From assembly GCF_044324785.1 (NCBI RefSeq), contig NZ_CP172127.1: a stretch of DNA of 64,000 bases; one strand, written 5' to 3'. Shown one piece after another: positions 1 to 64,000 of the stretch; the stretch's first letter is position 1; each line of letters begins with the position of its first letter. A model generated the notes under the pieces. The model saw only the letters and a program-made list of their open reading frames with translations, was not told the origin of the DNA and made no database searches. The translations under genes were made by a program, and so were the position numbers. Origin of the DNA: Escherichia coli (GTDB taxonomy: Bacteria > Pseudomonadota > Gammaproteobacteria > Enterobacterales > Enterobacteriaceae).

Positions 1-36
1 AGAAACATCTACCTTACCTGCACTGAGGCATTTACT

Positions 37-1395
37 ATGACTCAACGACGTGATTTACAAGCACTGATCGATGCTGCTCCGGTCGGCAAGATGCAGTGGC
101 GCGTTATCATCTGCTGTTTTCTGGTGGTAATGCTCGATGGTTTTGACACCGCGGCTATCGGCTTTATCGCCCCTGATATTCGCACTCACTGGCAACTCAC
201 CGCAGGCGATCTCGCCCCGCTTTTTGGCGCGGGTCTGCTGGGGTTAACCGCAGGCGCACTGCTTTGTGGTCCGTTGTCCGATCGCTTTGGCCGCAAACGT
301 GTGATTGAGCTGTGCGTCTTTTTGTTTGGCGCGTTAAGCCTCGCCTCGGCTTTCTCACCGGATCTGCAAACGCTGGTATTCCTGCGTTTCCTCACCGGCC
401 TTGGGCTGGGTGGCGCGATGCCAAACACAATTACCATGACCTCGGAATATCTGCCTGCCCGCCGCCGCGGCGCGCTGGTGACGCTGATGTTTTGCGGCTT
501 TACCCTGGGTTCGGCGTTTGGCGGGATTGTCAGCGCGCAGCTGGTGCCGGTGATTGGCTGGCACGGGATCCTGGTGTTGGGTGGCGTATTACCGCTGATG
601 CTGTTTGTTGCACTGCTGGTGGTTCTGCCGGAATCGCCACGCTGGCAGGTGCGCCGCCAGCTACCCCAGGCGGTGATTGCGAAAACCGTCAGCGCCATCA
701 CCCGCGAGCGTTATGTCGATACCCACTTTTATCTCATTGAATCAGCCTCCGTTACAAAAGGCAGCATTCGTCAACTGTTTATGGGGCGTCAGTTACCCAT
801 CACGTTGATGCTGTGGGTGGTGTTCTTTATGAGCTTGCTGATTATTTACCTGCTCTCAAGCTGGATGCCAACGCTGCTCAACCATCGCGGCATCGACCTG
901 CAACATGCCTCCTGGGTTACCGCCGCGTTCCAGATTGGCGGTACGTTGGGCGCGCTGGCGCTGGGCGTGCTGATGGATAAGTTCAATCCTTTCCGCGTAC
1001 TGGCGCTGAGCTATGCCATAGGCGCTGTATGCATCGTGATGATTGGCTTAAGCCAGGACGGATTATGGCTAATGGCGCTGGCGATTTTCGGCACCGGCAT
1101 TGGCATCAGCGGATCGCAGGTGGGGCTGAATGCGCTGACCGCAACACTTTATCCAACACAAAGTCGCGCCACGGGCGTGAGCTGGTCAAACGCCGTGGGC
1201 CGCTGCGGCGCGATTGTTGGCTCGCTGTCTGGCGGCGTGATGATGGCGATGAATTTCTCTTTCGACACCCTGTTTTTCATTATCGCTGTGCCCGCGGCGA
1301 TCAGTGCGGTGATGTTAACCCTGCTGATCACCGTGGTTCGCCAGTCGACCTCTGTCCCTGACTCACTGCCTCACGCAGGTGTTGTGAACGAATAA
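37..1395 (+). CDS. mhbT: MFS transporter, aromatic-acid uptake (3-hydroxybenzoate/gentisate transporter, MhbT-like)
   Basis: 452-aa ORF with MFS signature loop (LSDRFGRKR) and multiple hydrophobic spans; first gene of a T-D-H-I-M ordered gentisate cluster; ATG at 37. Confidence 0.75.
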
Positions 1396-1406
1396 GGAGC
1401 ATCCCA

Positions 1407-2435
1407 ATGACTGATAACAATCAAAATAGCCGCGAGCAATTTTATCAGCATATTTCCGGGCAAAACCTGACCCCGCTGTGGGAGTCACTGCACCATCTGG
1501 TGCCAAAAACGCCCAACGCTAACTGTGCGCCAGCGTACTGGAATTATCAGGAGATCCGCCCGCTGCTGCTGGAGAGCGGCAGCCTGATTGGCGCGAAAGA
1601 AGCCGTGCGCCGCGTGCTGGTGCTGGAAAACCCGGCGCTGCGCGGGCAGTCTTCCATCACCGCGACTTTATATGCCGGTTTGCAACTGATCATGCCGGGC
1701 GAAGTGGCACCGAGTCATCGCCATAACCAGTCGGCGCTGCGTTTTATTGTTGAAGGTAAAGGGGCATTCACCGCCGTTGATGGCGAACGCACGCCAATGA
1801 ATGAGGGCGATTTTATCCTGACCCCGCAGTGGCGCTGGCACGATCACGGTAACCCTGGCGACGAACCGGTTATCTGGCTCGATGGGCTGGATCTGCCATT
1901 AGTGAACACTCTGGGCTGCGGTTTTGCCGAAGATTACCCGGAGGAGCAACAACCAGTAACGCGTAAAGAGGGCGATTACCTGCCGCGTTACGCTGCCAAT
2001 ATGTTGCCGCTGTGCCATCAGACCGGGAACTCCTCGCCCATCTTTAACTACCGTTATGACCGTAGCCGCGAAGTGCTACACGATTTAACCCGCCTGGGCG
2101 ATGCCGATGAGTGGGATGGCTACAAAATGCGCTACGTCAACCCGGTCACCGGTGGCTATCCGATGCCGTCGATGGGCGCTTTCCTGCAACTGCTGCCGAA
2201 AGGGTTTGCCTCACGCGTGGCGCGTACCACTGACAGCACCATCTACCATGTGGTGGAAGGTAGCGGGCAGGTCACTATCGGCAATGAAACCTTCAGCTTT
2301 AGTGCAAAAGATATCTTCGTGGTGCCGACCTGGCACGGCGTGTCGTTCCAGACCACGCAAGATACCGTTTTATTTAGTTTTTCGGACAGACCGGTACAAG
2401 AAGCCCTGGGGCTGTTCCGCGAAGCGCGTTATTAA
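1407..2435 (+). CDS. mhbD: gentisate 1,2-dioxygenase (bicupin)
   Basis: 342-aa ORF, cupin His motifs (HRH, WRWHDH), AAGGAG SD 9 nt upstream of ATG; position in cluster. Confidence 0.8.
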
Positions 2436-2450
2436 TTTGGGAGAGAGAAA

Positions 2451-3152
2451 ATGACTCAATACGTATTCGAACCACAAGCGCCCGTTACCGTACCGGTTGT
2501 TGGCAGTGATGAACAATTCCCCGTACGCCGCGTTTACTGCGTCGGACGTAACTATGCCGCCCACGCCCGCGAAATGGGCTTTGATCCGGATCGTGAACCG
2601 CCATTCTTCTTCTGCAAACCGGCGGATGCCGTTGTTCCGGTTGCCGCTGGCGAAACGCTGGCGCTGCCGTATCCGGCGCAGACCGATAACTACCATTATG
2701 AAATTGAACTGGTGGTGGCGATTGGTAAAAAAGGCAGTGATATCCCGCTGGAAAACGCCCATGAATATGTCTGGGGTTATGCCACGGGTCTTGATATGAC
2801 TCGCCGTGACCGTCAAATGGAAATGCGCCAGATGGGCCGCCCGTGGGAAATCGGCAAAGCGTTCGATCTCTCGGCCCCCATCGCGCCGCTGCACAAAGCC
2901 AGCGAAACTGGCGGTATTGATAACGCACCTATCTGGTTACAGGTTAACGGCGAAGATCATCAGCGCAGCGATATTCGTCATCTCATCTGGTCAGTGAATG
3001 AAACCATCAGCTACCTGTCAGGCTTCTTTGAGCTGCAACCGGGCGATCTAATCTTTACCGGTACGCCGGAAGGGGTTGGCCCAGTAGTCAAAGGTGATGT
3101 GATCACGGGCAACGTCGAGGGCTTAACGCCTATCGCGGTGAAGATTGTCTGA
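2451..3152 (+). CDS. mhbH: fumarylpyruvate hydrolase (FAH family)
   Basis: 233-aa ORF typical of fumarylacetoacetate-hydrolase family; follows dioxygenase. Confidence 0.75.
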
Positions 3153-3156
3153 GGTG

Positions 3157-3804
3157 ATGATGAAGCTGTACAGTTTTTTTAATAGTTCAGCGTCTTACCG
3201 GGTGCGCATTGCGCTGGCGCTGAAGGGTATCGATTACCAGACCGAAGGGGTGAATATCCGCATTGGTCAGCAAAACGAACTGGCCTACCGGCGGATGAAT
3301 CCGGTCGGGCTGGTGCCGACGCTGCTGACCGACGAGGGCGAATCACTCGGACAATCGCTGGCGATTATTGACTGGCTGGAGAGTCACTACCCGCAAGTTC
3401 CGCTGATGCCGCAGGAAGAACCGGCCCGCAACAAGGTGCTGGAAATTGTCTATGCCATCGCCTGCGATATTCATCCATTGAATAACCTACGCGTGCTGCG
3501 CTACCTGACCGAAGAGCTGAACGTCAGTGAAGAAGATAAAAAACGCTGGTATGCGCACTGGATCCAGCAAGGGTTAAGCGCGGTGGAACAGCTACTGCGC
3601 CAGAGCCAGTCGGGGCAATTTTGTGTGGGCGAGACGCCGACGCTGGCAGATTGCTGCCTTGTTCCACAGTGGGCGAACGCGCTACGTATGAACTGCGATC
3701 TGAGCGGGTATCCGCGCTGCAAAGCGGTGTACGACGCCTGCACGCAGCTGCCAGCGTTCATTGCCGCAGCGCCAGAAAATCAACAAGATAAAATTTCAGC
3801 CTGA
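3157..3804 (+). CDS. mhbI: maleylpyruvate isomerase (glutathione S-transferase zeta class)
   Basis: GST-fold ORF; ORF-track start at 3145 is TTG, first ATG at 3157 preceded by GAGGTG; overlaps upstream stop. Confidence 0.7.
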   Translation: MMKLYSFFNSSASYRVRIALALKGIDYQTEGVNIRIGQQNELAYRRMNPVGLVPTLLTDEGESLGQSLAIIDWLESHYPQVPLMPQEEPARNKVLEIVYAIACDIHPLNNLRVLRYLTEELNVSEEDKKRWYAHWIQQGLSAVEQLLRQSQSGQFCVGETPTLADCCLVPQWANALRMNCDLSGYPRCKAVYDACTQLPAFIAAAPENQQDKISA

Positions 3805-3818
3805 CCAGGAGAACCATA

Positions 3819-5012
3819 ATGACTAAAGTGACACGCGCAGTAATTGTGGGAGGCGGGATCGGCGGTGCGGCAACTGCGTTGTCACTGGCCCGCCAGGGGA
3901 TCAAAGTGGTGCTGCTGGAAAAGGCGCATGAGATCGGTGAGATTGGCGCAGGTATCCAGTTGGGGCCAAATGCGTTTTCGGCGTTGGATAGCCTCGGCGT
4001 CGGCGAAATCGCCCGCCAGCGCGCGGTATTCACCGATCACATCACCATGATGGATGCGGTAAACGCCGAAGAAGTGGTGCGCATTGAAACCGGTCAGGCC
4101 TTTCGCGATCATTTCGGCGGCCCTTACGCGGTGATCCACCGGGTTGATATTCACGCCTCGGTGTGGGAAGCGGTACTGACGCATCCGGACGTGGAATATC
4201 ACACCTCCACCAACGTCGTGGATATTCGCGAGACAGAAGACGATGTCACCGTTTTCGACGATCGCGGCAATAGTTGGATCGGCGATATTCTGATTGGCTG
4301 TGACGGCGTGAAGTCAGTGGTGCGCCAGAGCTTATTGGGCGATGCGCCGCGTGTCACCGGGCATGTGGTCTACCGTGCGGTTATCGATTGTGCCGATATG
4401 CCGGAAGATTTGCGCATTAACGCACCAGTACTGTGGGCGGGGCCGTGCTGTCACTTGGTGCATTACCCTTTACGCGGCGGCAAGCAGTATAACCTGGTGG
4501 TGACATTCCACAGCCGCCAGCAGGAAGAGTGGGGCGTGAAGGATGGCAGTAAAGAGGAAGTGCTCTCTTACTTTGAAGGGATTCACCCCCGTCCGCGCCA
4601 GATGCTGGATAAACCGACCTCCTGGCGACGCTGGTCAACCGCCGACCGTGAACCGGTAGCGAAGTGGGGAACGAAGCGCATTACGCTGGTGGGCGATGCG
4701 GCCCATCCGGTGGCGCAGTATATGGCGCAGGGTGCCTGTATGGCGCTGGAAGACGCGGTAACACTGGGTAAGGCGCTGGCGCAGTGTGAGGGTGATGCGG
4801 CACAAGCCTTTGCGCTGTATGAGTCGGTACGTATTCCGCGCACCGCGCGCATCGTCTGGTCGACCCGTGAAATGGGGCGGGTTTATCATGCCGCAGGAGT
4901 AGAGCGCCAGGTACGTAACCTGTTGTGGAAAGGGAAATCGCAGGCAGAGTTTTACCGCGGCATGGAGTGGCTGTACGGCTGGAAAGAAGATAACTGTTTG
5001 CAACCACGCTGA
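3819..5012 (+). CDS. mhbM: 3-hydroxybenzoate 6-hydroxylase (FAD-dependent monooxygenase, salicylate hydroxylase family)
   Basis: 397-aa ORF with N-terminal FAD fingerprint [11 protein letters not shown] and DAAH motif; last gene of cluster. Confidence 0.75.
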
Positions 5013-5073
5013 GTACTTTAATCCGTTGACCATAGGCGCTAACATAGCGCCTCATTTTTTTGCGGGTGATGAT

Positions 5074-6021
5074 ATGCGTGTGTTACTGGCTCCGATGGAG
5101 GGTGTGCTTGACTCTCTGGTGCGTGAATTGCTGACCGAAGTTAACGACTACGATCTGTGCATCACCGAGTTTGTCCGCGTGGTGGATCAACTGCTGCCGG
5201 TAAAAGTCTTTCATCGCATTTGCCCTGAGCTACAAAACGCCAGCCGGACACCATCCGGTACGCTGGTGCGCGTGCAGTTGTTAGGTCAGTTCCCACAATG
5301 GCTGGCAGAGAATGCCGCCCGTGCGGTCGAGTTAGGTTCCTGGGGCGTGGATCTCAATTGCGGCTGCCCGTCGAAAACGGTTAACGGTAGCGGCGGTGGG
5401 GCGACGTTACTCAAAGATCCTGAACTCATCTATCAGGGTGCAAAAGCGATGCGCGAAGCTGTACCGGCGCATTTGCCCGTAAGCGTAAAAGTGCGTCTGG
5501 GCTGGGACAGCGGTGAGAAGAAATTTGAAATCGCCGATGCGGTGCAACAGGCTGGCGCTACGGAGCTGGTGGTGCATGGGCGGACAAAAGAGCAGGGTTA
5601 CCGCGCGGAGCATATTGACTGGCAGGCGATTGGCGAGATTCGCCAGCGGCTGAATATTCCGGTGATTGCCAACGGTGAAATCTGGGACTGGCAGAGTGCG
5701 CAACAATGCATGGCGATCAGCGGCTGTGACGCAGTGATGATTGGTCGCGGGGCGCTCAATATTCCCAACCTGAGCCGGGTGGTAAAATATAACGAACCGC
5801 GAATGCCGTGGCCGGAGGTGGTTGCTTTGCTGCAAAAATATACCCGTCTGGAAAAGCAGGGCGATACCGGGTTATATCACGTTGCGCGGATTAAACAGTG
5901 GTTGAGTTATTTGCGTAAAGAATACGATGAAGCAACGGAATTATTTCAGCATGTTCGGGTGTTGAATAATTCCCCTGATATTGCAAGGGCTATTCAGGCA
6001 ATTGATATCGAGAAACTCTAA
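5074..6021 (+). CDS. dusC: tRNA-dihydrouridine(16) synthase DusC
   Basis: 315 aa from internal ATG ([13 protein letters not shown]...) matches K-12 DusC N-terminus; ORF track extends 16 codons upstream. Confidence 0.9.
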
Positions 6022-6252
6022 AAAACCATAGTGATGTTTTTTGACAATGTGTTAGCTCTTTATCAATAGGCCGCACGGTTGTTTGGTGGCGTCAAAATCG
6101 CCGAGGCGTTCCCTGAAGGCCGGGGCAGCCCACATGGATGTGGGCTGAGGGCGCGTTTTACAGGGATAATGAGATGGACGCTCCAGATTTTACGGTATCA
6201 AAGTACCAGACTGGATCGTTGCAATACGTCCTGAAAAATTAGGAGCGTCCAC

Positions 6253-7278
6253 ATGAAAGTATCAACTCTTGGTATCGACCTGGCAAAGAACGTTTTTCAG
6301 CTTCATGGTGTCGATCATGAAGGCCATACTATTTTGCGTAAAAAACTCACCCGGGCTAAGTTTGTTCAGTTTGTGATTCAACTGGAACCTTGTCTGATTG
6401 GCATGGAAGCCTGCTCATCCAGTCATTATTTTGCGCGATTATTCACCCGCTATGGTCATGAGGTAAAACTCATACCTCCGCAGTATGTGAAGCCTTATGT
6501 GAAAACGAACAAGACGGATGCAGCAGATGCTGAAGCAATCTGCGAAGCGGTAACCCGTCCGAATATGCGTTTTGTTCAGATAAAAACCGAAGAGCAGCAG
6601 GCCGTTTTAGCGTTACACACTGAACGGGGAATACTTATCCGTGAGCGGATTGCCTGTGCCAATAGTTTAAGAGCCACACTTGCTGAGTTTGGTATTACGA
6701 TTGCGGCCGGACAAAGCCATTTAACCCGTGAGCTGCCAGCCATTCTGGAGGATGGCGAAAATGGTTTATCTCCCTTTGTCAGAACCAGCATCTACAGACA
6801 GTCTAAACATATCCGGGAACTTGAAGAACAAGTTAAACAGGTAGAAGAAGCTCTGGCCTCCTGGTATAGAACGCAGGAAGCCTGCCAGAGAATGGCCAAA
6901 ATCCCGGGGGTTGGCATGCTAACGGCCACTTATGTGGTAGCAGCAGTGGGTAATGCCCGACAATTCAGTACCGCAAAGCAGTTCGCTTCATGGCTGGGGC
7001 TGACACCAAAGGAACATTCCAGCGGCGGGAAACAGCAACTGGGAGGGATCAGCAAACGTGGAGATGGATATTTCCGATACCTGCTGGTTCACGGCGCACG
7101 CGCACTTACCGCCTGGGTCAACCGAAACGGCGCGGTTGAGGAGAATTCCTGGCTTCAGGGACTCCTTGAGCGGAAGCACTACAATGTAGCTGTTGTCGCC
7201 ATGGCGGCAAAAACAGCGAGGATCATGTGGTCAATGTTGTCACACAATACTGAATATCAACCTCGGCAGCTCGCCTGA
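6253..7278 (+). CDS. IS110-family DEDD transposase/recombinase
   Basis: 341-aa ORF, N-terminal LGIDLAK RuvC-like motif, strong similarity in pattern to IS4321/IS5075-type transposases. Confidence 0.9.
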   Translation: MKVSTLGIDLAKNVFQLHGVDHEGHTILRKKLTRAKFVQFVIQLEPCLIGMEACSSSHYFARLFTRYGHEVKLIPPQYVKPYVKTNKTDAADAEAICEAVTRPNMRFVQIKTEEQQAVLALHTERGILIRERIACANSLRATLAEFGITIAAGQSHLTRELPAILEDGENGLSPFVRTSIYRQSKHIRELEEQVKQVEEALASWYRTQEACQRMAKIPGVGMLTATYVVAAVGNARQFSTAKQFASWLGLTPKEHSSGGKQQLGGISKRGDGYFRYLLVHGARALTAWVNRNGAVEENSWLQGLLERKHYNVAVVAMAAKTARIMWSMLSHNTEYQPRQLA

Positions 7279-7538
7279 CACAAGGTCAGTCAATCTGACG
7301 AGGTGCTGAAAAAAAGTTAACGTCCTGGTAGGTGCAGGTGACTTCAGAAGATGGCAAAACAGGTAAGACCGCAGGCAGGATACACCGAGAGGTAACAAGG
7401 GCAAGTTAGCCCGTAGAGGATGATTGGTACCTGCCTGGCGGATTTCATCATGGTTCGGGATAAAAATCCCATCAGAAACCGGATATATGGCTGCACCTAC
7501 CCGTTTTATTACATAACTGAAGAAAGCATTGCATTCCG
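7279..7538 (+). ncRNA. candidate IS-encoded structured ncRNA (bridge/seek-RNA-like) in 3' non-coding end of the IS
   Basis: 260-nt non-coding stretch between transposase stop and right IR containing 11-bp long-range inverted repeat GGTAGGTGCAG (7327-7337) / CTGCACCTACC (7491-7501). Confidence 0.3.
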
Positions 7539-7779
7539 GGAGCGTCCATATATGTTACCTCGCGCCCGACCCGGTAGCCGTAAGGGATAAGCCGAGGGCA
7601 CCGCGCAGCGGCGATTTTGTTCGCCAGAGCCCGGGGGTGCAGGGGGCGGCGGCGATTGGCCGCCCCCTGCGCGCTCCTTGCGCCAGTGATTATATGAAGC
7701 AATGCACATGACAGGAGCGCAACAGGATGAGAGACTGAAATATTCTCGTTATTTTCGGATCTGATGACATTAATTAATT

Positions 7780-7863
7780 TTAAAATATCATCTTAAATAC
7801 GCCAGTCACCACCAGTAGCCCAATCAGGAAAATAATCAATACAGCCCAGAGTATAATTTTCAT
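7780..7863 (-). CDS. yohP: small membrane protein YohP (27 aa)
   Basis: Manual translation of minus strand gives MKIILWAVLIIFLIGLLVVTGVFKMIF; below ORF-track length cut-off. Confidence 0.85.
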   Translation of the reverse strand: MKIILWAVLIIFLIGLLVVTGVFKMIF

Positions 7864-8086
7864 TGGCGTTCCTTTATTTGTGAGTGCTGAATAAGTATAG
7901 GAAAAAACGAAGTCCTTTGCCGTTATCCATAAACGATTAAGATAAATCGGAAGATATCATTCACTTAGTGTATATTTTTCTGGATATGTCATATTATTGC
8001 CACTGATGTTTTGCCACGCGAAACTAAAAAATATATCGCAACACACGGTAATCTCCGCGCACCTTTTCTTACCTGATTATTCCCCC

Positions 8087-9523
8087 ATGAATCGTGATTC
8101 CTTTTATCCCGCCATCGCCTGTTTTCCGCTGTTACTGATGCTGGCCGGGTGTGCGCCTATGCATGAAACCCGCCAGGCGTTAAGCCAGCAAACGCCTGCT
8201 GCACAAGTTGACACCGCATTACCCACGGCGCTGAAAAATGGTTGGCCAGACAGCCAATGGTGGCTGGAGTATCACGATAATCAGCTCACTTCCTTAATTA
8301 ACAATGCACTACAGAACGCACCGGATATGCAGGTGGCTGAACAGCGCATTCAGCTAGCTGAAGCCCAGGCGAAGGCAGTTGCTACTCAGGATGGTCCGCA
8401 GATCGACTTTTCTGCGGATATGGAGCGGCAAAAAATGTCGGCAGAAGGGTTAATGGGGCCGTTTGCTCTGAACGATCCTGCCGCAGGTACGACCGGTCCG
8501 TGGTACACCAACGGTACTTTTGGCTTAACGGCGGGCTGGCATCTCGATATCTGGGGAAAGAATCGGGCGGAGGTAACTGCTCGCCTGGGTACGGTTAAAG
8601 CACGAGCGGCGGAACGCGAGCAAACCCGCCAATTGCTGGCTGGCAGCGTAGCCCGCCTGTACTGGGAGTGGCAAACCCAGGCGGCGTTAAACACTGTCTT
8701 ACAGCAAATCGAAAAAGAGCAGAACACCATTATCGCCACCGATCGCCAGCTATATCAGAACGGGATTACTTCTTCAGTTGAAGGTGTGGAAACCGATATT
8801 AATGCCAGCAAAACCCGGCAGCAGCTCAACGATGTCGCGGGGAAAATGAAAATTATTGAGGCACGGTTAAGCGCACTTACAAATCACCAGACAAAGTCAC
8901 TGAAGCTTAAACCGGTCGCGTTGCCGAAAGTGGCAAGCCAGCTTCCTGATGAACTGGGGTACTCCTTACTGGCGCGGCGGGCAGATTTGCAGGCGGCGCA
9001 CTGGTACGTTGAGTCATCGTTAAGCACCATTGATGCGGCAAAAGCGGCATTTTATCCTGACATCAACCTGATGGCCTTCCTGCAACAGGATGCGTTGCAC
9101 TTAAGCGATCTGTTCCGTCATTCCGCGCAGCAAATGGGCGTTACGGCAGGCCTGACGCTACCCATTTTCGATAGTGGTCGTCTTAACGCCAATCTCGATA
9201 TCGCAAAAGCCGAAAGCAACTTGTCTATCGCCAGCTACAACAAAGCGGTGGTTGAAGCGGTGAATGACGTGGCGCGGGCAGCCAGTCAGGTTCAGACACT
9301 GGCGGAGAAAAACCAGCATCAGGCGCAAATTGAGCGCGATGCCTTGCGTGTAGTTGGTCTTGCGCAGGCGCGCTTTAACGCGGGCATCATTGCCGGTTCC
9401 CGCGTCAGCGAAGCCAGAATCCCGGCGCTTCGCGAGCGGGCCAATGGCCTGTTATTGCAAGGGCAGTGGCTGGATGCCTCCATTCAACTCACTGGTGCGT
9501 TGGGCGGGGGTTACAAACGCTGA
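8087..9523 (+). CDS. mdtQ: outer-membrane efflux channel (TolC/OprM family) MdtQ, intact
   Basis: 478 aa from ATG at 8087 (MNRDSFYPAIACFPLLLMLAGC lipobox); uninterrupted reading frame. Confidence 0.85.
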   Translation: MNRDSFYPAIACFPLLLMLAGCAPMHETRQALSQQTPAAQVDTALPTALKNGWPDSQWWLEYHDNQLTSLINNALQNAPDMQVAEQRIQLAEAQAKAVATQDGPQIDFSADMERQKMSAEGLMGPFALNDPAAGTTGPWYTNGTFGLTAGWHLDIWGKNRAEVTARLGTVKARAAEREQTRQLLAGSVARLYWEWQTQAALNTVLQQIEKEQNTIIATDRQLYQNGITSSVEGVETDINASKTRQQLNDVAGKMKIIEARLSALTNHQTKSLKLKPVALPKVASQLPDELGYSLLARRADLQAAHWYVESSLSTIDAAKAAFYPDINLMAFLQQDALHLSDLFRHSAQQMGVTAGLTLPIFDSGRLNANLDIAKAESNLSIASYNKAVVEAVNDVARAASQVQTLAEKNQHQAQIERDALRVVGLAQARFNAGIIAGSRVSEARIPALRERANGLLLQGQWLDASIQLTGALGGGYKR

Positions 9524-9575
9524 TGATATGCGCCTTCTATACTTAACGTTTATTCAGCGTTAAGTGGAGAACTCG

Positions 9576-10337
9576 ATGGCACAGGTTGCGATTATTACCG
9601 CCTCCGATTCGGGGATCGGCAAAGAGTGCGCGTTATTACTGGCGCAGCAGGGGTTTGATATTGGTATTACCTGGCACTCAGATGAAGAAGGGGCAAAAGA
9701 TACCGCGCGTGAGGTAGTTAGCCACGGCGTACGTGCGGAGATCGTGCAACTGGATCTCGGCAATCTACCAGAAGGTGCGCAGGCGCTGGAGAAACTGATT
9801 CAACGGCTGGGGCGTATTGATGTGCTGGTGAATAATGCGGGTGCAATGACCAAAGCGCCGTTTCTTGATATGGCTTTTGATGAGTGGCGCAAGATTTTTA
9901 CCGTTGATGTCGACGGTGCATTCTTATGCTCGCAAATTGCGGCCCGCCAGATGGTGAAACAAGGGCAGGGCGGTCGCATCATCAACATTACGTCGGTACA
10001 TGAACATACGCCGCTGCCGGATGCCAGCGCCTACACAGCCGCTAAACATGCGCTCGGCGGGTTAACCAAAGCGATGGCGCTGGAGCTGGTCAGGCATAAG
10101 ATTTTGGTGAATGCGGTTGCACCTGGGGCGATCGCCACGCCAATGAACGGCATGGATGATGGCGACGTGAAGCCCGGCGCGGAGCCTTCGATTCCTCTGA
10201 GGCGTTTTGGCGCAACGCATGAGATTGCCAGCCTGGTAGCGTGGCTGTGCTCAGAGGGCGCAAATTACACCACCGGGCAGTCGTTGATAGTGGATGGCGG
10301 CTTTATGTTGGCGAATCCGCAGTTCAACCCAGAATAG
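9576..10337 (+). CDS. yohF: short-chain dehydrogenase/reductase YohF
   Basis: 253 aa from first ATG (MAQVAIITASDSGIGK Rossmann motif); ORF-track start is GTG 12 nt upstream. Confidence 0.85.
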   Translation: MAQVAIITASDSGIGKECALLLAQQGFDIGITWHSDEEGAKDTAREVVSHGVRAEIVQLDLGNLPEGAQALEKLIQRLGRIDVLVNNAGAMTKAPFLDMAFDEWRKIFTVDVDGAFLCSQIAARQMVKQGQGGRIINITSVHEHTPLPDASAYTAAKHALGGLTKAMALELVRHKILVNAVAPGAIATPMNGMDDGDVKPGAEPSIPLRRFGATHEIASLVAWLCSEGANYTTGQSLIVDGGFMLANPQFNPE

Positions 10338-10367
10338 CGCAGTGAGGTGCGTGGTTATTTCAATGGG

Positions 10368-10448
10368 TTAGGCCAGATAAGACACGCCAGCGTCGCATCA
10401 GGCATGGAACACTCGGTGCCGGATGTGGCGTGAATGCTTATCTGTGGC
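10368..10448. repeat. REP/BIME element (two inverted REP units)
   Basis: TTAGGCCAGATAAGACACGCCAGCGTCGCATCAGGCA is reverse complement of REP consensus; second degenerate REP GCCGGATGTGGCGTGAATGCTTATCTG in opposite orientation; between convergent yohF and yohD. Confidence 0.55.
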
Positions 10449-10455
10449 AACTGCT

Positions 10456-11034
10456 TTACGCTTGATTATCCGGCTTTTTCTTCCCGCGCCGTTTCAGCCA
10501 CCAGCGCACGCCTACCACCAGAACCACGACCAGAATCAACCAGACCCAGTGCTTCAAATGCTGGTCGAGATTGTGCAACCATGGCGCAATCACCTGACCA
10601 CCAGCGTAACCGATAGTGGTAAAAATCAACGCCCAGGCAAATGCGCCGAGGATATTCAGTGGCAGAAAGATTTTCGGCGGCAGCTGGCTGGCACCAATCA
10701 GCGTCGGGCCAATCACCCGAAAGCCATACATAAAACGCGTACCAATGACAAACAGATACGGATGGCGCTGGATAAGTTTCTGCGCCCGCTCAATTTTATC
10801 CTGATGTTTCGAGAAACGGCGTAACAGCTTGCCGCCAAACCGCCGCCCGCACAGATAGAGCACCTGGTCGCCAATCATGCCGCCAAGCGCCACAGAAAGT
10901 ACCACCAGCGGGAACTTTAATAGCCCCTGATGTGCCGCAACGCCTCCCAGCAAAGTCACGGTTTCACCTTCCGCCAGGCTACCGATCACCAGCGCGGCAT
11001 AACCATATTGTGAGATGAGTGTATTGAGATCCAT
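10456..11034 (-). CDS. yohD: DedA-family inner membrane protein YohD
   Basis: 192 aa from internal ATG (MDLNTLISQYGYAALVIGSLAEG). Confidence 0.85.
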   Translation of the reverse strand: MDLNTLISQYGYAALVIGSLAEGETVTLLGGVAAHQGLLKFPLVVLSVALGGMIGDQVLYLCGRRFGGKLLRRFSKHQDKIERAQKLIQRHPYLFVIGTRFMYGFRVIGPTLIGASQLPPKIFLPLNILGAFAWALIFTTIGYAGGQVIAPWLHNLDQHLKHWVWLILVVVLVVGVRWWLKRRGKKKPDNQA

Positions 11035-11203
11035 AGGCCAGTCTGTCTCCCTTTGGTTGCCTGTAAGCATACACCCTGTGAATCATTCACGCTGAAAAAG
11101 GACGTACATCAGACGGTGCAAATTACATGGGCGAACAAAAAATAATCACAAGCTGGCTTATACTTGAACTGTCAGGTTCATGAACTCACAACAAGGGGGC
11201 GGT

Positions 11204-11791
11204 ATGAGCCATGTCTGGGGACTGTTTTCCCATCCCGATCGTGAAATGCAGGTGATTAATCGCGAAAACGAAACGATTTCTCACCATTACACCCACCACG
11301 TTTTGCTGATGGCGGCGATTCCGGTGATTTGCGCCTTCATTGGCACCACACAAATTGGCTGGAATTTTGGCGATGGCACTATCCTGAAGTTATCCTGGTT
11401 TACCGGACTGGCGCTGGCTGTCTTGTTTTATGGCGTTATGCTGGCTGGGGTCGCGGTGATGGGGCGGGTCATCTGGTGGATGGCGCGCAATTATCCGCAA
11501 CGTCCATCACTTGCGCACTGCATGGTCTTCGCGGGCTACGTTGCAACTCCGCTGTTTTTAAGCGGTCTGGTGGCGCTTTATCCGCTGGTCTGGTTGTGTG
11601 CGCTGGTCGGCACGGTGGCGCTGTTTTACACCGGCTACCTGCTTTACCTCGGTATTCCGAGCTTCCTGAATATCAACAAAGAGGAAGGCCTTAGCTTCTC
11701 CAGTTCGACGTTGGCGATAGGCGTGCTGGTGCTGGAAGTGCTGCTCGCCCTTACCGTTATACTATGGGGTTACGGTTATCGTTTGTTCTAG
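11204..11791 (+). CDS. yohC: Yip1-family inner membrane protein YohC
   Basis: 195 aa from ATG at 11204 (MSHVWGLFSHPDREMQ). Confidence 0.85.
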   Translation: MSHVWGLFSHPDREMQVINRENETISHHYTHHVLLMAAIPVICAFIGTTQIGWNFGDGTILKLSWFTGLALAVLFYGVMLAGVAVMGRVIWWMARNYPQRPSLAHCMVFAGYVATPLFLSGLVALYPLVWLCALVGTVALFYTGYLLYLGIPSFLNINKEEGLSFSSSTLAIGVLVLEVLLALTVILWGYGYRLF

Positions 11792-11964
11792 AAAGTTCTT
11801 TTGTGTTGCATTGCTGGCGTAAATGTCAGCAATGCAGCATTTCCTCACGATTCTCCTTTGACGATCGCACTTTTTGCTCGTTATGATGGCGTCGCTAGCC
11901 TCAGTAAATCCTTACTCCGGCGGTGCGCAACCTGTGCGCGTGAACCACTATCTGAATGCTCATC

Positions 11965-12897
11965 ATGCCGAAATTTCGAGTTTCTTTATTTAGCCTGGCC
12001 CTGATGCTGGCTGTGCCTTTTGCACCGCAGGCCGTTGCGAAAACGGCAGCCGCTACCACCGCTTCACAGCCGGAAATTGCCTCCGGTAGCGCGATGATTG
12101 TTGATCTGAATACCAACAAAGTGATCTATTCGAACCACCCGGATCTGGTGCGTCCGATTGCGTCTATCAGCAAATTAATGACCGCGATGGTCGTGCTGGA
12201 TGCGCGACTGCCGCTGGATGAAAAACTAAAAGTGGATATCAGCCAGACGCCGGAGATGAAAGGGGTCTATTCGCGCGTACGACTGAATAGCGAAATCAGC
12301 CGTAAAGATATGCTGTTGCTGGCGCTGATGTCTTCAGAAAACCGCGCGGCGGCAAGCCTTGCGCACCATTATCCCGGTGGTTACAAAGCCTTTATTAAGG
12401 CGATGAATGCGAAAGCGAAATCGCTCGGAATGAACAACACGCGCTTTGTTGAACCGACCGGATTGTCGGTGCATAACGTTTCAACCGCCCGTGACTTAAC
12501 CAAACTGCTCATTGCCAGCAAACAATATCCGTTGATCGGGCAGTTAAGTACTACCCGGGAAGATATGGCAACCTTCTCTAACCCGACGTATACGCTGCCG
12601 TTCCGCAATACTAATCATCTGGTGTATCGCGATAACTGGAATATCCAGCTAACCAAAACCGGCTTTACCAATGCGGCGGGCCATTGTCTGGTGATGCGTA
12701 CGGTTATCAATAATAAACCGGTGGCGCTGGTAGTGATGGATGCGTTTGGCAAATATACCCATTTTGCCGATGCCAGCCGCCTGCGTACCTGGATTGAGAC
12801 CGGTAAAGTGATGCCTGTTCCGGCAGCAGCGTTGAGCTATAAAAAACAAAAAGCCGCCCAGATGGCGGCGGCGGGGCAGACGGCGCAGAACGATTAA
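11965..12897 (+). CDS. pbpG: D-alanyl-D-alanine endopeptidase PBP7
   Basis: 310 aa, signal peptide [25 protein letters not shown], SxxK motif SISKLMT. Confidence 0.9.
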
Positions 12898-12904
12898 GTG
12901 AAGT

Positions 12905-12937
12905 ACGGATGGCGATACTCTGCCATCCGTAATTTTT
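12905..12937. terminator. bidirectional rho-independent terminator between convergent pbpG and dld
   Basis: Perfect 9-bp inverted repeat ACGGATGGC...GCCATCCGT followed by AATTTTT. Confidence 0.6.
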
Positions 12938-14651
12938 ACTCCACTTCCTGCCAGTTTTTCCGCTTACTGGTTTTACCGATCCCCGGATTCATACTGTTGG
13001 TCGGATCGTTCTCGCGATAAAACTTCTGCAACGTCTCCGGTGCTTTATACAAATGACCGACGTTATGCTCGGCAGGGTATTGCGCGCCGCGCTGCTGTAG
13101 CAGTTCCAGCATCTGTTCTTTCAACGCATGCACATCCACGCCTTTTTTAACGATGTAATCCTGATGGAAGACATAGCACATAAAATGGCCGTAATAGAGC
13201 TTGTGCACCAGTTGGCTGTCGATCTCCGGCGGTAAATGCTCATACCACTCGGTGTCGTTACGCCGCAGAGCGATATCCAGTGCCAGAATGTCTTCGACTT
13301 CATCGGAATGCACCGCCTGATAACGAATTGCTGCGCCCGCAGCGGCGAAACGGTGTAAAAACGCTTTGCTACCTTCCTCCGGCGTACAGACAAAGAAATC
13401 GCCTTCGGCCTGTTTGAAATAATCCACCAGCCACGATTTGGCTTCACCGACGCCATCGCCCGCCATTTTTAACAGCAGATGATGTTCGTATTTATCGCGC
13501 CAGTTTTTCATGCGCGGCGGTAAATGGCTGGGGAACAGGTGACCGAATTTTTGCATCGCACGGTCGGTAAAATGCGGACGGAAGAATTTCACTTTCTCCA
13601 GCATCGCATCGGTGCGCCCCTTGAGATTAAAGAAGAACGGCATCTTGTCGGTGCCTAACTTATCAATCATCAGGAAGGTGTCTTTGCCGTATTTTTCCGC
13701 AATATCGTAGATATCCCGGTGCATATATTCCCCGGCAACCGGCAGATTTTCGAAATTAGCCAGAATATGACGGCGGATTTCTGTCAGTACTTCCGGCTGG
13801 TTGGTGCCGATATAAAACACCTGCTGATTTTTTTCCGCTTCGAAGGTATCAAGACGTACCGCAAAGACGGCCAGCTTCCCGGCGCAACCAGAAGATTCAA
13901 ATAACCGATCCGGATCGGCGTTATAACGTGCGGGCGTGTCGGCTTCAATATCACGAACGCGGTGGACATAGTCATAATCGTGGGCGTGACGACCATCGTG
14001 GCGCACATCGTCATCTTTGATGCGATCGTCATCCAGCTTGCTAAGGATCTGCTCCGGCGTTTCGCCCAGATCAATCCCCAGATGGTTCACCAGCGTCAGT
14101 TTGCCGTCTTCATTTATACGCGCGAATAACGACATTTCGGTATACGCCGGGCCACGCTGCACCAGCGAGCCGCCGGAGTTGTTACAAATACCGCCGATGA
14201 CCGATGCGCCTATACACGATGATCCAATCACCGAGTGCGGTTCGCGTCCCAGCGGTTTGAGGGCTTTTTCCAGCGAATAAAGCGTGGTGCCCGGGTAGGC
14301 CAGCACCTGTTCGCCCTTGCCGAGAACGTGCAGCTTGTCGAGACGCAGGGTGCTGATGATCACGATATCGCGATCATAGTCGTTACCGTTTGGCGTCGAT
14401 CCTTCGGTCAGGCCTGTATTGGCAGCCTGCATCAGAATAATTTTGTCGGCGGTGACGCAGGCTTTCAGCACCCGCCACAATTCCAGTAGTGAGCCAGGGA
14501 AAACGACAGCCAGCGCGTCGCCCTGACCAGAACGGAAGCCCTTGCGATAGCGGGCCGTTTTTGCGGGATCGGTGAGCAGGTGTGAATGACCGACCAGACG
14601 GGCAAGTTCATTCAAAAAGGCTTTATTATCAGTTGTTGTCATGGAAGACAT
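12936..14651 (-). CDS. dld: FAD-dependent D-lactate dehydrogenase
   Basis: 571 aa from internal ATG (MSSMTTTDNKAFLNELARLVG). Confidence 0.9.
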   Translation of the reverse strand: MSSMTTTDNKAFLNELARLVGHSHLLTDPAKTARYRKGFRSGQGDALAVVFPGSLLELWRVLKACVTADKIILMQAANTGLTEGSTPNGNDYDRDIVIISTLRLDKLHVLGKGEQVLAYPGTTLYSLEKALKPLGREPHSVIGSSCIGASVIGGICNNSGGSLVQRGPAYTEMSLFARINEDGKLTLVNHLGIDLGETPEQILSKLDDDRIKDDDVRHDGRHAHDYDYVHRVRDIEADTPARYNADPDRLFESSGCAGKLAVFAVRLDTFEAEKNQQVFYIGTNQPEVLTEIRRHILANFENLPVAGEYMHRDIYDIAEKYGKDTFLMIDKLGTDKMPFFFNLKGRTDAMLEKVKFFRPHFTDRAMQKFGHLFPSHLPPRMKNWRDKYEHHLLLKMAGDGVGEAKSWLVDYFKQAEGDFFVCTPEEGSKAFLHRFAAAGAAIRYQAVHSDEVEDILALDIALRRNDTEWYEHLPPEIDSQLVHKLYYGHFMCYVFHQDYIVKKGVDVHALKEQMLELLQQRGAQYPAEHNVGHLYKAPETLQKFYRENDPTNSMNPGIGKTSKRKNWQEVE

Positions 14652-14846
14652 TTTCCACTCCTTGTGGTGGCGAAAAAATATCACAAACTAGAATAGCGCC
14701 TTGTATGACAATTCAGCGAGTGAATATTTTGAAAATTCAGACAATAAACTGAGCATTCTTTTTCTCTCTCCACCATGCTTATGGCAAACTACGGTTTTTG
14801 CACCATTTTCGCTGCCACGTCGGGCAACAAAGGAAGAAAAATCCAT

Positions 14847-17144
14847 ATGAAATGGCTATGTTCAGTAGGAATCGCGGTGAGTCTGGCCCTGCAGCCAGCA
14901 CTGGCGGATGATTTATTCGGTAACCATCCATTAACGCCTGAAGCGCGGGATGCGTTCGTCACCGAACTGCTTAAGAAAATGACAGTTGATGAGAAAATTG
15001 GTCAGCTGCGCTTAATCAGCGTCGGCCCGGATAACCCGAAAGAGGCGATCCGCGAGATGATCAAAGACGGTCAGGTTGGGGCGATTTTCAACACCGTAAC
15101 CCGTCAGGATATCCGCGCCATGCAGGATCAGGTGATGGAATTAAGCCGCCTGAAAATTCCTCTTTTCTTTGCTTACGACGTGCTGCACGGTCAGCGCACG
15201 GTGTTCCCGATTAGCCTCGGTCTGGCCTCGTCTTTTAACCTCGATGCGGTGAAAACGGTCGGACGTGTCTCTGCTTATGAAGCGGCAGATGATGGCCTGA
15301 ATATGACCTGGGCACCAATGGTCGATGTTTCGCGCGATCCGCGCTGGGGACGTGCTTCCGAAGGTTTTGGCGAAGATACGTATCTCACCTCAATAATGGG
15401 TAAAACCATGGTGGAAGCGATGCAGGGTAAAAGCCCGGCAGATCGCTACTCAGTGATGACCAGCGTCAAACACTTTGCCGCTTACGGCGCGGTAGAAGGC
15501 GGTAAAGAGTACAACACCGTCGATATGAGTCCGCAGCGCCTGTTTAATGATTATATGCCGCCGTACAAAGCGGGGCTGGACGCAGGCAGCGGCGCGGTGA
15601 TGGTGGCGCTGAACTCGCTGAACGGCACGCCAGCCACCTCCGACTCCTGGCTGCTGAAAGATGTTCTGCGCGACCAGTGGGGCTTTAAAGGCATCACCGT
15701 TTCCGATCACGGCGCAATCAAAGAGCTGATTAAACATGGCACGGCGGCAGACCCGGAAGATGCGGTGCGCGTGGCGCTGAAATCCGGCATCAACATGAGT
15801 ATGAGCGACGAGTATTACTCGAAGTATCTGCCTGGGTTGATCAAATCCGGCAAAGTGACGATGGCAGAGCTGGACGACGCTGCCCGCCATGTACTGAACG
15901 TTAAATATGATATGGGGTTGTTTAACGACCCATACAGCCATTTGGGGCCGAAAGAGTCTGACCCGGTTGACACCAATGCCGAAAGCCGCTTGCACCGCAA
16001 AGAAGCACGTGAAGTGGCGCGTGAAAGCCTGGTGTTGCTGAAAAACCGTCTCGAAACGCTGCCGCTGAAAAAATCTGCAACCATTGCGGTGGTTGGCCCG
16101 CTGGCAGACAGCAAGCGTGACGTGATGGGTAGCTGGTCCGCAGCCGGTGTCGCCGATCAATCTGTTACTGTGCTAACAGGGATTAAAAATGCCGTCGGTG
16201 AAAACGGTAAAGTGCTGTATGCCAAAGGGGCGAACGTTACCAGTGACAAAGGCATTATCGATTTCCTGAATCAGTATGAAGAAGCGGTCAAAGTCGATCC
16301 GCGTTCGCCGCAAGAGATGATTGATGAAGCGGTGCAGACCGCGAAACAATCTGATGTGGTGGTGGCTGTGGTCGGTGAAGCTCAGGGGATGGCGCACGAG
16401 GCTTCCAGCCGTACCGATATTACTATTCCGCAAAGCCAACGTGACTTGATTGCGGCGCTGAAAGCCACTGGTAAACCGCTGGTTCTGGTGCTGATGAATG
16501 GGCGTCCGCTGGCGCTGGTGAAAGAAGATCAGCAGGCTGATGCGATTCTGGAAACCTGGTTTGCGGGTACGGAAGGGGGTAATGCGATTGCCGATGTATT
16601 GTTTGGCGATTACAACCCGTCCGGCAAGCTGCCGATGTCCTTCCCGCGTTCTGTCGGGCAGATCCCGGTGTACTACAGTCATCTGAATACCGGTCGCCCG
16701 TATAATGCCGACAAGCCGAACAAATACACTTCGCGTTATTTTGATGAAGCTAACGGGGCGCTTTATCCGTTCGGCTATGGTCTGAGCTATACCACTTTCA
16801 CCGTCTCTGATGTGAAACTTTCTGCGCCGACCATGAAGCGTGACGGCAAAGTGACCGCCAGCGTGCAGGTGACGAACACCGGTAAGCGCGAAGGGGCGAC
16901 GGTAGTGCAGATGTACCTGCAGGATGTGACGGCTTCTATGAGTCGCCCGGTGAAACAACTGAAAGGTTTTGAGAAAATCACCCTGAAACCGGGCGAAACT
17001 CAGACCGTCAGCTTCCCGATTGATATCGAGGCGCTGAAGTTCTGGAATCAACAGATGAAATATGACGCCGAGCCTGGCAAGTTCAATGTCTTTATCGGCA
17101 CTGATTCCGCACGCGTTAAGAAAGGCGAGTTTGAGTTGCTGTAA
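14847..17144 (+). CDS. bglX: periplasmic beta-glucosidase (GH3)
   Basis: 765 aa from ATG at 14847 (MKWLCSVGIAVSLALQPALA signal peptide). Confidence 0.9.
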   Translation: MKWLCSVGIAVSLALQPALADDLFGNHPLTPEARDAFVTELLKKMTVDEKIGQLRLISVGPDNPKEAIREMIKDGQVGAIFNTVTRQDIRAMQDQVMELSRLKIPLFFAYDVLHGQRTVFPISLGLASSFNLDAVKTVGRVSAYEAADDGLNMTWAPMVDVSRDPRWGRASEGFGEDTYLTSIMGKTMVEAMQGKSPADRYSVMTSVKHFAAYGAVEGGKEYNTVDMSPQRLFNDYMPPYKAGLDAGSGAVMVALNSLNGTPATSDSWLLKDVLRDQWGFKGITVSDHGAIKELIKHGTAADPEDAVRVALKSGINMSMSDEYYSKYLPGLIKSGKVTMAELDDAARHVLNVKYDMGLFNDPYSHLGPKESDPVDTNAESRLHRKEAREVARESLVLLKNRLETLPLKKSATIAVVGPLADSKRDVMGSWSAAGVADQSVTVLTGIKNAVGENGKVLYAKGANVTSDKGIIDFLNQYEEAVKVDPRSPQEMIDEAVQTAKQSDVVVAVVGEAQGMAHEASSRTDITIPQSQRDLIAALKATGKPLVLVLMNGRPLALVKEDQQADAILETWFAGTEGGNAIADVLFGDYNPSGKLPMSFPRSVGQIPVYYSHLNTGRPYNADKPNKYTSRYFDEANGALYPFGYGLSYTTFTVSDVKLSAPTMKRDGKVTASVQVTNTGKREGATVVQMYLQDVTASMSRPVKQLKGFEKITLKPGETQTVSFPIDIEALKFWNQQMKYDAEPGKFNVFIGTDSARVKKGEFELL

Positions 17145-17153
17145 TGCTTTAGT

Positions 17154-17177
17154 AAGGGCGCGACGTCTGCGCCCTTT
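17154..17177 (+). terminator. rho-independent terminator downstream of bglX
   Basis: GGGCGC...GCGCCC stem followed by TTT. Confidence 0.5.
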
Positions 17178-17292
17178 AAGTATTTATCTGATTCTGCAAC
17201 TGAATCCGCCCAGACAGGCTAACCCTGTCATTATCAACTATGCTTTTCTCTTAATTCGCTGAAAACAACAGTAAAAGAATGAGGAAAGCATC

Positions 17293-18210
17293 ATGCCACT
17301 CTCAAAGCTCTGGGCAGGTTCATTGGTTTTGTTGGCAGCCGTGAGCCTGCCGCTACAGGCGGCTTCCCCCGTTAAGGTCGGTTCAAAAATCGATACCGAA
17401 GGCGCGCTGCTCGGCAACATTATTTTGCAAGTGCTGGAAAGCCACGGCGTACCAACGGTCAATAAAGTGCAACTTGGAACGACTCCTGTGGTGCGCGGGG
17501 CGATCACTTCCGGTGAACTGGATATCTATCCGGAATATACCGGCAATGGGGCGTTCTTCTTTAAAGATGAAAACGATGCTGCGTGGAAAAATGCCGGGCA
17601 AGGCTACGAGAAAGTCAAAAAGCTCGATGCAGAGCAAAACAAGTTAATCTGGCTGACGCCTGCGCCTGCAAATAACACCTGGACCATCGCCGTGCGTCAG
17701 GATGTGGCAGAGAAAAACAAACTCACTTCGCTTGCTGACCTGAGTCGTTATCTGAAAGACGGTGGCACCTTCAAACTGGCTGCCTCAGCAGAATTTATTG
17801 AACGCGCCGATGCGTTACCCGCGTTTGAAAAAGCCTATGGCTTTAAGCTCGGTCAGGATCAGTTGCTGTCACTGGCTGGTGGCGATACGGCAGTGACGAT
17901 CAAAGCCGCTGCTCAGCAAACCTCTGGCGTTAATGCCGCAATGGCTTACGGTACCGACGGTCCGGTCGCGGCGCTGGGGCTGCAAACTTTAAGCGATCCG
18001 CAAGGCGTGCAACCTATCTACGCGCCTGCACCAGTGGTGCGTGAGTCGGTGTTGAAGGAGTATCCGCAAATGGCACAGTGGCTACAGCCAGTCTTCGCCA
18101 GCCTCGATGAAAAAACATTGCAGCAACTGAATGCCAGCATTGCTGTGGAAGGACTGTATGCCAAAAAAGTGGCTGCCGACTACCTGAAACAAAAAGGGTG
18201 GACGAAGTAA
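17293..18210 (+). CDS. osmF: glycine-betaine/osmoprotectant ABC transporter periplasmic binding protein
   Basis: 305-aa ORF with signal peptide; first gene of yehZYXW ABC operon. Confidence 0.85.
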   Translation: MPLSKLWAGSLVLLAAVSLPLQAASPVKVGSKIDTEGALLGNIILQVLESHGVPTVNKVQLGTTPVVRGAITSGELDIYPEYTGNGAFFFKDENDAAWKNAGQGYEKVKKLDAEQNKLIWLTPAPANNTWTIAVRQDVAEKNKLTSLADLSRYLKDGGTFKLAASAEFIERADALPAFEKAYGFKLGQDQLLSLAGGDTAVTIKAAAQQTSGVNAAMAYGTDGPVAALGLQTLSDPQGVQPIYAPAPVVRESVLKEYPQMAQWLQPVFASLDEKTLQQLNASIAVEGLYAKKVAADYLKQKGWTK

Positions 18211-18216
18211 TTTCCC

Positions 18217-19374
18217 GTGACTTATTTCCGTATTAATCCTGTTCTGGCGCTGCTGCTGTTGCTGACGGCAATCGCAGCGGCGCTGCCGTTTATCAGTTAC
18301 GCGCCTAATCGTTTAGTTTCGGGTGAGGGGCGTCATCTCTGGCAGCTGTGGCCGCAAACGATCTGGATGCTGGTGGGCGTTGGTTGCGCCTGGATGACAG
18401 CCTGTTTTATTCCCGCTAAAAAAGGCAGCATTTTTGCACTCATTCTGGCGCAATTCGTCTTCGTATTGCTGGTGTGGGGAGCAGGAAAGGCGGCGACACA
18501 ACTGGCACAAAATGGCAGTGCGCTGGCGCGTACCAGCCTCGGCAGTGGTTTCTGGCTGGCTGCGGCGCTGGCATTGCTGGCCTGTAGCGATGCCATCCGC
18601 CGAATCTCCACGCATCCGCTGTGGCGCTGGTTGTTGCATATGCAGATTGCCATCATTCCGCTGTGGTTGCTGTACTCCGGCACGCTTAACGATCTCTCGC
18701 TAATGAAAGAATACGCCAACCGTCAGGATGTGTTTGACGACGCGCTGGCACAACATCTGACGTTGCTGTTTGGTGCGGTGCTGCCTGCGTTAGTGATTGG
18801 TGTGCCGTTGGGCATCTGGTGCTACTTTTCCACCGCGCGGCAGGGGGCGATTTTTTCTCTGCTCAATGTCATTCAGACCGTGCCTTCGGTGGCGCTCTTT
18901 GGCCTGTTGATTGCGCCGCTTGCCTCGCTGGTTACGGCCTTTCCGTGGCTGGGTAAGCTCGGCATAGCAGGAACCGGAATGACACCCGCACTGATTGCGC
19001 TGGTGCTCTATGCCTTGCTGCCGCTGGTGCGCGGCGTGGTAGTCGGCTTGAACCAGATCCCGCGCGATGTGCTGGAGAGCGCCAGAGCGATGGGCATGAG
19101 CGGGGCGCAGCGATTCCTGCATGTTCAGTTACCGCTGGCGTTACCGGTATTTCTGCGTAGCCTGCGGGTAGTGATGGTGCAAACCGTCGGCATGGCGGTG
19201 ATTGCGGCGTTAATCGGTGCAGGCGGTTTTGGGGCGCTGGTTTTCCAGGGGCTGCTAAGCAGCGCCATTGATTTAGTATTGCTGGGGGTGATCCCGGTAA
19301 TTGTTCTGGCGGTGCTGATCGATGCGCTGTTCGATTTGCTTATCGCACTGCTGAAGGTGAAACGTAATGATTGA
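18217..19374 (+). CDS. yehY: osmoprotectant ABC transporter permease
   Basis: 385-aa polytopic membrane ORF; gene order. Confidence 0.85.
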
Positions 19375-20293
19375 ATTTAGCCATGTCAGCAAACTGTTCG
19401 GCGCACAAAAAGCCGTTAACGATCTCAATCTCAATTTTCAGGAAGGGAGTTTTTCGGTGCTGATTGGTACATCAGGCTCCGGTAAATCCACCACTCTGAA
19501 AATGATTAACCGCCTGGTGGAGCATGACAGTGGCGTGATCCGCTTTGCCGGAGAAGAAATTCGCTCGCTGCCAGTGCTGGAGTTGCGCCGCCGGATGGGC
19601 TATGCCATTCAATCTATTGGCCTGTTTCCCCACTGGAGCGTGGCGCAAAATATTGCCACCGTGCCGCAATTACAAAAATGGTCACGGGCGCGGATCGACG
19701 ATCGTATCGACGAATTAATGGCGCTACTGGGGTTGGAGCCAAATTTGCGTGAGCGTTATCCGCATCAGCTTTCCGGTGGTCAGCAGCAACGTGTGGGAGT
19801 GGCGCGCGCACTGGCTGCCGATCCGCAAGTCTTACTGATGGATGAACCTTTTGGCGCACTGGACCCGGTAACGCGCGGCGCGTTGCAACAAGAGATGACG
19901 CGCATTCACCGTTTGCTGGGGCGCACTATTGTGCTGGTCACTCATGATATTGATGAGGCGCTACGGCTGGCAGAACATCTGGTATTGATGGATCACGGTG
20001 AAGTGGTGCAGCAGGGCAATCCGCTGACGATGCTGACTCGTCCGGCGAATGATTTTGTCCGCCAGTTTTTTGGGCATAGTGAACTGGGTGTCCGCCTGCT
20101 TTCGTTACGTAGTGTGGCGGATTACGTGCGTCGCGAAGAACGGGCAGAAGGTGAGGCACTGGCAGAAGAGATGACGCTACGCGATGCGCTCTCCCTGTTT
20201 GTCGCGCGGGGATGCGAGGTGCTGCCGGTGGTGAACACGCAGGGCCAGCCTTGCGGCACGCTGCATTTTCAGGATCTACTGGTGGAGGCGTAA
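19367..20293 (+). CDS. yehX: osmoprotectant ABC transporter ATP-binding protein
   Basis: Walker [13 protein letters not shown] signature LSGGQQQR, Walker B LLMDEP; overlaps yehY stop by 8 nt. Confidence 0.9.
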
Positions 20294-20297
20294 GCGT

Positions 20298-21029
20298 ATG
20301 AAGATGTTGCGCGATCCGCTGTTCTGGCTCATTGCTTTGTTTGTGGCACTGATTTTCTGGCTGCCTTACAGCCAGCCGCTGTTTGCTGCCTTGTTCCCAC
20401 AACTGCCACGACCCGTTTATCAGCAGGAAAGCTTTGCAGCTCTGGCACTGGCTCATTTCTGGCTGGTGGGAATTTCGAGTTTGTTTGCGGTGATCATTGG
20501 CACTGGTGCAGGAATTATTGTTACTCGCCCGTGGGGCGCGGAATTTCGCCCACTGGTGGAAACTATTGCCGCCGTTGGGCAGACTTTTCCGCCCGTCGCG
20601 GTGCTGGCGATTGCCGTTCCGGTGATTGGGTTTGGTCTGCAACCCGCGATTATCGCCTTGATCCTTTACGGTGTGCTGCCCGTCCTACAGGCGACACTTG
20701 CCGGGCTGGGAGCGATTGATGCCAGCGTGACAGAAGTTGCGAAAGGTATGGGAATGAGTCGAGGTCAGCGACTGCGTAAGGTCGAGCTACCGCTGGCGGC
20801 TCCGGTGATTCTGGCGGGCGTGCGAACTTCGGTGATTATCAACATTGGTACGGCGACGATCGCCTCAACGGTAGGGGCCAGCACGCTGGGTATGCCCATC
20901 ATCATCGGGCTTAGCGGATTTAATACCGCGTATGTGATCCAGGGGGCGTTACTGGTGGCACTGGCGGCGATCATTGCAGACCGCCTGTTTGAAAGGCTGG
21001 TGCAGGCGCTTAGCCAGCACGCAAAATAA
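20298..21029 (+). CDS. yehW: osmoprotectant ABC transporter permease
   Basis: 243-aa membrane ORF directly after yehX. Confidence 0.85.
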
Positions 21030-21117
21030 AGGTATAACCTGCGAGCATGACGCCACCAATTCCGCCTAACGCCATAAACAGGAACAGGGCGATGACCCCA
21101 ATTTTAGCTATGCGCAT
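21010..21117 (-). CDS. yohO: small membrane protein YohO (35 aa)
   Basis: Manual translation of minus strand: [35 protein letters not shown]; 3' end overlaps yehW 3' end by 20 nt. Confidence 0.8.
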
Positions 21118-21176
21118 AATGCACTCCTTATGTTAACGAAAGGATTGTACAGTAAAGCGCATTTGTTAACGAATCA

Positions 21177-21908
21177 TTAAATGCCGAGTGGGAAAATATC
21201 ATGGCCTTGTTCCTGCCAACTGGTAAGTTGCTGCTGTTGGGCAGAGGTTCGATTTTCACCGCACCACACCAGCAATGTACGGCCTTCGAACAGTTCAGGG
21301 CGTAGTTGATTGAGCGAGTGGGCGAGGACATCAATGCGCCATCCTTGTTGACTGGCAATCCAGCCCTCCAGCCACAGACGGGTGGTATCCTGAATATTCC
21401 AGCCAACTACCAGCGCATCTTTACCCTGTTTTTTACGCGCCGAAGCCAGACAAATGGCGATGTAGTTGATCAGTACGCCGTCGAGGATCGCCAGCAGCGC
21501 CTGGAGAGTCGGTTGTTGGCACTGAAGTCGTCGGCGCAGAGGAATAAACAGATGTGTGGTGAGCGTCTGGGCGGGGTAATCCTGACCGCGCTCTTTGATC
21601 CACGTTCGCAGGCTATGCAGATTGCCGCTTTGCAGGTAAGTCAGTAATGTTTCTTGCTGATCGCGCCAGCCGTTCTGCACATCAACATTTTCATTACTGA
21701 GCAGCATTTTAACTTTGCTAACCTGCACGCCGTTGTCGATCCAGCGTTTGATCTCGCGGATCCGGTCAATATCGGCATCATTGAACAGCCGATGACCGCC
21801 GTCTGTCCGTTGCGGTTTCAGCAATCCGTAACGCCTCTGCCACGCGCGTAACGTGACAGGGTTAATATCACAAAGCAACGCCACTTCACCAATTGTGTAA
21901 AGCGCCAT
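21177..21908 (-). CDS. mlrA: MerR-family transcriptional regulator MlrA (curli/csgD activator)
   Basis: 243-aa ORF with N-terminal MerR HTH (YTIGEVALLCDINPVTLRAWQRRYGLL). Confidence 0.9.
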   Translation of the reverse strand: MALYTIGEVALLCDINPVTLRAWQRRYGLLKPQRTDGGHRLFNDADIDRIREIKRWIDNGVQVSKVKMLLSNENVDVQNGWRDQQETLLTYLQSGNLHSLRTWIKERGQDYPAQTLTTHLFIPLRRRLQCQQPTLQALLAILDGVLINYIAICLASARKKQGKDALVVGWNIQDTTRLWLEGWIASQQGWRIDVLAHSLNQLRPELFEGRTLLVWCGENRTSAQQQQLTSWQEQGHDIFPLGI

Positions 21909-22129
21909 CGTCTCACCCTTGCTCGCGAGGTCCCGGTTTAACTTTAGACGCAGTTTTGCGAACCAGGTAGTTTTGCCCGTTTTTTGTGCATCTATAGGGT
22001 GATTTTATTTTTGCCAGGCGATTTTGAGTGATCGTACTCACGAATTCTCATTTTTCTGCAAGAGTTCAAAGAAAGTTAAACGCAGGCAATGTATGTTACG
22101 CGTTTTAAAGGGAAGTGTGGTTTGCGGGT

Positions 22130-23815
22130 ATGTACGATTTTAATCTGGTGTTGCTGCTGCTTCAGCAGATGTGCGTTTTTTTAGTCATTGCGTGGTTAAT
22201 GAGTAAAACGCCATTATTCATACCGTTAATGCAGGTCACGGTTCGTCTGCCGCATAAATTTCTCTGCTACATCGTCTTTTCCATCTTCTGCATCATGGGC
22301 ACCTGGTTTGGGTTGCACATTGACGATTCTATTGCCAATACCCGTGCGATAGGCGCGGTAATGGGCGGCTTGCTCGGCGGTCCGGTCGTCGGTGGGCTGG
22401 TTGGTCTGACCGGCGGGTTACATCGATATTCGATGGGGGGCATGACCGCGCTAAGTTGCATGATCTCGACCATCGTTGAAGGATTGCTCGGCGGCCTGGT
22501 ACACAGCATCCTGATTCGTCGCGGGCGCACTGATAAAGTCTTTAACCCCATTACCGCCGGTGCCGTCACGTTCGTCGCTGAAATGGTGCAAATGTTGATC
22601 ATCCTGGCGATCGCCCGACCTTATGAAGATGCGGTGCGTCTGGTGAGTAATATTGCTGCGCCAATGATGGTCACCAATACCGTCGGCGCGGCGCTGTTTA
22701 TGCGTATATTGCTCGATAAACGCGCGATGTTTGAAAAATACACTTCGGCTTTTTCTGCTACTGCGCTGAAAGTGGCTGCCTCGACGGAAGGCATTTTGCG
22801 CCAGGGGTTTAACGAAGTGAACAGCATGAAAGTGGCACAGGTGCTGTATCAGGAGCTGGATATTGGTGCAGTCGCGATTACCGATCGAGAGAAATTGCTG
22901 GCCTTTACCGGAATTGGTGACGACCACCATTTACCCGGCAAACCGATTTCTTCGACTTATACCTTAAAAGCAATTGAAACCGGTGAAGTGGTCTACGCTG
23001 ATGGCAACGAAGTACCTTATCGTTGCTCTTTGCATCCGCAATGCAAACTGGGGTCGACGCTGGTAATTCCGTTGCGTGGCGAAAATCAGCGGGTGATGGG
23101 CACCATCAAATTGTATGAAGCCAAAAACCGTTTATTCAGTTCAATCAACCGCACGTTGGGTGAGGGGATTGCGCAACTGCTTTCGGCGCAGATCCTCGCC
23201 GGGCAATATGAGCGGCAAAAAGCGATGCTCACCCAGTCAGAGATCAAACTGCTTCACGCTCAGGTGAACCCCCATTTTTTGTTTAATGCGCTTAACACCA
23301 TTAAAGCGGTGATCCGTCGCGACAGCGAACAGGCCAGCCAGCTGGTGCAGTATCTTTCCACTTTTTTCCGCAAAAACTTAAAGCGGCCTTCGGAGTTTGT
23401 TACTCTCGCCGACGAAATTGAACATGTGAACGCTTATCTGCAAATTGAAAAGGCGCGCTTCCAGTCGCGGTTGCAGGTCAACATTGCTATTCCGCAAGAA
23501 TTATCCCAGCAGCAATTGCCCGCGTTTACCCTGCAACCGATAGTGGAAAACGCTATTAAACATGGGACATCACAACTGCTCGATACAGGGCGAGTGGCAA
23601 TCAGCGCCCGACGTGAGGGGCAACATTTGATGCTGGAGATCGAAGACAATGCCGGTTTGTATCAACCGGTAACCAATGCCAGTGGGCTGGGGATGAATCT
23701 GGTGGATAAGCGTTTACGTGAACGGTTTGGCGATGACTATGGGATAAGCGTCGCCTGTGAGCCTGATAGTTACACCCGAATAACGTTACGACTACCATGG
23801 AGGGACGAGGCATGA
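22130..23815 (+). CDS. btsS: pyruvate-sensing sensor histidine kinase (LytS family)
   Basis: 561 aa from ATG at 22130; 5TM-LytS N-terminus, GAF, His-kinase HATPase C-terminus. Confidence 0.9.
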
Positions 23816-24531
23816 TTAAAGTCTTAATTGTCGATGATGAACCGTTAGCACGGGAGAACCTGCGCGTATTTTTGCAGGAGCAGAGCGATATTGAAATCGT
23901 TGGTGAGTGTTCAAACGCCGTGGAAGGGATCGGCGCGGTGCATAAACTGCGCCCGGATGTGCTGTTTCTTGATATCCAGATGCCGCGCATCAGTGGTCTG
24001 GAAATGGTGGGAATGCTCGACCCGGAACATCGTCCGTATATCGTTTTTCTCACCGCGTTTGATGAATACGCCATTAAAGCCTTTGAAGAACATGCCTTTG
24101 ATTATCTGCTGAAGCCAATTGATGAAGCGCGACTGGAGAAAACGCTGGCGCGATTGCGTCTGGAGCGCAGCAAGCAGGATGTTTCGCTGTTACCGGAAAA
24201 TCAACAGGCGCTGAAATTTATCCCTTGTACGGGGCATAGTCGGATTTATTTGCTGCAAATGAAAGATGTAGCATTTGTCAGCAGTCGGATGAGCGGTGTC
24301 TACGTTACCAGTCACGAAGGGAAAGAGGGCTTTACCGAACTGACATTACGTACCCTGGAGAGTCGTACACCACTACTACGCTGCCATCGTCAGTATCTGG
24401 TTAACCTCGCGCATTTACAGGAGATTCGTCTGGAAGATAACGGTCAGGCCGAGTTGATTTTGCGTAATGGCTTAACCGTGCCGGTCAGCCGTCGTTATCT
24501 GAAAAGCTTAAAAGAGGCGATTGGCCTGTAA
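23812..24531 (+). CDS. btsR: LytTR-family response regulator
   Basis: 239 aa from ATG at 23812 ([17 protein letters not shown]); ATGA overlap with btsS stop. Confidence 0.9.
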
Positions 24532-24577
24532 AAGACTGCTAAAATGGCTTTTTGCCTCATCAACACCTGAAGGCCTC

Positions 24578-25048
24578 ATGCTAAGTAACGATATTCTGCG
24601 CAGCGTGCGCTACATTTTGAAAGCCAATAATAATGACCTGGTGCGTATTCTGGCGCTGGGTAATGTCGAAGCCACCGCGGAACAGATCGCCGTCTGGCTA
24701 CGTAAAGAAGACGAAGAGGGTTTTCAGCGTTGTCCGGACATTGTTTTGTCTTCCTTCCTCAATGGCCTAATTTATGAAAAACGCGGCAAGGATGAGTCTG
24801 CTCCGGCACTGGAGCCGGAACGTCGCATTAATAACAACATCGTGCTGAAAAAATTACGCATCGCGTTTTCGCTGAAAACCGATGACATTCTGGCGATCCT
24901 CACCGAACAGCAGTTCCGCGTTTCGATGCCGGAAATTACGGCGATGATGCGTGCACCGGATCATAAAAACTTCCGCGAATGCGGCGATCAATTTTTACGT
25001 TATTTTCTGCGTGGACTGGCAGCGCGCCAGCATGTGAAGAAAAGCTAA
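24578..25048 (+). CDS. yehS: DUF1456-family protein YehS
   Basis: 156 aa from ATG at 24578 (MLSNDILRSVRYILK). Confidence 0.8.
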   Translation: MLSNDILRSVRYILKANNNDLVRILALGNVEATAEQIAVWLRKEDEEGFQRCPDIVLSSFLNGLIYEKRGKDESAPALEPERRINNNIVLKKLRIAFSLKTDDILAILTEQQFRVSMPEITAMMRAPDHKNFRECGDQFLRYFLRGLAARQHVKKS

Positions 25049-25057
25049 GACGGGTAT

Positions 25058-25082
25058 GGCGGCCATGCGGAACATGGCCGCC
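25058..25082. terminator. bidirectional terminator between convergent yehS and yehR
   Basis: 10-bp inverted repeat GGCGGCCATG-CGGAA-CATGGCCGCC. Confidence 0.5.
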
Positions 25083-25088
25083 GACAGA

Positions 25089-25550
25089 TTATTTCACTTC
25101 TTTAAAACCAGCGGCTTTCATCACCAGTTCCATTTGCGCCATAGTGATACCTTTTTTGGCATCTTCAGCAGAAACGTTGATTCCTGAAATACCCTGCAGG
25201 GCTTTAAAATCCACTTTTTCCATATCGATAGTCACGTTTTCCTGCGCGTAGGTATCGGTATAGGTTAATTTTTCTTCAACACCCGCGATGTTTTTGTATT
25301 TGGCGCTTAACGGCTCAAGTGTCTTGGCAGCGTCTTCTTTGGTGGTTGCACCAATGGAGGCAAATTGAATTTTGGTTTCAGAAGATTGCTTAAGCACCTT
25401 GTCACCTTTGTAGACATAGGTAATGGCAATTTCAGTACCGTTCAGATTGGCGCTGAATTTTTTCGATTCTTCTTTGTCACCGCAGCCAGCAAGAGAGAAA
25501 ACCAGAACAGATGCAACAACGAGGGAAAACAGCTTATTGAAAGCCTTCAT
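25089..25550 (-). CDS. yehR: lipoprotein YehR (DUF1307)
   Basis: 153 aa from ATG at 25550; lipobox LAGC. Confidence 0.8.
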   Translation of the reverse strand: MKAFNKLFSLVVASVLVFSLAGCGDKEESKKFSANLNGTEIAITYVYKGDKVLKQSSETKIQFASIGATTKEDAAKTLEPLSAKYKNIAGVEEKLTYTDTYAQENVTIDMEKVDFKALQGISGINVSAEDAKKGITMAQMELVMKAAGFKEVK

Positions 25551-25674
25551 GTAAAACTCCATTTTATTTAATCAAGGAACTGGTGACTCTCACCAGGGGC
25601 TATATAGGATATGCCTAATACTGTGGCGTGAGCAGTCCGGAACTGGAGTAGAACTCTTAGTAAAAAGCACTATT

Positions 25675-27675
25675 TCATCCTTGTTGCTGAAGCATGGGGA
25701 ATAATTGTTCGCAAAGTAAAACACCGTTATTCATTGCTTCTACCCGTGCCTCGCTTTCTGTATTACGAAATTGTGCCAACACATGTGCCAGCCGATAAAA
25801 ACCCACCGCGGAGAGGTCATTCGCCAGCAACTCTGCCTGACCAATAGCACTCTGTTCCTGATAGCGCCAGCCGTTATGGAGCAGTTGAATAAGTAACGCC
25901 TGGCAGCGCATCAGCAACTGATGAGCGGTAGACGGCACAGGCAAAACGCTGGCAGAAGGTAGCGGTGCCACAGGCGCAGTTTCTGCGTCCAGCGCCCAGG
26001 CGCGAGTTTTTGTCATCATCACCCGTGGTTCCAGTGTCAATTGCCCCTCTACAAAGCTGACAAAGCCAGAAACCAGACTCACGGGGTCGTCTGTTTGTTG
26101 CAAAAGCGCCGCCATGCGTTCAACGGCAAAAGGAGAACAGGCAGATGCCGGAAGGGATAACGTCAGCACATTATCTTCCCCTTCGCCGCTAATGACCTGC
26201 GCATCCAGTGTCTGGCGGCTGCTATCCCAACCAAGCGAAATACACTCCGCTACCGGCAGAATAAATAAGTTATCGACCTGGTTGAGTGGTCGTATGCAGG
26301 CGGGGGGACGCTGGCGTAAATATTCCCGCAAAGCCACAATGCCCGGCTGGCGCAACGGCGCACTCAACATTTGCCAGGCGTCTGGCGACAGTGGAACAAC
26401 ACTACTCAAGCGGTTGCGGGTAGCTAACAGCAGCTCGCCATCGGCACTGCGTTTTGCTGCTTGTGAAACAATTTGCCCACCCGCCAGTGCGCCAGCCTGA
26501 AAACTAAACAGCCGACGCGTCGCTGCCGGTGAGTTTTCCTGTTCGCTTCTCGGCCAACTACGCGAAAGGTGCAAAATACTGCCGGTGTCGGGATCGGTAA
26601 ACCAGATGCGTAAACCATACTGCTCAATATCCTGCCAGCAACGCATACCTAAAGACACCAGCCGCAGATGATCAAGCTTTGCTTCTCCGGCAATGCCAGC
26701 GCCAACGACCGTGCGCCACGGCATGGGAGGAACTTCACCAACACTGTCGCGCCGGGCCATCTCTTGTGCACAATTTAATCGATTGTTTAATGCCGCAAGC
26801 TGACATAAGCATTCTCCGGCATGATAGTGGCTGGCGCGGGCGTGGAAGGCATCAACGCTGGCGCGCAGTTGCCGTAGCGATTCACTCACCCAGCGCCAGT
26901 TGCAGCGTTCCGCCGCTTGCTGCGCGCGGCTGAAAGCAGCCTCGTAATGAATAAGCGGCTGGCTGATGCCGCCAAGCCATAACGCCTGGCTTAATTGCTG
27001 AACATATTGACGACACGCGTCGCCCTCATCGTTGGCAAACGGATCGTCAGATGATGTGACGTGTTCGCTGCGCATCTGCCAGATTAAATGAGTAAATTCC
27101 GCTTGCTGCGCTTTGGCCTGGGCAAAGGCCTGTACTGCCAGTACGACATGTTCGCAAAGTGTGCCGTCAATACAATCACAGCGTGCGAAACGAATGCTGC
27201 TGCGGGAATAAAAACGTACATCGCTCATCGGTAAGCGGGCAGAGGGAATTTCGCCAGGCGTACAGAACAACTCAATGGTGATGCCTTTAGCGACCAGTGT
27301 CTGTGCGCGTTTGCGGGTGGCATCGGGCAGGGTAGCCAGTTCTTCCAGCCAGATTGCCGGATCCCACTCTTCTTCTTTTTCCGTAGGCTGGGTGGTGGCG
27401 CAAAGTCGCTGATAACTTAAAACCAGCATCACGCGATGGCGGCACATGCCGCTGGCCCCGCAGCTGCATTGAGCCTCTTTCAGTGCCTGACCGTTCGCCA
27501 GCTGGGTGCGGACACCGTCACTGAAGGTGGCGATTAAAGCGCCGTTCTCATGGCTGATTTCCGGGACGTTGCCATTTTCCAGTTCTTTAAGGCTGCGCTT
27601 AACAAAACCGGCATTGCTTAACGCCGTCAAAGCTTGTGGTGTCAGTTCTAATAATTCCGGCCGTAGTGAATTCAT
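25675..27675 (-). CDS. yehQ: SWIM zinc-finger protein YehQ
   Basis: 666-aa ORF with two CxC..CxH SWIM-like motifs (CSCGASGMCRH, CDCIDGTLCEH); ATGA overlap with yehP stop. Confidence 0.8.
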   Translation of the reverse strand: MNSLRPELLELTPQALTALSNAGFVKRSLKELENGNVPEISHENGALIATFSDGVRTQLANGQALKEAQCSCGASGMCRHRVMLVLSYQRLCATTQPTEKEEEWDPAIWLEELATLPDATRKRAQTLVAKGITIELFCTPGEIPSARLPMSDVRFYSRSSIRFARCDCIDGTLCEHVVLAVQAFAQAKAQQAEFTHLIWQMRSEHVTSSDDPFANDEGDACRQYVQQLSQALWLGGISQPLIHYEAAFSRAQQAAERCNWRWVSESLRQLRASVDAFHARASHYHAGECLCQLAALNNRLNCAQEMARRDSVGEVPPMPWRTVVGAGIAGEAKLDHLRLVSLGMRCWQDIEQYGLRIWFTDPDTGSILHLSRSWPRSEQENSPAATRRLFSFQAGALAGGQIVSQAAKRSADGELLLATRNRLSSVVPLSPDAWQMLSAPLRQPGIVALREYLRQRPPACIRPLNQVDNLFILPVAECISLGWDSSRQTLDAQVISGEGEDNVLTLSLPASACSPFAVERMAALLQQTDDPVSLVSGFVSFVEGQLTLEPRVMMTKTRAWALDAETAPVAPLPSASVLPVPSTAHQLLMRCQALLIQLLHNGWRYQEQSAIGQAELLANDLSAVGFYRLAHVLAQFRNTESEARVEAMNNGVLLCEQLFPMLQQQG

Positions 27676-28808
27676 GACTGAAGATTCTCCGCAAGCCAGG
27701 TCGCCAGTTCGCCCGGCGTCATGGCGGCTATTTGTGCGCCGACATTAACCAGCGCCTGGGCCGTATCGTGGTCATAGCAAGGTGTTGCGGTGCTATCGAG
27801 CGCCGCCAGTCCCAGCACTTTGACGCCGCTCTGGACACACGTTTTCACCTGATGCGTCAGCAATGATGATGAACCCCCTTCATAGAAATCGCTCACGAGG
27901 ATAATGACGCTTTTCGCTGGTTGTTCAATAAGTTGCCGACCATACTCCACGGCACTGGCGATATTGGTCCCGCCGCCCAGTTGTACTTTCATTAATAACT
28001 CTACTGGATCAGCAACGTCTGCCGTGAGATCAACGACGCTGGTGTCAAACGCCACCAGATGGGTACGAATGCCGGGTAACTGCCATAAACAGGCCGCCAT
28101 CACCGCAGAGTGGATCACCGAATCGACCATCGATCCGCTTTGATCAACCAGTAAGACCAGTTGCCATTGTTCGCTTTGGCGTTTAATGCGGCTGTTAAAG
28201 CGGGGGGATTCGATATACAACTTGCCGTGTTGCGGGTGCCAGTGTTGCAGGTTGGCGCGCAGAGTACTTTTGAAATCAAAGTTTCGCGCCAGTGGAATAA
28301 ATGAGCGGCGACGGCGATCGCGGACACCAGAAAAAGCCTGGCGAACTTCCTTTGCCAGTCGCGCCATAATTTCTTCAACAACCTGGCGCACTATCCGGCG
28401 GGCGGCAGCCAGCACTTCGGGATTCATCAGATGTTTGGTGTGCAAAACGGCGCGTAGCAGGCTTTCAGAAGGCTGCATACGTTCCAGCACGTCGAGATTC
28501 GTCACCACATCTTCAATGCCGTAGCGCAGTACGGCATCGCTTTCCAGCCGCTCGATCACCTGTTGCGGAAACAGCGTGTGAATACTGTTGATCCACTCAG
28601 GGGTGGTGAGATTTGAGTCACCTAATCCACCGGAGCGTTCACCACGCTGGAGCCGTTCAGGATCGCGCCCATACAGCCACTCCAGCGCGTGGTCTATCTG
28701 CCGGGCATTGTCATCCAGCCCACAAAGGGTCGTTTCTGCCGCTTCGCCAAGAATTAATCGCCAGCGTTGTAGCTCACGGGTGGTCAGAAGATCGTTCAGT
28801 TCAGACAT
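27672..28808 (-). CDS. yehP: von Willebrand factor A-domain protein YehP
   Basis: 378 aa from internal ATG (MSELNDLLTTRELQ); MIDAS motif DQSGSM; overlaps yehM stop (ATGTCTGA). Confidence 0.85.
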   Translation of the reverse strand: MSELNDLLTTRELQRWRLILGEAAETTLCGLDDNARQIDHALEWLYGRDPERLQRGERSGGLGDSNLTTPEWINSIHTLFPQQVIERLESDAVLRYGIEDVVTNLDVLERMQPSESLLRAVLHTKHLMNPEVLAAARRIVRQVVEEIMARLAKEVRQAFSGVRDRRRRSFIPLARNFDFKSTLRANLQHWHPQHGKLYIESPRFNSRIKRQSEQWQLVLLVDQSGSMVDSVIHSAVMAACLWQLPGIRTHLVAFDTSVVDLTADVADPVELLMKVQLGGGTNIASAVEYGRQLIEQPAKSVIILVSDFYEGGSSSLLTHQVKTCVQSGVKVLGLAALDSTATPCYDHDTAQALVNVGAQIAAMTPGELATWLAENLQS

Positions 28809-31080
28809 GGAAAACTCCCCAGTGTTGCAGCGATGCCAGTGCCTGCTGTTCGAGTTGTTGATGATGTGCAATGGCTTGCGGTGGACAATGCAACGGCATT
28901 TGCAGCGCTGAAACGGGAAGCTGTGCGAGCTGGTAATGCTCAAGCACCTGATGCGCCAGCGTCCCGCGTTCCCGTGGTGGTAGCCAGGCCATCGCCGCAC
29001 GTAAATCGGGCAGGGCGTTAATAAAATCGTCGTCACTCAGTTGATTTAAATGACTACTGAAACCGGCGATAAATGCCGGCTGACAGGCCAGTTGATGGCG
29101 GGCCAGCGCCAGCAAACCGTGCAGTGCCTCGCCGGATTGTGCCGGGGATAATTGCGCCAGCATCGTCAGCGCCGCTTCGGCACTGGCGTTGGGATGTTCC
29201 AGACGCATCAGTGCGCCAAGAGCCGCGCCGCGATCCAGCGCCGGGGCATGAATCGCCTGACTGCGGCGCTCCAGTAAGGCTACCGCCGCAGAAAGAGAAA
29301 CGCCGGGTAAATTAACGCCGCTATGTAGATCGCGCAGGATATGGCAAAGCGCCTGCCAGCTATGCAGGTGAGCGTGAAACTCCTTTTCCTCCGGTCTGCC
29401 GTTGGATTCACACAGCCAGAGTGTGCGATCGATAGCCGCGCATAACGTCGTCTGTAATATCTGCGCGCCTTGCATACCGCTAATTTCATCCAGCCGCCAT
29501 AAGGCGTATAGCACTTCCAGCGCCTGGCCCATTTCGGCAAACTGATTTTCCTGGGCGATTAATAATGTAAGTTGCTCCAGTAATTGTTGACTGAAGGACG
29601 CCAGACCCGCTAACGCCGCCTGGCTAAGACATGTGGTGATACTGCCGATTCCACCCGCGTCCAGCATATCGGCTTCTAATTTATTGCGTGCGGCTTCCTG
29701 GAGTGTGGCACCAAAGCAGGCGGCCTCAATTAATGCCGCATGTTGGCTAAGCGGGCGGGTTAATTTCCAGCGTTCTTCACCGTTGCCTGCAAGTGTCAGT
29801 GTGCTTCCCTGCTGGCGTACAATCCCTGGGATCTCCAGTATTGCCAGCCGATGTAACACCTGACTTTGCGCTAGTCTATTGGGGTTAAAGCGATTTAAGG
29901 TAAGCTCCGCCGGAAGAGAGATTGCGGTACGTTCCAGTTCGCAGGTGACATCTTTTGGCAGAGGCGGTTGTGGCGTAGAAGGGGCAAGTTTACCGAATCC
30001 GTCACCCGCTAATGTGTCTATCAACGTTAGCAGAATCGGATCGGTATCGGGATGAATAACGCCGCGATAGCTCCACGGCAACGGCGCGTTCAAGGCTTCT
30101 TTAATCAGCGAGCCTGCTATGGCATCCAGCCAGTCAGTGCGTAACGGTAGTATATGACCGCGCAACTGTGCCAGCGCCATCGCATGCAGATGAGCGGCAG
30201 CCATATCCGCTGTTGAAGCAGGCAAGTGGTGCTGGCGCAAACGGGTAAGAACCGTTTTCAGCAGTTGTTCACCTGCCTGCTGCAAGCCCCACCGCCAGCA
30301 CCAGTTTTGCCAGACCGGGGCAGGCATTCCTGAAAGGTATCCTGCCAGCACATCAAGGCGCTTTTCACTGTATGGCGTGAGATAGCAACCTGTAACGGCA
30401 TCATCCAGTGAGAGCAATTCTGGCGTGTTAATTTCTTGCGGGCATTCGCGCCACATTTTTGCCAGTGCCGGAGCGTGCCAGCCTCCGCAGACGACTAATA
30501 CGTCGCCATTATTTTGCTGCATCGCCCATCCAATCCAGCGGGCCATAAAGGCTTCGCGCTGACGATTGAGTGCATCGCCGGAGGCGTCGCCCCGCAGTTG
30601 TACAAAATAGTGCGCCAGTGCAGAGGGTAATATAGTTTGCTGGCTTTCATCTTCGAACAAGTGATCCCACAGGGTGTCGCTGTTATCCATGCGGGTGGCA
30701 CGCAGCAGCAAGGTCTGGCTTTCCTCTTGCGTATCAGGCGAATTGTCCTCTTCTTCACTCTGTGCCCAGCAAGGCAAATCGATGAAGTAAGTTTGTGCCT
30801 GAATACGACGTGCGGCTTGTAGCGCCTGCCACTCCGGCGAAAATTCAGCAAATGGCGTCCAGGCACCACGCCCGGGGGCCGCACCGTCCTGATACTGGCA
30901 ATAACTGTAAATAGCTACCGGAAGCTGGTGGGCTAACAACAGTTCGTCTACCCGGTCATTAAAATCAGCCGGGCCTTCAATCAACACGTATCGTGGCCGC
31001 TGGCTTTCGATTAACGATTTCACCAGCCGGGCGCAGGCCGGACTATGATGCCGGATGCCGACAATTAACGGCTCGCTCAT
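28801..31080 (-). CDS. yehM: uncharacterised large protein YehM
   Basis: 759 aa from internal ATG (MSEPLIVGIRHHSPACARL); ORF track extends 47 codons upstream into yehL. Confidence 0.85.
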   Translation of the reverse strand: MSEPLIVGIRHHSPACARLVKSLIESQRPRYVLIEGPADFNDRVDELLLAHQLPVAIYSYCQYQDGAAPGRGAWTPFAEFSPEWQALQAARRIQAQTYFIDLPCWAQSEEEDNSPDTQEESQTLLLRATRMDNSDTLWDHLFEDESQQTILPSALAHYFVQLRGDASGDALNRQREAFMARWIGWAMQQNNGDVLVVCGGWHAPALAKMWRECPQEINTPELLSLDDAVTGCYLTPYSEKRLDVLAGYLSGMPAPVWQNWCWRWGLQQAGEQLLKTVLTRLRQHHLPASTADMAAAHLHAMALAQLRGHILPLRTDWLDAIAGSLIKEALNAPLPWSYRGVIHPDTDPILLTLIDTLAGDGFGKLAPSTPQPPLPKDVTCELERTAISLPAELTLNRFNPNRLAQSQVLHRLAILEIPGIVRQQGSTLTLAGNGEERWKLTRPLSQHAALIEAACFGATLQEAARNKLEADMLDAGGIGSITTCLSQAALAGLASFSQQLLEQLTLLIAQENQFAEMGQALEVLYALWRLDEISGMQGAQILQTTLCAAIDRTLWLCESNGRPEEKEFHAHLHSWQALCHILRDLHSGVNLPGVSLSAAVALLERRSQAIHAPALDRGAALGALMRLEHPNASAEAALTMLAQLSPAQSGEALHGLLALARHQLACQPAFIAGFSSHLNQLSDDDFINALPDLRAAMAWLPPRERGTLAHQVLEHYQLAQLPVSALQMPLHCPPQAIAHHQQLEQQALASLQHWGVFHV

Positions 31081-31090
31081 GCATCTTTCC

Positions 31091-32179
31091 TCACGGCAGG
31101 CGGTGGCGAGCTTGATAATAAGCCTGCCAGTGAGCTTCTTTATGTGTAGCGACACGTTGTTCGAAGTAACGGCGCAGACGTGCGCGATCTTCTTCGTTAT
31201 CTTTGACGATGGTTCCGGCAATACAGTCCACCAGGTCGGCTGGCTCCCCCGCGCGATTCGCTAAAAACCAGGCGCGGACGCCCACAGCGTGGGCCACGTT
31301 CACGGCTTCAGCGGTGGACATAATCGCTGTCAGTGTATCCATTGACGTTTTCTTTTCGCCGTTGGCACGCAGATCGCGGAAGGTGCGTACCAGTAACTCC
31401 AGTACCGCGTCAGGCACTTTATGCGGAATACCGCTATGGGCCAACAAACGCGCCGAAGCACTGGCGACCAGTTCCAGCTCCTGGGCGAAATCCATAATCG
31501 GAAAGACAGTTTCAAAATCGAAGCGACGCTTTAGCGCAGCACTCATTTCATTGACGCCGCGATCGCGGGTATTGGCAGTGGCAATAATATTAAAGCCTTC
31601 CCGCGCATAGAGCTGACTGGCTTCACCAGTGAGTTCCGGCACCGTCATTACCCTGTCAGAAAGCATACCTAACAGACAGTCTTGTACTTCCAGCGGTGTA
31701 CGCGTTATCTCTTCAAAACGGACAATTTTGCCGTCGCGCATTCCCTGGTAAAGCGGGGCAGGGACCAGCGCTTCCGTTGACGGACCATGGTTGATAAGCA
31801 GGGCGTAGTTCCAGCCATACTTGATTTGATCTTCGGTGGTAGATGCGCCGCCCTGGATGGTTAACCCGGCATCGCCGCTAATAGCGGTTGCCAGTAATTC
31901 AGACAGGAGAGATTTTGCGGTGCCAGGTTCCCCCACCAACATCAAACCGCGCCCGGTAGCGAGAGTGACTAACATGCGTTCGACAGCGGAGGGACTGATC
32001 ACGACTTTACGGCTAATATTTTGCGCTTCGTCGCCAAGGATAAAAGCACGGGCCGCAGGCAAACTTAACTGCCAACCTGGCGGGCAAGGTGCGTTATCAT
32101 TTTGTTTTAATTTTGCCAGTTCATCGGCGTATAACACAGCGGCAGGCGGACGCTGCAGATGTTTATTCTGCGGTGACAT
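31091..32179 (-). CDS. yehL: MoxR-type AAA+ ATPase YehL
   Basis: 362 aa from internal ATG (MSPQNKHLQRP); Walker A GEPGTAKS. Confidence 0.85.
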   Translation of the reverse strand: MSPQNKHLQRPPAAVLYADELAKLKQNDNAPCPPGWQLSLPAARAFILGDEAQNISRKVVISPSAVERMLVTLATGRGLMLVGEPGTAKSLLSELLATAISGDAGLTIQGGASTTEDQIKYGWNYALLINHGPSTEALVPAPLYQGMRDGKIVRFEEITRTPLEVQDCLLGMLSDRVMTVPELTGEASQLYAREGFNIIATANTRDRGVNEMSAALKRRFDFETVFPIMDFAQELELVASASARLLAHSGIPHKVPDAVLELLVRTFRDLRANGEKKTSMDTLTAIMSTAEAVNVAHAVGVRAWFLANRAGEPADLVDCIAGTIVKDNEEDRARLRRYFEQRVATHKEAHWQAYYQARHRLP

Positions 32180-32290
32180 ATATTCATCCCTGAAATGTAT
32201 TAATGAAATAAACGATATTTTACGCGCAATAAATGTTTGGCGCATTAGTTGTTTGAGCGAAAAATATCTGGAAAGCAGATCACAGTAAAT

Positions 32291-32371
32291 AAAAAAACCT
32301 GCTGGTGAGGCAGGTTCTTTTATTTACTACAGTGACGCTAACTTGCTGATTGTGCAACATTTCGTACCAAC
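32291..32371 (-). ncRNA. orzO: OrzO-like antitoxin sRNA (copy 1), ~81 nt
   Basis: Minus-strand promoter (-10 TATAAT at 32383-32378, -35 TTGCAA at 32406-32401, 17-nt spacer); terminator hairpin AACCTGC-TGGTGAG-GCAGGTT 32296-32316 followed by U-tract on minus strand; 5' 18 nt complementary to toxin 5' UTR 32520-32537. Confidence 0.6.
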
Positions 32372-32377
32372 GAATAA

Positions 32378-32428
32378 ATTATAACCATATCCACACTCCA
32401 TTGCAATTCAGTGAATGAGATTTATAAT
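32378..32428. promoter_or_regulatory. divergent sigma70 promoters of zor copy 1 and its sRNA sharing one palindromic -35 hexamer TTGCAA
   Basis: Plus strand: TTGCAA (32401-32406)-16 nt-TATAAT (32423-32428); minus strand: same TTGCAA-17 nt-TATAAT (32383-32378). Confidence 0.55.
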
Positions 32429-32609
32429 CCTGCCCGTTGGGAGGTTGTGCCGGATCGGACCAATTTTAAGTCCTGGCTACCGGACGGGTGGTGCCGCAGG
32501 CGGTGCCCTGATCCGGAGAGCAACGTTTCGTACCAACATACGTAAACCAGTATCGACAGGCAGTGTAAGGGTAAGGTGCTGGTGTTGCGCTCCTTAATAA
32601 GGAGAGCGG

Positions 32610-32699
32610 ATGGACACGCTGACACAAAAGTTAACCGTGCTCATTGCTATACTGGAGCTATTAGTGGCTCTGTTACGGTTGATTGATTTGTTGAAGTAA
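32610..32699 (+). CDS. zorO: type I toxin, 29-aa hydrophobic peptide ZorO/ZorP family (copy 1)
   Basis: Manual translation: MDTLTQKLTVLIAILELLVALLRLIDLLK; AAGGAG SD 5 nt upstream; ~175-nt 5' UTR from predicted TSS ~32436; O versus P assignment between the two copies is uncertain. Confidence 0.8.
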   Translation: MDTLTQKLTVLIAILELLVALLRLIDLLK

Positions 32700-32720
32700 C
32701 GGGCAAATTGAAACGCATCT

Positions 32721-32745
32721 AAGGGGGAAAACCGCTTCCCCCTTT
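32721..32745 (+). terminator. rho-independent terminator of zor copy 1
   Basis: AAGGGGGAAAACCGCTTCCCCCTTT hairpin 22 nt after stop. Confidence 0.6.
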
Positions 32746-32897
32746 AATAAAATGATTACTGTTTTTATTAATTCATCATATAACTCATTTTTATTTATAA
32801 ATTCATCGATTTTATATTCAACGTACCATTTGACCGGGATGTGAATATTTATGGTGGGCTATTGGCAAAAAATATCTGGAAAGTAGATCGCAGAAAA

Positions 32898-32979
32898 TAA
32901 AAAAACCTGCTGGTGAGGCAGGTTCTTTTATTTACTACTTTGATGTTAAGTTACTGATAGTGCAACATGGCATCTCAAC
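32898..32979 (-). ncRNA. orzP: Orz-like antitoxin sRNA (copy 2), ~82 nt
   Basis: Minus-strand -10 at 32991-32986, -35 TTGCAA 33014-33009; terminator hairpin 32904-32924 with U-tract; 5' region complementary to copy-2 toxin UTR 33126-33146. Confidence 0.6.
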
Positions 32980-32985
32980 GAACGA

Positions 32986-33036
32986 ATTATAACCACCTCT
33001 GGACAGTGTTGCAATTAAGATAATGAGATTTATAAT
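32986..33036. promoter_or_regulatory. divergent promoters of zor copy 2 and its sRNA sharing palindromic TTGCAA
   Basis: TTGCAA 33009-33014; plus-strand TATAAT 33031-33036; minus-strand TATAAT 32991-32986. Confidence 0.55.
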
Positions 33037-33217
33037 CCTGACTGTTGGGAAGTTGCGCCGGATCGAACCCATTTCAAGTCCTGGCTACCGGACGGGTGGT
33101 GCCGCAGGTAGTGCTCTGATCCGGAGTGCAACATGGCGACTCAACAAACGTAAACCAGTGTCGACAGGCAGTGTAAGGGTAAGGTGCTGGTGTTGCGCTC
33201 CTTAATAAGGAGAGCGG

Positions 33218-33307
33218 ATGGACACGCTGACACAAAAGTTAACCGTGCTCATTGCTGTACTGGAGCTATTAGTGGCTCTGTTACGGTTGATTGATTTGTT
33301 GAAGTAA
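33218..33307 (+). CDS. zorP: type I toxin, 29-aa hydrophobic peptide ZorO/ZorP family (copy 2)
   Basis: Manual translation: MDTLTQKLTVLIAVLELLVALLRLIDLLK (one I-to-V difference from copy 1); same SD and UTR architecture. Confidence 0.8.
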   Translation: MDTLTQKLTVLIAVLELLVALLRLIDLLK

Positions 33308-33326
33308 CGGGCAAATTGAAACGCAT

Positions 33327-33734
33327 CTAAGGGGGAATACCGTTTCCCCCTTTAATAAAGCTATACTCGTCATACTTCAAGTTGCATGTGCTGCGACTTG
33401 AATTATCTAGAGTATATAATTCTATTTGTTGGTTGAATATATTCTGTAGTTCACAATTAAAAATTACTATTACAGGTTCAGGTGATTCGCCTCGTAATTT
33501 TTGCTCATCAATAAACTCATCTCTTATATAAATCAACGCATCATTTATTAGCGGGTCGACATCTTCTCGATCACGTTGATGAAATGTTGGACGTAGCCGG
33601 AATCGCTCCAGCCGGTAGACGGAGCCTGTAAATAATTCAGAGCGTTTATGGATCTCAAGCCTGAAGGAAAACGGCTCTTCAGGTACAGGGGCCTCATAGT
33701 CGTAAATAGTGACCAGCTCTTTTTGCACGATCAT
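33327..33734 (-). CDS. yehK: hypothetical protein (YehK-like), 135 aa
   Basis: ORF in the position of yehK downstream of yehI; identity by position only; 3' end overlaps zor copy-2 terminator. Confidence 0.45.
   Translation of the reverse strand: MIVQKELVTIYDYEAPVPEEPFSFRLEIHKRSELFTGSVYRLERFRLRPTFHQRDREDVDPLINDALIYIRDEFIDEQKLRGESPEPVIVIFNCELQNIFNQQIELYTLDNSSRSTCNLKYDEYSFIKGGNGIPP
33329..33353 (+). terminator. rho-independent terminator of zor copy 2
   Basis: AAGGGGGAATACCGTTTCCCCCTTT hairpin. Confidence 0.6.
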
Positions 33735-33794
33735 CGCTTTTCCCGGTGGCAGGTCGTGTTAATAACGGGCAGTCGCATCACTGCCCGCTGTGTT

Positions 33795-36700
33795 TTAATG
33801 GAAAATAACGTCGGGTGCGCTTAACGCTTCACTCAAATCAAACACATCAAGTTCGGCAAAAGTGACAGATTTATTCTCGCGGTATACATGAAGAGAACGG
33901 AAGCTCATTAGCGCTTTGCTATCAACATTGTAGTGGTTAAAACCGGATGAAAACTTAAGGACCAGCCGGTACTCGCCCAGGTCATAGACAAATGCGTTCT
34001 CATAGCCTGACTCCCAGCCTTTGTATCGCATTCCCATAAGTTGCCCAACGGTAGCAGATTTACCTTCCCAGCGATTCAAACTATTACTGGCTGACTCGTC
34101 AGGCGTGAGCAGCACTGTGCGCCGTGCCAATTGGCGAAAAGGCGGCATAATTTCGTAATCGGCAAAAAGCTGTGCAAACTCACTGCGCATTTCTGCTGCC
34201 ATTTCTAACGGGTGGGCAATGCCAATCAGAGCATCGGCAGGCAGGTCAATGGGCTCATCTTGCTCATTGCAGAACTCCCCCTCAGCGGCCACACGAAAGG
34301 CGTTGAGTAAACGACGCGGTTCATTTGCCGGATAAACACCCCATATTAATCGCTGAGTAACCAGACGGGTAAAGGGATGATTAACAAACAGAGAATGAAA
34401 ATCTGCCAGCGACCAGCGTCGGGTGGTGCGCAGGGCAGTTTCAAGACGCGGGAGCAGGTTTTTGCTCACCTGAGTGGCATCTTTTTTTAGCCCTTTTAGT
34501 CGGGCCAGTGCCTCGGGTGCTTTCAGTTGATCGTCATCGGCGCGCAACCGGGGAACGCTTTTCTGGCGAACGTTTTGCTGATCAAAGATAACCGGGTTAA
34601 GGTTTTCATCGAAGCGAACGGTAAATTGCCGTGGACCAAAATCAAAAATCAACGCCTGCGGATCATCAAGACCCAGTGTTGGGACTAATCTGTCCGCTAA
34701 CTGTTCCTGGCTTAGCCCGCGATTTTCTGCGACCACCTGAAGAAATTCCGCCGCGTTATCACGTAAGGGGCGGGATTTCGCCCGTTGCGATATATGATGC
34801 AGCTGTATCAGTGCCATATCATTATTCATCTGAGTAAGGATGTTCAGGCCGCTGACGGCACGGGCAGATTTGCCTTCCTGTGGCCAGGCAAGGATCTGTG
34901 TCGTCAGATCCCGTGCCGTGCTTTCGTCGCCAAAGAGACTTAACGCCAGAAATGCCCAGTTGTCTTTTGCGGGAGCACCAGCTTGTTGCCACGCGGTGAA
35001 AAGATCCCAGGCAAAAGCTGCCAGCGTTTGCGGCTGGCAGAAAGTTTTCAGTTGTTCCAGTCCGCTATAAAAACGTCCGCCCTGGGTAAAGCACAGCATT
35101 TCGCCGATAATTTCCAGAGCGTCATCGGTAACAGGCTGATTATTAGTGATAAGGCGCGGCCTGGACCACATTGCCGGCTGCCAGAAATCAGGGGCTTTTG
35201 GAATGCGTGTCGGGTAAATCTCTATTGGACTCTGTTTAAGTAATTGCTCCAGGGCAGGCCATACATCTTTACGCTGCCAGCGGTTTGCCACGGTTTGCAG
35301 TAACTCGCCATGTCCCTGTTCGTAAAGTAAACGCAGGGCAAGTAATGCAGCTTCGCTATTATCGCTGGATTTGGTGAAGACAAGAGGGATAAGTGCAGTA
35401 GCCGTATGTTCCGGCCAATGTAAAATCCACTGGCGAGCCAGATCACGCTGCGCCGCGAAACGTCGCCAGACGCGGGCAACGGGCAGTGCCAGTTCGGTTG
35501 CGCCGAAATTTAAAATTAACGGAAATGTTTCTTTTGGACGATGTGAAAAAGCCAACAGCAGACCTGGTAGAGCATCCAATCCGAAGATACTGAGAAAATA
35601 GTCCTCACCCGCAGACAGATGCTTTTTCTCATTGATACGTAGCCAGAAAGTCAAAGCCATCTCACGCGGCAACTGCGCCAATAAATACTGGTTCCAGATA
35701 CTCTTTTCCCGACGATAGCGTGAGTAGCTGTCATTTTCCCATATGTTAATTAACACTTCTACGTGACCGCTGCGAAGCGCCTGTTCTGCTAATTGAGCTT
35801 CCGGGGAGCTCCAGCCATTCATGATCTCTTCAACCCGCCCTGGGTAGTAATGCCACTGAACAATGAGTGAATTGCGTGCAGCATCCAGTTTTCCGGGGAG
35901 TATATAATTCAAAAACAGCCATACATCATCTCCAAAACCCAGCTCCTGTAGTACAACTCGTCCACTTTTATGTTCCATGCGTTCCGCAAGAGATTCCGTG
36001 CTGAAATAACGGGCAGACTCAGTGGCGGCAAGCCTCTCTCGTTCGCCCGGTTGCCAGTAAACTTGCGGCGTTAATTCGAACGGTGCCAAATCAAGACGTG
36101 GAACTGTCATTTTTTTCTTACTACGCCACGGTGGTGAAACGAGGATTTCAGGCATTTGGCTGTTATCGGTGCTATCAATAACCGTTTTGGGCGGTGCCGA
36201 TAAATAACTATTCAGCACTGCCTGGGCTTGAGTACTTAACCACGGCATCACCTCTTCTGCCAGTTGTGGCTGCGATGCCATCAGCGTTTGTAACAGCGTA
36301 CGCCAGAATTCATCACGTGCTTTTTGCTGTGCAGGCAGCTTTTTGTCTTCGATGATTGGATAACCTGGGCGGGCTGGTGGTTCTTTTAACGCCAGCAGTT
36401 CTGCCAGTGCGGTGAGTGTCGCATGGGGGAAGTTTTTACTGTATTTAGCCACACGTTGCAGGCTGGGTTTGTTTTTATCAGCAACTAACAGCAAGGTGCG
36501 GATGACTTGCGGATGGTTAATTTGTACCAGCAGACTGCCGCAATCTTCTTTATGAGCATACATTGCCAGGCGCGGAACGGCTGCCAGTCCTTGTTCGCGC
36601 AAAAGGGAGGCGCAGGCCGCGTAGCCGAAGCGGTTTTCTTGTGACATGTAGCTGGCTTCGCGATCGCTAAATACGTCCAGGCCCCAGTATCGTTCGAGTT

Positions 36701-37427
36701 TTTTTACCGCTCTGGGGTCATTAGCAACAACTTTTAACCACTCCTTAGAATGAAAATGAGTCCGCGGGCATTCAAGGCCTACCAACTCATTGGCGATTTC
36801 TGGTTTTTCCGGGAGGAGCAGCGCAATAAAAGGGCGGCGAACTTTGGTTATTCCTGGCAGTGCGGCAATGAGTTTGTCGGCGCAACGCTGCCAGCTGCTT
36901 TCCTCTGCCAGAGAGAGATGCTTACGCAGTCGGAGATCGAATTCGTTATAGGTTTCTGAGCGATAACCATAGCCATAATCCTCGTTCTGATACTGCAATG
37001 TCACTAGCAGAGGATCACTCTCATAACACCGTGCAATAAACTGGCGTGCAATCACCACCTCAGTCGCATATTCCAGTCCCTCTTGTTGGACGATTTCGTC
37101 GAGCAACTGTTGGCTATCATTTTGCGCGATACAGGTTAGCGCCGCCATTGTCCGGGCCGGAACTGAGGGTTTGTGTTCTCCGATCAAGTTGATGGCCTGC
37201 GTAATGGCCGACTGCCACTCCAGTGAAAAATTTTCATAACGCCAGACAATGTTTTTTTTCTTCTCAGCTTTTTGTAGCAATTCATCACCCAGTGTCTGGA
37301 TGAGGCTTTCAGTGATAACAGGCACCGGTTCGCCCGGCCAACTGCGATGGCTGAGCGGCGTTTTGCCTTTTTTATATTTCAGTTCCACTTGGGCGTTATC
37401 CGCCAGCCACGGTAATTCCTTGTCCAT
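33795..37427 (-). CDS. yehI: DUF4132-family large protein YehI
   Basis: 1210-aa ORF; paralogous to downstream molR over most of its length. Confidence 0.9.
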   Translation of the reverse strand: MDKELPWLADNAQVELKYKKGKTPLSHRSWPGEPVPVITESLIQTLGDELLQKAEKKKNIVWRYENFSLEWQSAITQAINLIGEHKPSVPARTMAALTCIAQNDSQQLLDEIVQQEGLEYATEVVIARQFIARCYESDPLLVTLQYQNEDYGYGYRSETYNEFDLRLRKHLSLAEESSWQRCADKLIAALPGITKVRRPFIALLLPEKPEIANELVGLECPRTHFHSKEWLKVVANDPRAVKKLERYWGLDVFSDREASYMSQENRFGYAACASLLREQGLAAVPRLAMYAHKEDCGSLLVQINHPQVIRTLLLVADKNKPSLQRVAKYSKNFPHATLTALAELLALKEPPARPGYPIIEDKKLPAQQKARDEFWRTLLQTLMASQPQLAEEVMPWLSTQAQAVLNSYLSAPPKTVIDSTDNSQMPEILVSPPWRSKKKMTVPRLDLAPFELTPQVYWQPGERERLAATESARYFSTESLAERMEHKSGRVVLQELGFGDDVWLFLNYILPGKLDAARNSLIVQWHYYPGRVEEIMNGWSSPEAQLAEQALRSGHVEVLINIWENDSYSRYRREKSIWNQYLLAQLPREMALTFWLRINEKKHLSAGEDYFLSIFGLDALPGLLLAFSHRPKETFPLILNFGATELALPVARVWRRFAAQRDLARQWILHWPEHTATALIPLVFTKSSDNSEAALLALRLLYEQGHGELLQTVANRWQRKDVWPALEQLLKQSPIEIYPTRIPKAPDFWQPAMWSRPRLITNNQPVTDDALEIIGEMLCFTQGGRFYSGLEQLKTFCQPQTLAAFAWDLFTAWQQAGAPAKDNWAFLALSLFGDESTARDLTTQILAWPQEGKSARAVSGLNILTQMNNDMALIQLHHISQRAKSRPLRDNAAEFLQVVAENRGLSQEQLADRLVPTLGLDDPQALIFDFGPRQFTVRFDENLNPVIFDQQNVRQKSVPRLRADDDQLKAPEALARLKGLKKDATQVSKNLLPRLETALRTTRRWSLADFHSLFVNHPFTRLVTQRLIWGVYPANEPRRLLNAFRVAAEGEFCNEQDEPIDLPADALIGIAHPLEMAAEMRSEFAQLFADYEIMPPFRQLARRTVLLTPDESASNSLNRWEGKSATVGQLMGMRYKGWESGYENAFVYDLGEYRLVLKFSSGFNHYNVDSKALMSFRSLHVYRENKSVTFAELDVFDLSEALSAPDVIFH

Positions 37428-37436
37428 GCTCTTTCC

Positions 37437-40400
37437 TTATTCAAACAGGGCTTCAATATCGTTAATTAGCTCGCTGGCGGTGATGGCATCGAGTACGGAG
37501 AACTGCGCTTCCTGTGTTGAATTACTCCCCCAGCCATAGCTTTCTGCTTTGCCTTCCCATAGCCACAGCTTGCTTAAGAGTTGCTCGGCACTGAGTTCGG
37601 CTGGCGACATGCCGACCGCAAAACCTTCATCGATTTCCATGATTAACGACCAGCGGCCCAGAGGTTTGATCATCCAGCCGATCCAGCCTCCATCCTGCGG
37701 GGTGCCCTTTATCCAGCCTTTATTCGCCAGCCCCATGACCCGACCGCTCGGGCATTTTCTGCCTGCCCAGTGGGTCAGTTCGCTGGCGTTGCGCTCGGCT
37801 TCTGTCAGGGCGTAACTGTTACGGTCAAGCTGACGGAACGGTGGTAGCAGTTCATAGTCGGCAAAAAGCTGACCAAAGGCGGCAGCATCCGTTGGTGATA
37901 TTTCCAGAACGTGAGGAATGCCGATAGAGATATCGCCTTCCGGCAGGGTGAAAAGATCATCGTCAGCGGTGCTGTAGCTGTTATCTTCCGCCACGCGAAA
38001 GCAAGCCAGTAGCTCGTTTTCGGTGCTATAAACGCCCCAAATCAGACGGCGGGTTAAGTGACGAACCAGCGGATGCTCAACCAGGAAGAGCTGGAAGTTT
38101 TCCGGCGACCAGCGGCGGCGCAGGCACATGGCGGATTCCAGCCTTGCTACCTGCTGGGCGGCGATGGTACGCGCATCTTTTTTCAGCAATTTGTAGCGGT
38201 TAACAGCATCGTTCGCCTGTGATTCATCATCGCTTTTGTTTGGTTTGGGTAAATCTTTCAGGCGGCTGCCGGAAGCGTCACGCACAAACGGTTTTAAGGT
38301 TTCATCAAAGCTGACGGTGAACTGGCGTGGGCCGAAATCCAGCAGCAACGAACCGTTATCATCCAGACCGAGATTCGGTGCTAACCGATCTTCAAGCTCC
38401 GCCACCGTGAGCTCGCGGCTTTCGGCAATGTCGGCAATTTTCTCTTTCGCCCGCTCCTGTAATGCTTTGAATTTCAGTTTCTGGGCGATGCCGTTAAGCT
38501 GCATCAGGGCGATATCACTACCGATAGCAGCGAGAATATCCAACCCAACGGTGGCGCGTTTATGCTGAGATTCGCCAGGCCAGGCGCGGATTAATGGCGT
38601 CAGTTTGCGGGCGGTGTCATCGTTGCCGAGAACACCTAACGCAATGAACGCCCAGCTTTCTTTCGATGGCGCGCCCGCAGTCAGCCAGGCGGTAAACAGA
38701 TCCCAGGCAAATTCAGCCAGAGAGTCAGAGGTACAGGCATCTTTCACCTGCAATAATCCCGGATACAGAGCCTCTTCCAGAGGGAAGCGGAGCATTTCAC
38801 CGAGGTGGAGGAGGGCGTTATCTGGCAGTGATTGGGCGTTTGCTTTTAATACCGGGCGCGTCCAGAGCGATGGCTGATAAAAGGCCGGAAGAGTGGGGAT
38901 TTTTGTCGGGTGATTATCTAAGGCATCGAGCGCAAGCAGAGCGTTCACCGCATCTGTTACTTCCGGCTGGTTATAACGCCGGGCGATTTCTTGCAGTAAT
39001 AGCTGATGACCGTTTTCGGTAAGCATACGCAAGGCAGCGCGGGCGTTATCCTGTGCTTCACCGGCTTTGCCGAGCGCCGAAGGTAGCAGGCCGGTAATGG
39101 CGTGTTCCGGGTATTTCAGCAGCCAGGTGCGGGCGTCTTGTCGTAGGGTTTTGAGTTTGTTGAAGGCGCGGGCGATCAGTGGCGCTAATTCGATAGCCGC
39201 AAAATATTGTGCTACAGGCAGAGCTTCTTGTGGATAGCGTGAAAAGGAGTGAATAAAACCCTGTAACCCAGCGAGTTGCAGGTGTGTCATGACAAACTCG
39301 ACACCGACGTGTGGCTCTTTACTAAGGACATTCCACGCCTGCGCTGTTTTTTCGATAGGCAGGGCGGCTAACATGTAAAGCTGCCATTCCCGTTGATAGG
39401 AGTGCCAGAAGGTTTTAAATTCGCTGATCAGCGCAGAATAATCTCCCCTCTGCCAGAGTTCTACAACAGCATCAGACGCTTTCATAGAGTGGCCATTATT
39501 CCAGCGATTGAAACCCAGACGTGTCAGGTAGTTCTGAATATCCTCTTTTTGGCCGATGTCTATTTGATGTGCGTGCCAGCGATGCCTTGCATGAATCTCT
39601 TTTTCTGCCGTCTCGGTCAATGTGCAGCATGACTCCAGCGGTAATGGCGTTAAATCCAATACCGGCATTACAGATTTTTTCTTTTTCGAAAGCCAGGGCG
39701 GTGAGACTAATACGGCAGGCAGCATATCGGCGCTGGCATGGTTTGAGGGCTGTGTCAGTTGTTGCTGGCATGATTTCAGTACGGCAACTGCGGGTGTTGA
39801 GAGCCAGGGAGTGACCTGTTCTGCTAGTGCCGGTTGCGAGATAAGCATCGTCATCAGCATAATGCGCCAACTATTCTCTTCTTTTTGCGCAAGAAGTTCC
39901 GCCAGTGCAGCCAGTGCTGCGTGTGGGAACGCAGCGCAAGCCTTAGTCATTCGTTCATGGCAGCGTTTAGTTTTGCCAGACACACGTATAAGTAGCATTA
40001 ATGCTTGTGGGTGATTGATCTCTTCGAGAATACTTCCACAAAGATCAGCATAAGCATAGGGGGCGAAGCGAGCGATTCCGGCAATCCCTTGCTCCTGCAA
40101 AACGGTGACATTCCAGATGCAACCATGGTAATAGTCATTAAAAAGGTCGTACGCGCAATAAGATTCCAGTGCTTTGAGCAAGGAAGATTCTTGAACAACA
40201 AGTTTCAGCCATTCAACAGTTTGGACATTTTTCTGCTTCAGTAACTGTCGTGCGACTTCTTCTGCAATCTCCGGGCGTTCCGGTAGCATTAGCGCTACCA
40301 TCGGTTGTTGAACGGGAGGAATATCAGGCAAAGCTGTAATGAATTTATCTACACAGCGTTGCCACAAAGTTTCTTCTGCTAGAGCCAAATGCTTACGCAG

Positions 40401-41186
40401 TCGAACGTCAAAGGGGGTAACACAATGTGCGTGGTTTAATAATGGCTGAAAAGTAATGTGTATGCTTGTTCTGTGATAAGTGCAATCGAACGAGATATAT
40501 TGCATGGCAATAAACATATCCACGGCAAATTCTAGTCCGTAGACATAGACAATTTCATCCATGAGTTCAGGGCATTCGCCCCAGAATTTACGCGAAACCA
40601 GACCAACCTGTACAGCCAACGCAGCAGGAGAAAGTGGACCATTAGCGAGAGCTTCATTGATATTCTGCTGCCAGTTAGCAGAACATGCACTGAAATCGTA
40701 TGTTGTTAATTTTCCTGATAGATTATGAATATCCTGACCTAAATTCATAAGGAGGCTGTCTTGTGGTTCGCTTACAGCATCCCCAGGAAAACGTCGGGAA
40801 GGTAAGGCCTCCTGAGACTTTTTCTCCGATAGATGGATAGTGGAATCATCTGTAAGCCACGGGCATGGTGTCTCAGCAGGTTCAGCAACCATACTTTGGT
40901 CAAATACGACAGTGGTTTCTGCCACGCCAGTTGTATCTACTTCGATCGTTTCTATTTTGATTGCGGGTTGGGATGGCGAAGATAATTCTTCCACATATCC
41001 CTTCTTCACCTTCTCCGCAATCAGCTTCAGTTCCGCTTTTTCCGCAGCCGCAGTATCAGCAAAGCTTTTTACCTGACTTTGCCCTTTGGTGCCAACTTTT
41101 CCCCAACTGATATGCAACTCGTTTCCCTGTTGCTCAACCGCCCAGAATTTATGTGATTTTTCGCCCTGAAAGATAAAGTGTCTCAT
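37437..41186 (-). CDS. molR: WGR-domain/DUF4132 protein MolR (intact)
   Basis: 1249-aa uninterrupted ORF; N-terminal WGR-like domain (FIFQGEKSHKFWAVEQQGNELHISWGKVGTKGQ); 9-nt gap to yehI start. Confidence 0.85.
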   Translation of the reverse strand: MRHFIFQGEKSHKFWAVEQQGNELHISWGKVGTKGQSQVKSFADTAAAEKAELKLIAEKVKKGYVEELSSPSQPAIKIETIEVDTTGVAETTVVFDQSMVAEPAETPCPWLTDDSTIHLSEKKSQEALPSRRFPGDAVSEPQDSLLMNLGQDIHNLSGKLTTYDFSACSANWQQNINEALANGPLSPAALAVQVGLVSRKFWGECPELMDEIVYVYGLEFAVDMFIAMQYISFDCTYHRTSIHITFQPLLNHAHCVTPFDVRLRKHLALAEETLWQRCVDKFITALPDIPPVQQPMVALMLPERPEIAEEVARQLLKQKNVQTVEWLKLVVQESSLLKALESYCAYDLFNDYYHGCIWNVTVLQEQGIAGIARFAPYAYADLCGSILEEINHPQALMLLIRVSGKTKRCHERMTKACAAFPHAALAALAELLAQKEENSWRIMLMTMLISQPALAEQVTPWLSTPAVAVLKSCQQQLTQPSNHASADMLPAVLVSPPWLSKKKKSVMPVLDLTPLPLESCCTLTETAEKEIHARHRWHAHQIDIGQKEDIQNYLTRLGFNRWNNGHSMKASDAVVELWQRGDYSALISEFKTFWHSYQREWQLYMLAALPIEKTAQAWNVLSKEPHVGVEFVMTHLQLAGLQGFIHSFSRYPQEALPVAQYFAAIELAPLIARAFNKLKTLRQDARTWLLKYPEHAITGLLPSALGKAGEAQDNARAALRMLTENGHQLLLQEIARRYNQPEVTDAVNALLALDALDNHPTKIPTLPAFYQPSLWTRPVLKANAQSLPDNALLHLGEMLRFPLEEALYPGLLQVKDACTSDSLAEFAWDLFTAWLTAGAPSKESWAFIALGVLGNDDTARKLTPLIRAWPGESQHKRATVGLDILAAIGSDIALMQLNGIAQKLKFKALQERAKEKIADIAESRELTVAELEDRLAPNLGLDDNGSLLLDFGPRQFTVSFDETLKPFVRDASGSRLKDLPKPNKSDDESQANDAVNRYKLLKKDARTIAAQQVARLESAMCLRRRWSPENFQLFLVEHPLVRHLTRRLIWGVYSTENELLACFRVAEDNSYSTADDDLFTLPEGDISIGIPHVLEISPTDAAAFGQLFADYELLPPFRQLDRNSYALTEAERNASELTHWAGRKCPSGRVMGLANKGWIKGTPQDGGWIGWMIKPLGRWSLIMEIDEGFAVGMSPAELSAEQLLSKLWLWEGKAESYGWGSNSTQEAQFSVLDAITASELINDIEALFE

Positions 41187-41293
41187 TCTGCATCCCTGTA
41201 ATTTTATCCAGTTGAATGCTGATGCTACCAGTATTTATGCGGGTTAGAGAGAGACAAAATCGCAAGAAAACAACTTTAGGAATTTATAAAGAA

Positions 41294-41317
41294 AAGGCGC
41301 TGTCGATGCAGCGCCTT
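41294..41317 (-). terminator. rho-independent terminator of metG
   Basis: AAGGCGCTG-TCGATG-CAGCGCCTT hairpin with U-tract on minus strand, 10 nt past metG stop. Confidence 0.6.
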
Positions 41318-41326
41318 GAAGGGGGA

Positions 41327-43360
41327 TTATTTCACCTGATGACCCGGTTTAGCACCGGCATCCGGGCTTAGCAGGAAAATATCTTTCCCGCCAGGACCGG
41401 CAGCCATCACCATGCCTTCAGAGATACCGAAGCGCATTTTACGTGGTGCCAGGTTAGCCACCATAATGGTGTGACGACCAATCAGTGCCTGCGGATCCGG
41501 GTAGGCAGAACGAATGCCGGAGAAGACATTGCGTTTTTCACCGCCGAGATCCAGCGTCAGGCGCAGCAGTTTGTCAGAACCTTCAACAAACTCTGCGTTT
41601 TCAATCAGCGCCACGCGCAGGTCAACTTTAGCAAAGTCGTCAAAGGTGATGGTTTCCTGAATCGGATCATCTGCCAGTGGGCCAGTAACTGGCGCGGCAG
41701 CTGCTTTCACTTCTTCTTTAGACGCTTCCACCAGTGCTTCAACCTGCTTCATATCGATGCGGTTATACAGCGCTTTGAACGGATTCACTTTGTGGCCCAG
41801 CAGCGGTTGCTGGATACCATCCCAGGTCAGTTCCGTATTGAGGAATGCTTCTGCGCGCTCGGTCAGTTTCGGCAGTACCGGCTTCAGGTAAGTCATCAGC
41901 ACGCGGAACAGGTTGATGCCCATCGAGCAAATTGCCTGCAGGTCGGCATCGCAGCCTTCCTGTTTCGCCACCACCCACGGAGCCTGTTCATCGACATAGC
42001 GGTTAGCCAGATCAGCCAGCGCCATGATTTCGCGGATCGCTTTACCAAATTCGCGGCTTTCCCATGCTTCACCAATCACTTCGGCGGCATCAGTGAAGGT
42101 TTTGTACAGTTGAGGGTCAGCCAGTTCGCTTGCCAGCACGCCGTCAAAACGCTTGTTGATAAAGCCAGCGTTACGGGATGCCAGGTTAACCACTTTATTC
42201 ACGATATCGGCATTCACACGCTGAACGAAATCTTCCAGGTTGAGATCGATATCATCAATGCGCGAAGAGAGTTTCGCAGTGTAGTAGTAACGCAGGCTGT
42301 CGGCGTCAAAATGATTCAGCCAGGTGCTGGCTTTAATAAAGGTACCGCGAGACTTAGACATCTTCGCGCCGTTCACCGTCACATAGCCATGAACAAATAG
42401 GTTGGTCGGCTTGCGGAAGTTGCTGCCTTCCAGCATGGCAGGCCAGAACAGGCTGTGGAAGTAAACGATATCTTTACCGATGAAGTGGTACAGCTCGGCG
42501 GTGGAATCTTTCTTCCAGTATTCATCGAAGCTGGTGGTGTCGCCGCGTTTGTCGCACAGATTCTTGAAGGAACCCATGTAGCCAATCGGCGCATCCAGCC
42601 AGACGTAGAAATATTTGCCCGGTGCGTTCGGAATTTCAAAACCGAAGTACGGCGCATCGCGGGAGATATCCCACTGTTGCAGGCCAGATTCAAACCACTC
42701 CTGCATTTTGTTTGCCACTTGCTCCTGCAACGCGCCGCTGCGGGTCCATGCCTGCAGCATTTCGCTGAAAGAGGGCAGATCAAAGAAGAAGTGTTCAGAA
42801 TCACGCATTACCGGCGTAGCACCAGAAACCACCGATTTCGGCTCGATCAATTCAGTCGGGCTGTAGGTCGCGCCGCAGACTTCGCAGTTATCGCCGTATT
42901 GATCCGGGGATTTACATTTCGGGCAGGTGCCTTTCACAAAACGGTCCGGCAGGAACATGCCTTTTTCCGGATCGTACAGCTGAGAAATAGTGCGGTTTTT
43001 AATAAAACCGTTTTCTTTCAGGCGAGAGTAGATAAGTTCTGACAACTGGCGGTTCTCTTCGCTGTGCGTCGAGTGATAGTTGTCATAGCTGATGTTAAAG
43101 CCTGCGAAATCAGTCTGATGCTCCTGACTCATTTCGCCAATCATCTGCTCCGGGGTGATACCAAGCTGCTGAGCTTTCAGCATGATCGGTGTACCGTGGG
43201 CATCGTCGGCGCAGATGAAGTTGACCTCGTGGCCGCGCATTCGCTGGTAACGGACCCAGACATCAGCCTGGATGTGCTCCAGCATATGGCCGAGGTGGAT
43301 TGAGCCGTTAGCGTACGGCAGTGCGCACGTCACCAGAATTTTCTTCGCGACTTGAGTCAT
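41327..43360 (-). CDS. metG: methionyl-tRNA synthetase
   Basis: 677 aa from ATG ([33 protein letters not shown] motif; KMSKS present). Confidence 0.95.
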
Positions 43361-43491
43361 AGTAGGCATTACTTCTTAATAGTGAAAAGGGGTTAGATAG
43401 TACCAAATGGGAAAATGTTAAGTAAGTACTTCTCTATATTCTTCAGGTAAACTATCAGCTGATGGTTTATCTATACAAAAAAGGAGTCGGG

Positions 43492-44601
43492 ATGAACGAA
43501 CAATCCCAGGCCAAATCACCAGAAGCCTTGCGCGCAATGGTCGCCGGGACACTGGCCAATTTTCAGCACCCAACCCTGAAGCATAACCTCACCACGCTGA
43601 AAGCGTTGCACCATGTCGCCTGGATGGACGACACGTTGCATGTGGAACTGGTTATGCCATTCGTCTGGCATAGCGCTTTCGAAGAGTTAAAAGAGCAATG
43701 TAGCGCCGAACTGCTGCGCATCACCGGGGCGAAAGCTATCGACTGGAAACTGTCGCACAATATCGCCACCTTAAAACGCGTGAAGAATCAGCCGGGAATT
43801 AACGGCGTGAAGAACATCATTGCGGTCAGCTCCGGTAAAGGCGGCGTGGGTAAATCCTCCACGGCGGTAAACCTGGCGCTGGCACTGGCGGCGGAAGGGG
43901 CGAAAGTCGGCATTCTGGATGCCGATATCTACGGCCCATCAATCCCCACCATGCTGGGCGCAGAAAATCAGCGTCCAACTTCGCCGGACGGTACCCATAT
44001 GGCACCGATTATGTCTCATGGACTGGCAACCAATTCAATTGGTTATCTGGTCACTGACGACAATGCGATGGTGTGGCGTGGTCCGATGGCGAGCAAGGCG
44101 TTAATGCAGATGTTGCAGGAAACCTTGTGGCCGGATCTCGACTATCTGGTGCTTGATATGCCGCCAGGTACCGGTGACATTCAATTGACACTGGCACAAA
44201 ACATTCCAGTAACTGGTGCGGTAGTGGTCACCACCCCACAAGACATTGCGTTGATCGATGCGAAAAAAGGCATTGTGATGTTCGAGAAAGTCGAGGTTCC
44301 GGTGCTCGGTATTGTCGAGAACATGAGTGTGCACATTTGCAGTAACTGTGGTCACCATGAACCAATTTTCGGTACCGGTGGTGCAGAGAAACTGGCCGAG
44401 AAATACCACACGCAGTTGCTGGGGCAGATGCCGTTACACATCTCCTTACGTGAAGATCTCGATAAAGGCACGCCAACGGTTATCAGCCGTCCGGAGAGCG
44501 AATTTACCGCTATCTACCGCCAGCTGGCTGACCGCGTTGCAGCCCAGCTTTATTGGCAGGGAGAAGTCATTCCTGGCGAGATTTCCTTCCGCGCGGTCTG
44601 A
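43492..44601 (+). CDS. mrp: Fe-S cluster carrier P-loop ATPase Mrp/ApbC
   Basis: 369 aa from ATG at 43492; Walker A SGKGGVGKSS; CxxC motif. Confidence 0.9.
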   Translation: MNEQSQAKSPEALRAMVAGTLANFQHPTLKHNLTTLKALHHVAWMDDTLHVELVMPFVWHSAFEELKEQCSAELLRITGAKAIDWKLSHNIATLKRVKNQPGINGVKNIIAVSSGKGGVGKSSTAVNLALALAAEGAKVGILDADIYGPSIPTMLGAENQRPTSPDGTHMAPIMSHGLATNSIGYLVTDDNAMVWRGPMASKALMQMLQETLWPDLDYLVLDMPPGTGDIQLTLAQNIPVTGAVVVTTPQDIALIDAKKGIVMFEKVEVPVLGIVENMSVHICSNCGHHEPIFGTGGAEKLAEKYHTQLLGQMPLHISLREDLDKGTPTVISRPESEFTAIYRQLADRVAAQLYWQGEVIPGEISFRAV

Positions 44602-44631
44602 CGCGTATTAACCTTTTTGGTTGTTTTTCAT

Positions 44632-44672
44632 ACACCGCAGAGATGTTACATTGATGCGGTGTATTTGTTTTT
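44632..44672 (+). terminator. rho-independent terminator of mrp
   Basis: ACACCGCA...TGCGGTGT stem followed by ATTTGTTTTT. Confidence 0.5.
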
Positions 44673-44863
44673 GCCGCATTAATGAACACTTATTTAATGC
44701 TGCGAATATTCTGCGGACCTTCGTCCGAAACTCTATAAAGTCGATTGATCGTACAGGCAATGCTTCATTATCATCCTTCGTGGCTGTGTAGTGGATGTAC
44801 AGCTATAGTTTGTTATGCACTCATTCTATCCAGGCATAACCTTTACTACAGGGATAACGTTCA

Positions 44864-45145
44864 ATGAATAAGTACTGGCTGTCAGGAATTATTTTTCTTG
44901 CCTATGGAATGGCTTCTCCCGCGTTCTCTTCACAGACTGCCACATTAACGATTAATGGCAGGATCAGTCCCCCAACATGCAGTATGGCTATGGTTAATGG
45001 TCAACCTCAACAGCATTGTGGTCAGTTAACGTATGATGTTGATACCCGTCATCAGGTTTCTTCGCCAGTCAAAGGTGTAACGACAGAAGTGGTTGTTGCA
45101 GGTAGCGATAGCAAACGTCGAATCGTGTTAAATCGCTACGATTAA
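44864..45145 (+). CDS. yehE: small secreted protein YehE
   Basis: 93-aa ORF with signal peptide. Confidence 0.7.
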   Translation: MNKYWLSGIIFLAYGMASPAFSSQTATLTINGRISPPTCSMAMVNGQPQQHCGQLTYDVDTRHQVSSPVKGVTTEVVVAGSDSKRRIVLNRYD

Positions 45146-45176
45146 TTTGCCACCCTGGTTTTTTAATCGGATTTAG

Positions 45177-45218
45177 AAAGCTGAAATCATTCGTGTGAAT
45201 GATTTCAGCTTTTTTATT
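45177..45218 (+). terminator. strong rho-independent terminator after yehE
   Basis: 15-bp perfect stem AAGCTGAAATCATTC-GTGT-GAATGATTTCAGCTT followed by TTTTTATT. Confidence 0.7.
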
Positions 45219-45440
45219 GATAGCAATAATGCCATTTACAAAAATCTGCATTAATTAATAGATGTGATAAATATTTAATATGCTTAAGTATTTGTTGTAT
45301 TTATATTGCAATAGTTAATTTGTTTTAAATCAATAAAACAATATGTTTACATTGCGGCAACTTTTTTGATGTGAGAAATTTGTTTCCAAGAGATACAGAC
45401 TCTTAACAACCAAAAAATAAATTTTATTAAGGAACATATT

Positions 45441-45983
45441 ATGAAACGTTCAATTATTGCTGCCGCTGTCTTTTCTTCTTTTTTTATGAGCGCCGGGGTA
45501 TTTGCCGCAGACGTTGATACCGGAACATTAACCATTAAAGGAAATATTGCAGAATCTCCGTGTAAATTCGAAGCGGGTGGCGATTCAGTAAGTATTAATA
45601 TGCCAACTGTACCAACCACTGTCTTTGAAGGTAAAGCTAAATACTCGACCTATGATGATGCAGTCGGTGTAACCAGCAGCATGTTAAAAATTAGCTGTCC
45701 GAAAGAAGTTGCTGGTGTAAAACTCTCGTTGATTACCAACGATAAAATAACCGGAAACGATAAGGCGATAGCCAGTAGCAACGATACCGTGGGGTACTAT
45801 CTCTATTTAGGTGATAACAGCGATGTCCTGGATGTTTCTGCACCTTTTAATATTGAGAGTTATAAAACAGCGGAAGGTCAATATGCTATTCCGTTTAAAG
45901 CAAAATACCTGAAGCTGACAGATAATTCAGTGCAATCAGGTGATGTGTTATCTTCTCTGGTTATGCGTGTGGCGCAGGATTAA
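45441..45983 (+). CDS. yehD: fimbrial major subunit (chaperone-usher pilus)
   Basis: 180-aa ORF with signal peptide and fimbrial subunit C-terminus; first gene of D-C-B-A operon. Confidence 0.8.
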   Translation: MKRSIIAAAVFSSFFMSAGVFAADVDTGTLTIKGNIAESPCKFEAGGDSVSINMPTVPTTVFEGKAKYSTYDDAVGVTSSMLKISCPKEVAGVKLSLITNDKITGNDKAIASSNDTVGYYLYLGDNSDVLDVSAPFNIESYKTAEGQYAIPFKAKYLKLTDNSVQSGDVLSSLVMRVAQD

Positions 45984-46019
45984 TAAATAAAACTTCAAGT
46001 TTCTCCAGGTAATAAACAT

Positions 46020-46046
46020 GGCCGCTATCCCCATGGCGGCCTTTTA
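46020..46046 (+). terminator. intra-operon attenuator hairpin between fimbrial subunit and chaperone genes
   Basis: GGCCGC...GCGGCC stem followed by TTTTAATTT. Confidence 0.4.
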
Positions 46047-46063
46047 ATTTAAGAGGCATTAAG

Positions 46064-46738
46064 ATGAAAGGATTATTTGCTTTACTCATTTCTTCTATGG
46101 TCCTTCCTGCACATGCCGGTATTGTTATCTACGGGACGCGTATTATTTACCCGGCAGAAAATAAAGAAGTGATGGTGCAGTTGATGAATCAGGGAAACCG
46201 TTCTTCGCTGCTGCAGGCGTGGATTGATGATGGTGATACGTCGTTACCACCAGAAAAAATTCAGGTTCCTTTCATGTTAACGCCACCAGTGGCAAAAATA
46301 GGGGCAAATTCCGGGCAGCAAGTAAAAATCAAAATTATGCCGAATAAACTGCCCACTAATAAAGAGAGCATTTTTTATCTGAATGTTCTGGATATTCCAC
46401 CAAATAGTCCAGAGCAAGAGGGCAAGAATGCACTGAAATTTGCAATGCAAAACAGAATCAAATTGTTTTACCGGCCTGCGGGTATTGCACCGGTAAATAA
46501 AGCGACATTTAAAAAATTACTGGTAAATCGCAGTGGCAATGGATTGGTGATAAAAAATGACTCAGCAAATTGGGTGACGATTTCGGATGTCAAAGCTAAT
46601 AATGTCAAAGTCAATTATGAAACTATTATGATTGCCCCCTTAGAAAGTCAGAGTATTAATGTCAAAAGTAATAATGCGAATAACTGGTATCTGACCATTA
46701 TCGATGACCATGGCAACTATATTAGTGACAAAATTTAA
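46064..46738 (+). CDS. yehC: periplasmic fimbrial chaperone (PapD-like)
   Basis: 224-aa ORF, signal peptide, Ig-like chaperone pattern. Confidence 0.8.
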   Translation: MKGLFALLISSMVLPAHAGIVIYGTRIIYPAENKEVMVQLMNQGNRSSLLQAWIDDGDTSLPPEKIQVPFMLTPPVAKIGANSGQQVKIKIMPNKLPTNKESIFYLNVLDIPPNSPEQEGKNALKFAMQNRIKLFYRPAGIAPVNKATFKKLLVNRSGNGLVIKNDSANWVTISDVKANNVKVNYETIMIAPLESQSINVKSNNANNWYLTIIDDHGNYISDKI

Positions 46739-46753
46739 TTGCAGGAGCTGCCT

Positions 46754-49234
46754 ATGTTGAGAATGACCCCACTTGCATCAGCAATCTTAGCGTTATTGCT
46801 CGGCATTGAAGCTTATGCAGCTGAAGAAACCTTTGATACCCATTTTATGATAGGTGGAATGAAAGACCAGCAGGTTGTAAATATTCGTCTTGATGATAAT
46901 CAACCCTTGCCGGGGCAGTATGACATCGATATTTATGTCAATAAGCAATGGCGCGGGAAATATGAGATTATTGTTAAAGACAACCCGCAAGAAACATGTT
47001 TATCAAGGGAAATTATCAAGCGGTTAGGCATTAATACCGATAACTTTGCCAGCGGTAAGCAATGTTTAACATTTGAGCAACTTGTTCAGGGTGGGAGCTA
47101 TACCTGGGATATCGGAGTTTTTCGTCTCGATTTCAGTGTCCCGCAGGCGTGGGTGGAAGAACTGGAAAGTGGCTATGTTCCACCGGAAAACTGGGAGCGG
47201 GGTATTAATGCGTTTTATACCTCTTATTATGTGAGTCAGTATTACAGCGACTATAAAGCGTCGGGTAATAGCAAGAGTACATATGTACGTTTTAACAGCG
47301 GGTTAAACTTACTGGGGTGGCAACTGCATTCTGATGCCAGTTTCAGTAAAACAAATAGCAATCCAGGGGTGTGGAAAAGCAATACCCTGTATCTGGAACG
47401 TGGATTTGCCCAACTTCTCGGCACGCTTCGCGTGGGTGATATGTACACATCAAGCGATATTTTTGATTCTGTTCGCTTCAGCGGTGTGCGGTTGTTTCGT
47501 GATATGCAGATGTTGCCTAACTCGAAACAAAATTTTACTCCACGGGTGCAGGGGATTGCTCAGAGTAACGCGCTGGTAACTATTGAACAGAATGGTTTTG
47601 TGGTTTATCAGAAAGAGGTTCCTCCTGGCCCGTTTGCGATTACAGATTTGCAGTTGGCCGGGGGGGGAGCGGATCTTGATGTCAGCGTGAAAGAGGCGGA
47701 CGGTTCGGTAACCACCTATCTGGTGCCTTATGCAGCGGTGCCAAATATGCTGCAACCCGGCGTGTCGAAATATGATTTTGCGGCGGGTCGTAGCCATATT
47801 GAAGGGGCGAGCAAACAAAGTGATTTTGTTCAGGCGGGTTATCAGTATGGTTTTAATAACTTATTGACGCTGTATGGCGGATCGATGGTCGCGAATAATT
47901 ATTACGCGTTCACTTTGGGGACTGGCTGGAATACACGCATTGGTGCCATTTCCGTCGATGCCACGAAGTCGCATAGTAAACAAGACAACGGCGATGTGTT
48001 TGACGGGCAAAGTTATCAAATTGCCTACAACAAATTTGTGAGCCAAACGTCGACGCGTTTTGGTCTGGCGGCCTGGCGTTATTCGTCGCGTGATTACCGG
48101 ACATTTAATGATCACGTTTGGGCAAACAATAAAGATAATTATCGCCGTGATGAAAACGATGTCTATGACATTGCCGATTATTACCAGAACGATTTTGGCC
48201 GTAAAAATAGCTTCTCTGCCAATATGAGCCAGTCATTGCCAGAAGGCTGGGGTTCTGTGTCCTTAAGTACGTTATGGCGAGATTACTGGGGGCGTAGCGG
48301 CAGCAGTAAGGATTATCAGTTGAGTTATTCCAACAACCTGCGACGGATAAGCTATACCCTCGCGGCAAGCCAGGCTTATGACGAGAATCATCATGAAGAG
48401 AAACGTTTTAATATTTTTATATCGATTCCCTTTGATTGGGGGGATGACGTTACGACGCCTCGTCGGCAAATATATATGTCTAACTCAACGACGTTTGATG
48501 ATCAGGGGGTTGCCTCAAATAATACGGGATTATCGGGAACCGTTGGAAGCCGGGATCAATTTAACTATGGGGTCAACCTGAGTCATCAGCATCAGGGAAA
48601 TGAAACGACAGCTGGAGCGAATTTAACCTGGAACGCGCCGGTGGCAACGGTGAATGGCAGTTATAGTCAGTCGAGTACTTATCGACAGGCTGGAGCCAGT
48701 GTTTCAGGGGGCATTGTCGCTTGGTCGGGTGGCGTTAATCTGGCGAACCGTCTTTCCGAAACGTTTGCTGTGATGAATGCGCCAGGAATTAAAGATGCTT
48801 ATGTCAATGGGCAAAAATATCGCACAACAAACCGTAATGGAGTGGTGGTATACGACGGAATGACACCTTATCGGGAAAATCACCTGATGCTGGATGTGTC
48901 GCAAAGCGATAGCGAAGCAGAATTACGTGGCAACCGGAAAATTGCCGCCCCTTATCGCGGCGCGGTTGTACTGGTTAATTTTGATACCGATCAGCGCAAG
49001 CCCTGGTTTATAAAAGCATTAAGAACGGATGGGCAACCATTAACGTTTGGTTATGAAGTCAATGATATCCATGGTCATAATATTGGCGTTGTCGGCCAGG
49101 GAAGCCAGTTATTTATTCGCACCAATGAAGTACCGCCATCGGTTAATGTAGCAATTGATAAGCAACAAGGACTTTCATGCACAATCACCTTCGGTAAAGA
49201 GATTGATGAAAGTAGAAATTATATTTGCCAGTAA
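46754..49234 (+). CDS. yehB: outer-membrane fimbrial usher
   Basis: 826 aa from ATG at 46754 (MLRMTPLASAILALLLGIEAYA). Confidence 0.85.
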   Translation: MLRMTPLASAILALLLGIEAYAAEETFDTHFMIGGMKDQQVVNIRLDDNQPLPGQYDIDIYVNKQWRGKYEIIVKDNPQETCLSREIIKRLGINTDNFASGKQCLTFEQLVQGGSYTWDIGVFRLDFSVPQAWVEELESGYVPPENWERGINAFYTSYYVSQYYSDYKASGNSKSTYVRFNSGLNLLGWQLHSDASFSKTNSNPGVWKSNTLYLERGFAQLLGTLRVGDMYTSSDIFDSVRFSGVRLFRDMQMLPNSKQNFTPRVQGIAQSNALVTIEQNGFVVYQKEVPPGPFAITDLQLAGGGADLDVSVKEADGSVTTYLVPYAAVPNMLQPGVSKYDFAAGRSHIEGASKQSDFVQAGYQYGFNNLLTLYGGSMVANNYYAFTLGTGWNTRIGAISVDATKSHSKQDNGDVFDGQSYQIAYNKFVSQTSTRFGLAAWRYSSRDYRTFNDHVWANNKDNYRRDENDVYDIADYYQNDFGRKNSFSANMSQSLPEGWGSVSLSTLWRDYWGRSGSSKDYQLSYSNNLRRISYTLAASQAYDENHHEEKRFNIFISIPFDWGDDVTTPRRQIYMSNSTTFDDQGVASNNTGLSGTVGSRDQFNYGVNLSHQHQGNETTAGANLTWNAPVATVNGSYSQSSTYRQAGASVSGGIVAWSGGVNLANRLSETFAVMNAPGIKDAYVNGQKYRTTNRNGVVVYDGMTPYRENHLMLDVSQSDSEAELRGNRKIAAPYRGAVVLVNFDTDQRKPWFIKALRTDGQPLTFGYEVNDIHGHNIGVVGQGSQLFIRTNEVPPSVNVAIDKQQGLSCTITFGKEIDESRNYICQ

Positions 49235-49249
49235 TAGTCAGGTGGTTCT

Positions 49250-50284
49250 ATGAAAATTCGCATAATGCTATTTATATTAATGATGATGGTTATGCCTGTG
49301 AGCTATGCGGCATGTTATAGTGAGTTATCTGTTCAGCACAATTTGGTTGTTCAGGGGGATTTTGCACTTAGTCAAACACAAATAGCGACATATGAGCATA
49401 ATTTTAATGATTCGTCATGCGTGAGTACAAATACTATCACCCCTATGAGCCCATCGGATATTATTGTTGGACTTTATAACGATACCATTAAATTAAATTT
49501 ACATTTTGAATGGACCAATAAAAACAACATCACGTTGTCAAATAATCAGACCAGTTTCACCAGTGGTTATTCGGTAACGGTGACACCTGCGGCCAGTAAT
49601 GCAAAAGTGAATGTTTCTGCGGGGGGCGGCGGTTCAGTGATGATTAATGGTGTTGCGACATTATCCAGTGCTTCATCATCGACACGCGGGAGTGCTGCAA
49701 TACAATTTTTACTGTGTTTATTCGGTGGCAAGTCATGGGATGCATGTGTAAATAGCTACAGAAATGCATTGGCACAAAATGCAGGTGTCTATTCCTTTAA
49801 TCTGACATTGTCATACAACCCGATAACCACAACCTGCAAACCGGACGATTTATTAATTACTTTAGAGAGTATTCCCGTTTCACAATTACCAGCCACAGGT
49901 AACAAAGCAACAATAAATAGTAACAAAGGGGATATTGTTCTGCGTTGTAAAAACTTATTAGGTCAACAAAATCAAACATCACGGAAAATGCAGGTGTATT
50001 TATCAAGTTCTGACTTGTTAAACAACAGCAACACGATACTTAAAGGTGCAAAAGATAATGGCGTAGGATTTGTTCTTGAAAGTAATGGTTCGTCAGTCAC
50101 ACTTTTAAATATCACTGACAGCAGTAAAGGATACACAAATTTAAAAGAAATTGCGGCGAAGTCAAAACTTACAGATACAACGGTTTCAATTCCGATAACA
50201 GCCAGTTACTACGTCTACGATACAAACAAAGTTAAATCTGGCGCACTGGAGGCAACCGCATTAATCAACGTGAAATACGACTAA
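49250..50284 (+). CDS. yehA: fimbrial adhesin-like protein
   Basis: 344-aa ORF, signal peptide, Ser/Thr/Asn-rich. Confidence 0.8.
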   Translation: MKIRIMLFILMMMVMPVSYAACYSELSVQHNLVVQGDFALSQTQIATYEHNFNDSSCVSTNTITPMSPSDIIVGLYNDTIKLNLHFEWTNKNNITLSNNQTSFTSGYSVTVTPAASNAKVNVSAGGGGSVMINGVATLSSASSSTRGSAAIQFLLCLFGGKSWDACVNSYRNALAQNAGVYSFNLTLSYNPITTTCKPDDLLITLESIPVSQLPATGNKATINSNKGDIVLRCKNLLGQQNQTSRKMQVYLSSSDLLNNSNTILKGAKDNGVGFVLESNGSSVTLLNITDSSKGYTNLKEIAAKSKLTDTTVSIPITASYYVYDTNKVKSGALEATALINVKYD

Positions 50285-50340
50285 TAACAAGCAAGACGAG
50301 CAAGTGGCTAATAATAAAAAATAATAAGGTGTCTGCATTT

Positions 50341-50359
50341 CCCCCTCATGATGAGGGGG
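50341..50359. terminator. terminator hairpin between convergent yehA and rcnB
   Basis: CCCCCTCATGATGAGGGGG palindrome followed by CTTTTCTT. Confidence 0.5.
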
Positions 50360-50365
50360 CTTTTC

Positions 50366-50704
50366 TTAGCGATGATAAAAAATCTCACCGTCGTAGGCTT
50401 TAATGATTTTACCGTCGGTGTCGCTGATCAACACGTATGCGCCACCCATATAGGTCCAGTGCGTTCCGGCATCAGGCGCGGGCAGATTACGTAACTGCCA
50501 CTGCTTAATGTTGTACTCATCGGTGCGGTACATCTCTGGGACGGTATCGCCTGGTTTGAAATGCTTAAAGTCAGCAATGAAACTGCTTAACTCATACTTA
50601 GAAATTCCCGAGGTATTGGTCGAACCCGCGGTGGCTGGTGCGGCCCAGGCGGCACTGGTAACCAGCAAAAGCACACCCAGCAACATCTTATTTTTAATGG
50701 TCAT
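50366..50704 (-). CDS. rcnB: periplasmic nickel/cobalt homeostasis protein RcnB
   Basis: 112 aa from internal ATG (MTIKNKMLLGVLLLVTSAAWA). Confidence 0.85.
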   Translation of the reverse strand: MTIKNKMLLGVLLLVTSAAWAAPATAGSTNTSGISKYELSSFIADFKHFKPGDTVPEMYRTDEYNIKQWQLRNLPAPDAGTHWTYMGGAYVLISDTDGKIIKAYDGEIFYHR

Positions 50705-50922
50705 AAACTCTCCACTTTGGGGATCTGTAATATCAGTCGCATATCTTTCCTGCCATACAATATAACTGACAAGCGATATTTTGTTAGTGATCCCATGATT
50801 TCGTAAAAAGTGTAAATGAAAGGATGCCCTAAAAGCATCCTTAGCGAGCAGAGAGTCAGCGGAAATAGCTGATTTAAGAATCATCCTGGGCTGAAGATAA
50901 CATGCAAGCCTAAAGGATTGAG

Positions 50923-51744
50923 TTATCGCATTATGCCCATAAAGCCATGCACACCCATATACACACCAACTAAGCCAATCAACAGACTGGAAAAATAGGG
51001 GGCGCGTTTAGCGAGAGTGTTAAATCCGCTCCAACGTTTTGCGACCTGCTGAACGCTGATTGCTGCGCCAACGCCTACGGTGACCAGCGTTAACGCCAGG
51101 CCGATGCTGAAACTGACGACCAGTGTTGCGCCCAGTGTCAGGGCTTTCAACTGAATGCAAATCAACAGCACGGTAATTGCTGCCGGGCAGGGGATAAGGC
51201 CACCGGTTAAGCCAAATAACAAAATTTGCCAGTTGGTGACCTCTCTACCATCAAAGCGTCGTTTAATGTCATTGGCATGGGCTCGTGCATGAGCATCCTG
51301 ATACTCCCCATGTTCGTGATGGTGATGATGTCCATGGTCGTGGTGATCTTCGTGATCGTGATGATGCTCATGATCATGCCCGTGCATATTCTCCAGCCAG
51401 TTGCGTTCGCCGCGCCAGGTACGCCAGAACATCCAGAACGCGGTGCCAATAATGATCACCGCGGAAATCAACTGGAGCCACGGTTCCGCCGACTGCGCAG
51501 TAAAGCGTTTGCTGATCACCATCCCGCCAAAGGCAATCAACCAGACCACTGCGGTATGCGAAATGGTTGCTGCCAGTCCGAGCATCACCGCCTGTTTAAT
51601 GGTGCCTTTGATGGCGATGATAAACGCCGCCATCATCGTTTTTGAGTGCCCTGGTTCCAGGCCATGAAGCGCACCAAGTAAGATGGCGCTGGGGATGAAG
51701 AACCAGGCGTTTCCTTGCTGAAGAAGAGTGGTAAATTCGGTCAT
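50923..51744 (-). CDS. rcnA: nickel/cobalt efflux protein RcnA
   Basis: 273-aa membrane ORF with His-rich loop HGHDHEHHHDHEDHHDHGHHHHHEHGE. Confidence 0.9.
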   Translation of the reverse strand: MTEFTTLLQQGNAWFFIPSAILLGALHGLEPGHSKTMMAAFIIAIKGTIKQAVMLGLAATISHTAVVWLIAFGGMVISKRFTAQSAEPWLQLISAVIIIGTAFWMFWRTWRGERNWLENMHGHDHEHHHDHEDHHDHGHHHHHEHGEYQDAHARAHANDIKRRFDGREVTNWQILLFGLTGGLIPCPAAITVLLICIQLKALTLGATLVVSFSIGLALTLVTVGVGAAISVQQVAKRWSGFNTLAKRAPYFSSLLIGLVGVYMGVHGFMGIMR

Positions 51745-51781
51745 GATAATAATTCTTAGTATTAATTCGGCAATCCGATTC

Positions 51782-51816
51782 TACTCCCCCCCAGTACCTG
51801 ATACTACCCCCCAGTA
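51782..51816. promoter_or_regulatory. RcnR operator: tandem TACT-C7/C6-AGTA sites in rcnA-rcnR divergent intergenic region
   Basis: TACTCCCCCCCAGTA (51782-51796) and TACTACCCCCCAGTA (51802-51816). Confidence 0.7.
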
Positions 51817-51864
51817 GATTAATAGTGCTATGATTTTTCATGTTCTTGTTAACCAGGTGTTGCC

Positions 51865-52137
51865 ATGTCTCATACCATCCGTGATAAACAGAAACTGAAA
51901 GCGCGTGCCAGTAAGATTCAGGGCCAGGTCGTGGCGCTCAAGAAAATGCTCGACGAGCCGCACGAATGCGCTGCAGTTTTACAACAGATTGCTGCTATCC
52001 GTGGCGCGGTAAACGGTCTGATGCGGGAAGTGATTAAAGGTCATCTGACGGAACACATCGTTCACCAGGGGGATGAGCTAAAACGTGAAGAAGATCTGGA
52101 TGTCGTTCTGAAGGTGCTGGATTCTTATATCAAATAA
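51865..52137 (+). CDS. rcnR: Ni/Co-responsive transcriptional repressor RcnR (CsoR/RcnR family)
   Basis: 90-aa [32 protein letters not shown]. Confidence 0.9.
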
Positions 52138-52227
52138 TTTATTAACGCGATTGTAAAACTGCGGTTTTTACTCGTTTACAACGCGTGCGCTGGACATTAC
52201 CATCCTCCTCTGCGATTTATCATCGCA

Positions 52228-52345
52228 ACCAAACGACTCGGGGTGCCCTTCTGCGTGAAGGCTGAGAAATACCCGTATCACCTGATCTGGATAATGCCAG
52301 CGTAGGGAAGTCACGGACCACCAGGTCATTGCTTCTTCACGTTAT
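52228..52345 (+). promoter_or_regulatory. TPP (thi-box) riboswitch in thiM leader
   Basis: Canonical thi-box CTGAGAAATACCCGTATCACCTGATCTGGATAATGCCAGCGTAGGGAA immediately upstream of thiM SD. Confidence 0.85.
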
Positions 52346-52359
52346 GGCAGGAGCAAACT

Positions 52360-53148
52360 ATGCAAGTCGACCTGCTGAGTTCCGCGCAATCTGCGCACGC
52401 GTTACACCTTTTTCACCAACATTCCCCTCTTGTGCACTGCATGACCAACGATGTGGTGCAAACCTTTACTGCCAATACCTTGCTGGCGCTCGGTGCATCG
52501 CCAGCGATGGTTATCGAAACCGAAGAGGCCAGTCAGTTTGCGGCTATCGCCAGTGCGTTGCTGATTAACGTTGGCACGCTGACGCAGCCACGCGCACAGG
52601 CGATGCGTGCCGCCGTTGAACAGGCAAAACGCTCTCAAACACCCTGGACGCTTGATCCAGTAGCGGTTGGTGCACTCGACTATCGCCGCCGTTTTTGTCT
52701 GGAACTTCTGTCTCATAAGCCAACCGCCATACGTGGTAATGCTTCGGAAATCATGGCATTAGCTGGCATTGCTAATGGCGGACGGGGAGTGGATACCACT
52801 GACGCCGCAGCTAATGCGATACCCGCTGCACAAACACTGGCACGGGAAACTGGCGCAATCGTCGTGGTCACAGGCGAGGTGGATTATGTTACCGATGGTC
52901 GTCGCACCGTTGTCATTCACGGTGGCGATCCGCTAATGACCAAAGTGGTAGGAACTGGCTGTGCATTATCGGCGGTTGTCGCTGCCTGTTGTACGCTACC
53001 AGGCGATACGCTGGAAAATATCGCATCTGCCTGTCACTGGATGAAACAAGCCGGAGAACGCGCAGTCGCCAGTAGCGAGGGGCCAGGCAGTTTTGTTCCA
53101 CATTTCCTTGATGCGCTCTGGCAATTGACGCCGGAGGTGCAGGCATGA
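52360..53148 (+). CDS. thiM: hydroxyethylthiazole kinase
   Basis: 262-aa ORF; riboswitch upstream; overlaps thiD start. Confidence 0.9.
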
Positions 53149-53945
53149 AACGAATTAACGCTCTGACGATTGCCGGTACTGATCCGAGTGGTGGTGCGGG
53201 GATTCAGGCCGATCTTAAAACCTTCTCGGCACTTGGCGCTTATGGTTGCTCAGTGATTACTGCACTGGTGGCGCAAAATACCCGTGGCGTACAGTCGGTG
53301 TATCGCATTGAGCCTGATTTTGTCGCCGCCCAGCTCGATTCGGTGTTCAGCGATGTGCGAATCGACACCACTAAAATCGGTATGTTGGCGGAAACCGATA
53401 TTGTTGAAGCGGTGGCAGAACGGTTGCAACGTTATCAGATCCAAAACGTGGTACTCGACACCGTTATGCTGGCAAAAAGCGGCGACCCACTGCTTTCACC
53501 TTCGGCAGTTGCCACGCTACGCAGTCGATTATTGCCACAGGTTTCATTAATAACGCCAAACTTGCCCGAAGCAGCCGCCTTGCTCGACGCGCCACACGCG
53601 CGCACCGAACAGGAAATGCTGGAACAAGGGCGATCGCTGTTGGCGATGGGCTGTGGAGCAGTGCTAATGAAAGGTGGTCATCTGGATGATGAGCAAAGCC
53701 CGGACTGGCTGTTTACCCGCGAGGGTGAACAACGGTTTACCGCACCGCGCATTATGACCCAAAACACCCACGGCACTGGTTGTACACTCTCTGCGGCGTT
53801 GGCTGCACTACGCCCGCGCCATACAAACTGGGCTGACACCGTACAGGAGGCAAAAAGCTGGCTTTCATCGGCGTTAGCCCAGGCCGACACGCTGGAAGTT
53901 GGTCACGGTATTGGTCCGGTTCACCACTTCCACGCGTGGTGGTGA
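53145..53945 (+). CDS. thiD: hydroxymethylpyrimidine/phosphomethylpyrimidine kinase
   Basis: 266-aa ORF, PfkB-like; ATGA overlap with thiM. Confidence 0.9.
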
Positions 53946-54009
53946 GCACCTTACTATAGCTGCTTTGGTTATTGTCAGTCTTTGGCGCTGACATTCAGGG
54001 ATGAAACCA

Positions 54010-54828
54010 ATGCAGCTTAGAATCACCAGTCGAAAAAAATTCACCGCTTTATTATGCGCTCTTGGGCTAATTTCCATCGTTGCAATTTATCCGCGTCAGA
54101 CGGTGAATTTTTTCTACTCGACAGCAATTCAGATTAAAGACTACATCCACTTCTACGGTTATCGCCCGGTTAAATCTTTCGCTATTCGCATTCCTGCCAG
54201 TTACACCATTCATGGTATTGATGTTTCACGCTGGCAGGAGCGAATCGACTGGCAGCGTGTGGCAAAAATGCGCGATAACGGTATTCGCTTGCAGTTTGCC
54301 TTTATCAAGGCGACGGAAGGCGAAAAGCTGGTGGACCCCTATTTTTCGCGTAACTGGCAACTAAGCCGCGAAAATGGCCTGCTGCGCGGGGCGTATCATT
54401 ATTTCTCCCCGTCGGTATCCGCTTCAGTTCAGGCGCGATTATTTCTGCAAACGGTGGATTTTGCCCACGGCGATCTCCCTGCCGTGCTGGACGTAGAAGA
54501 ACGGGGAAAATTATCGGCAAAAGAATTACGCAAGCGGGTAAGTCAGTGGCTAAAAATGGTCGAAAAACGCACGGGAAAAAAGCCGATTATTTACTCAGGA
54601 GCCGTTTTTTATCACACCAATCTGGCGGGCTATTTCAATGAATATCCGTGGTGGGTGGCTCACTACTATCAACGTCGTCCGGACAATGACGGCATGGCCT
54701 GGCGCTTCTGGCAGCATTCCGACCGTGGACAGGTAGATGGCATTAATGGTCCGGTGGATTTTAATGTGTTTAATGGCACGGTGGAGGAGTTGCAGGCATT
54801 CGTTGATGGGATTAAAGAAACGCCTTAA
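54010..54828 (+). CDS. yegX: GH25 lysozyme-like muramidase YegX
   Basis: 272 aa from ATG at 54010; signal/anchor then GH25 motifs (GIDVSRWQ). Confidence 0.75.
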   Translation: MQLRITSRKKFTALLCALGLISIVAIYPRQTVNFFYSTAIQIKDYIHFYGYRPVKSFAIRIPASYTIHGIDVSRWQERIDWQRVAKMRDNGIRLQFAFIKATEGEKLVDPYFSRNWQLSRENGLLRGAYHYFSPSVSASVQARLFLQTVDFAHGDLPAVLDVEERGKLSAKELRKRVSQWLKMVEKRTGKKPIIYSGAVFYHTNLAGYFNEYPWWVAHYYQRRPDNDGMAWRFWQHSDRGQVDGINGPVDFNVFNGTVEELQAFVDGIKETP

Positions 54829-54879
54829 ATAAGAAGCGGTGATATACTCCCACCAGACTCCCTGGCAGGAAAAAGACAA

Positions 54880-55626
54880 ATGGAACAAGCGCATACCCAG
54901 CTGATTGCCCAACTGAACGAGCGTATTTTAGCGGCGGATAACACGCCGCTTTATATTAAGTTTGCCGAAACGGTAAAAAATGCCGTGCGCAGCGGGGTGC
55001 TGGAGCATGGCAATATTTTGCCCGGTGAGCGTGATTTAAGTCAGTTAACCGGCGTTTCGCGCATTACGGTGCGCAAGGCGATGCAGGCGCTGGAAGAAGA
55101 GGGCGTGGTGACGCGTTCGCGTGGTTACGGCACGCAGATCAACAACATCTTCGAATACTCGTTGAAAGAAGCGCGAGGTTTCTCTCAGCAGGTGGTATTG
55201 CGCGGGAAAAAGCCCGATACGCTATGGGTTAACAAGCGTGTCGTGAAATGTCCCGAAGAAGTCGCGCAGCAGCTAGCGGTCGAAGCAGGAAGTAATGTCT
55301 TTTTGCTTAAGCGTATTCGCTATGTCGATGAAGAAGCGGTATCAATTGAGGAATCGTGGGTTCCTGCGCATTTAATTCATGATGTTGATGCCATCGGAAT
55401 TTCTCTTTATGACTACTTCCGCAGCCAGCACATTTACCCACAACGTACGCGTTCCCGCGTTAGCGCCCGGATGCCGGATGCCGAGTTTCAGTCACATATT
55501 CAGTTAGATAGCAAAATACCGGTGCTGGTGATCAAGCAAGTGGCGCTTGACCAACAGCAACGGCCTATTGAGTACAGCATCAGCCACTGTCGCAGCGATC
55601 TATACGTTTTTGTGTGCGAGGAGTAG
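54880..55626 (+). CDS. yegW: GntR-family (HutC subfamily) transcriptional regulator
   Basis: 248-aa ORF with N-terminal HTH and UTRA domain. Confidence 0.85.
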   Translation: MEQAHTQLIAQLNERILAADNTPLYIKFAETVKNAVRSGVLEHGNILPGERDLSQLTGVSRITVRKAMQALEEEGVVTRSRGYGTQINNIFEYSLKEARGFSQQVVLRGKKPDTLWVNKRVVKCPEEVAQQLAVEAGSNVFLLKRIRYVDEEAVSIEESWVPAHLIHDVDAIGISLYDYFRSQHIYPQRTRSRVSARMPDAEFQSHIQLDSKIPVLVIKQVALDQQQRPIEYSISHCRSDLYVFVCEE

Positions 55627-56565
55627 TTCCTCGCGCGTTGGCGCACAATCACCGCCCCGATGCCCGACAACCCACGACGCCACTGCATTGCCCAGTAATA
55701 CGGCATCCGCCAGTGGCAGACCAGAGGCTAGCCCGGCAAGTACGCCACCTGCATGACTGTCGCCCGCCCCAATGGTGTCTACAACTTGCGTTGGAAATGC
55801 CGGAATGCAGCCAGAAGCGTCGTTGCTGAAATACCATGCGCCCTCTTTATCGAGACGAATGATCAACGGCGCGGCAAATTTCTCCTGCCATTGCTTGCCA
55901 AGTGTTGTTATCTCTGCGGATAAAGCAAAACGTTCGGCGGCAATCTCAGCCTCCTGACGATTGAGTGATACTAAAGGTCGACAGGCCATGATCCGCGCCA
56001 GCAATGCATCCGGGATATCGCCAATACGTGGGCCAAAATCGATAAACGGCGTCACGTCTTGCAGCTCTTCCAGCCATTCCACTAACAATTCGCCGCAGGG
56101 CGAGGCCAGTTGATAACCTGAAAAATAGAGCAGGCTGCCAGGCACAACGGCTAATCGCGCCAGCCACTGGCGATTCCACTGATTTTCCACGCCGCTGAAC
56201 GACATAAAAGTGCGTTCGCCATCCGGCTCAACCAGCGCCAGACACCAGCCGTTATCACCTTCGGCGTTATCGATCAGGCTGATTAAGCCCTCTTTTGCCA
56301 TCCGGTTGCGAATAATCTCCGCCCACACCCCCTGACCGAGCGGCAAGGCGTTACCCGCTTCGATGCCGAGGCGCTTTAACGCCACGGCAATATTCAGTGC
56401 GCAGCCGCCAACGTTAACGCTCTGCTGTTTCAGTTCGATATCGCACCCACGCCAGGGGAGGGCATAAGCGTCGGCGATCACATCAATGACCGCCGCGCCA
56501 ATCACCATAACTGGCTGACGCGTGGTTAATTCAGGCAGCAGCGTGTGTAATCGAGCGCCGCTCAT
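55600..56565 (-). CDS. yegV: PfkB-family sugar/nucleoside kinase
   Basis: 321-aa ORF with GAGD motif (DTIGAGDSHAGG). Confidence 0.85.
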   Translation of the reverse strand: MSGARLHTLLPELTTRQPVMVIGAAVIDVIADAYALPWRGCDIELKQQSVNVGGCALNIAVALKRLGIEAGNALPLGQGVWAEIIRNRMAKEGLISLIDNAEGDNGWCLALVEPDGERTFMSFSGVENQWNRQWLARLAVVPGSLLYFSGYQLASPCGELLVEWLEELQDVTPFIDFGPRIGDIPDALLARIMACRPLVSLNRQEAEIAAERFALSAEITTLGKQWQEKFAAPLIIRLDKEGAWYFSNDASGCIPAFPTQVVDTIGAGDSHAGGVLAGLASGLPLADAVLLGNAVASWVVGHRGGDCAPTREELLLAHKNV

Positions 56566-57566
56566 ACCGCCTCCCGTTGTTGACGATATTTCGCCAGCGC
56601 CGTGGCATAGCGGTTGAAATCAAGCTGATTTACCGCATCCAGTTCCGTCTTTAACGCAGGATCGATTGCGTTAACGCCATGCAACGCGCCGCAAATTGCC
56701 GTCGCCATAGCACCGATGGTGTCTGTGTCGCCGCCAAGGTTAGCGCACAGGACGGCGCAACGGTTCGGGTCGGTTTGTGCCAGTTCAACCAGCGCAATGG
56801 CGCACGGAACGGACTCAATAGTGCTGGTACCTGCGCCAACGACCTGGTAAAGCTGTTCGCTGGCGGATTCGGTGCCGTCGGCATTGCGCACAATTTTCAG
56901 CGCAATCTCCAGGCGCGCCGCCAGTGAGGCGCTGAAGGTGGTGATGCGTTTTTGCTGTGCATGTCGCGCAATCGAGGGTAGAGAATCAACAATCGCTGAC
57001 CAGCTTTCTCCGTCAATGGCACGGGAAATCGCCCATGCGATGACTACCGCCCCCGCAACCGCCAGATCGGATTTATGTGTCGGGCTGGAGGCCAGCGCCA
57101 CATCATCAATAAAGGAATCAACATCACGCGCCGGAAGCAAACAACCTAATGGCGAGACGCGCATCGCTGCGCCGTTGGTCACGCCGTTATTTTCCAGTTC
57201 AGCAACGGGTTTACCGTCGCGAATGGCGTTAAGCGCAATCTTCGAGGTCGGACCTAGTACGTTTTTGTTAAAGGCGTCGAAACGCAGCGCCCAGTCGAGA
57301 ATATTACGCCCAATCAGATCTGGATCGATCTTGCCTTCACGTTCCAGTAACGCATCCGCCAGACACAGCGCCATCGAGGTATCGTCGGTGAATTCGGCGC
57401 GGTTAAAATAACAGGCTGCGTTATTCTCCTTTGGTCCAGGCAGAAAACGATCAATCCAGCCAAAGTGTGCTTTAACGCGGCTGCGTGGCCAAAGCTCGGA
57501 GGGCATCCCCATCGCATCCCCTAACGCCTGCCCATAAAGAGCACCGAGAATACGTTCTGTTTTCAT
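56562..57566 (-). CDS. yegU: ADP-ribosylglycohydrolase-family protein
   Basis: 334-aa ORF; 4-nt overlap with yegV. Confidence 0.85.
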   Translation of the reverse strand: MKTERILGALYGQALGDAMGMPSELWPRSRVKAHFGWIDRFLPGPKENNAACYFNRAEFTDDTSMALCLADALLEREGKIDPDLIGRNILDWALRFDAFNKNVLGPTSKIALNAIRDGKPVAELENNGVTNGAAMRVSPLGCLLPARDVDSFIDDVALASSPTHKSDLAVAGAVVIAWAISRAIDGESWSAIVDSLPSIARHAQQKRITTFSASLAARLEIALKIVRNADGTESASEQLYQVVGAGTSTIESVPCAIALVELAQTDPNRCAVLCANLGGDTDTIGAMATAICGALHGVNAIDPALKTELDAVNQLDFNRYATALAKYRQQREAV

Positions 57567-58840
57567 TTAACTTCCCCTTGTGTCAACGCAATATCGCGAT
57601 CATCGACCTTGATAGCCGTAATTTCGTTGTCGGATTCGCGGAAAAAAATCATGAACAGCACGGCGATAATGGCAATCATCACCGCGCCGAAAGTCCACAT
57701 CCCGGACCAGTTGAAAGTCAGTCCGTTTACCGGTTCCTGATAAGCGAACATCTTTTCCATCATCACACCGCCAAGACGATAGCCGAGCAAACTGCCGAAG
57801 CCCTGGCAGCAGAGCGTGATCAGCCCCTGCGCGGCGGTACGCATATGCACGGGGGCTTTTTTATCGACATAGATGTAAGCGGTAACGTAGTAAAAATCGT
57901 AACTTACGCCGTGCAGCAAAATGCCGAGGAACAATAACGCGTAGGTGAAATATTCATCCGCACTACCGTAAATAAAGAAGCCATAGCGGATCGCAGCGGT
58001 GACCAGACCAAGTAATAATACCTTTTTGATACCAAAGCGTTTGGTAAAAAACGGCAATGCCAGCATAAAGAAGATTTCAGAGAACTGGCCGAGCGTCATC
58101 CAGCCGGTGGCGTTTTTCATGCCGACTTCTGTCAGATAACCGTTGGCAAAGATGTAATAGAACGCCAGTGGCATCGCAAACAGGAATGAACAGAAGAAAA
58201 AGACGAGGAAGTTTTTATCGCGCAGCAGGATCAGCGCATCCAGGCCGAGCATGACTTTAATGTCCATTTTGCCGGTGCTTTTTGGCGGCGTGTCGGGCAG
58301 GAAAAACGCAAACACAGCGAGCAGAGCAGAACTTCCGGCGGTAATCAGCAGCGGGATGTTAGTCGGTGAGATATCGGCATACCCCAGCATTTGCGGCAAA
58401 AATCCACATGCCAGACCGGAGGCAATCCAGCCGATAGTGCCCATCACACGAATGCGTGGGAAATCACGCTCAACATCCGGCACGTTGGCAAAAGCGATAC
58501 TGTTAGTCAGCGCAATGGTCGGCATATAGGTTAGCGAGTAGGCCAGCAGTAACGGGAAGAACCCGGCAAAAGTGGTCTGTTGCGCAGCGAAATACATCAG
58601 CGCCGCACCAGCGAACATCAATACCGCCAGCACTTTCTGCGCCGAGAAAAAGCGGTCAGTGATGGAGCCAACCAGAATTGGCGACAGGATCGCCGCAATG
58701 GCGGTACAGGCATACGACCAGCCAATTTCTCCGGCACTAAAACCGCTTTTACTTAACCACAACCACAATGGCACAAACCACGCGCCCCAGATAAACCATT
58801 CAACAAACATCATGAACGACAGCTTTGCTGTTGTTTTCAT
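57563..58840 (-). CDS. yegT: MFS nucleoside:H+ symporter-family transporter
   Basis: 425-aa 12-TM ORF; 4-nt overlap with yegU. Confidence 0.85.
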   Translation of the reverse strand: MKTTAKLSFMMFVEWFIWGAWFVPLWLWLSKSGFSAGEIGWSYACTAIAAILSPILVGSITDRFFSAQKVLAVLMFAGAALMYFAAQQTTFAGFFPLLLAYSLTYMPTIALTNSIAFANVPDVERDFPRIRVMGTIGWIASGLACGFLPQMLGYADISPTNIPLLITAGSSALLAVFAFFLPDTPPKSTGKMDIKVMLGLDALILLRDKNFLVFFFCSFLFAMPLAFYYIFANGYLTEVGMKNATGWMTLGQFSEIFFMLALPFFTKRFGIKKVLLLGLVTAAIRYGFFIYGSADEYFTYALLFLGILLHGVSYDFYYVTAYIYVDKKAPVHMRTAAQGLITLCCQGFGSLLGYRLGGVMMEKMFAYQEPVNGLTFNWSGMWTFGAVMIAIIAVLFMIFFRESDNEITAIKVDDRDIALTQGEVK

Positions 58841-59096
58841 CTTTTAATTCCTTCATGACAGGTAATGTAAGGTACGCTATGACAATACCACTTAATAATA
58901 CCTTTTAAATACCTTTGCGGTGAAAACTTGACCGTGCTAACATTTTTTTTGATGAATCGAGCCAACAGAAAACGCTGAAAAAACATCCAAAAGATGGAAA
59001 AACTCGCCCGTAACGACCAGGATTATGATTGCCCGCAAAAGGCGGGCCAGGACAATCCATAGCCGATATCCAATCGGAATTTACGGGAGCATAGTA

Positions 59097-60149
59097 ATGA
59101 CAGATATTGCGCAGTTGCTTGGCAAAGACGCCGACAACCTTTTACAGCACCGTTGTATGACTATTCCTTCTGACCAGCTTTATCTCCCCGGACATGACTA
59201 CGTAGACCGCGTGATGATTGACAATAATCGCCCGCCTGCGGTGTTACGTAATATGCAGACGTTGTACAACACCGGGCGTCTGGCTGGCACAGGATATCTT
59301 TCTATTCTGCCCGTTGACCAGGGCGTTGAGCACTCTGCCGGAGCTTCATTTGCCGCTAACCCGCTCTACTTTGACCCGAAAAACATTGTTGAACTGGCGA
59401 TCGAAGCGGGCTGTAACTGTGTGGCGTCAACTTACGGCGTGCTGGCATCGGTATCGCGGCGTTACGCGCATCGCATTCCATTCCTCGTCAAACTTAATCA
59501 CAACGAGACGCTAAGTTACCCGAACACCTACGATCAAACGCTGTATGCCAGCGTGGAGCAGGCGTTTAACATGGGCGCGGTGGCAGTTGGTGCGACTATC
59601 TATTTTGGCTCGGAAGAGTCACGACGCCAGATTGAAGAAATTTCTGCGGCTTTTGAACGTGCGCACGAGCTGGGCATGGTGACAGTGCTGTGGGCCTATT
59701 TGCGTAACTCCGCCTTTAAGAAAGATGGCGTTGATTACCATGTTTCCGCCGACCTGACCGGTCAGGCGAACCATCTGGCGGCAACCATAGGTGCAGATAT
59801 CGTCAAACAAAAAATGGCGGAAAATAACGGCGGCTATAAAGCGATTAATTACGGTTATACCGACGATCGAGTCTACAGCAAACTGACCAGTGAAAACCCG
59901 ATTGACCTGGTGCGTTATCAGTTAGCTAACTGCTATATGGGCCGGGCCGGGTTGATAAACTCCGGCGGTGCTGCAGGCGGTGAAACTGACCTCAGCGATG
60001 CAGTGCGTACTGCGGTTATCAACAAACGCGCAGGCGGAATGGGGCTGATTCTTGGACGTAAGGCGTTTAAGAAATCGATGGCTGACGGCGTGAAACTGAT
60101 TAACGCCGTACAGGACGTTTATCTCGATAGTAAAATTACTATCGCCTGA
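59097..60149 (+). CDS. fbaB: fructose-bisphosphate aldolase class I
   Basis: 350 aa from ATG at 59097 ([20 protein letters not shown]). Confidence 0.9.
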
Positions 60150-60233
60150 TGCGCCTCATACGAACAGCACCACCCCGTAGGACGGAAAAGGCGTTTACGT
60201 TGCATCCGGCATAAAAACACGCGCACTTCGTTA

Positions 60234-60261
60234 CGGCTTCCCCCGGGAGGCCGTTTTTTTT
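60234..60261 (+). terminator. rho-independent terminator of fbaB
   Basis: GC-rich hairpin GGCTTCCCCCGGGAGGCC followed by T8. Confidence 0.55.
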
Positions 60262-60279
60262 GCCTGTCATTCTGATTAA

Positions 60280-62521
<2,242 letters not shown>

Positions 62522-62530
62522 GGACGGTAT

Positions 62531-62942
62531 ATGACTAACCTGTTTGTTCGTAGCGGAATTTCTTTTGTCGATCGTAGCGAAGTTTTAACCCATATCGGTA
62601 ATGAGATGCTCGCGAAAGGTGTGGTTCATGATACCTGGCCACAGGCATTAATTACCAGAGAAGCAGAATTCCCTACCGGGATAATGCTTGAGCAGCACGC
62701 CATTGCAATACCGCATTGTGAGGCGATTCATGCTAAGTCGTCAGCCATTTATCTGTTAAGGCCAACAAATAAAGTTCATTTTCAGCAAGCGGATGATGAT
62801 AACGACGTGGCGGTATCGTTGGTTATTGCGTTGATTGTGGAAAATCCGCAGCAGCAATTGAAACTTTTACGCTGTTTATTTGGCAAGTTACAACAGCCCG
62901 ATATCGTCGAGACACTAATCACTCTTCCTGAAACCCAGTTAA

Positions 62943-62965
<23 letters not shown>
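62531..62965 (+). pseudogene. gatA: galactitol PTS EIIA, 3' end replaced by IS5 sequence (truncated/fusion)
   Basis: Reading frame runs into IS5 left end at 62943; last 7 codons (RKVRTSS) are IS5-encoded. Confidence 0.75.

Positions 62966-64000
<1,035 letters not shown>

Follow-up and report, generated by a model that had tools for sequence, protein, structure and literature searches.

Genes of the yeh locus

The window analysed here is a stretch of 64,000 nucleotides of Escherichia coli DNA. Between positions 44864 and 50284, its + strand carries a complete yehE gene followed by yehD, yehC, yehB, and yehA, all with uninterrupted open reading frames. These genes, and a hairpin beyond the last of them, are as follows.

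44864-45145, + strand: yehE, encoding a 93-aa DUF2574 protein (Pfam PF10836 over its full length, E = 1.4e-51)
45441-45983, + strand: yehD, encoding the major pilin subunit, 180 aa (Pfam Fimbrial)
46064-46738, + strand: yehC, encoding a PapD-like periplasmic chaperone, 224 aa (Pfam PapD_N, PapD_C)
46754-49234, + strand: yehB, encoding the outer-membrane usher, 826 aa from the ATG (Pfam PapC_N, Usher with E = 1.5e-195, PapC_C)
49250-50284, + strand: yehA, encoding a tip adhesin of 344 aa with two domains (receptor-binding, residues 21-193; pilin, residues 184-344)
50341-50369, + strand: terminator-like hairpin at the operon end, with an 8-bp stem containing 6 G-C pairs, then CTTTTCTT, between the convergent yehA and rcnB

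The product of each gene scores above the Pfam gathering score for its expected family. Compared with E. coli K-12, the four proteins YehD, YehC, YehB, and YehA are 96-99% identical end to end (YehD 99.4%; YehB 98.2%, full length) and YehE is 94% identical. The description of the cluster as complete and intact in the initial annotation is borne out by the positions of all five open reading frames, their Pfam families, and the K-12-like full-length alignments, in which neither the usher nor the chaperone, nor any other gene, carries a frameshift. The family profile of YehD matches the solved chains of FimA and FimF. Large clusters of E. coli YehC proteins have a length of 224 aa; the K-12 protein is annotated as 239 aa, from an ATG that lies inside a hairpin between yehD and yehC (hairpin 2, below) and is out of frame in the window allele. 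Translation of yehC is preceded by a Shine-Dalgarno sequence, AAGAGG, at 46051-46056. The reading frame of yehB opens at a TTG at 46739.

The locus is the core-genome yeh fimbrial cluster of E. coli, which is already known. It was matched in 5423 of 5426 complete E. coli genomes, annotated yehE through yehA, and only 13 genomes have at least 99% identity over 5.7 kb, which marks the window allele as non-K-12. The cluster belongs to the gamma-4 chaperone-usher class and its orthologue is Salmonella stc (PMC3559732). E. coli yehDCBA and Salmonella stcABCD have the same genes, order, position (mrp to rcnB), and adhesin type as the window (PMC3559732, PMC12778044), and apart from its allele the window differs from them in nothing essential. 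The arrangement mrp-yehE-yehDCBA-rcnB is common to Escherichia, Citrobacter, and Salmonella.

The yehE gene and its predicted terminator

Two signals flank yehE.

44745-44774, + strand: sigma-70-like promoter candidate for yehE (TTGATC, 18-nt spacer, TATCAT; 9/12 matches in a consensus scan)
45175-45218, + strand: intrinsic-terminator structure of yehE, here hairpin 1 (16-18 bp stem, GUGU loop, T6-A-TT tail)

The candidate -35 hexamer is kept in 11 of the 12 aligned taxa, with divergence in the lineage L016, and the -10 hexamer reads TATCAT, TACAAT, TACCAT, or TATAAT across Escherichia, Citrobacter, and Salmonella. Among 12 orthologues yehE has a dN/dS of 0.18-0.44 and zero stops, and a gene of this DUF2574 type usually adjoins yeh-like operons.

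The N-terminal segment of YehE is signal-peptide-like and probably serves as a signal peptide, and other features of the protein are an N-terminal extension motif of the pilin type (TATLTINGRISPPTC), two Cys residues, and the sequence IVLNRYD, which is invariant, at the C-terminus. Residues 1-42 aligned by hhalign with the YehD family at a probability of 96% (E = 1e-9; mature part alone, E = 1.5e-5), and the N-terminus can be aligned with YehD, FimA, FimI, FimF, and FimG. In its signal peptide, donor-strand-like motif (x-T-L-T-I-x-G-x-[IV]), and first Cys, YehE is like the non-polymerising pilin-like subunits, such as the PapH terminator and FimI; its C-terminus is Y-D, and pilins end in Y-Q or Y-D. 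Unlike PapH and FimI, mature YehE has only ~71 residues and lacks a Pfam Fimbrial domain, and its gene lies outside the operon, between a promoter and a terminator of its own. Comparison of its C-terminal 51 residues with pilin bodies gave nothing significant (E = 0.24-0.59). Because of the small size, the missing Fimbrial domain, the dissimilar C-terminal part, and the location outside the operon, membership of the pilin family is rejected on present evidence.

Hairpin 1 comprises 16 Watson-Crick pairs (45177-45192 with 45197-45212), or 18 when a basal G-U and A-U are added, and is followed by TTTTTTATT. The folding energy of 45175-45214 is -23.5 kcal/mol (z = -6.4), and none of 200 shuffles was as stable. 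A consensus terminator scan missed it only because maximal extension of the stem swallows the T-run. Covariation across 14 taxa (95.5% of cells paired, both sides changed in 8 of 16 pairs) reached a value seen in none of 500 shuffles, and slid controls gave 35-48%. The hairpin is maintained across Escherichia, Salmonella, and Citrobacter, and one lies 3' of the DUF2574 gene in 19/20 loci. Stem stability, compensatory changes, and the T-run show the earlier call of a strong terminator with a 15-bp stem at 45177-45218 to be essentially right, and the structure and covariation suggest that hairpin 1 ends most yehE transcripts.

The palindrome at 45177-45212 is also a perfect 16-bp inverted repeat with a nearly invariant apex, ATCATT...AATGAT, as might be expected if it were a DNA operator for a dimeric protein and not an RNA terminator. 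This is highly improbable, however, as pairing is kept through G-U pairs, which work only as + strand RNA and leave A-C mismatches on the other strand, so that the dyad symmetry of the DNA is lost; they are the commonest type at the apical position, and the Citrobacter MGH106 copy has five. Lower-stem sequences have been exchanged wholesale with pairing intact, and the palindrome begins ~30 nt past the yehE stop codon and runs into a T-run on the coding strand only. More weight attaches to the view that yehE opens a five-gene yehEDCBA operon; polymerases starting at the yehE promoter would then pass 45175-45218, in this view a leaky attenuator, and account for much of yehDCBA expression. The initial annotation called yehE insulated, and a conserved promoter-like site and terminator of its own agree with this. 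The claim is weakened by a PtetA construct, with an insert from the yehE ATG to the adhesin stop, that produced Yeh fimbriae only after induction (PMC7098969); the ends of this insert were confirmed by mapping its primers. This leaves two possibilities, read-through of the terminator or a requirement for YehE itself, and insulation thus appears incomplete, at least under strong plasmid-borne transcription. Furthermore, a preprint on protein occupancy writes ‘yehEDCBA operon’ (bioRxiv 10.1101/2024.06.20.599902), and yehE and yehDCBA are adjacent and in the same orientation in nearly all loci. Set against these points are the strength of hairpin 1 and its U-run, maintained through compensatory change; a conserved control block between the terminator and yehD; and the alternative that induction dependence reflects a requirement for YehE protein. 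Locus L014 has yehE oriented divergently from the operon, which shows that the gene can stand as a unit of its own, and yehE is missing from the plasmid-borne operon L022, which retains the yehD-proximal motif. Studies of SlyA (PMC5797941) and of EHEC (PMC11287998) take yehDCBA as the unit. We regard a five-gene operon as unlikely, and favour two transcription units with imperfect insulation.

The AT-rich spacer upstream of yehD

The entire 295-bp spacer between yehE and yehD has a GC content of 0.25 (0.235-0.29 across 45200-45499, compared with ~0.5 in the flanks), and contains the following features.

45219-45290, + strand: distal AT-rich spacer (GC ~0.24; identity to other lineages only 0.40-0.61; within the published H-NS-bound island)
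45291-45410, + strand: control block of yehDCBA, promoter-proximal and better conserved than any other DNA in the compared yehE-yehC stretch
45320-45341, + strand: perfect palindrome TTGTTTTA-AATCAA-TAAAACAA in the control block, unique within the window
45345-45361, + strand: GTTTACATTGCGGCAAC in the control block, with a -35-like TTTACA at 45346-45351
45388-45404, + strand: small AAGAG/CUCUU stem in the control block
45426-45437, + strand: yehD Shine-Dalgarno region AUUAAGGAACAU, which includes GGA

Both the AT-richness of this region and its reading as a silenced promoter, as initially proposed, agree with published work on the K-12 counterpart. The K-12 yehD/yehE spacer is listed as an H-NS-bound ‘promoter island’ (PMC3661553), it lies within a silenced protein-occupancy domain (bioRxiv 10.1101/2024.06.20.599902), and yehDCBA belongs to the H-NS regulon and is up 3.6-fold on overproduction of SlyA (PMC5797941). 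Promoter-reporter fusions, the check proposed with that reading, have already been made for O157 yeh by Low et al. 2006, as cited in PMC7098969. A simple promoter scan, which is a crude measure, found 11 sigma-70-like sites in the AT-rich region compared with 17 in shuffles, and so did not reproduce the site density of a promoter island.

The AT-rich region is not uniform, a point overlooked at first, and its proximal 120 bp are under strong constraint. Among 13 taxa, the most conserved 30-column windows of the yehE-yehC stretch fall at 45312-45371 (0.83-0.92). The control block is 97% identical to that of the O157-type allele, compared with 76-80% for the coding sequences there, and 74-81% identical to those of Salmonella and Citrobacter, compared with 44-46% for yehD. 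Its central 90 bp are present as a single copy per genome in 5311 of 5426 E. coli, and its core motif also precedes a yeh-like operon on a plasmid and a locus that has been rearranged. With its ~300-bp AT-rich spacer, yeh is like the H-NS-silenced promoter islands of cryptic fimbrial operons, among which it is itself listed. Unlike generic promoter islands, only the distal part acts as plain AT-rich DNA, and conservation of the proximal 120 bp is far above neutral or coding levels. Such conservation suggests that the block is specifically recognised as well as coated by H-NS. A search 16-18 bp past the conserved TTTACA found no credible -10 hexamer (candidates ATGTGA, TGTGAG), and the true yehD start site may lie elsewhere than at a TTTACA-based promoter.

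All 13 taxa share AAGGAA in the Shine-Dalgarno region of yehD. YehD expression in EHEC is promoted by CsrA, which binds the GGA beside the start codon in the yehD 5' UTR (PMC11287998). The window allele differs from the EHEC sequence directly after this GGA.

The hairpin between yehD and yehC

A second hairpin lies between the subunit and chaperone genes.

46020-46050, + strand: intercistronic GC-rich hairpin, here hairpin 2 (9-bp stem, CCCC loop, then UUUUAAUUU), a candidate for partial termination and/or 3'-end protection of the yehD message

The stem-loop at 46020-46041, with 6 G-C pairs in its stem and the tail TTTTAATTT, was listed by the terminator scan. It folds at -15.7 kcal/mol (z = -3.3), with none of 200 shuffles as stable. 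As initially described, it is real and weaker than hairpin 1 (-23.5 kcal/mol), yet it has the more canonical GC-rich terminator shape. Within Escherichia there are compensatory changes at 2 pairs, and 97% of cells are paired compared with 17-61% when slid. Hairpins 1 and 2 are both kept in related genomes and are not due to chance. A GC-rich hairpin is found 3' of the subunit gene in 17/17 related loci, with sequences that are unrelated between lineages. Only the K-12/window-type allele has the U-tract behind it; a comparable T-run is absent from Salmonella, the O157-type allele, and several further lineages, and a few have a partly T-rich tail (TGTTTTCG in L016). The term ‘attenuator’ is thus allele-specific; what is constant in this operon type is the hairpin. 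As the U-tract is missing from most lineages that keep the hairpin, termination is not its conserved function in these comparisons, and for that conserved role 3'-end protection or processing is at least as likely as termination.

Other pilus operons provide precedents. In papBA and cfaAB, an RNase-resistant terminator-like hairpin bounds the 3' end of the pilin message and leads to excess major subunit from one operon (PMC5927463). The yeh operon is like them in having a terminator-like hairpin at this place, with a role assigned by analogy, and differs in that its U-tract varies among lineages; in pap, a regulator gene and an RNase E site lie 5' of the cistron that is stabilised. In the type 1 pilus operon, too, a GC-rich hairpin directly follows the major-subunit gene, ahead of the next cistron, and RNase E processes the fimA-fimI spacer into a 35-nt RNA, FimR2. 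Compared with fim, the yeh spacer has no sequence similarity and no GGA motifs, and its downstream gene is the chaperone.

Hairpin 2 could thus be an RNA-stability or processing element and no terminator, blocking 3'-to-5' exonucleases after endonucleolytic cleavage so that the yehD message outlives the distal part, with an incidental U-tract. The presence of the hairpin in all 17 loci with T-rich tails in only some lineages is consistent with this, as are the precedents of papBA, cfaAB, and RNase E processing in fim. In addition, the EHEC yeh operon, whose allele is without the U-tract, is a single transcript by RT-PCR and is co-transcribed across the yehD-yehC junction (PMC11287998). The window allele, however, satisfies the sequence criteria for an intrinsic terminator, and the two roles are compatible; we consider a pure stability element possible, if not the favoured reading. 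It is considerably more doubtful that the spacer yields a stable 3'-UTR-derived sRNA like FimR2 with trans-acting targets. Like FimR2, it lies directly 3' of the major-subunit gene, with a GC hairpin at its end, the stretch just 5' of hairpin 2 is moderately conserved within Escherichia, and the yeh system has been linked to CsrA (PMC11287998). FimR2, in contrast, requires a loop GGA for CsrA binding, and GGA is absent from the loop of hairpin 2 and the spacer; the hairpin sequence is swapped outright between genera, unlike a conserved seed; and the spacer and hairpin have no Rfam match.

Proposed expression and assembly of the pilus

The preferred model is that of a known yeh locus with a yehE unit and an H-NS-silenced yehDCBA unit, a subunit-favouring hairpin 2, and standard pilus assembly, and we consider this model as a whole to be probable. 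The first unit would be yehE alone, transcribed from 44745-44774 and ended by the long A/U-flanked hairpin and U-run at 45175-45218. The second, yehD-yehC-yehB-yehA, would be driven from the 295-bp AT-rich region, which others have shown in K-12 to be H-NS-coated and silent in the laboratory. Its proximal 120 bp would hold a putative core promoter and a putative operator for a further factor, a proposal in keeping with the published observation that the operon stays off when protein occupancy alone is lost. Translation of yehD would begin at the invariant AAGGAA site that is CsrA-bound in EHEC. By analogy with papBA, cfaAB, and fimA, hairpin 2 would stop some polymerases and shield the 3' end from exonucleases, and together with UUUUAAUUU would raise the yehD segment above all other parts of the message in abundance. 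The chaperone, usher, and adhesin would be encoded by read-through transcripts that stop at the hairpin at 50341-50359 (-14.4 kcal/mol, z = -2.5), which has a T-run on the + strand only.

The products would build a thin, flexible pilus via donor-strand exchange, a pathway that is established for the family, and Yeh pili have been visualised by electron microscopy (PMC7098969). For the Yeh-type adhesin allele, which the window carries, the structure of the receptor-binding domain has been solved and pectin binding shown (PMC12778044). YehA residues 21-193 match PDB 9N4G, 9N4I, and 9N4H (E = 1.6e-107), and residues 184-344 correspond to Pfam Fimbrial, with a score of 676 bits for NCBIfam NF011788. 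These structures are labelled ‘YehD protein’; the names used by the Hultgren laboratory are reversed, their yehA being the major subunit (here yehD) and their yehD the adhesin (here yehA).

Identity and distribution of the yeh locus

In the neighbourhood metG, mrp (apbC), yehE-yehD-yehC-yehB-yehA, rcnB-rcnA-rcnR and thiM, the window contains a classical chaperone-usher fimbrial operon with subunit, chaperone, usher and adhesin all present. The five yeh genes have uninterrupted reading frames at exactly the coordinates that the initial annotation had assigned to them, and the Pfam assignments of all five proteins lie above the gathering score. YehD matches PF00419 (Fimbrial) with 31.2 bits against a cut-off of 25.6, and its family profile matches the solved chains of FimA and FimF. 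Both chaperone domains are present in YehC (PapD_N, E = 3e-41; PapD_C, E = 3e-8), and PapC_N, Usher (651.7 bits) and PapC_C are all found in YehB, an 826-aa usher that was rightly described as intact and aligns over its full length with K-12 YehB. YehA is a two-domain adhesin, with a receptor-binding domain at residues 21-193 and a Fimbrial domain at 184-344. Residues 21-193 (the N-terminal 173 of the mature protein) match PDB 9N4G, 9N4I and 9N4H with E = 1.6e-107; since this is the receptor-binding domain solved under the name ‘YehD’, the allele here is of the Yeh type, with a pectin-binding adhesin. In the nomenclature of the Hultgren laboratory the letters follow the order of transcription, so that yehA denotes the major subunit and yehD the adhesin (PMC12778044), opposite to K-12/RefSeq usage.

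Matches to the 5.7-kb yeh stretch occur in 5423 of 5426 complete E. coli genomes; in 5221 of these they cover 80% or more of the stretch, which is annotated as yehE through yehA. The order mrp-yehE-yehDCBA-rcnB is common to other Escherichia species, Citrobacter and Salmonella. The synteny of Yeh and Stc has already been stated in the literature (PMC3559732), the usher has been placed in the gamma-4 clade (PMC12778044, PMC11287998), and for the Ptet-expressed O157 Sakai locus Yeh pili have been seen by electron microscopy (PMC7098969). The Yeh pilus is a core adhesin of E. coli; the structure of its adhesin domain is solved, its ligand is pectin, and its inputs are H-NS, SlyA, CsrA and ethanolamine. 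The locus, its silencing and several of its regulators are already known, and nothing new comes from the locus as such; the initial observation is confirmed and its interpretation largely right. Of modest interest to specialists are a conserved promoter-proximal block with a palindrome, the donor-strand-bearing mini-protein YehE and the start of K-12 yehC. The practical corrections concern that same yehC start, the reversed gene names, the allele-specific U-tract of the ‘attenuator’ and the claim that yehE is insulated.

An alternative allele occupies the same position in some strains.

6001-11419 of the O157:H7 locus (L002), compared with window 44864-50284, same mrp-rcnB position: O157-type allele

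The N-terminal domain of its adhesin is unrelated, so that residues 151-344 alone align (43%), and dS is 0.7-1.2 in yehE, yehD and yehC and 0.13 in the adjacent mrp. Values so far above that of mrp, together with the unrelated adhesin domain, indicate that the O157-type, found in about 409 of the 5426 genomes, is an old and divergent allelic lineage. For O157 Sakai, yeh and yeh-like have been given as separate clusters (PMC7098969), and a ‘Yhl’ type has been named (PMC12778044).

A two-part intergenic region upstream of yehD

The intergenic region between yehE and yehD is 295 bp long with a GC content of 0.25, and the earlier description of an AT-rich, silenced promoter region agrees with published H-NS and SlyA data for K-12. 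In that strain the spacer is a catalogued H-NS-bound ‘promoter island’ (PMC3661553) and lies within a static extended protein-occupancy domain (bioRxiv 10.1101/2024.06.20.599902). The yehDCBA genes belong to H-NS regulons and rise 3.6-fold on SlyA overproduction (PMC5797941), with H-NS binding and the SlyA effect published for K-12 only. The O157 yeh promoter is active in reporter fusions, more so at 28 °C, as Low et al. 2006 are cited in PMC7098969. Protein occupancy can be lost without induction of yehDCBA (bioRxiv 10.1101/2024.06.20.599902).

The new point, as comparison of aligned lineages presents it, is the two-part make-up of this region.

45219-45290, + strand: distal part of the spacer
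45291-45410, + strand: proximal block
45320-45341: perfect palindrome TTGTTTTA-AATCAA-TAAAACAA in the proximal block

The distal part is poorly conserved, with 40-61% identity to other lineages. Windows across 45312-45371 have a mean pairwise identity of 0.83-0.92 among 13 taxa, the highest of the whole yehE-to-yehC stretch. The proximal block and its O157-type counterpart share 97% identity, whereas the yehE and yehD coding sequences are just 76-80% identical, at the dS of 0.7-1.2; compared with Salmonella and Citrobacter the block retains 74-81% identity and yehD 44-46%. In 5311 of 5426 E. coli genomes its central 90 bp are found, once in each. The core of the block lies about 105 bp 5′ of the subunit ATG. 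This spacing is fixed, even for a yeh-like operon that lies on a plasmid between IS1 and IS3 and for a locus with a divergent DUF2574 gene (the family of yehE). The palindrome occurs once in the window, and the block also holds GTTTACATTGCGGCAAC, with a -35-like TTTACA inside.

In a search for the core promoter of yehD, no acceptable -10 element was found 16-18 bp past the conserved TTTACA. Informal comparison by eye with consensus sequences for IHF, CRP, FNR, OmpR, CpxR and SlyA was unconvincing. Folded as RNA, the 22-bp palindrome gives a weak hairpin (-4.4 kcal/mol), and the substitutions that it carries in O157, MOD1 and E. albertii do not restore pairing, which makes a site at the DNA level the likelier reading. 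Given these substitutions and the lack of a convincing -10, the block is read as a DNA-level promoter/operator module for a putative factor, which also fits the failure of occupancy loss alone to induce yehDCBA. The near-invariant palindrome TTGTTTTA-N6-TAAAACAA may be the operator of a putative regulator specific to the Yeh pilus. Knowing what recognises the block, and what YehE does, could explain the laboratory silence of a ubiquitous pilus and its lack of induction when H-NS occupancy alone is lost.

A published riboswitch classifier based on structural entropy places the 100 nt upstream of yehDCBA at number 21 in its list of intergenic candidates from E. coli (PMC4448311).

Approximately 45340-45440, corresponding to K-12 2190295-2190394 in U00096.2: riboswitch-classifier candidate (PMC4448311)

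Only a weak 5-bp stem was found in this stretch (-4.7 kcal/mol, z = -1.5). In EHEC, CsrA binds a GGA site (PMC11287998) to which an invariant AAGGAA 5′ of the yehD ATG corresponds here. Separately, the DNA for the YehD signal peptide (window 45432-45490) has a mean pairwise identity of 0.79-0.88, compared with 0.45-0.7 in the rest of the gene, possibly through constraint on the region where translation begins.

The probable terminator and candidate promoter of yehE

44745-44774, + strand: sigma-70-like promoter candidate of yehE, TTGATC-18-TATCAT, conserved in position
45175-45218, + strand: hairpin 3′ of yehE

The strong terminator that had been annotated after yehE is borne out in structure, with a stable stem and a U-run just past the stop codon and with support from covariation. 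The hairpin begins 30 nt past the TAA stop and reads AAAGCUGAAAUCAUUC-GUGU-GAAUGAUUUCAGCUUU, then UUUAUU; its stem of 16-18 bp is followed in the DNA by T6-A-TT, and its folding energy is -23.5 kcal/mol (z = -6.4 against dinucleotide shuffles). Of the pair cells in an alignment of 14 lineages, 95.5% hold standard pairs; sliding the 3′ arm lowers this to 35-48%. Changes on both sides occur in 8 of 16 pairs, and the observed values were reached by 0 of 500 shuffles. Kinship among the sequences can inflate the shuffle test; more weight falls on the slid control and on how many pair types occur. Several copies retain pairing through G-U pairs that are possible only in + strand RNA, which argues that the hairpin is an RNA structure in the sense of yehE and not a DNA operator. 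At 19 of 20 loci a hairpin lies 3′ of the DUF2574 gene, often with an unrelated stem sequence. A permissive Rfam scan of 43300-52000 gave just two chance-level matches, at this hairpin (E = 0.7-0.8, far below gathering scores).

The -10 of the promoter candidate appears in other genera as TACAAT, TACCAT or TATAAT. With a promoter candidate and a conserved terminator structure of its own, yehE looks in structure like a self-contained monocistronic unit, and to that extent its description as insulated stands. Complete insulation is argued against by published work. Elpers and Hensel obtained ‘Yeh fimbriae’ from PtetA::ECs2914-ECs2918, with pili visible only after induction (PMC7098969), and the primers of that construct map exactly to the ATG of the O157 yehE homologue and the stop codon of the adhesin. 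If pili from a construct starting at yehE depend on induction, either the terminator is read through into yehDCBA or the YehE protein is required; the result suggests some read-through. The protein-occupancy preprint uses the name ‘yehEDCBA operon’ (bioRxiv 10.1101/2024.06.20.599902), and a literature search found no 3′-end data for the yeh locus. ‘Insulated’, like ‘attenuator’ for the hairpin downstream of yehD, was a reasonable structural reading of the sequence, and both are qualified by published and comparative data.

A further conserved hairpin with a U-run lies 3′ of mrp (apbC) at window 44630-44672 (AUACACCGCA...UGCGGUGUAU; -17.6 kcal/mol, z = -3.7). Its arms co-vary between genera (CACCGCA/TGCGGTG versus CACCACA/TGTGGTG), and it is probably the mrp terminator.

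The yehD-yehC hairpin, the yehC start and the operon end

46020-46050, + strand: hairpin between yehD and yehC
46018-46066 of the window, and 5590-5646, minus strand, of the K-12 locus (L001): yehC start comparison
50341-50359, then CUUUUCUU: operon-end hairpin between convergent yehA and rcnB

The hairpin between subunit and chaperone genes, GGCCGCUAU-CCCC-AUGGCGGCC followed by UUUUAAUUU, has a 9-bp stem with 6 G-C pairs and a U-tract (-15.7 kcal/mol, z = -3.3), and was picked up by a terminator scan. A stable GC-rich hairpin is found at this position in all 17 loci with a yeh-like operon, with sequences unrelated between lineages, and two of its pairs co-vary within Escherichia. The T-rich tail is confined to the K-12/window-type allele and, in part, a few others; it is absent from the O157-type allele, S. 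arizonae and two further loci (L012 and L019), all of which retain the hairpin.

These observations bear on what the hairpin does. The initial annotation had taken it as an attenuator for subunit-to-chaperone stoichiometry. The GC-rich stem-loop with its U-tract supports this in the window, and from these sequence features such a role is plausible here; the terminator features are not conserved wherever the hairpin is conserved. In EHEC, RT-PCR shows the four yeh genes on one transcript (PMC11287998), and in papBA and cfaAB the pilin message is protected or processed at its 3′ end (PMC5927463). The yeh hairpin probably has a like conserved role at the 3′ end of its own pilin message, and in the window allele partial intrinsic termination would be added to it. 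The fim operon of K-12 offers another precedent for a spacer 3′ of a pilin gene, in a position equivalent to that between yehD and yehC, having its own function: the intercistronic hairpin region between fimA and fimI (1175-1209 of the fim locus, L023) is annotated as the small RNA FimR2, a CsrA-binding product of RNase E cleavage of the fim transcript. The yeh hairpin, however, is unrelated in sequence to FimR2, and its spacer has no single-stranded sequence conserved across genera, no Rfam match at E <= 1 and no GGA within 45984-46063, which together make a FimR2-like role unlikely.

The same hairpin bears on the annotation of yehC. The K-12 gene (239 aa) is annotated from an ATG in the 5′ arm of the hairpin, which is in frame only through a CCC loop; with the CCCC loop of the window this ATG is out of frame. 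A conserved start, AAGAGG-N7-ATG, gives a YehC of 224 aa, as in most genomes, and from this comparison the K-12 start codon is probably mis-annotated.

Beyond the operon end, a mechanical ORF list gives rcnB as 172 aa (window 50366-50884, minus strand) and the annotated protein has 112 aa (50366-50704); the upstream extension is probably not real.

The YehE protein

YehE matches the whole PF10836 (DUF2574) profile, positions 1-93 of 93, with 172.7 bits. A literature search for the function of yehE or DUF2574 found nothing relevant, and YehE goes unmentioned in recent Yeh papers, where the minimal operon has four genes (PMC12778044, PMC11287998). The gene is under purifying selection (dN/dS 0.18-0.44), with stops in 0 of 12 orthologues, and is better conserved between genera than yehD (dN 0.36-0.47 versus 0.75-0.80). 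A search of 1.84 billion representative proteins with a YehE-family profile gave 32 matches, about a dozen of which are full-length clusters, with no full-length pilins among them; the matches are short DUF2574 proteins or fragments, save four of larger size (288-1811 aa) that match in a short part only.

hhalign matches residues 1-42 of YehE to the YehD pilin family (probability 96%, E = 1e-9, signal peptide included), and does so at the identical position when mature sequences only are used (probability 79-92%, E = 1.5e-5 to 5.5e-7). The mature N-terminus of YehE reads SDtaTLTInGrv..pTC, and the YehD segment that it matches (GTLTIKG...C) is paired by the YehD-family profile with FimA GTVHFKGEVVNAAC; a MAFFT alignment sets the YehE motif beside FimA, FimI, FimF and FimG. 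In type 1 pili, the FimA segment aligned with this motif is the donor strand. Of the two Cys residues in YehE, C39 lies in the N-terminal motif and C52 in the remaining 51 residues, which are predicted to be beta-rich. These 51 residues have no significant profile similarity to the pilin bodies of YehD or YehA, and YehE has no PF00419 match. The donor-strand motif would suit a chaperone-usher pilin subunit, but neither a Fimbrial domain nor a pilin body accompanies it, and the lack of similarity to pilin bodies argues that YehE is not a pilin. The C-terminal ends of YehE (IVLNRYD) and YehA (LINVKYD) align end to end as profiles, but not significantly (E = 0.24).

Other comparisons were negative or of low confidence. 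Pairwise BLASTP of YehE with YehD or YehA was not significant, and sequence searches against solved structures found nothing with the whole protein or with its 25-aa N-terminal peptide. An AF2 model from a 17-sequence alignment had low confidence (mean pLDDT 62.7), and Foldseek with this model found no match in the PDB at E <= 0.001. A search for diverse YehC homologues gave close relatives only, and a YehC-linker-YehE fusion, modelled from a shallow alignment of 16 paired orthologues as a probe of chaperone binding, had a mean pLDDT of 54, with the chaperone N-domain below 50.

A role for YehE in pilus assembly or its control is at most an attractive possibility. The specific proposal that it is a dedicated accessory of Yeh-type pili, a separately transcribed, secreted mini-protein with a donor strand and without a pilin body, we consider rather unlikely. 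As such an accessory, its strand would enter the groove of the YehD or YehA pilin domain, or YehE would occupy the chaperone or usher, and by either route fibre growth would be capped, anchored, primed or throttled. Such an accessory factor would agree with three observations. In the canonical locus the DUF2574 gene is found on the promoter side of the yeh-like operon, as it is, with the same orientation, at a different locus (L021); in a rearranged locus (L014) it is divergent from the operon across a shared 483-bp spacer, so that this position is kept after relocation or inversion. YehE is better conserved between genera than the major subunit, and visible Yeh pili have come from a single construct, which starts at yehE and depended on induction.

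Plasmid-borne and orphan relatives

1886-8732 of L022 (NZ_JBWDPM010000001.1, a 116-kb plasmid), between IS1 and an IS3-family element: plasmid yeh-like four-gene operon
7001-7276 of L018: orphan DUF2574 gene
5001-5270 of L020: orphan DUF2574 gene

The plasmid operon keeps the conserved promoter motif and has no yehE. Plasmid matches numbered 14 for the 90-bp block and 39 for the 1.2-kb region. Neither orphan has an adjacent chaperone-usher operon; each adjoins an ABC transporter resembling ybhG/F/S/R, and the L020 copy is without both cysteines. The L018 orphan also adjoins a 5.8-kb stretch free of ORFs, which is possibly an rRNA operon. In the rearranged locus L014, a (CTGCTT)n tandem repeat at 7330-7373 follows directly on the DUF2574 terminator hairpin, about 55-100 nt from the DUF2574 stop.

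Follow-up and report, generated by a model that had tools for sequence, protein, structure and literature searches.

The two palindromes at positions 51782-51816 of the stretch of Escherichia coli DNA analysed here (64 kb in length and hereafter called the window) form, with a probability that we estimate at about 0.97, the tandem type-1 operator recognized by RcnR, a sensor of Ni(II) and Co(II) whose metal-free form represses both rcnA and rcnR and whose repression is relieved by nickel or cobalt. On our side, the assignment is based on the sequence of the sites, their identity to the K-12 operator, the presence of the cognate genes and the conservation of sites and spacing; RcnR binding, its stoichiometry and the metal-dependent release are taken from the literature on the identical E. 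coli sequence and on the Salmonella homologue.

Two RcnR-type sites between rcnA and rcnR

The operator pair lies in a divergent intergenic region of 120 bp (51745-51864), which also holds both promoters. It separates rcnA, encoding the Ni/Co efflux permease of 273 aa that is the gene under repression (50923-51744, minus strand), from rcnR, whose 90-aa product belongs to the CsoR/RcnR family and is a repressor that responds to Ni(II) and Co(II) (51865-52137, plus strand). Direct reading of the plus strand places the rcnA-proximal site 1, TACTCCCCCCCAGTA, at 51782-51796 and the rcnR-proximal site 2, TACTACCCCCCAGTA, at 51802-51816, in the context ...GATTC TACTCCCCCCCAGTA CCTGA TACTACCCCCCAGTA GATTAA..., and both sites, to which no strand is assigned, are supported by sequence, alignment with K-12 and cross-species conservation. 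They are 20 bp apart start to start and 5 bp (CCTGA) edge to edge, and in each of them 4-bp inverted arms (TACT/AGTA) enclose 7 nt, made up of C7 in site 1 and of an A followed by C6 in site 2. The initial annotation had reported tandem RcnR sites over precisely this span, with palindromes 20 bp apart in a 120-bp divergent region, and all of this agrees with our coordinates; its wording of the motif as TACT-(C6-7)-AGTA is right for the palindromes and inexact for the spacer of site 2, which reads TACT-A-C6-AGTA.

On the rcnA-sense strand, site 1 is TACT-G7-AGTA and site 2 is TACT-G6-T-AGTA, and the reverse complements of the two sites (TACTGGGGGGGAGTA and TACTGGGGGGTAGTA) show no mismatches to TACT-G6-N-AGTA. 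The match to the known RcnR recognition pattern that had been proposed is thereby confirmed for both sites, which are flanked by rcnA and rcnR themselves. Passages in PMC7055735, PMC3902906, PMC5146963 and PMC7105576 describe two TACT-G6-N-AGTA sites for RcnR in the E. coli rcnA-rcnR intergenic region. When both strands of the 64-kb window were searched for TACT-N7-AGTA only sites 1 and 2 were retrieved (mean of 0.23 matches in shuffled sequence), and the C-tract pattern, with up to two mismatches allowed, yielded no match in the window beyond these two sites (0.18 expected).

The flanking genes were identified with protein family models and by comparison with K-12. RcnR scored 197 bits on the NCBIfam equivalog NF011613 (cut-off 138) and is 100% identical to K-12 b2105, and RcnA scored 557 bits, above the cut-off, on the nickel/cobalt efflux transporter model NF007454 (NCBIfam) and is 99% identical to K-12 RcnA. 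The translated RcnR sequence contains His3, Cys35, His60 and His64, i.e. the complete H-C-H-H sensing fingerprint of RcnR (PMC11672702). The Dub-seq study in PMC6338753 reports nickel tolerance provided by rcnA and refers to rcnR as the rcnA repressor, titration of RcnR by the intergenic region being outside the scope of that paper. Compared with its K-12 counterpart, the His-rich cytoplasmic loop of the window RcnA (51297-51383) lacks one residue and differs at two others (HDHEHHH-DHEDHH in the window versus HDYEHHHHDHEHHH in K-12), and RcnA has one more substitution, G100S.

The accessory periplasmic protein gene rcnB is located downstream of rcnA (50366-50704, minus strand), as assigned from the RefSeq annotation under the match and the reading frame, and a TPP riboswitch (52229-52325, plus strand; Rfam RF00059, 71 bits) lies directly downstream of rcnR and upstream of thiM and thiD. 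The window shares with K-12 MG1655 the layout yehA, rcnB, rcnA, rcnR, thiM, thiD. In another part of the window, the OrzO-P antitoxin RNA occurs twice (32291-32364 and 32899-32972, minus strand; Rfam RF02083, 89 and 92 bits), which indicates a type I toxin-antitoxin locus of the zor-orz kind in tandem arrangement, and a Peptidase-S11 cis-regulatory RNA motif was detected at 11880-11960 (plus strand; Rfam RF03039, 73 bits).

Conservation of the operator pair

In a 141-bp alignment spanning the intergenic region, the window and MG1655 differ at two bases (51776 and 51842) that do not belong to either site; the segment 51778-51834 is free of mismatches and corresponds to the experimentally footprinted K-12 sequence. 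The K-12 operator has the same two sites, the same 5-bp spacer and the same place in a 120-bp intergenic region, and the differences from K-12 are these two single-base changes and an RcnA His-rich loop that is one residue shorter in the window. Comparison with the published E. coli operator, which was made through later papers citing the footprint work, returned the same pair of sites. Footprinting, ITC and reporter fusions have already been published for the identical K-12 sequence. The primary sources for the two E. coli sites, as summarised in those later papers, are Iwig and Chivers (2009) and Blaha and co-workers (2011).

Within the species, a 2.1-kb rcnA-rcnR region, under which the annotated features are rcnB, rcnA, rcnR, the TPP riboswitch and thiM, was matched in 5424 of 5426 complete genomes, and the 120-bp intergenic region, used as query, was found at full length with at least 95% identity in nearly all of 5360 E. 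coli genomes. Two strains illustrate variation at the operator. In strain WW2 (L083:2446-2588, NZ_CP081881.1) the intergenic region extends to 143 bp versus 120 bp by a 23-bp tandem duplication (TTCTACTCCCCCCCAGTACCTGA) that leaves three RcnR-type sites in a row, an arrangement that seems rare, a split match having been recorded in only 2 of the 5360 genomes. Strain Ecol_448 (L082:301-419, NZ_CP015076.1) has a C6 tract in site 1 (TACTCCCCCCAGTA) versus C7 in the window.

To extend the comparison across species, one genome per species was scanned with the RcnR protein, giving 80 rcnR loci of other species, in Escherichia, Citrobacter, Salmonella, Raoultella, Kosakonia, Rahnella, Hafnia, Erwinia, Edwardsiella, Morganella and one Vibrio, among others. 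Divergent rcnA is found upstream of rcnR in 78 of these loci and two RcnR sites in 70, with the 20-bp spacing kept in 67 of the two-site loci. Site 1 is identical to that of the window, and thus has exactly C7, in 66 of the 70, and site 2 is identical in 59. Aligning the 79 distinct rcnR upstream regions showed that the window base is retained in 80-99% of the sequences over both sites, each position of site 1 reaching at least 90% and those of site 2 ranging from 80 to 99%, as against only 0-40% at the 4 bp between the sites (51797-51800) and 10-50% in the flank at 51761-51777. In these aligned sequences the operator pair thus stands out as a clean phylogenetic footprint.

The exceptions are few and of several kinds. 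Enterobacter sp. CC120223-11, Erwinia psidii and Edwardsiella anguillarum have a single RcnR site upstream of rcnR, and Morganella retains site 1 next to a degenerate second site (ACTACCTCTTTGT), these cases being among loci L051, L072, L073 and L076-L080; therefore, the tandem arrangement is not universal. The tract of site 1 is C6 in Citrobacter sp. R56 and C8 in Enterobacter sp. R1 and Morganella Mm1, and in S. enterica arizonae (L025) site 1 carries a C-to-T change and the tract of site 2 is one base shorter; the one-base tract variants could be real variation or homopolymer sequencing errors. In Kosakonia, Phytobacter and some Enterobacter (L049, L050, L052, L053, L056-L058, L061, L063, L064 and L069) the intergenic region measures about 141-143 bp and the operator pair is found 20 bp farther from the rcnR ATG, at -105/-85 versus -85/-65, with the inter-site distance of 20 bp retained. 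Finally, in Escherichia whittamii Sa2BVA5 (L008:1300-1440) the rcnR ATG directly abuts a stretch from within the rcnA reading frame; the 5' end of rcnA and the entire intergenic region with its two operator sites are absent, which looks like either a deletion between short similar repeats (GGCGTT/GGTGTT) or an assembly artefact.

Related operators and alternative readings

RcnR recognizes a tandem of two type-1 sites in which the TACT/AGTA repeats are contacted, with 1:1 stoichiometry per site and an A-form character conferred by the unbroken G-tract (PMC3902906), and, owing to the spacing of the sites, the two tetramers sit on the same side of the DNA helix (PMC5146963); the 20 bp measured from centre to centre in the window correspond to this same-face spacing. 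In Salmonella, a 35-bp two-site fragment (rcnRAPro) binds two RcnR tetramers; the K_DNA, approximately 1.5e-7 M for the apo-protein, rises to 5.9e-6 M or more in the presence of Ni(II) and to 1.5e-5 M or more in that of Co(II) (PMC5016687). The operator of Salmonella enterica resembles that of the window in its two tandem sites over 35 bp, and both Salmonella loci of our set (L024 and L025) share the architecture of the window, but the flanking intergenic sequence has diverged.

Other repressors of the family use recognizably different sites. The FrmR operator of the E. coli frm promoter also consists of tandem type-1 sites, but these have ATAC/GTAT repeats around a 9-bp GC tract (PMC5146963), are located at another locus and respond to formaldehyde instead of metal. 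Type-2 operators of CsoR, e.g. that of Streptomyces lividans, have in common with the RcnR sites a G/C-tract pseudopalindrome with GTA dyads and an A-form-like shape that is partly recognized, but they consist of two short G/C tracts 2-4 bases apart, their AT-rich repeats are separated by some 11 bp and each site accommodates two tetramers (PMC3902906), whereas each site of the window has one unbroken C7 or C6 tract, 7 bp between repeats and a single tetramer per site. Neither ATAC/GTAT repeats with a GC tract of about 9 bp nor two tracts with about 11 bp between repeats were found at 51782-51816, where TACT/AGTA arms flank a 7-nt tract; thus, the motif definitions of FrmR and CsoR sites exclude a site of either type.

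These comparisons bear on the possibility that the palindromes are mainly operators of another repressor of the CsoR family, for instance the paralogue FrmR, and that RcnR acts at other sites. RcnR and FrmR are indeed close paralogues that both use tandem type-1 sites, and the window RcnR reaches 76 bits on the FrmR model, a score below the cut-off of 133. Nonetheless, apart from the mismatch in arms and tract length just described, the sites travel with the rcnR-rcnA pair in 78 of the 80 loci, and the homologous Salmonella fragment is bound directly by RcnR itself (PMC5016687), so that we consider an assignment to FrmR or another paralogue extremely unlikely. A still simpler explanation, that the palindromes arose by coincidence in AT-rich promoter DNA and have no regulatory role, could appeal to the shortness of the motif and to the 2 of 100 shuffled windows in which two TACT-N7-AGTA matches occurred somewhere. 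Both matches in the window, however, fall inside 35 bp, with matching C-tracts, and a 20-bp-spaced pair in the sole intergenic region that adjoins the cognate regulator gene goes far beyond such an expectation; moreover, from Escherichia through to Morganella, Edwardsiella and a Vibrio, the sites and their spacing are preserved within DNA that has otherwise diverged. This cross-species conservation excludes coincidence for any practical purpose, and the probability left to it is negligible.

It may also be asked whether the C7 and C6 tracts are slippage-prone elements that shift promoter geometry and make expression phase-variable, either besides or instead of serving as repressor sites, as the one-base tract variants of E. 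coli Ecol_448, Citrobacter sp. R56, Enterobacter sp. R1, one Morganella and S. enterica arizonae might suggest. A tract of 7 nt is short for efficient slippage, though, and site 1 has exactly C7 in 66 of the 70 two-site loci across many genera, in keeping with the full-length, highly identical intergenic region of nearly all E. coli genomes; the rare variants of plus or minus one base come from draft assemblies and are equally consistent with homopolymer sequencing errors. Phase variation through these tracts is thus very improbable, and the two palindromes are best read as the RcnR operator pair.

Candidate promoter elements at the operator and significance

Two further conserved elements are candidates for the promoters that the operator controls. 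TAGAAT on the minus strand (ATTCTA on the plus strand; 51778-51783), in which each position is 70-99% conserved versus 10-50% in the adjacent flank, is probably the -10 hexamer of rcnA and shares 2 nt with the outer half-site of site 1, and TGCTATGAT (51826-51834, plus strand), which begins 9 nt past site 2 and whose T-G-n-T-A-T-n-n-T positions are conserved across species, is the putative extended -10 of rcnR. Given this distance, the -35 region of rcnR would lie inside site 2 (approximately 51806-51811), and if the spacers are 17 bp long, rcnA and rcnR are both predicted to have their -35 regions on site 2 (approximately 51801-51811). A consensus promoter scan in the rcnA direction gave TTGCCG (51773-51768) and TATTAT (51751-51746), separated by 16 nt, as its sole match. 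This pair was rejected as the main rcnA promoter since its -10 stops 2 nt before the ATG, which allows no leader or ribosome-binding site, and its -35 falls where conservation across the region is lowest (10-40%); on the grounds of sequence and conservation, TAGAAT at 51783-51778 appears to be the better candidate for the rcnA -10.

If both -35 regions are on site 2, two bound tetramers would occlude both promoters. The title of the 2011 work by Blaha and co-workers speaks of a 'shared operator', a term that fits this occlusion. In the proposed mechanism each TACT-G6-N-AGTA site would be occupied by one metal-free RcnR tetramer, and the two sites together would cover the central part of the rcnA and rcnR promoters, which are arranged back to back, so that both genes would be repressed. 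A rise in cytoplasmic Ni(II) or Co(II) would then lead RcnR to bind the metal via His3, Cys35, His60 and His64, and the metal-bound protein, with its lower affinity for DNA, would leave the rcnA(B) efflux genes and rcnR derepressed.

The identification of this RcnR operator is correct, already known and ordinary. It carries little weight as a discovery because few metal-sensor operators of E. coli are as well characterised, and it already serves as a cobalt-inducible part in expression circuits (PMC7105576). It is tempting to speculate that the architectural variants (three sites, a single site, a degenerate site or an altered tract length) act as an evolutionary dial that would reset the threshold of Ni/Co efflux, an idea that we hold to be unlikely. 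What the present analysis adds is a modest comparative element, namely that the two-site architecture with its 20-bp spacing is nearly invariant across Enterobacterales, with few natural exceptions.
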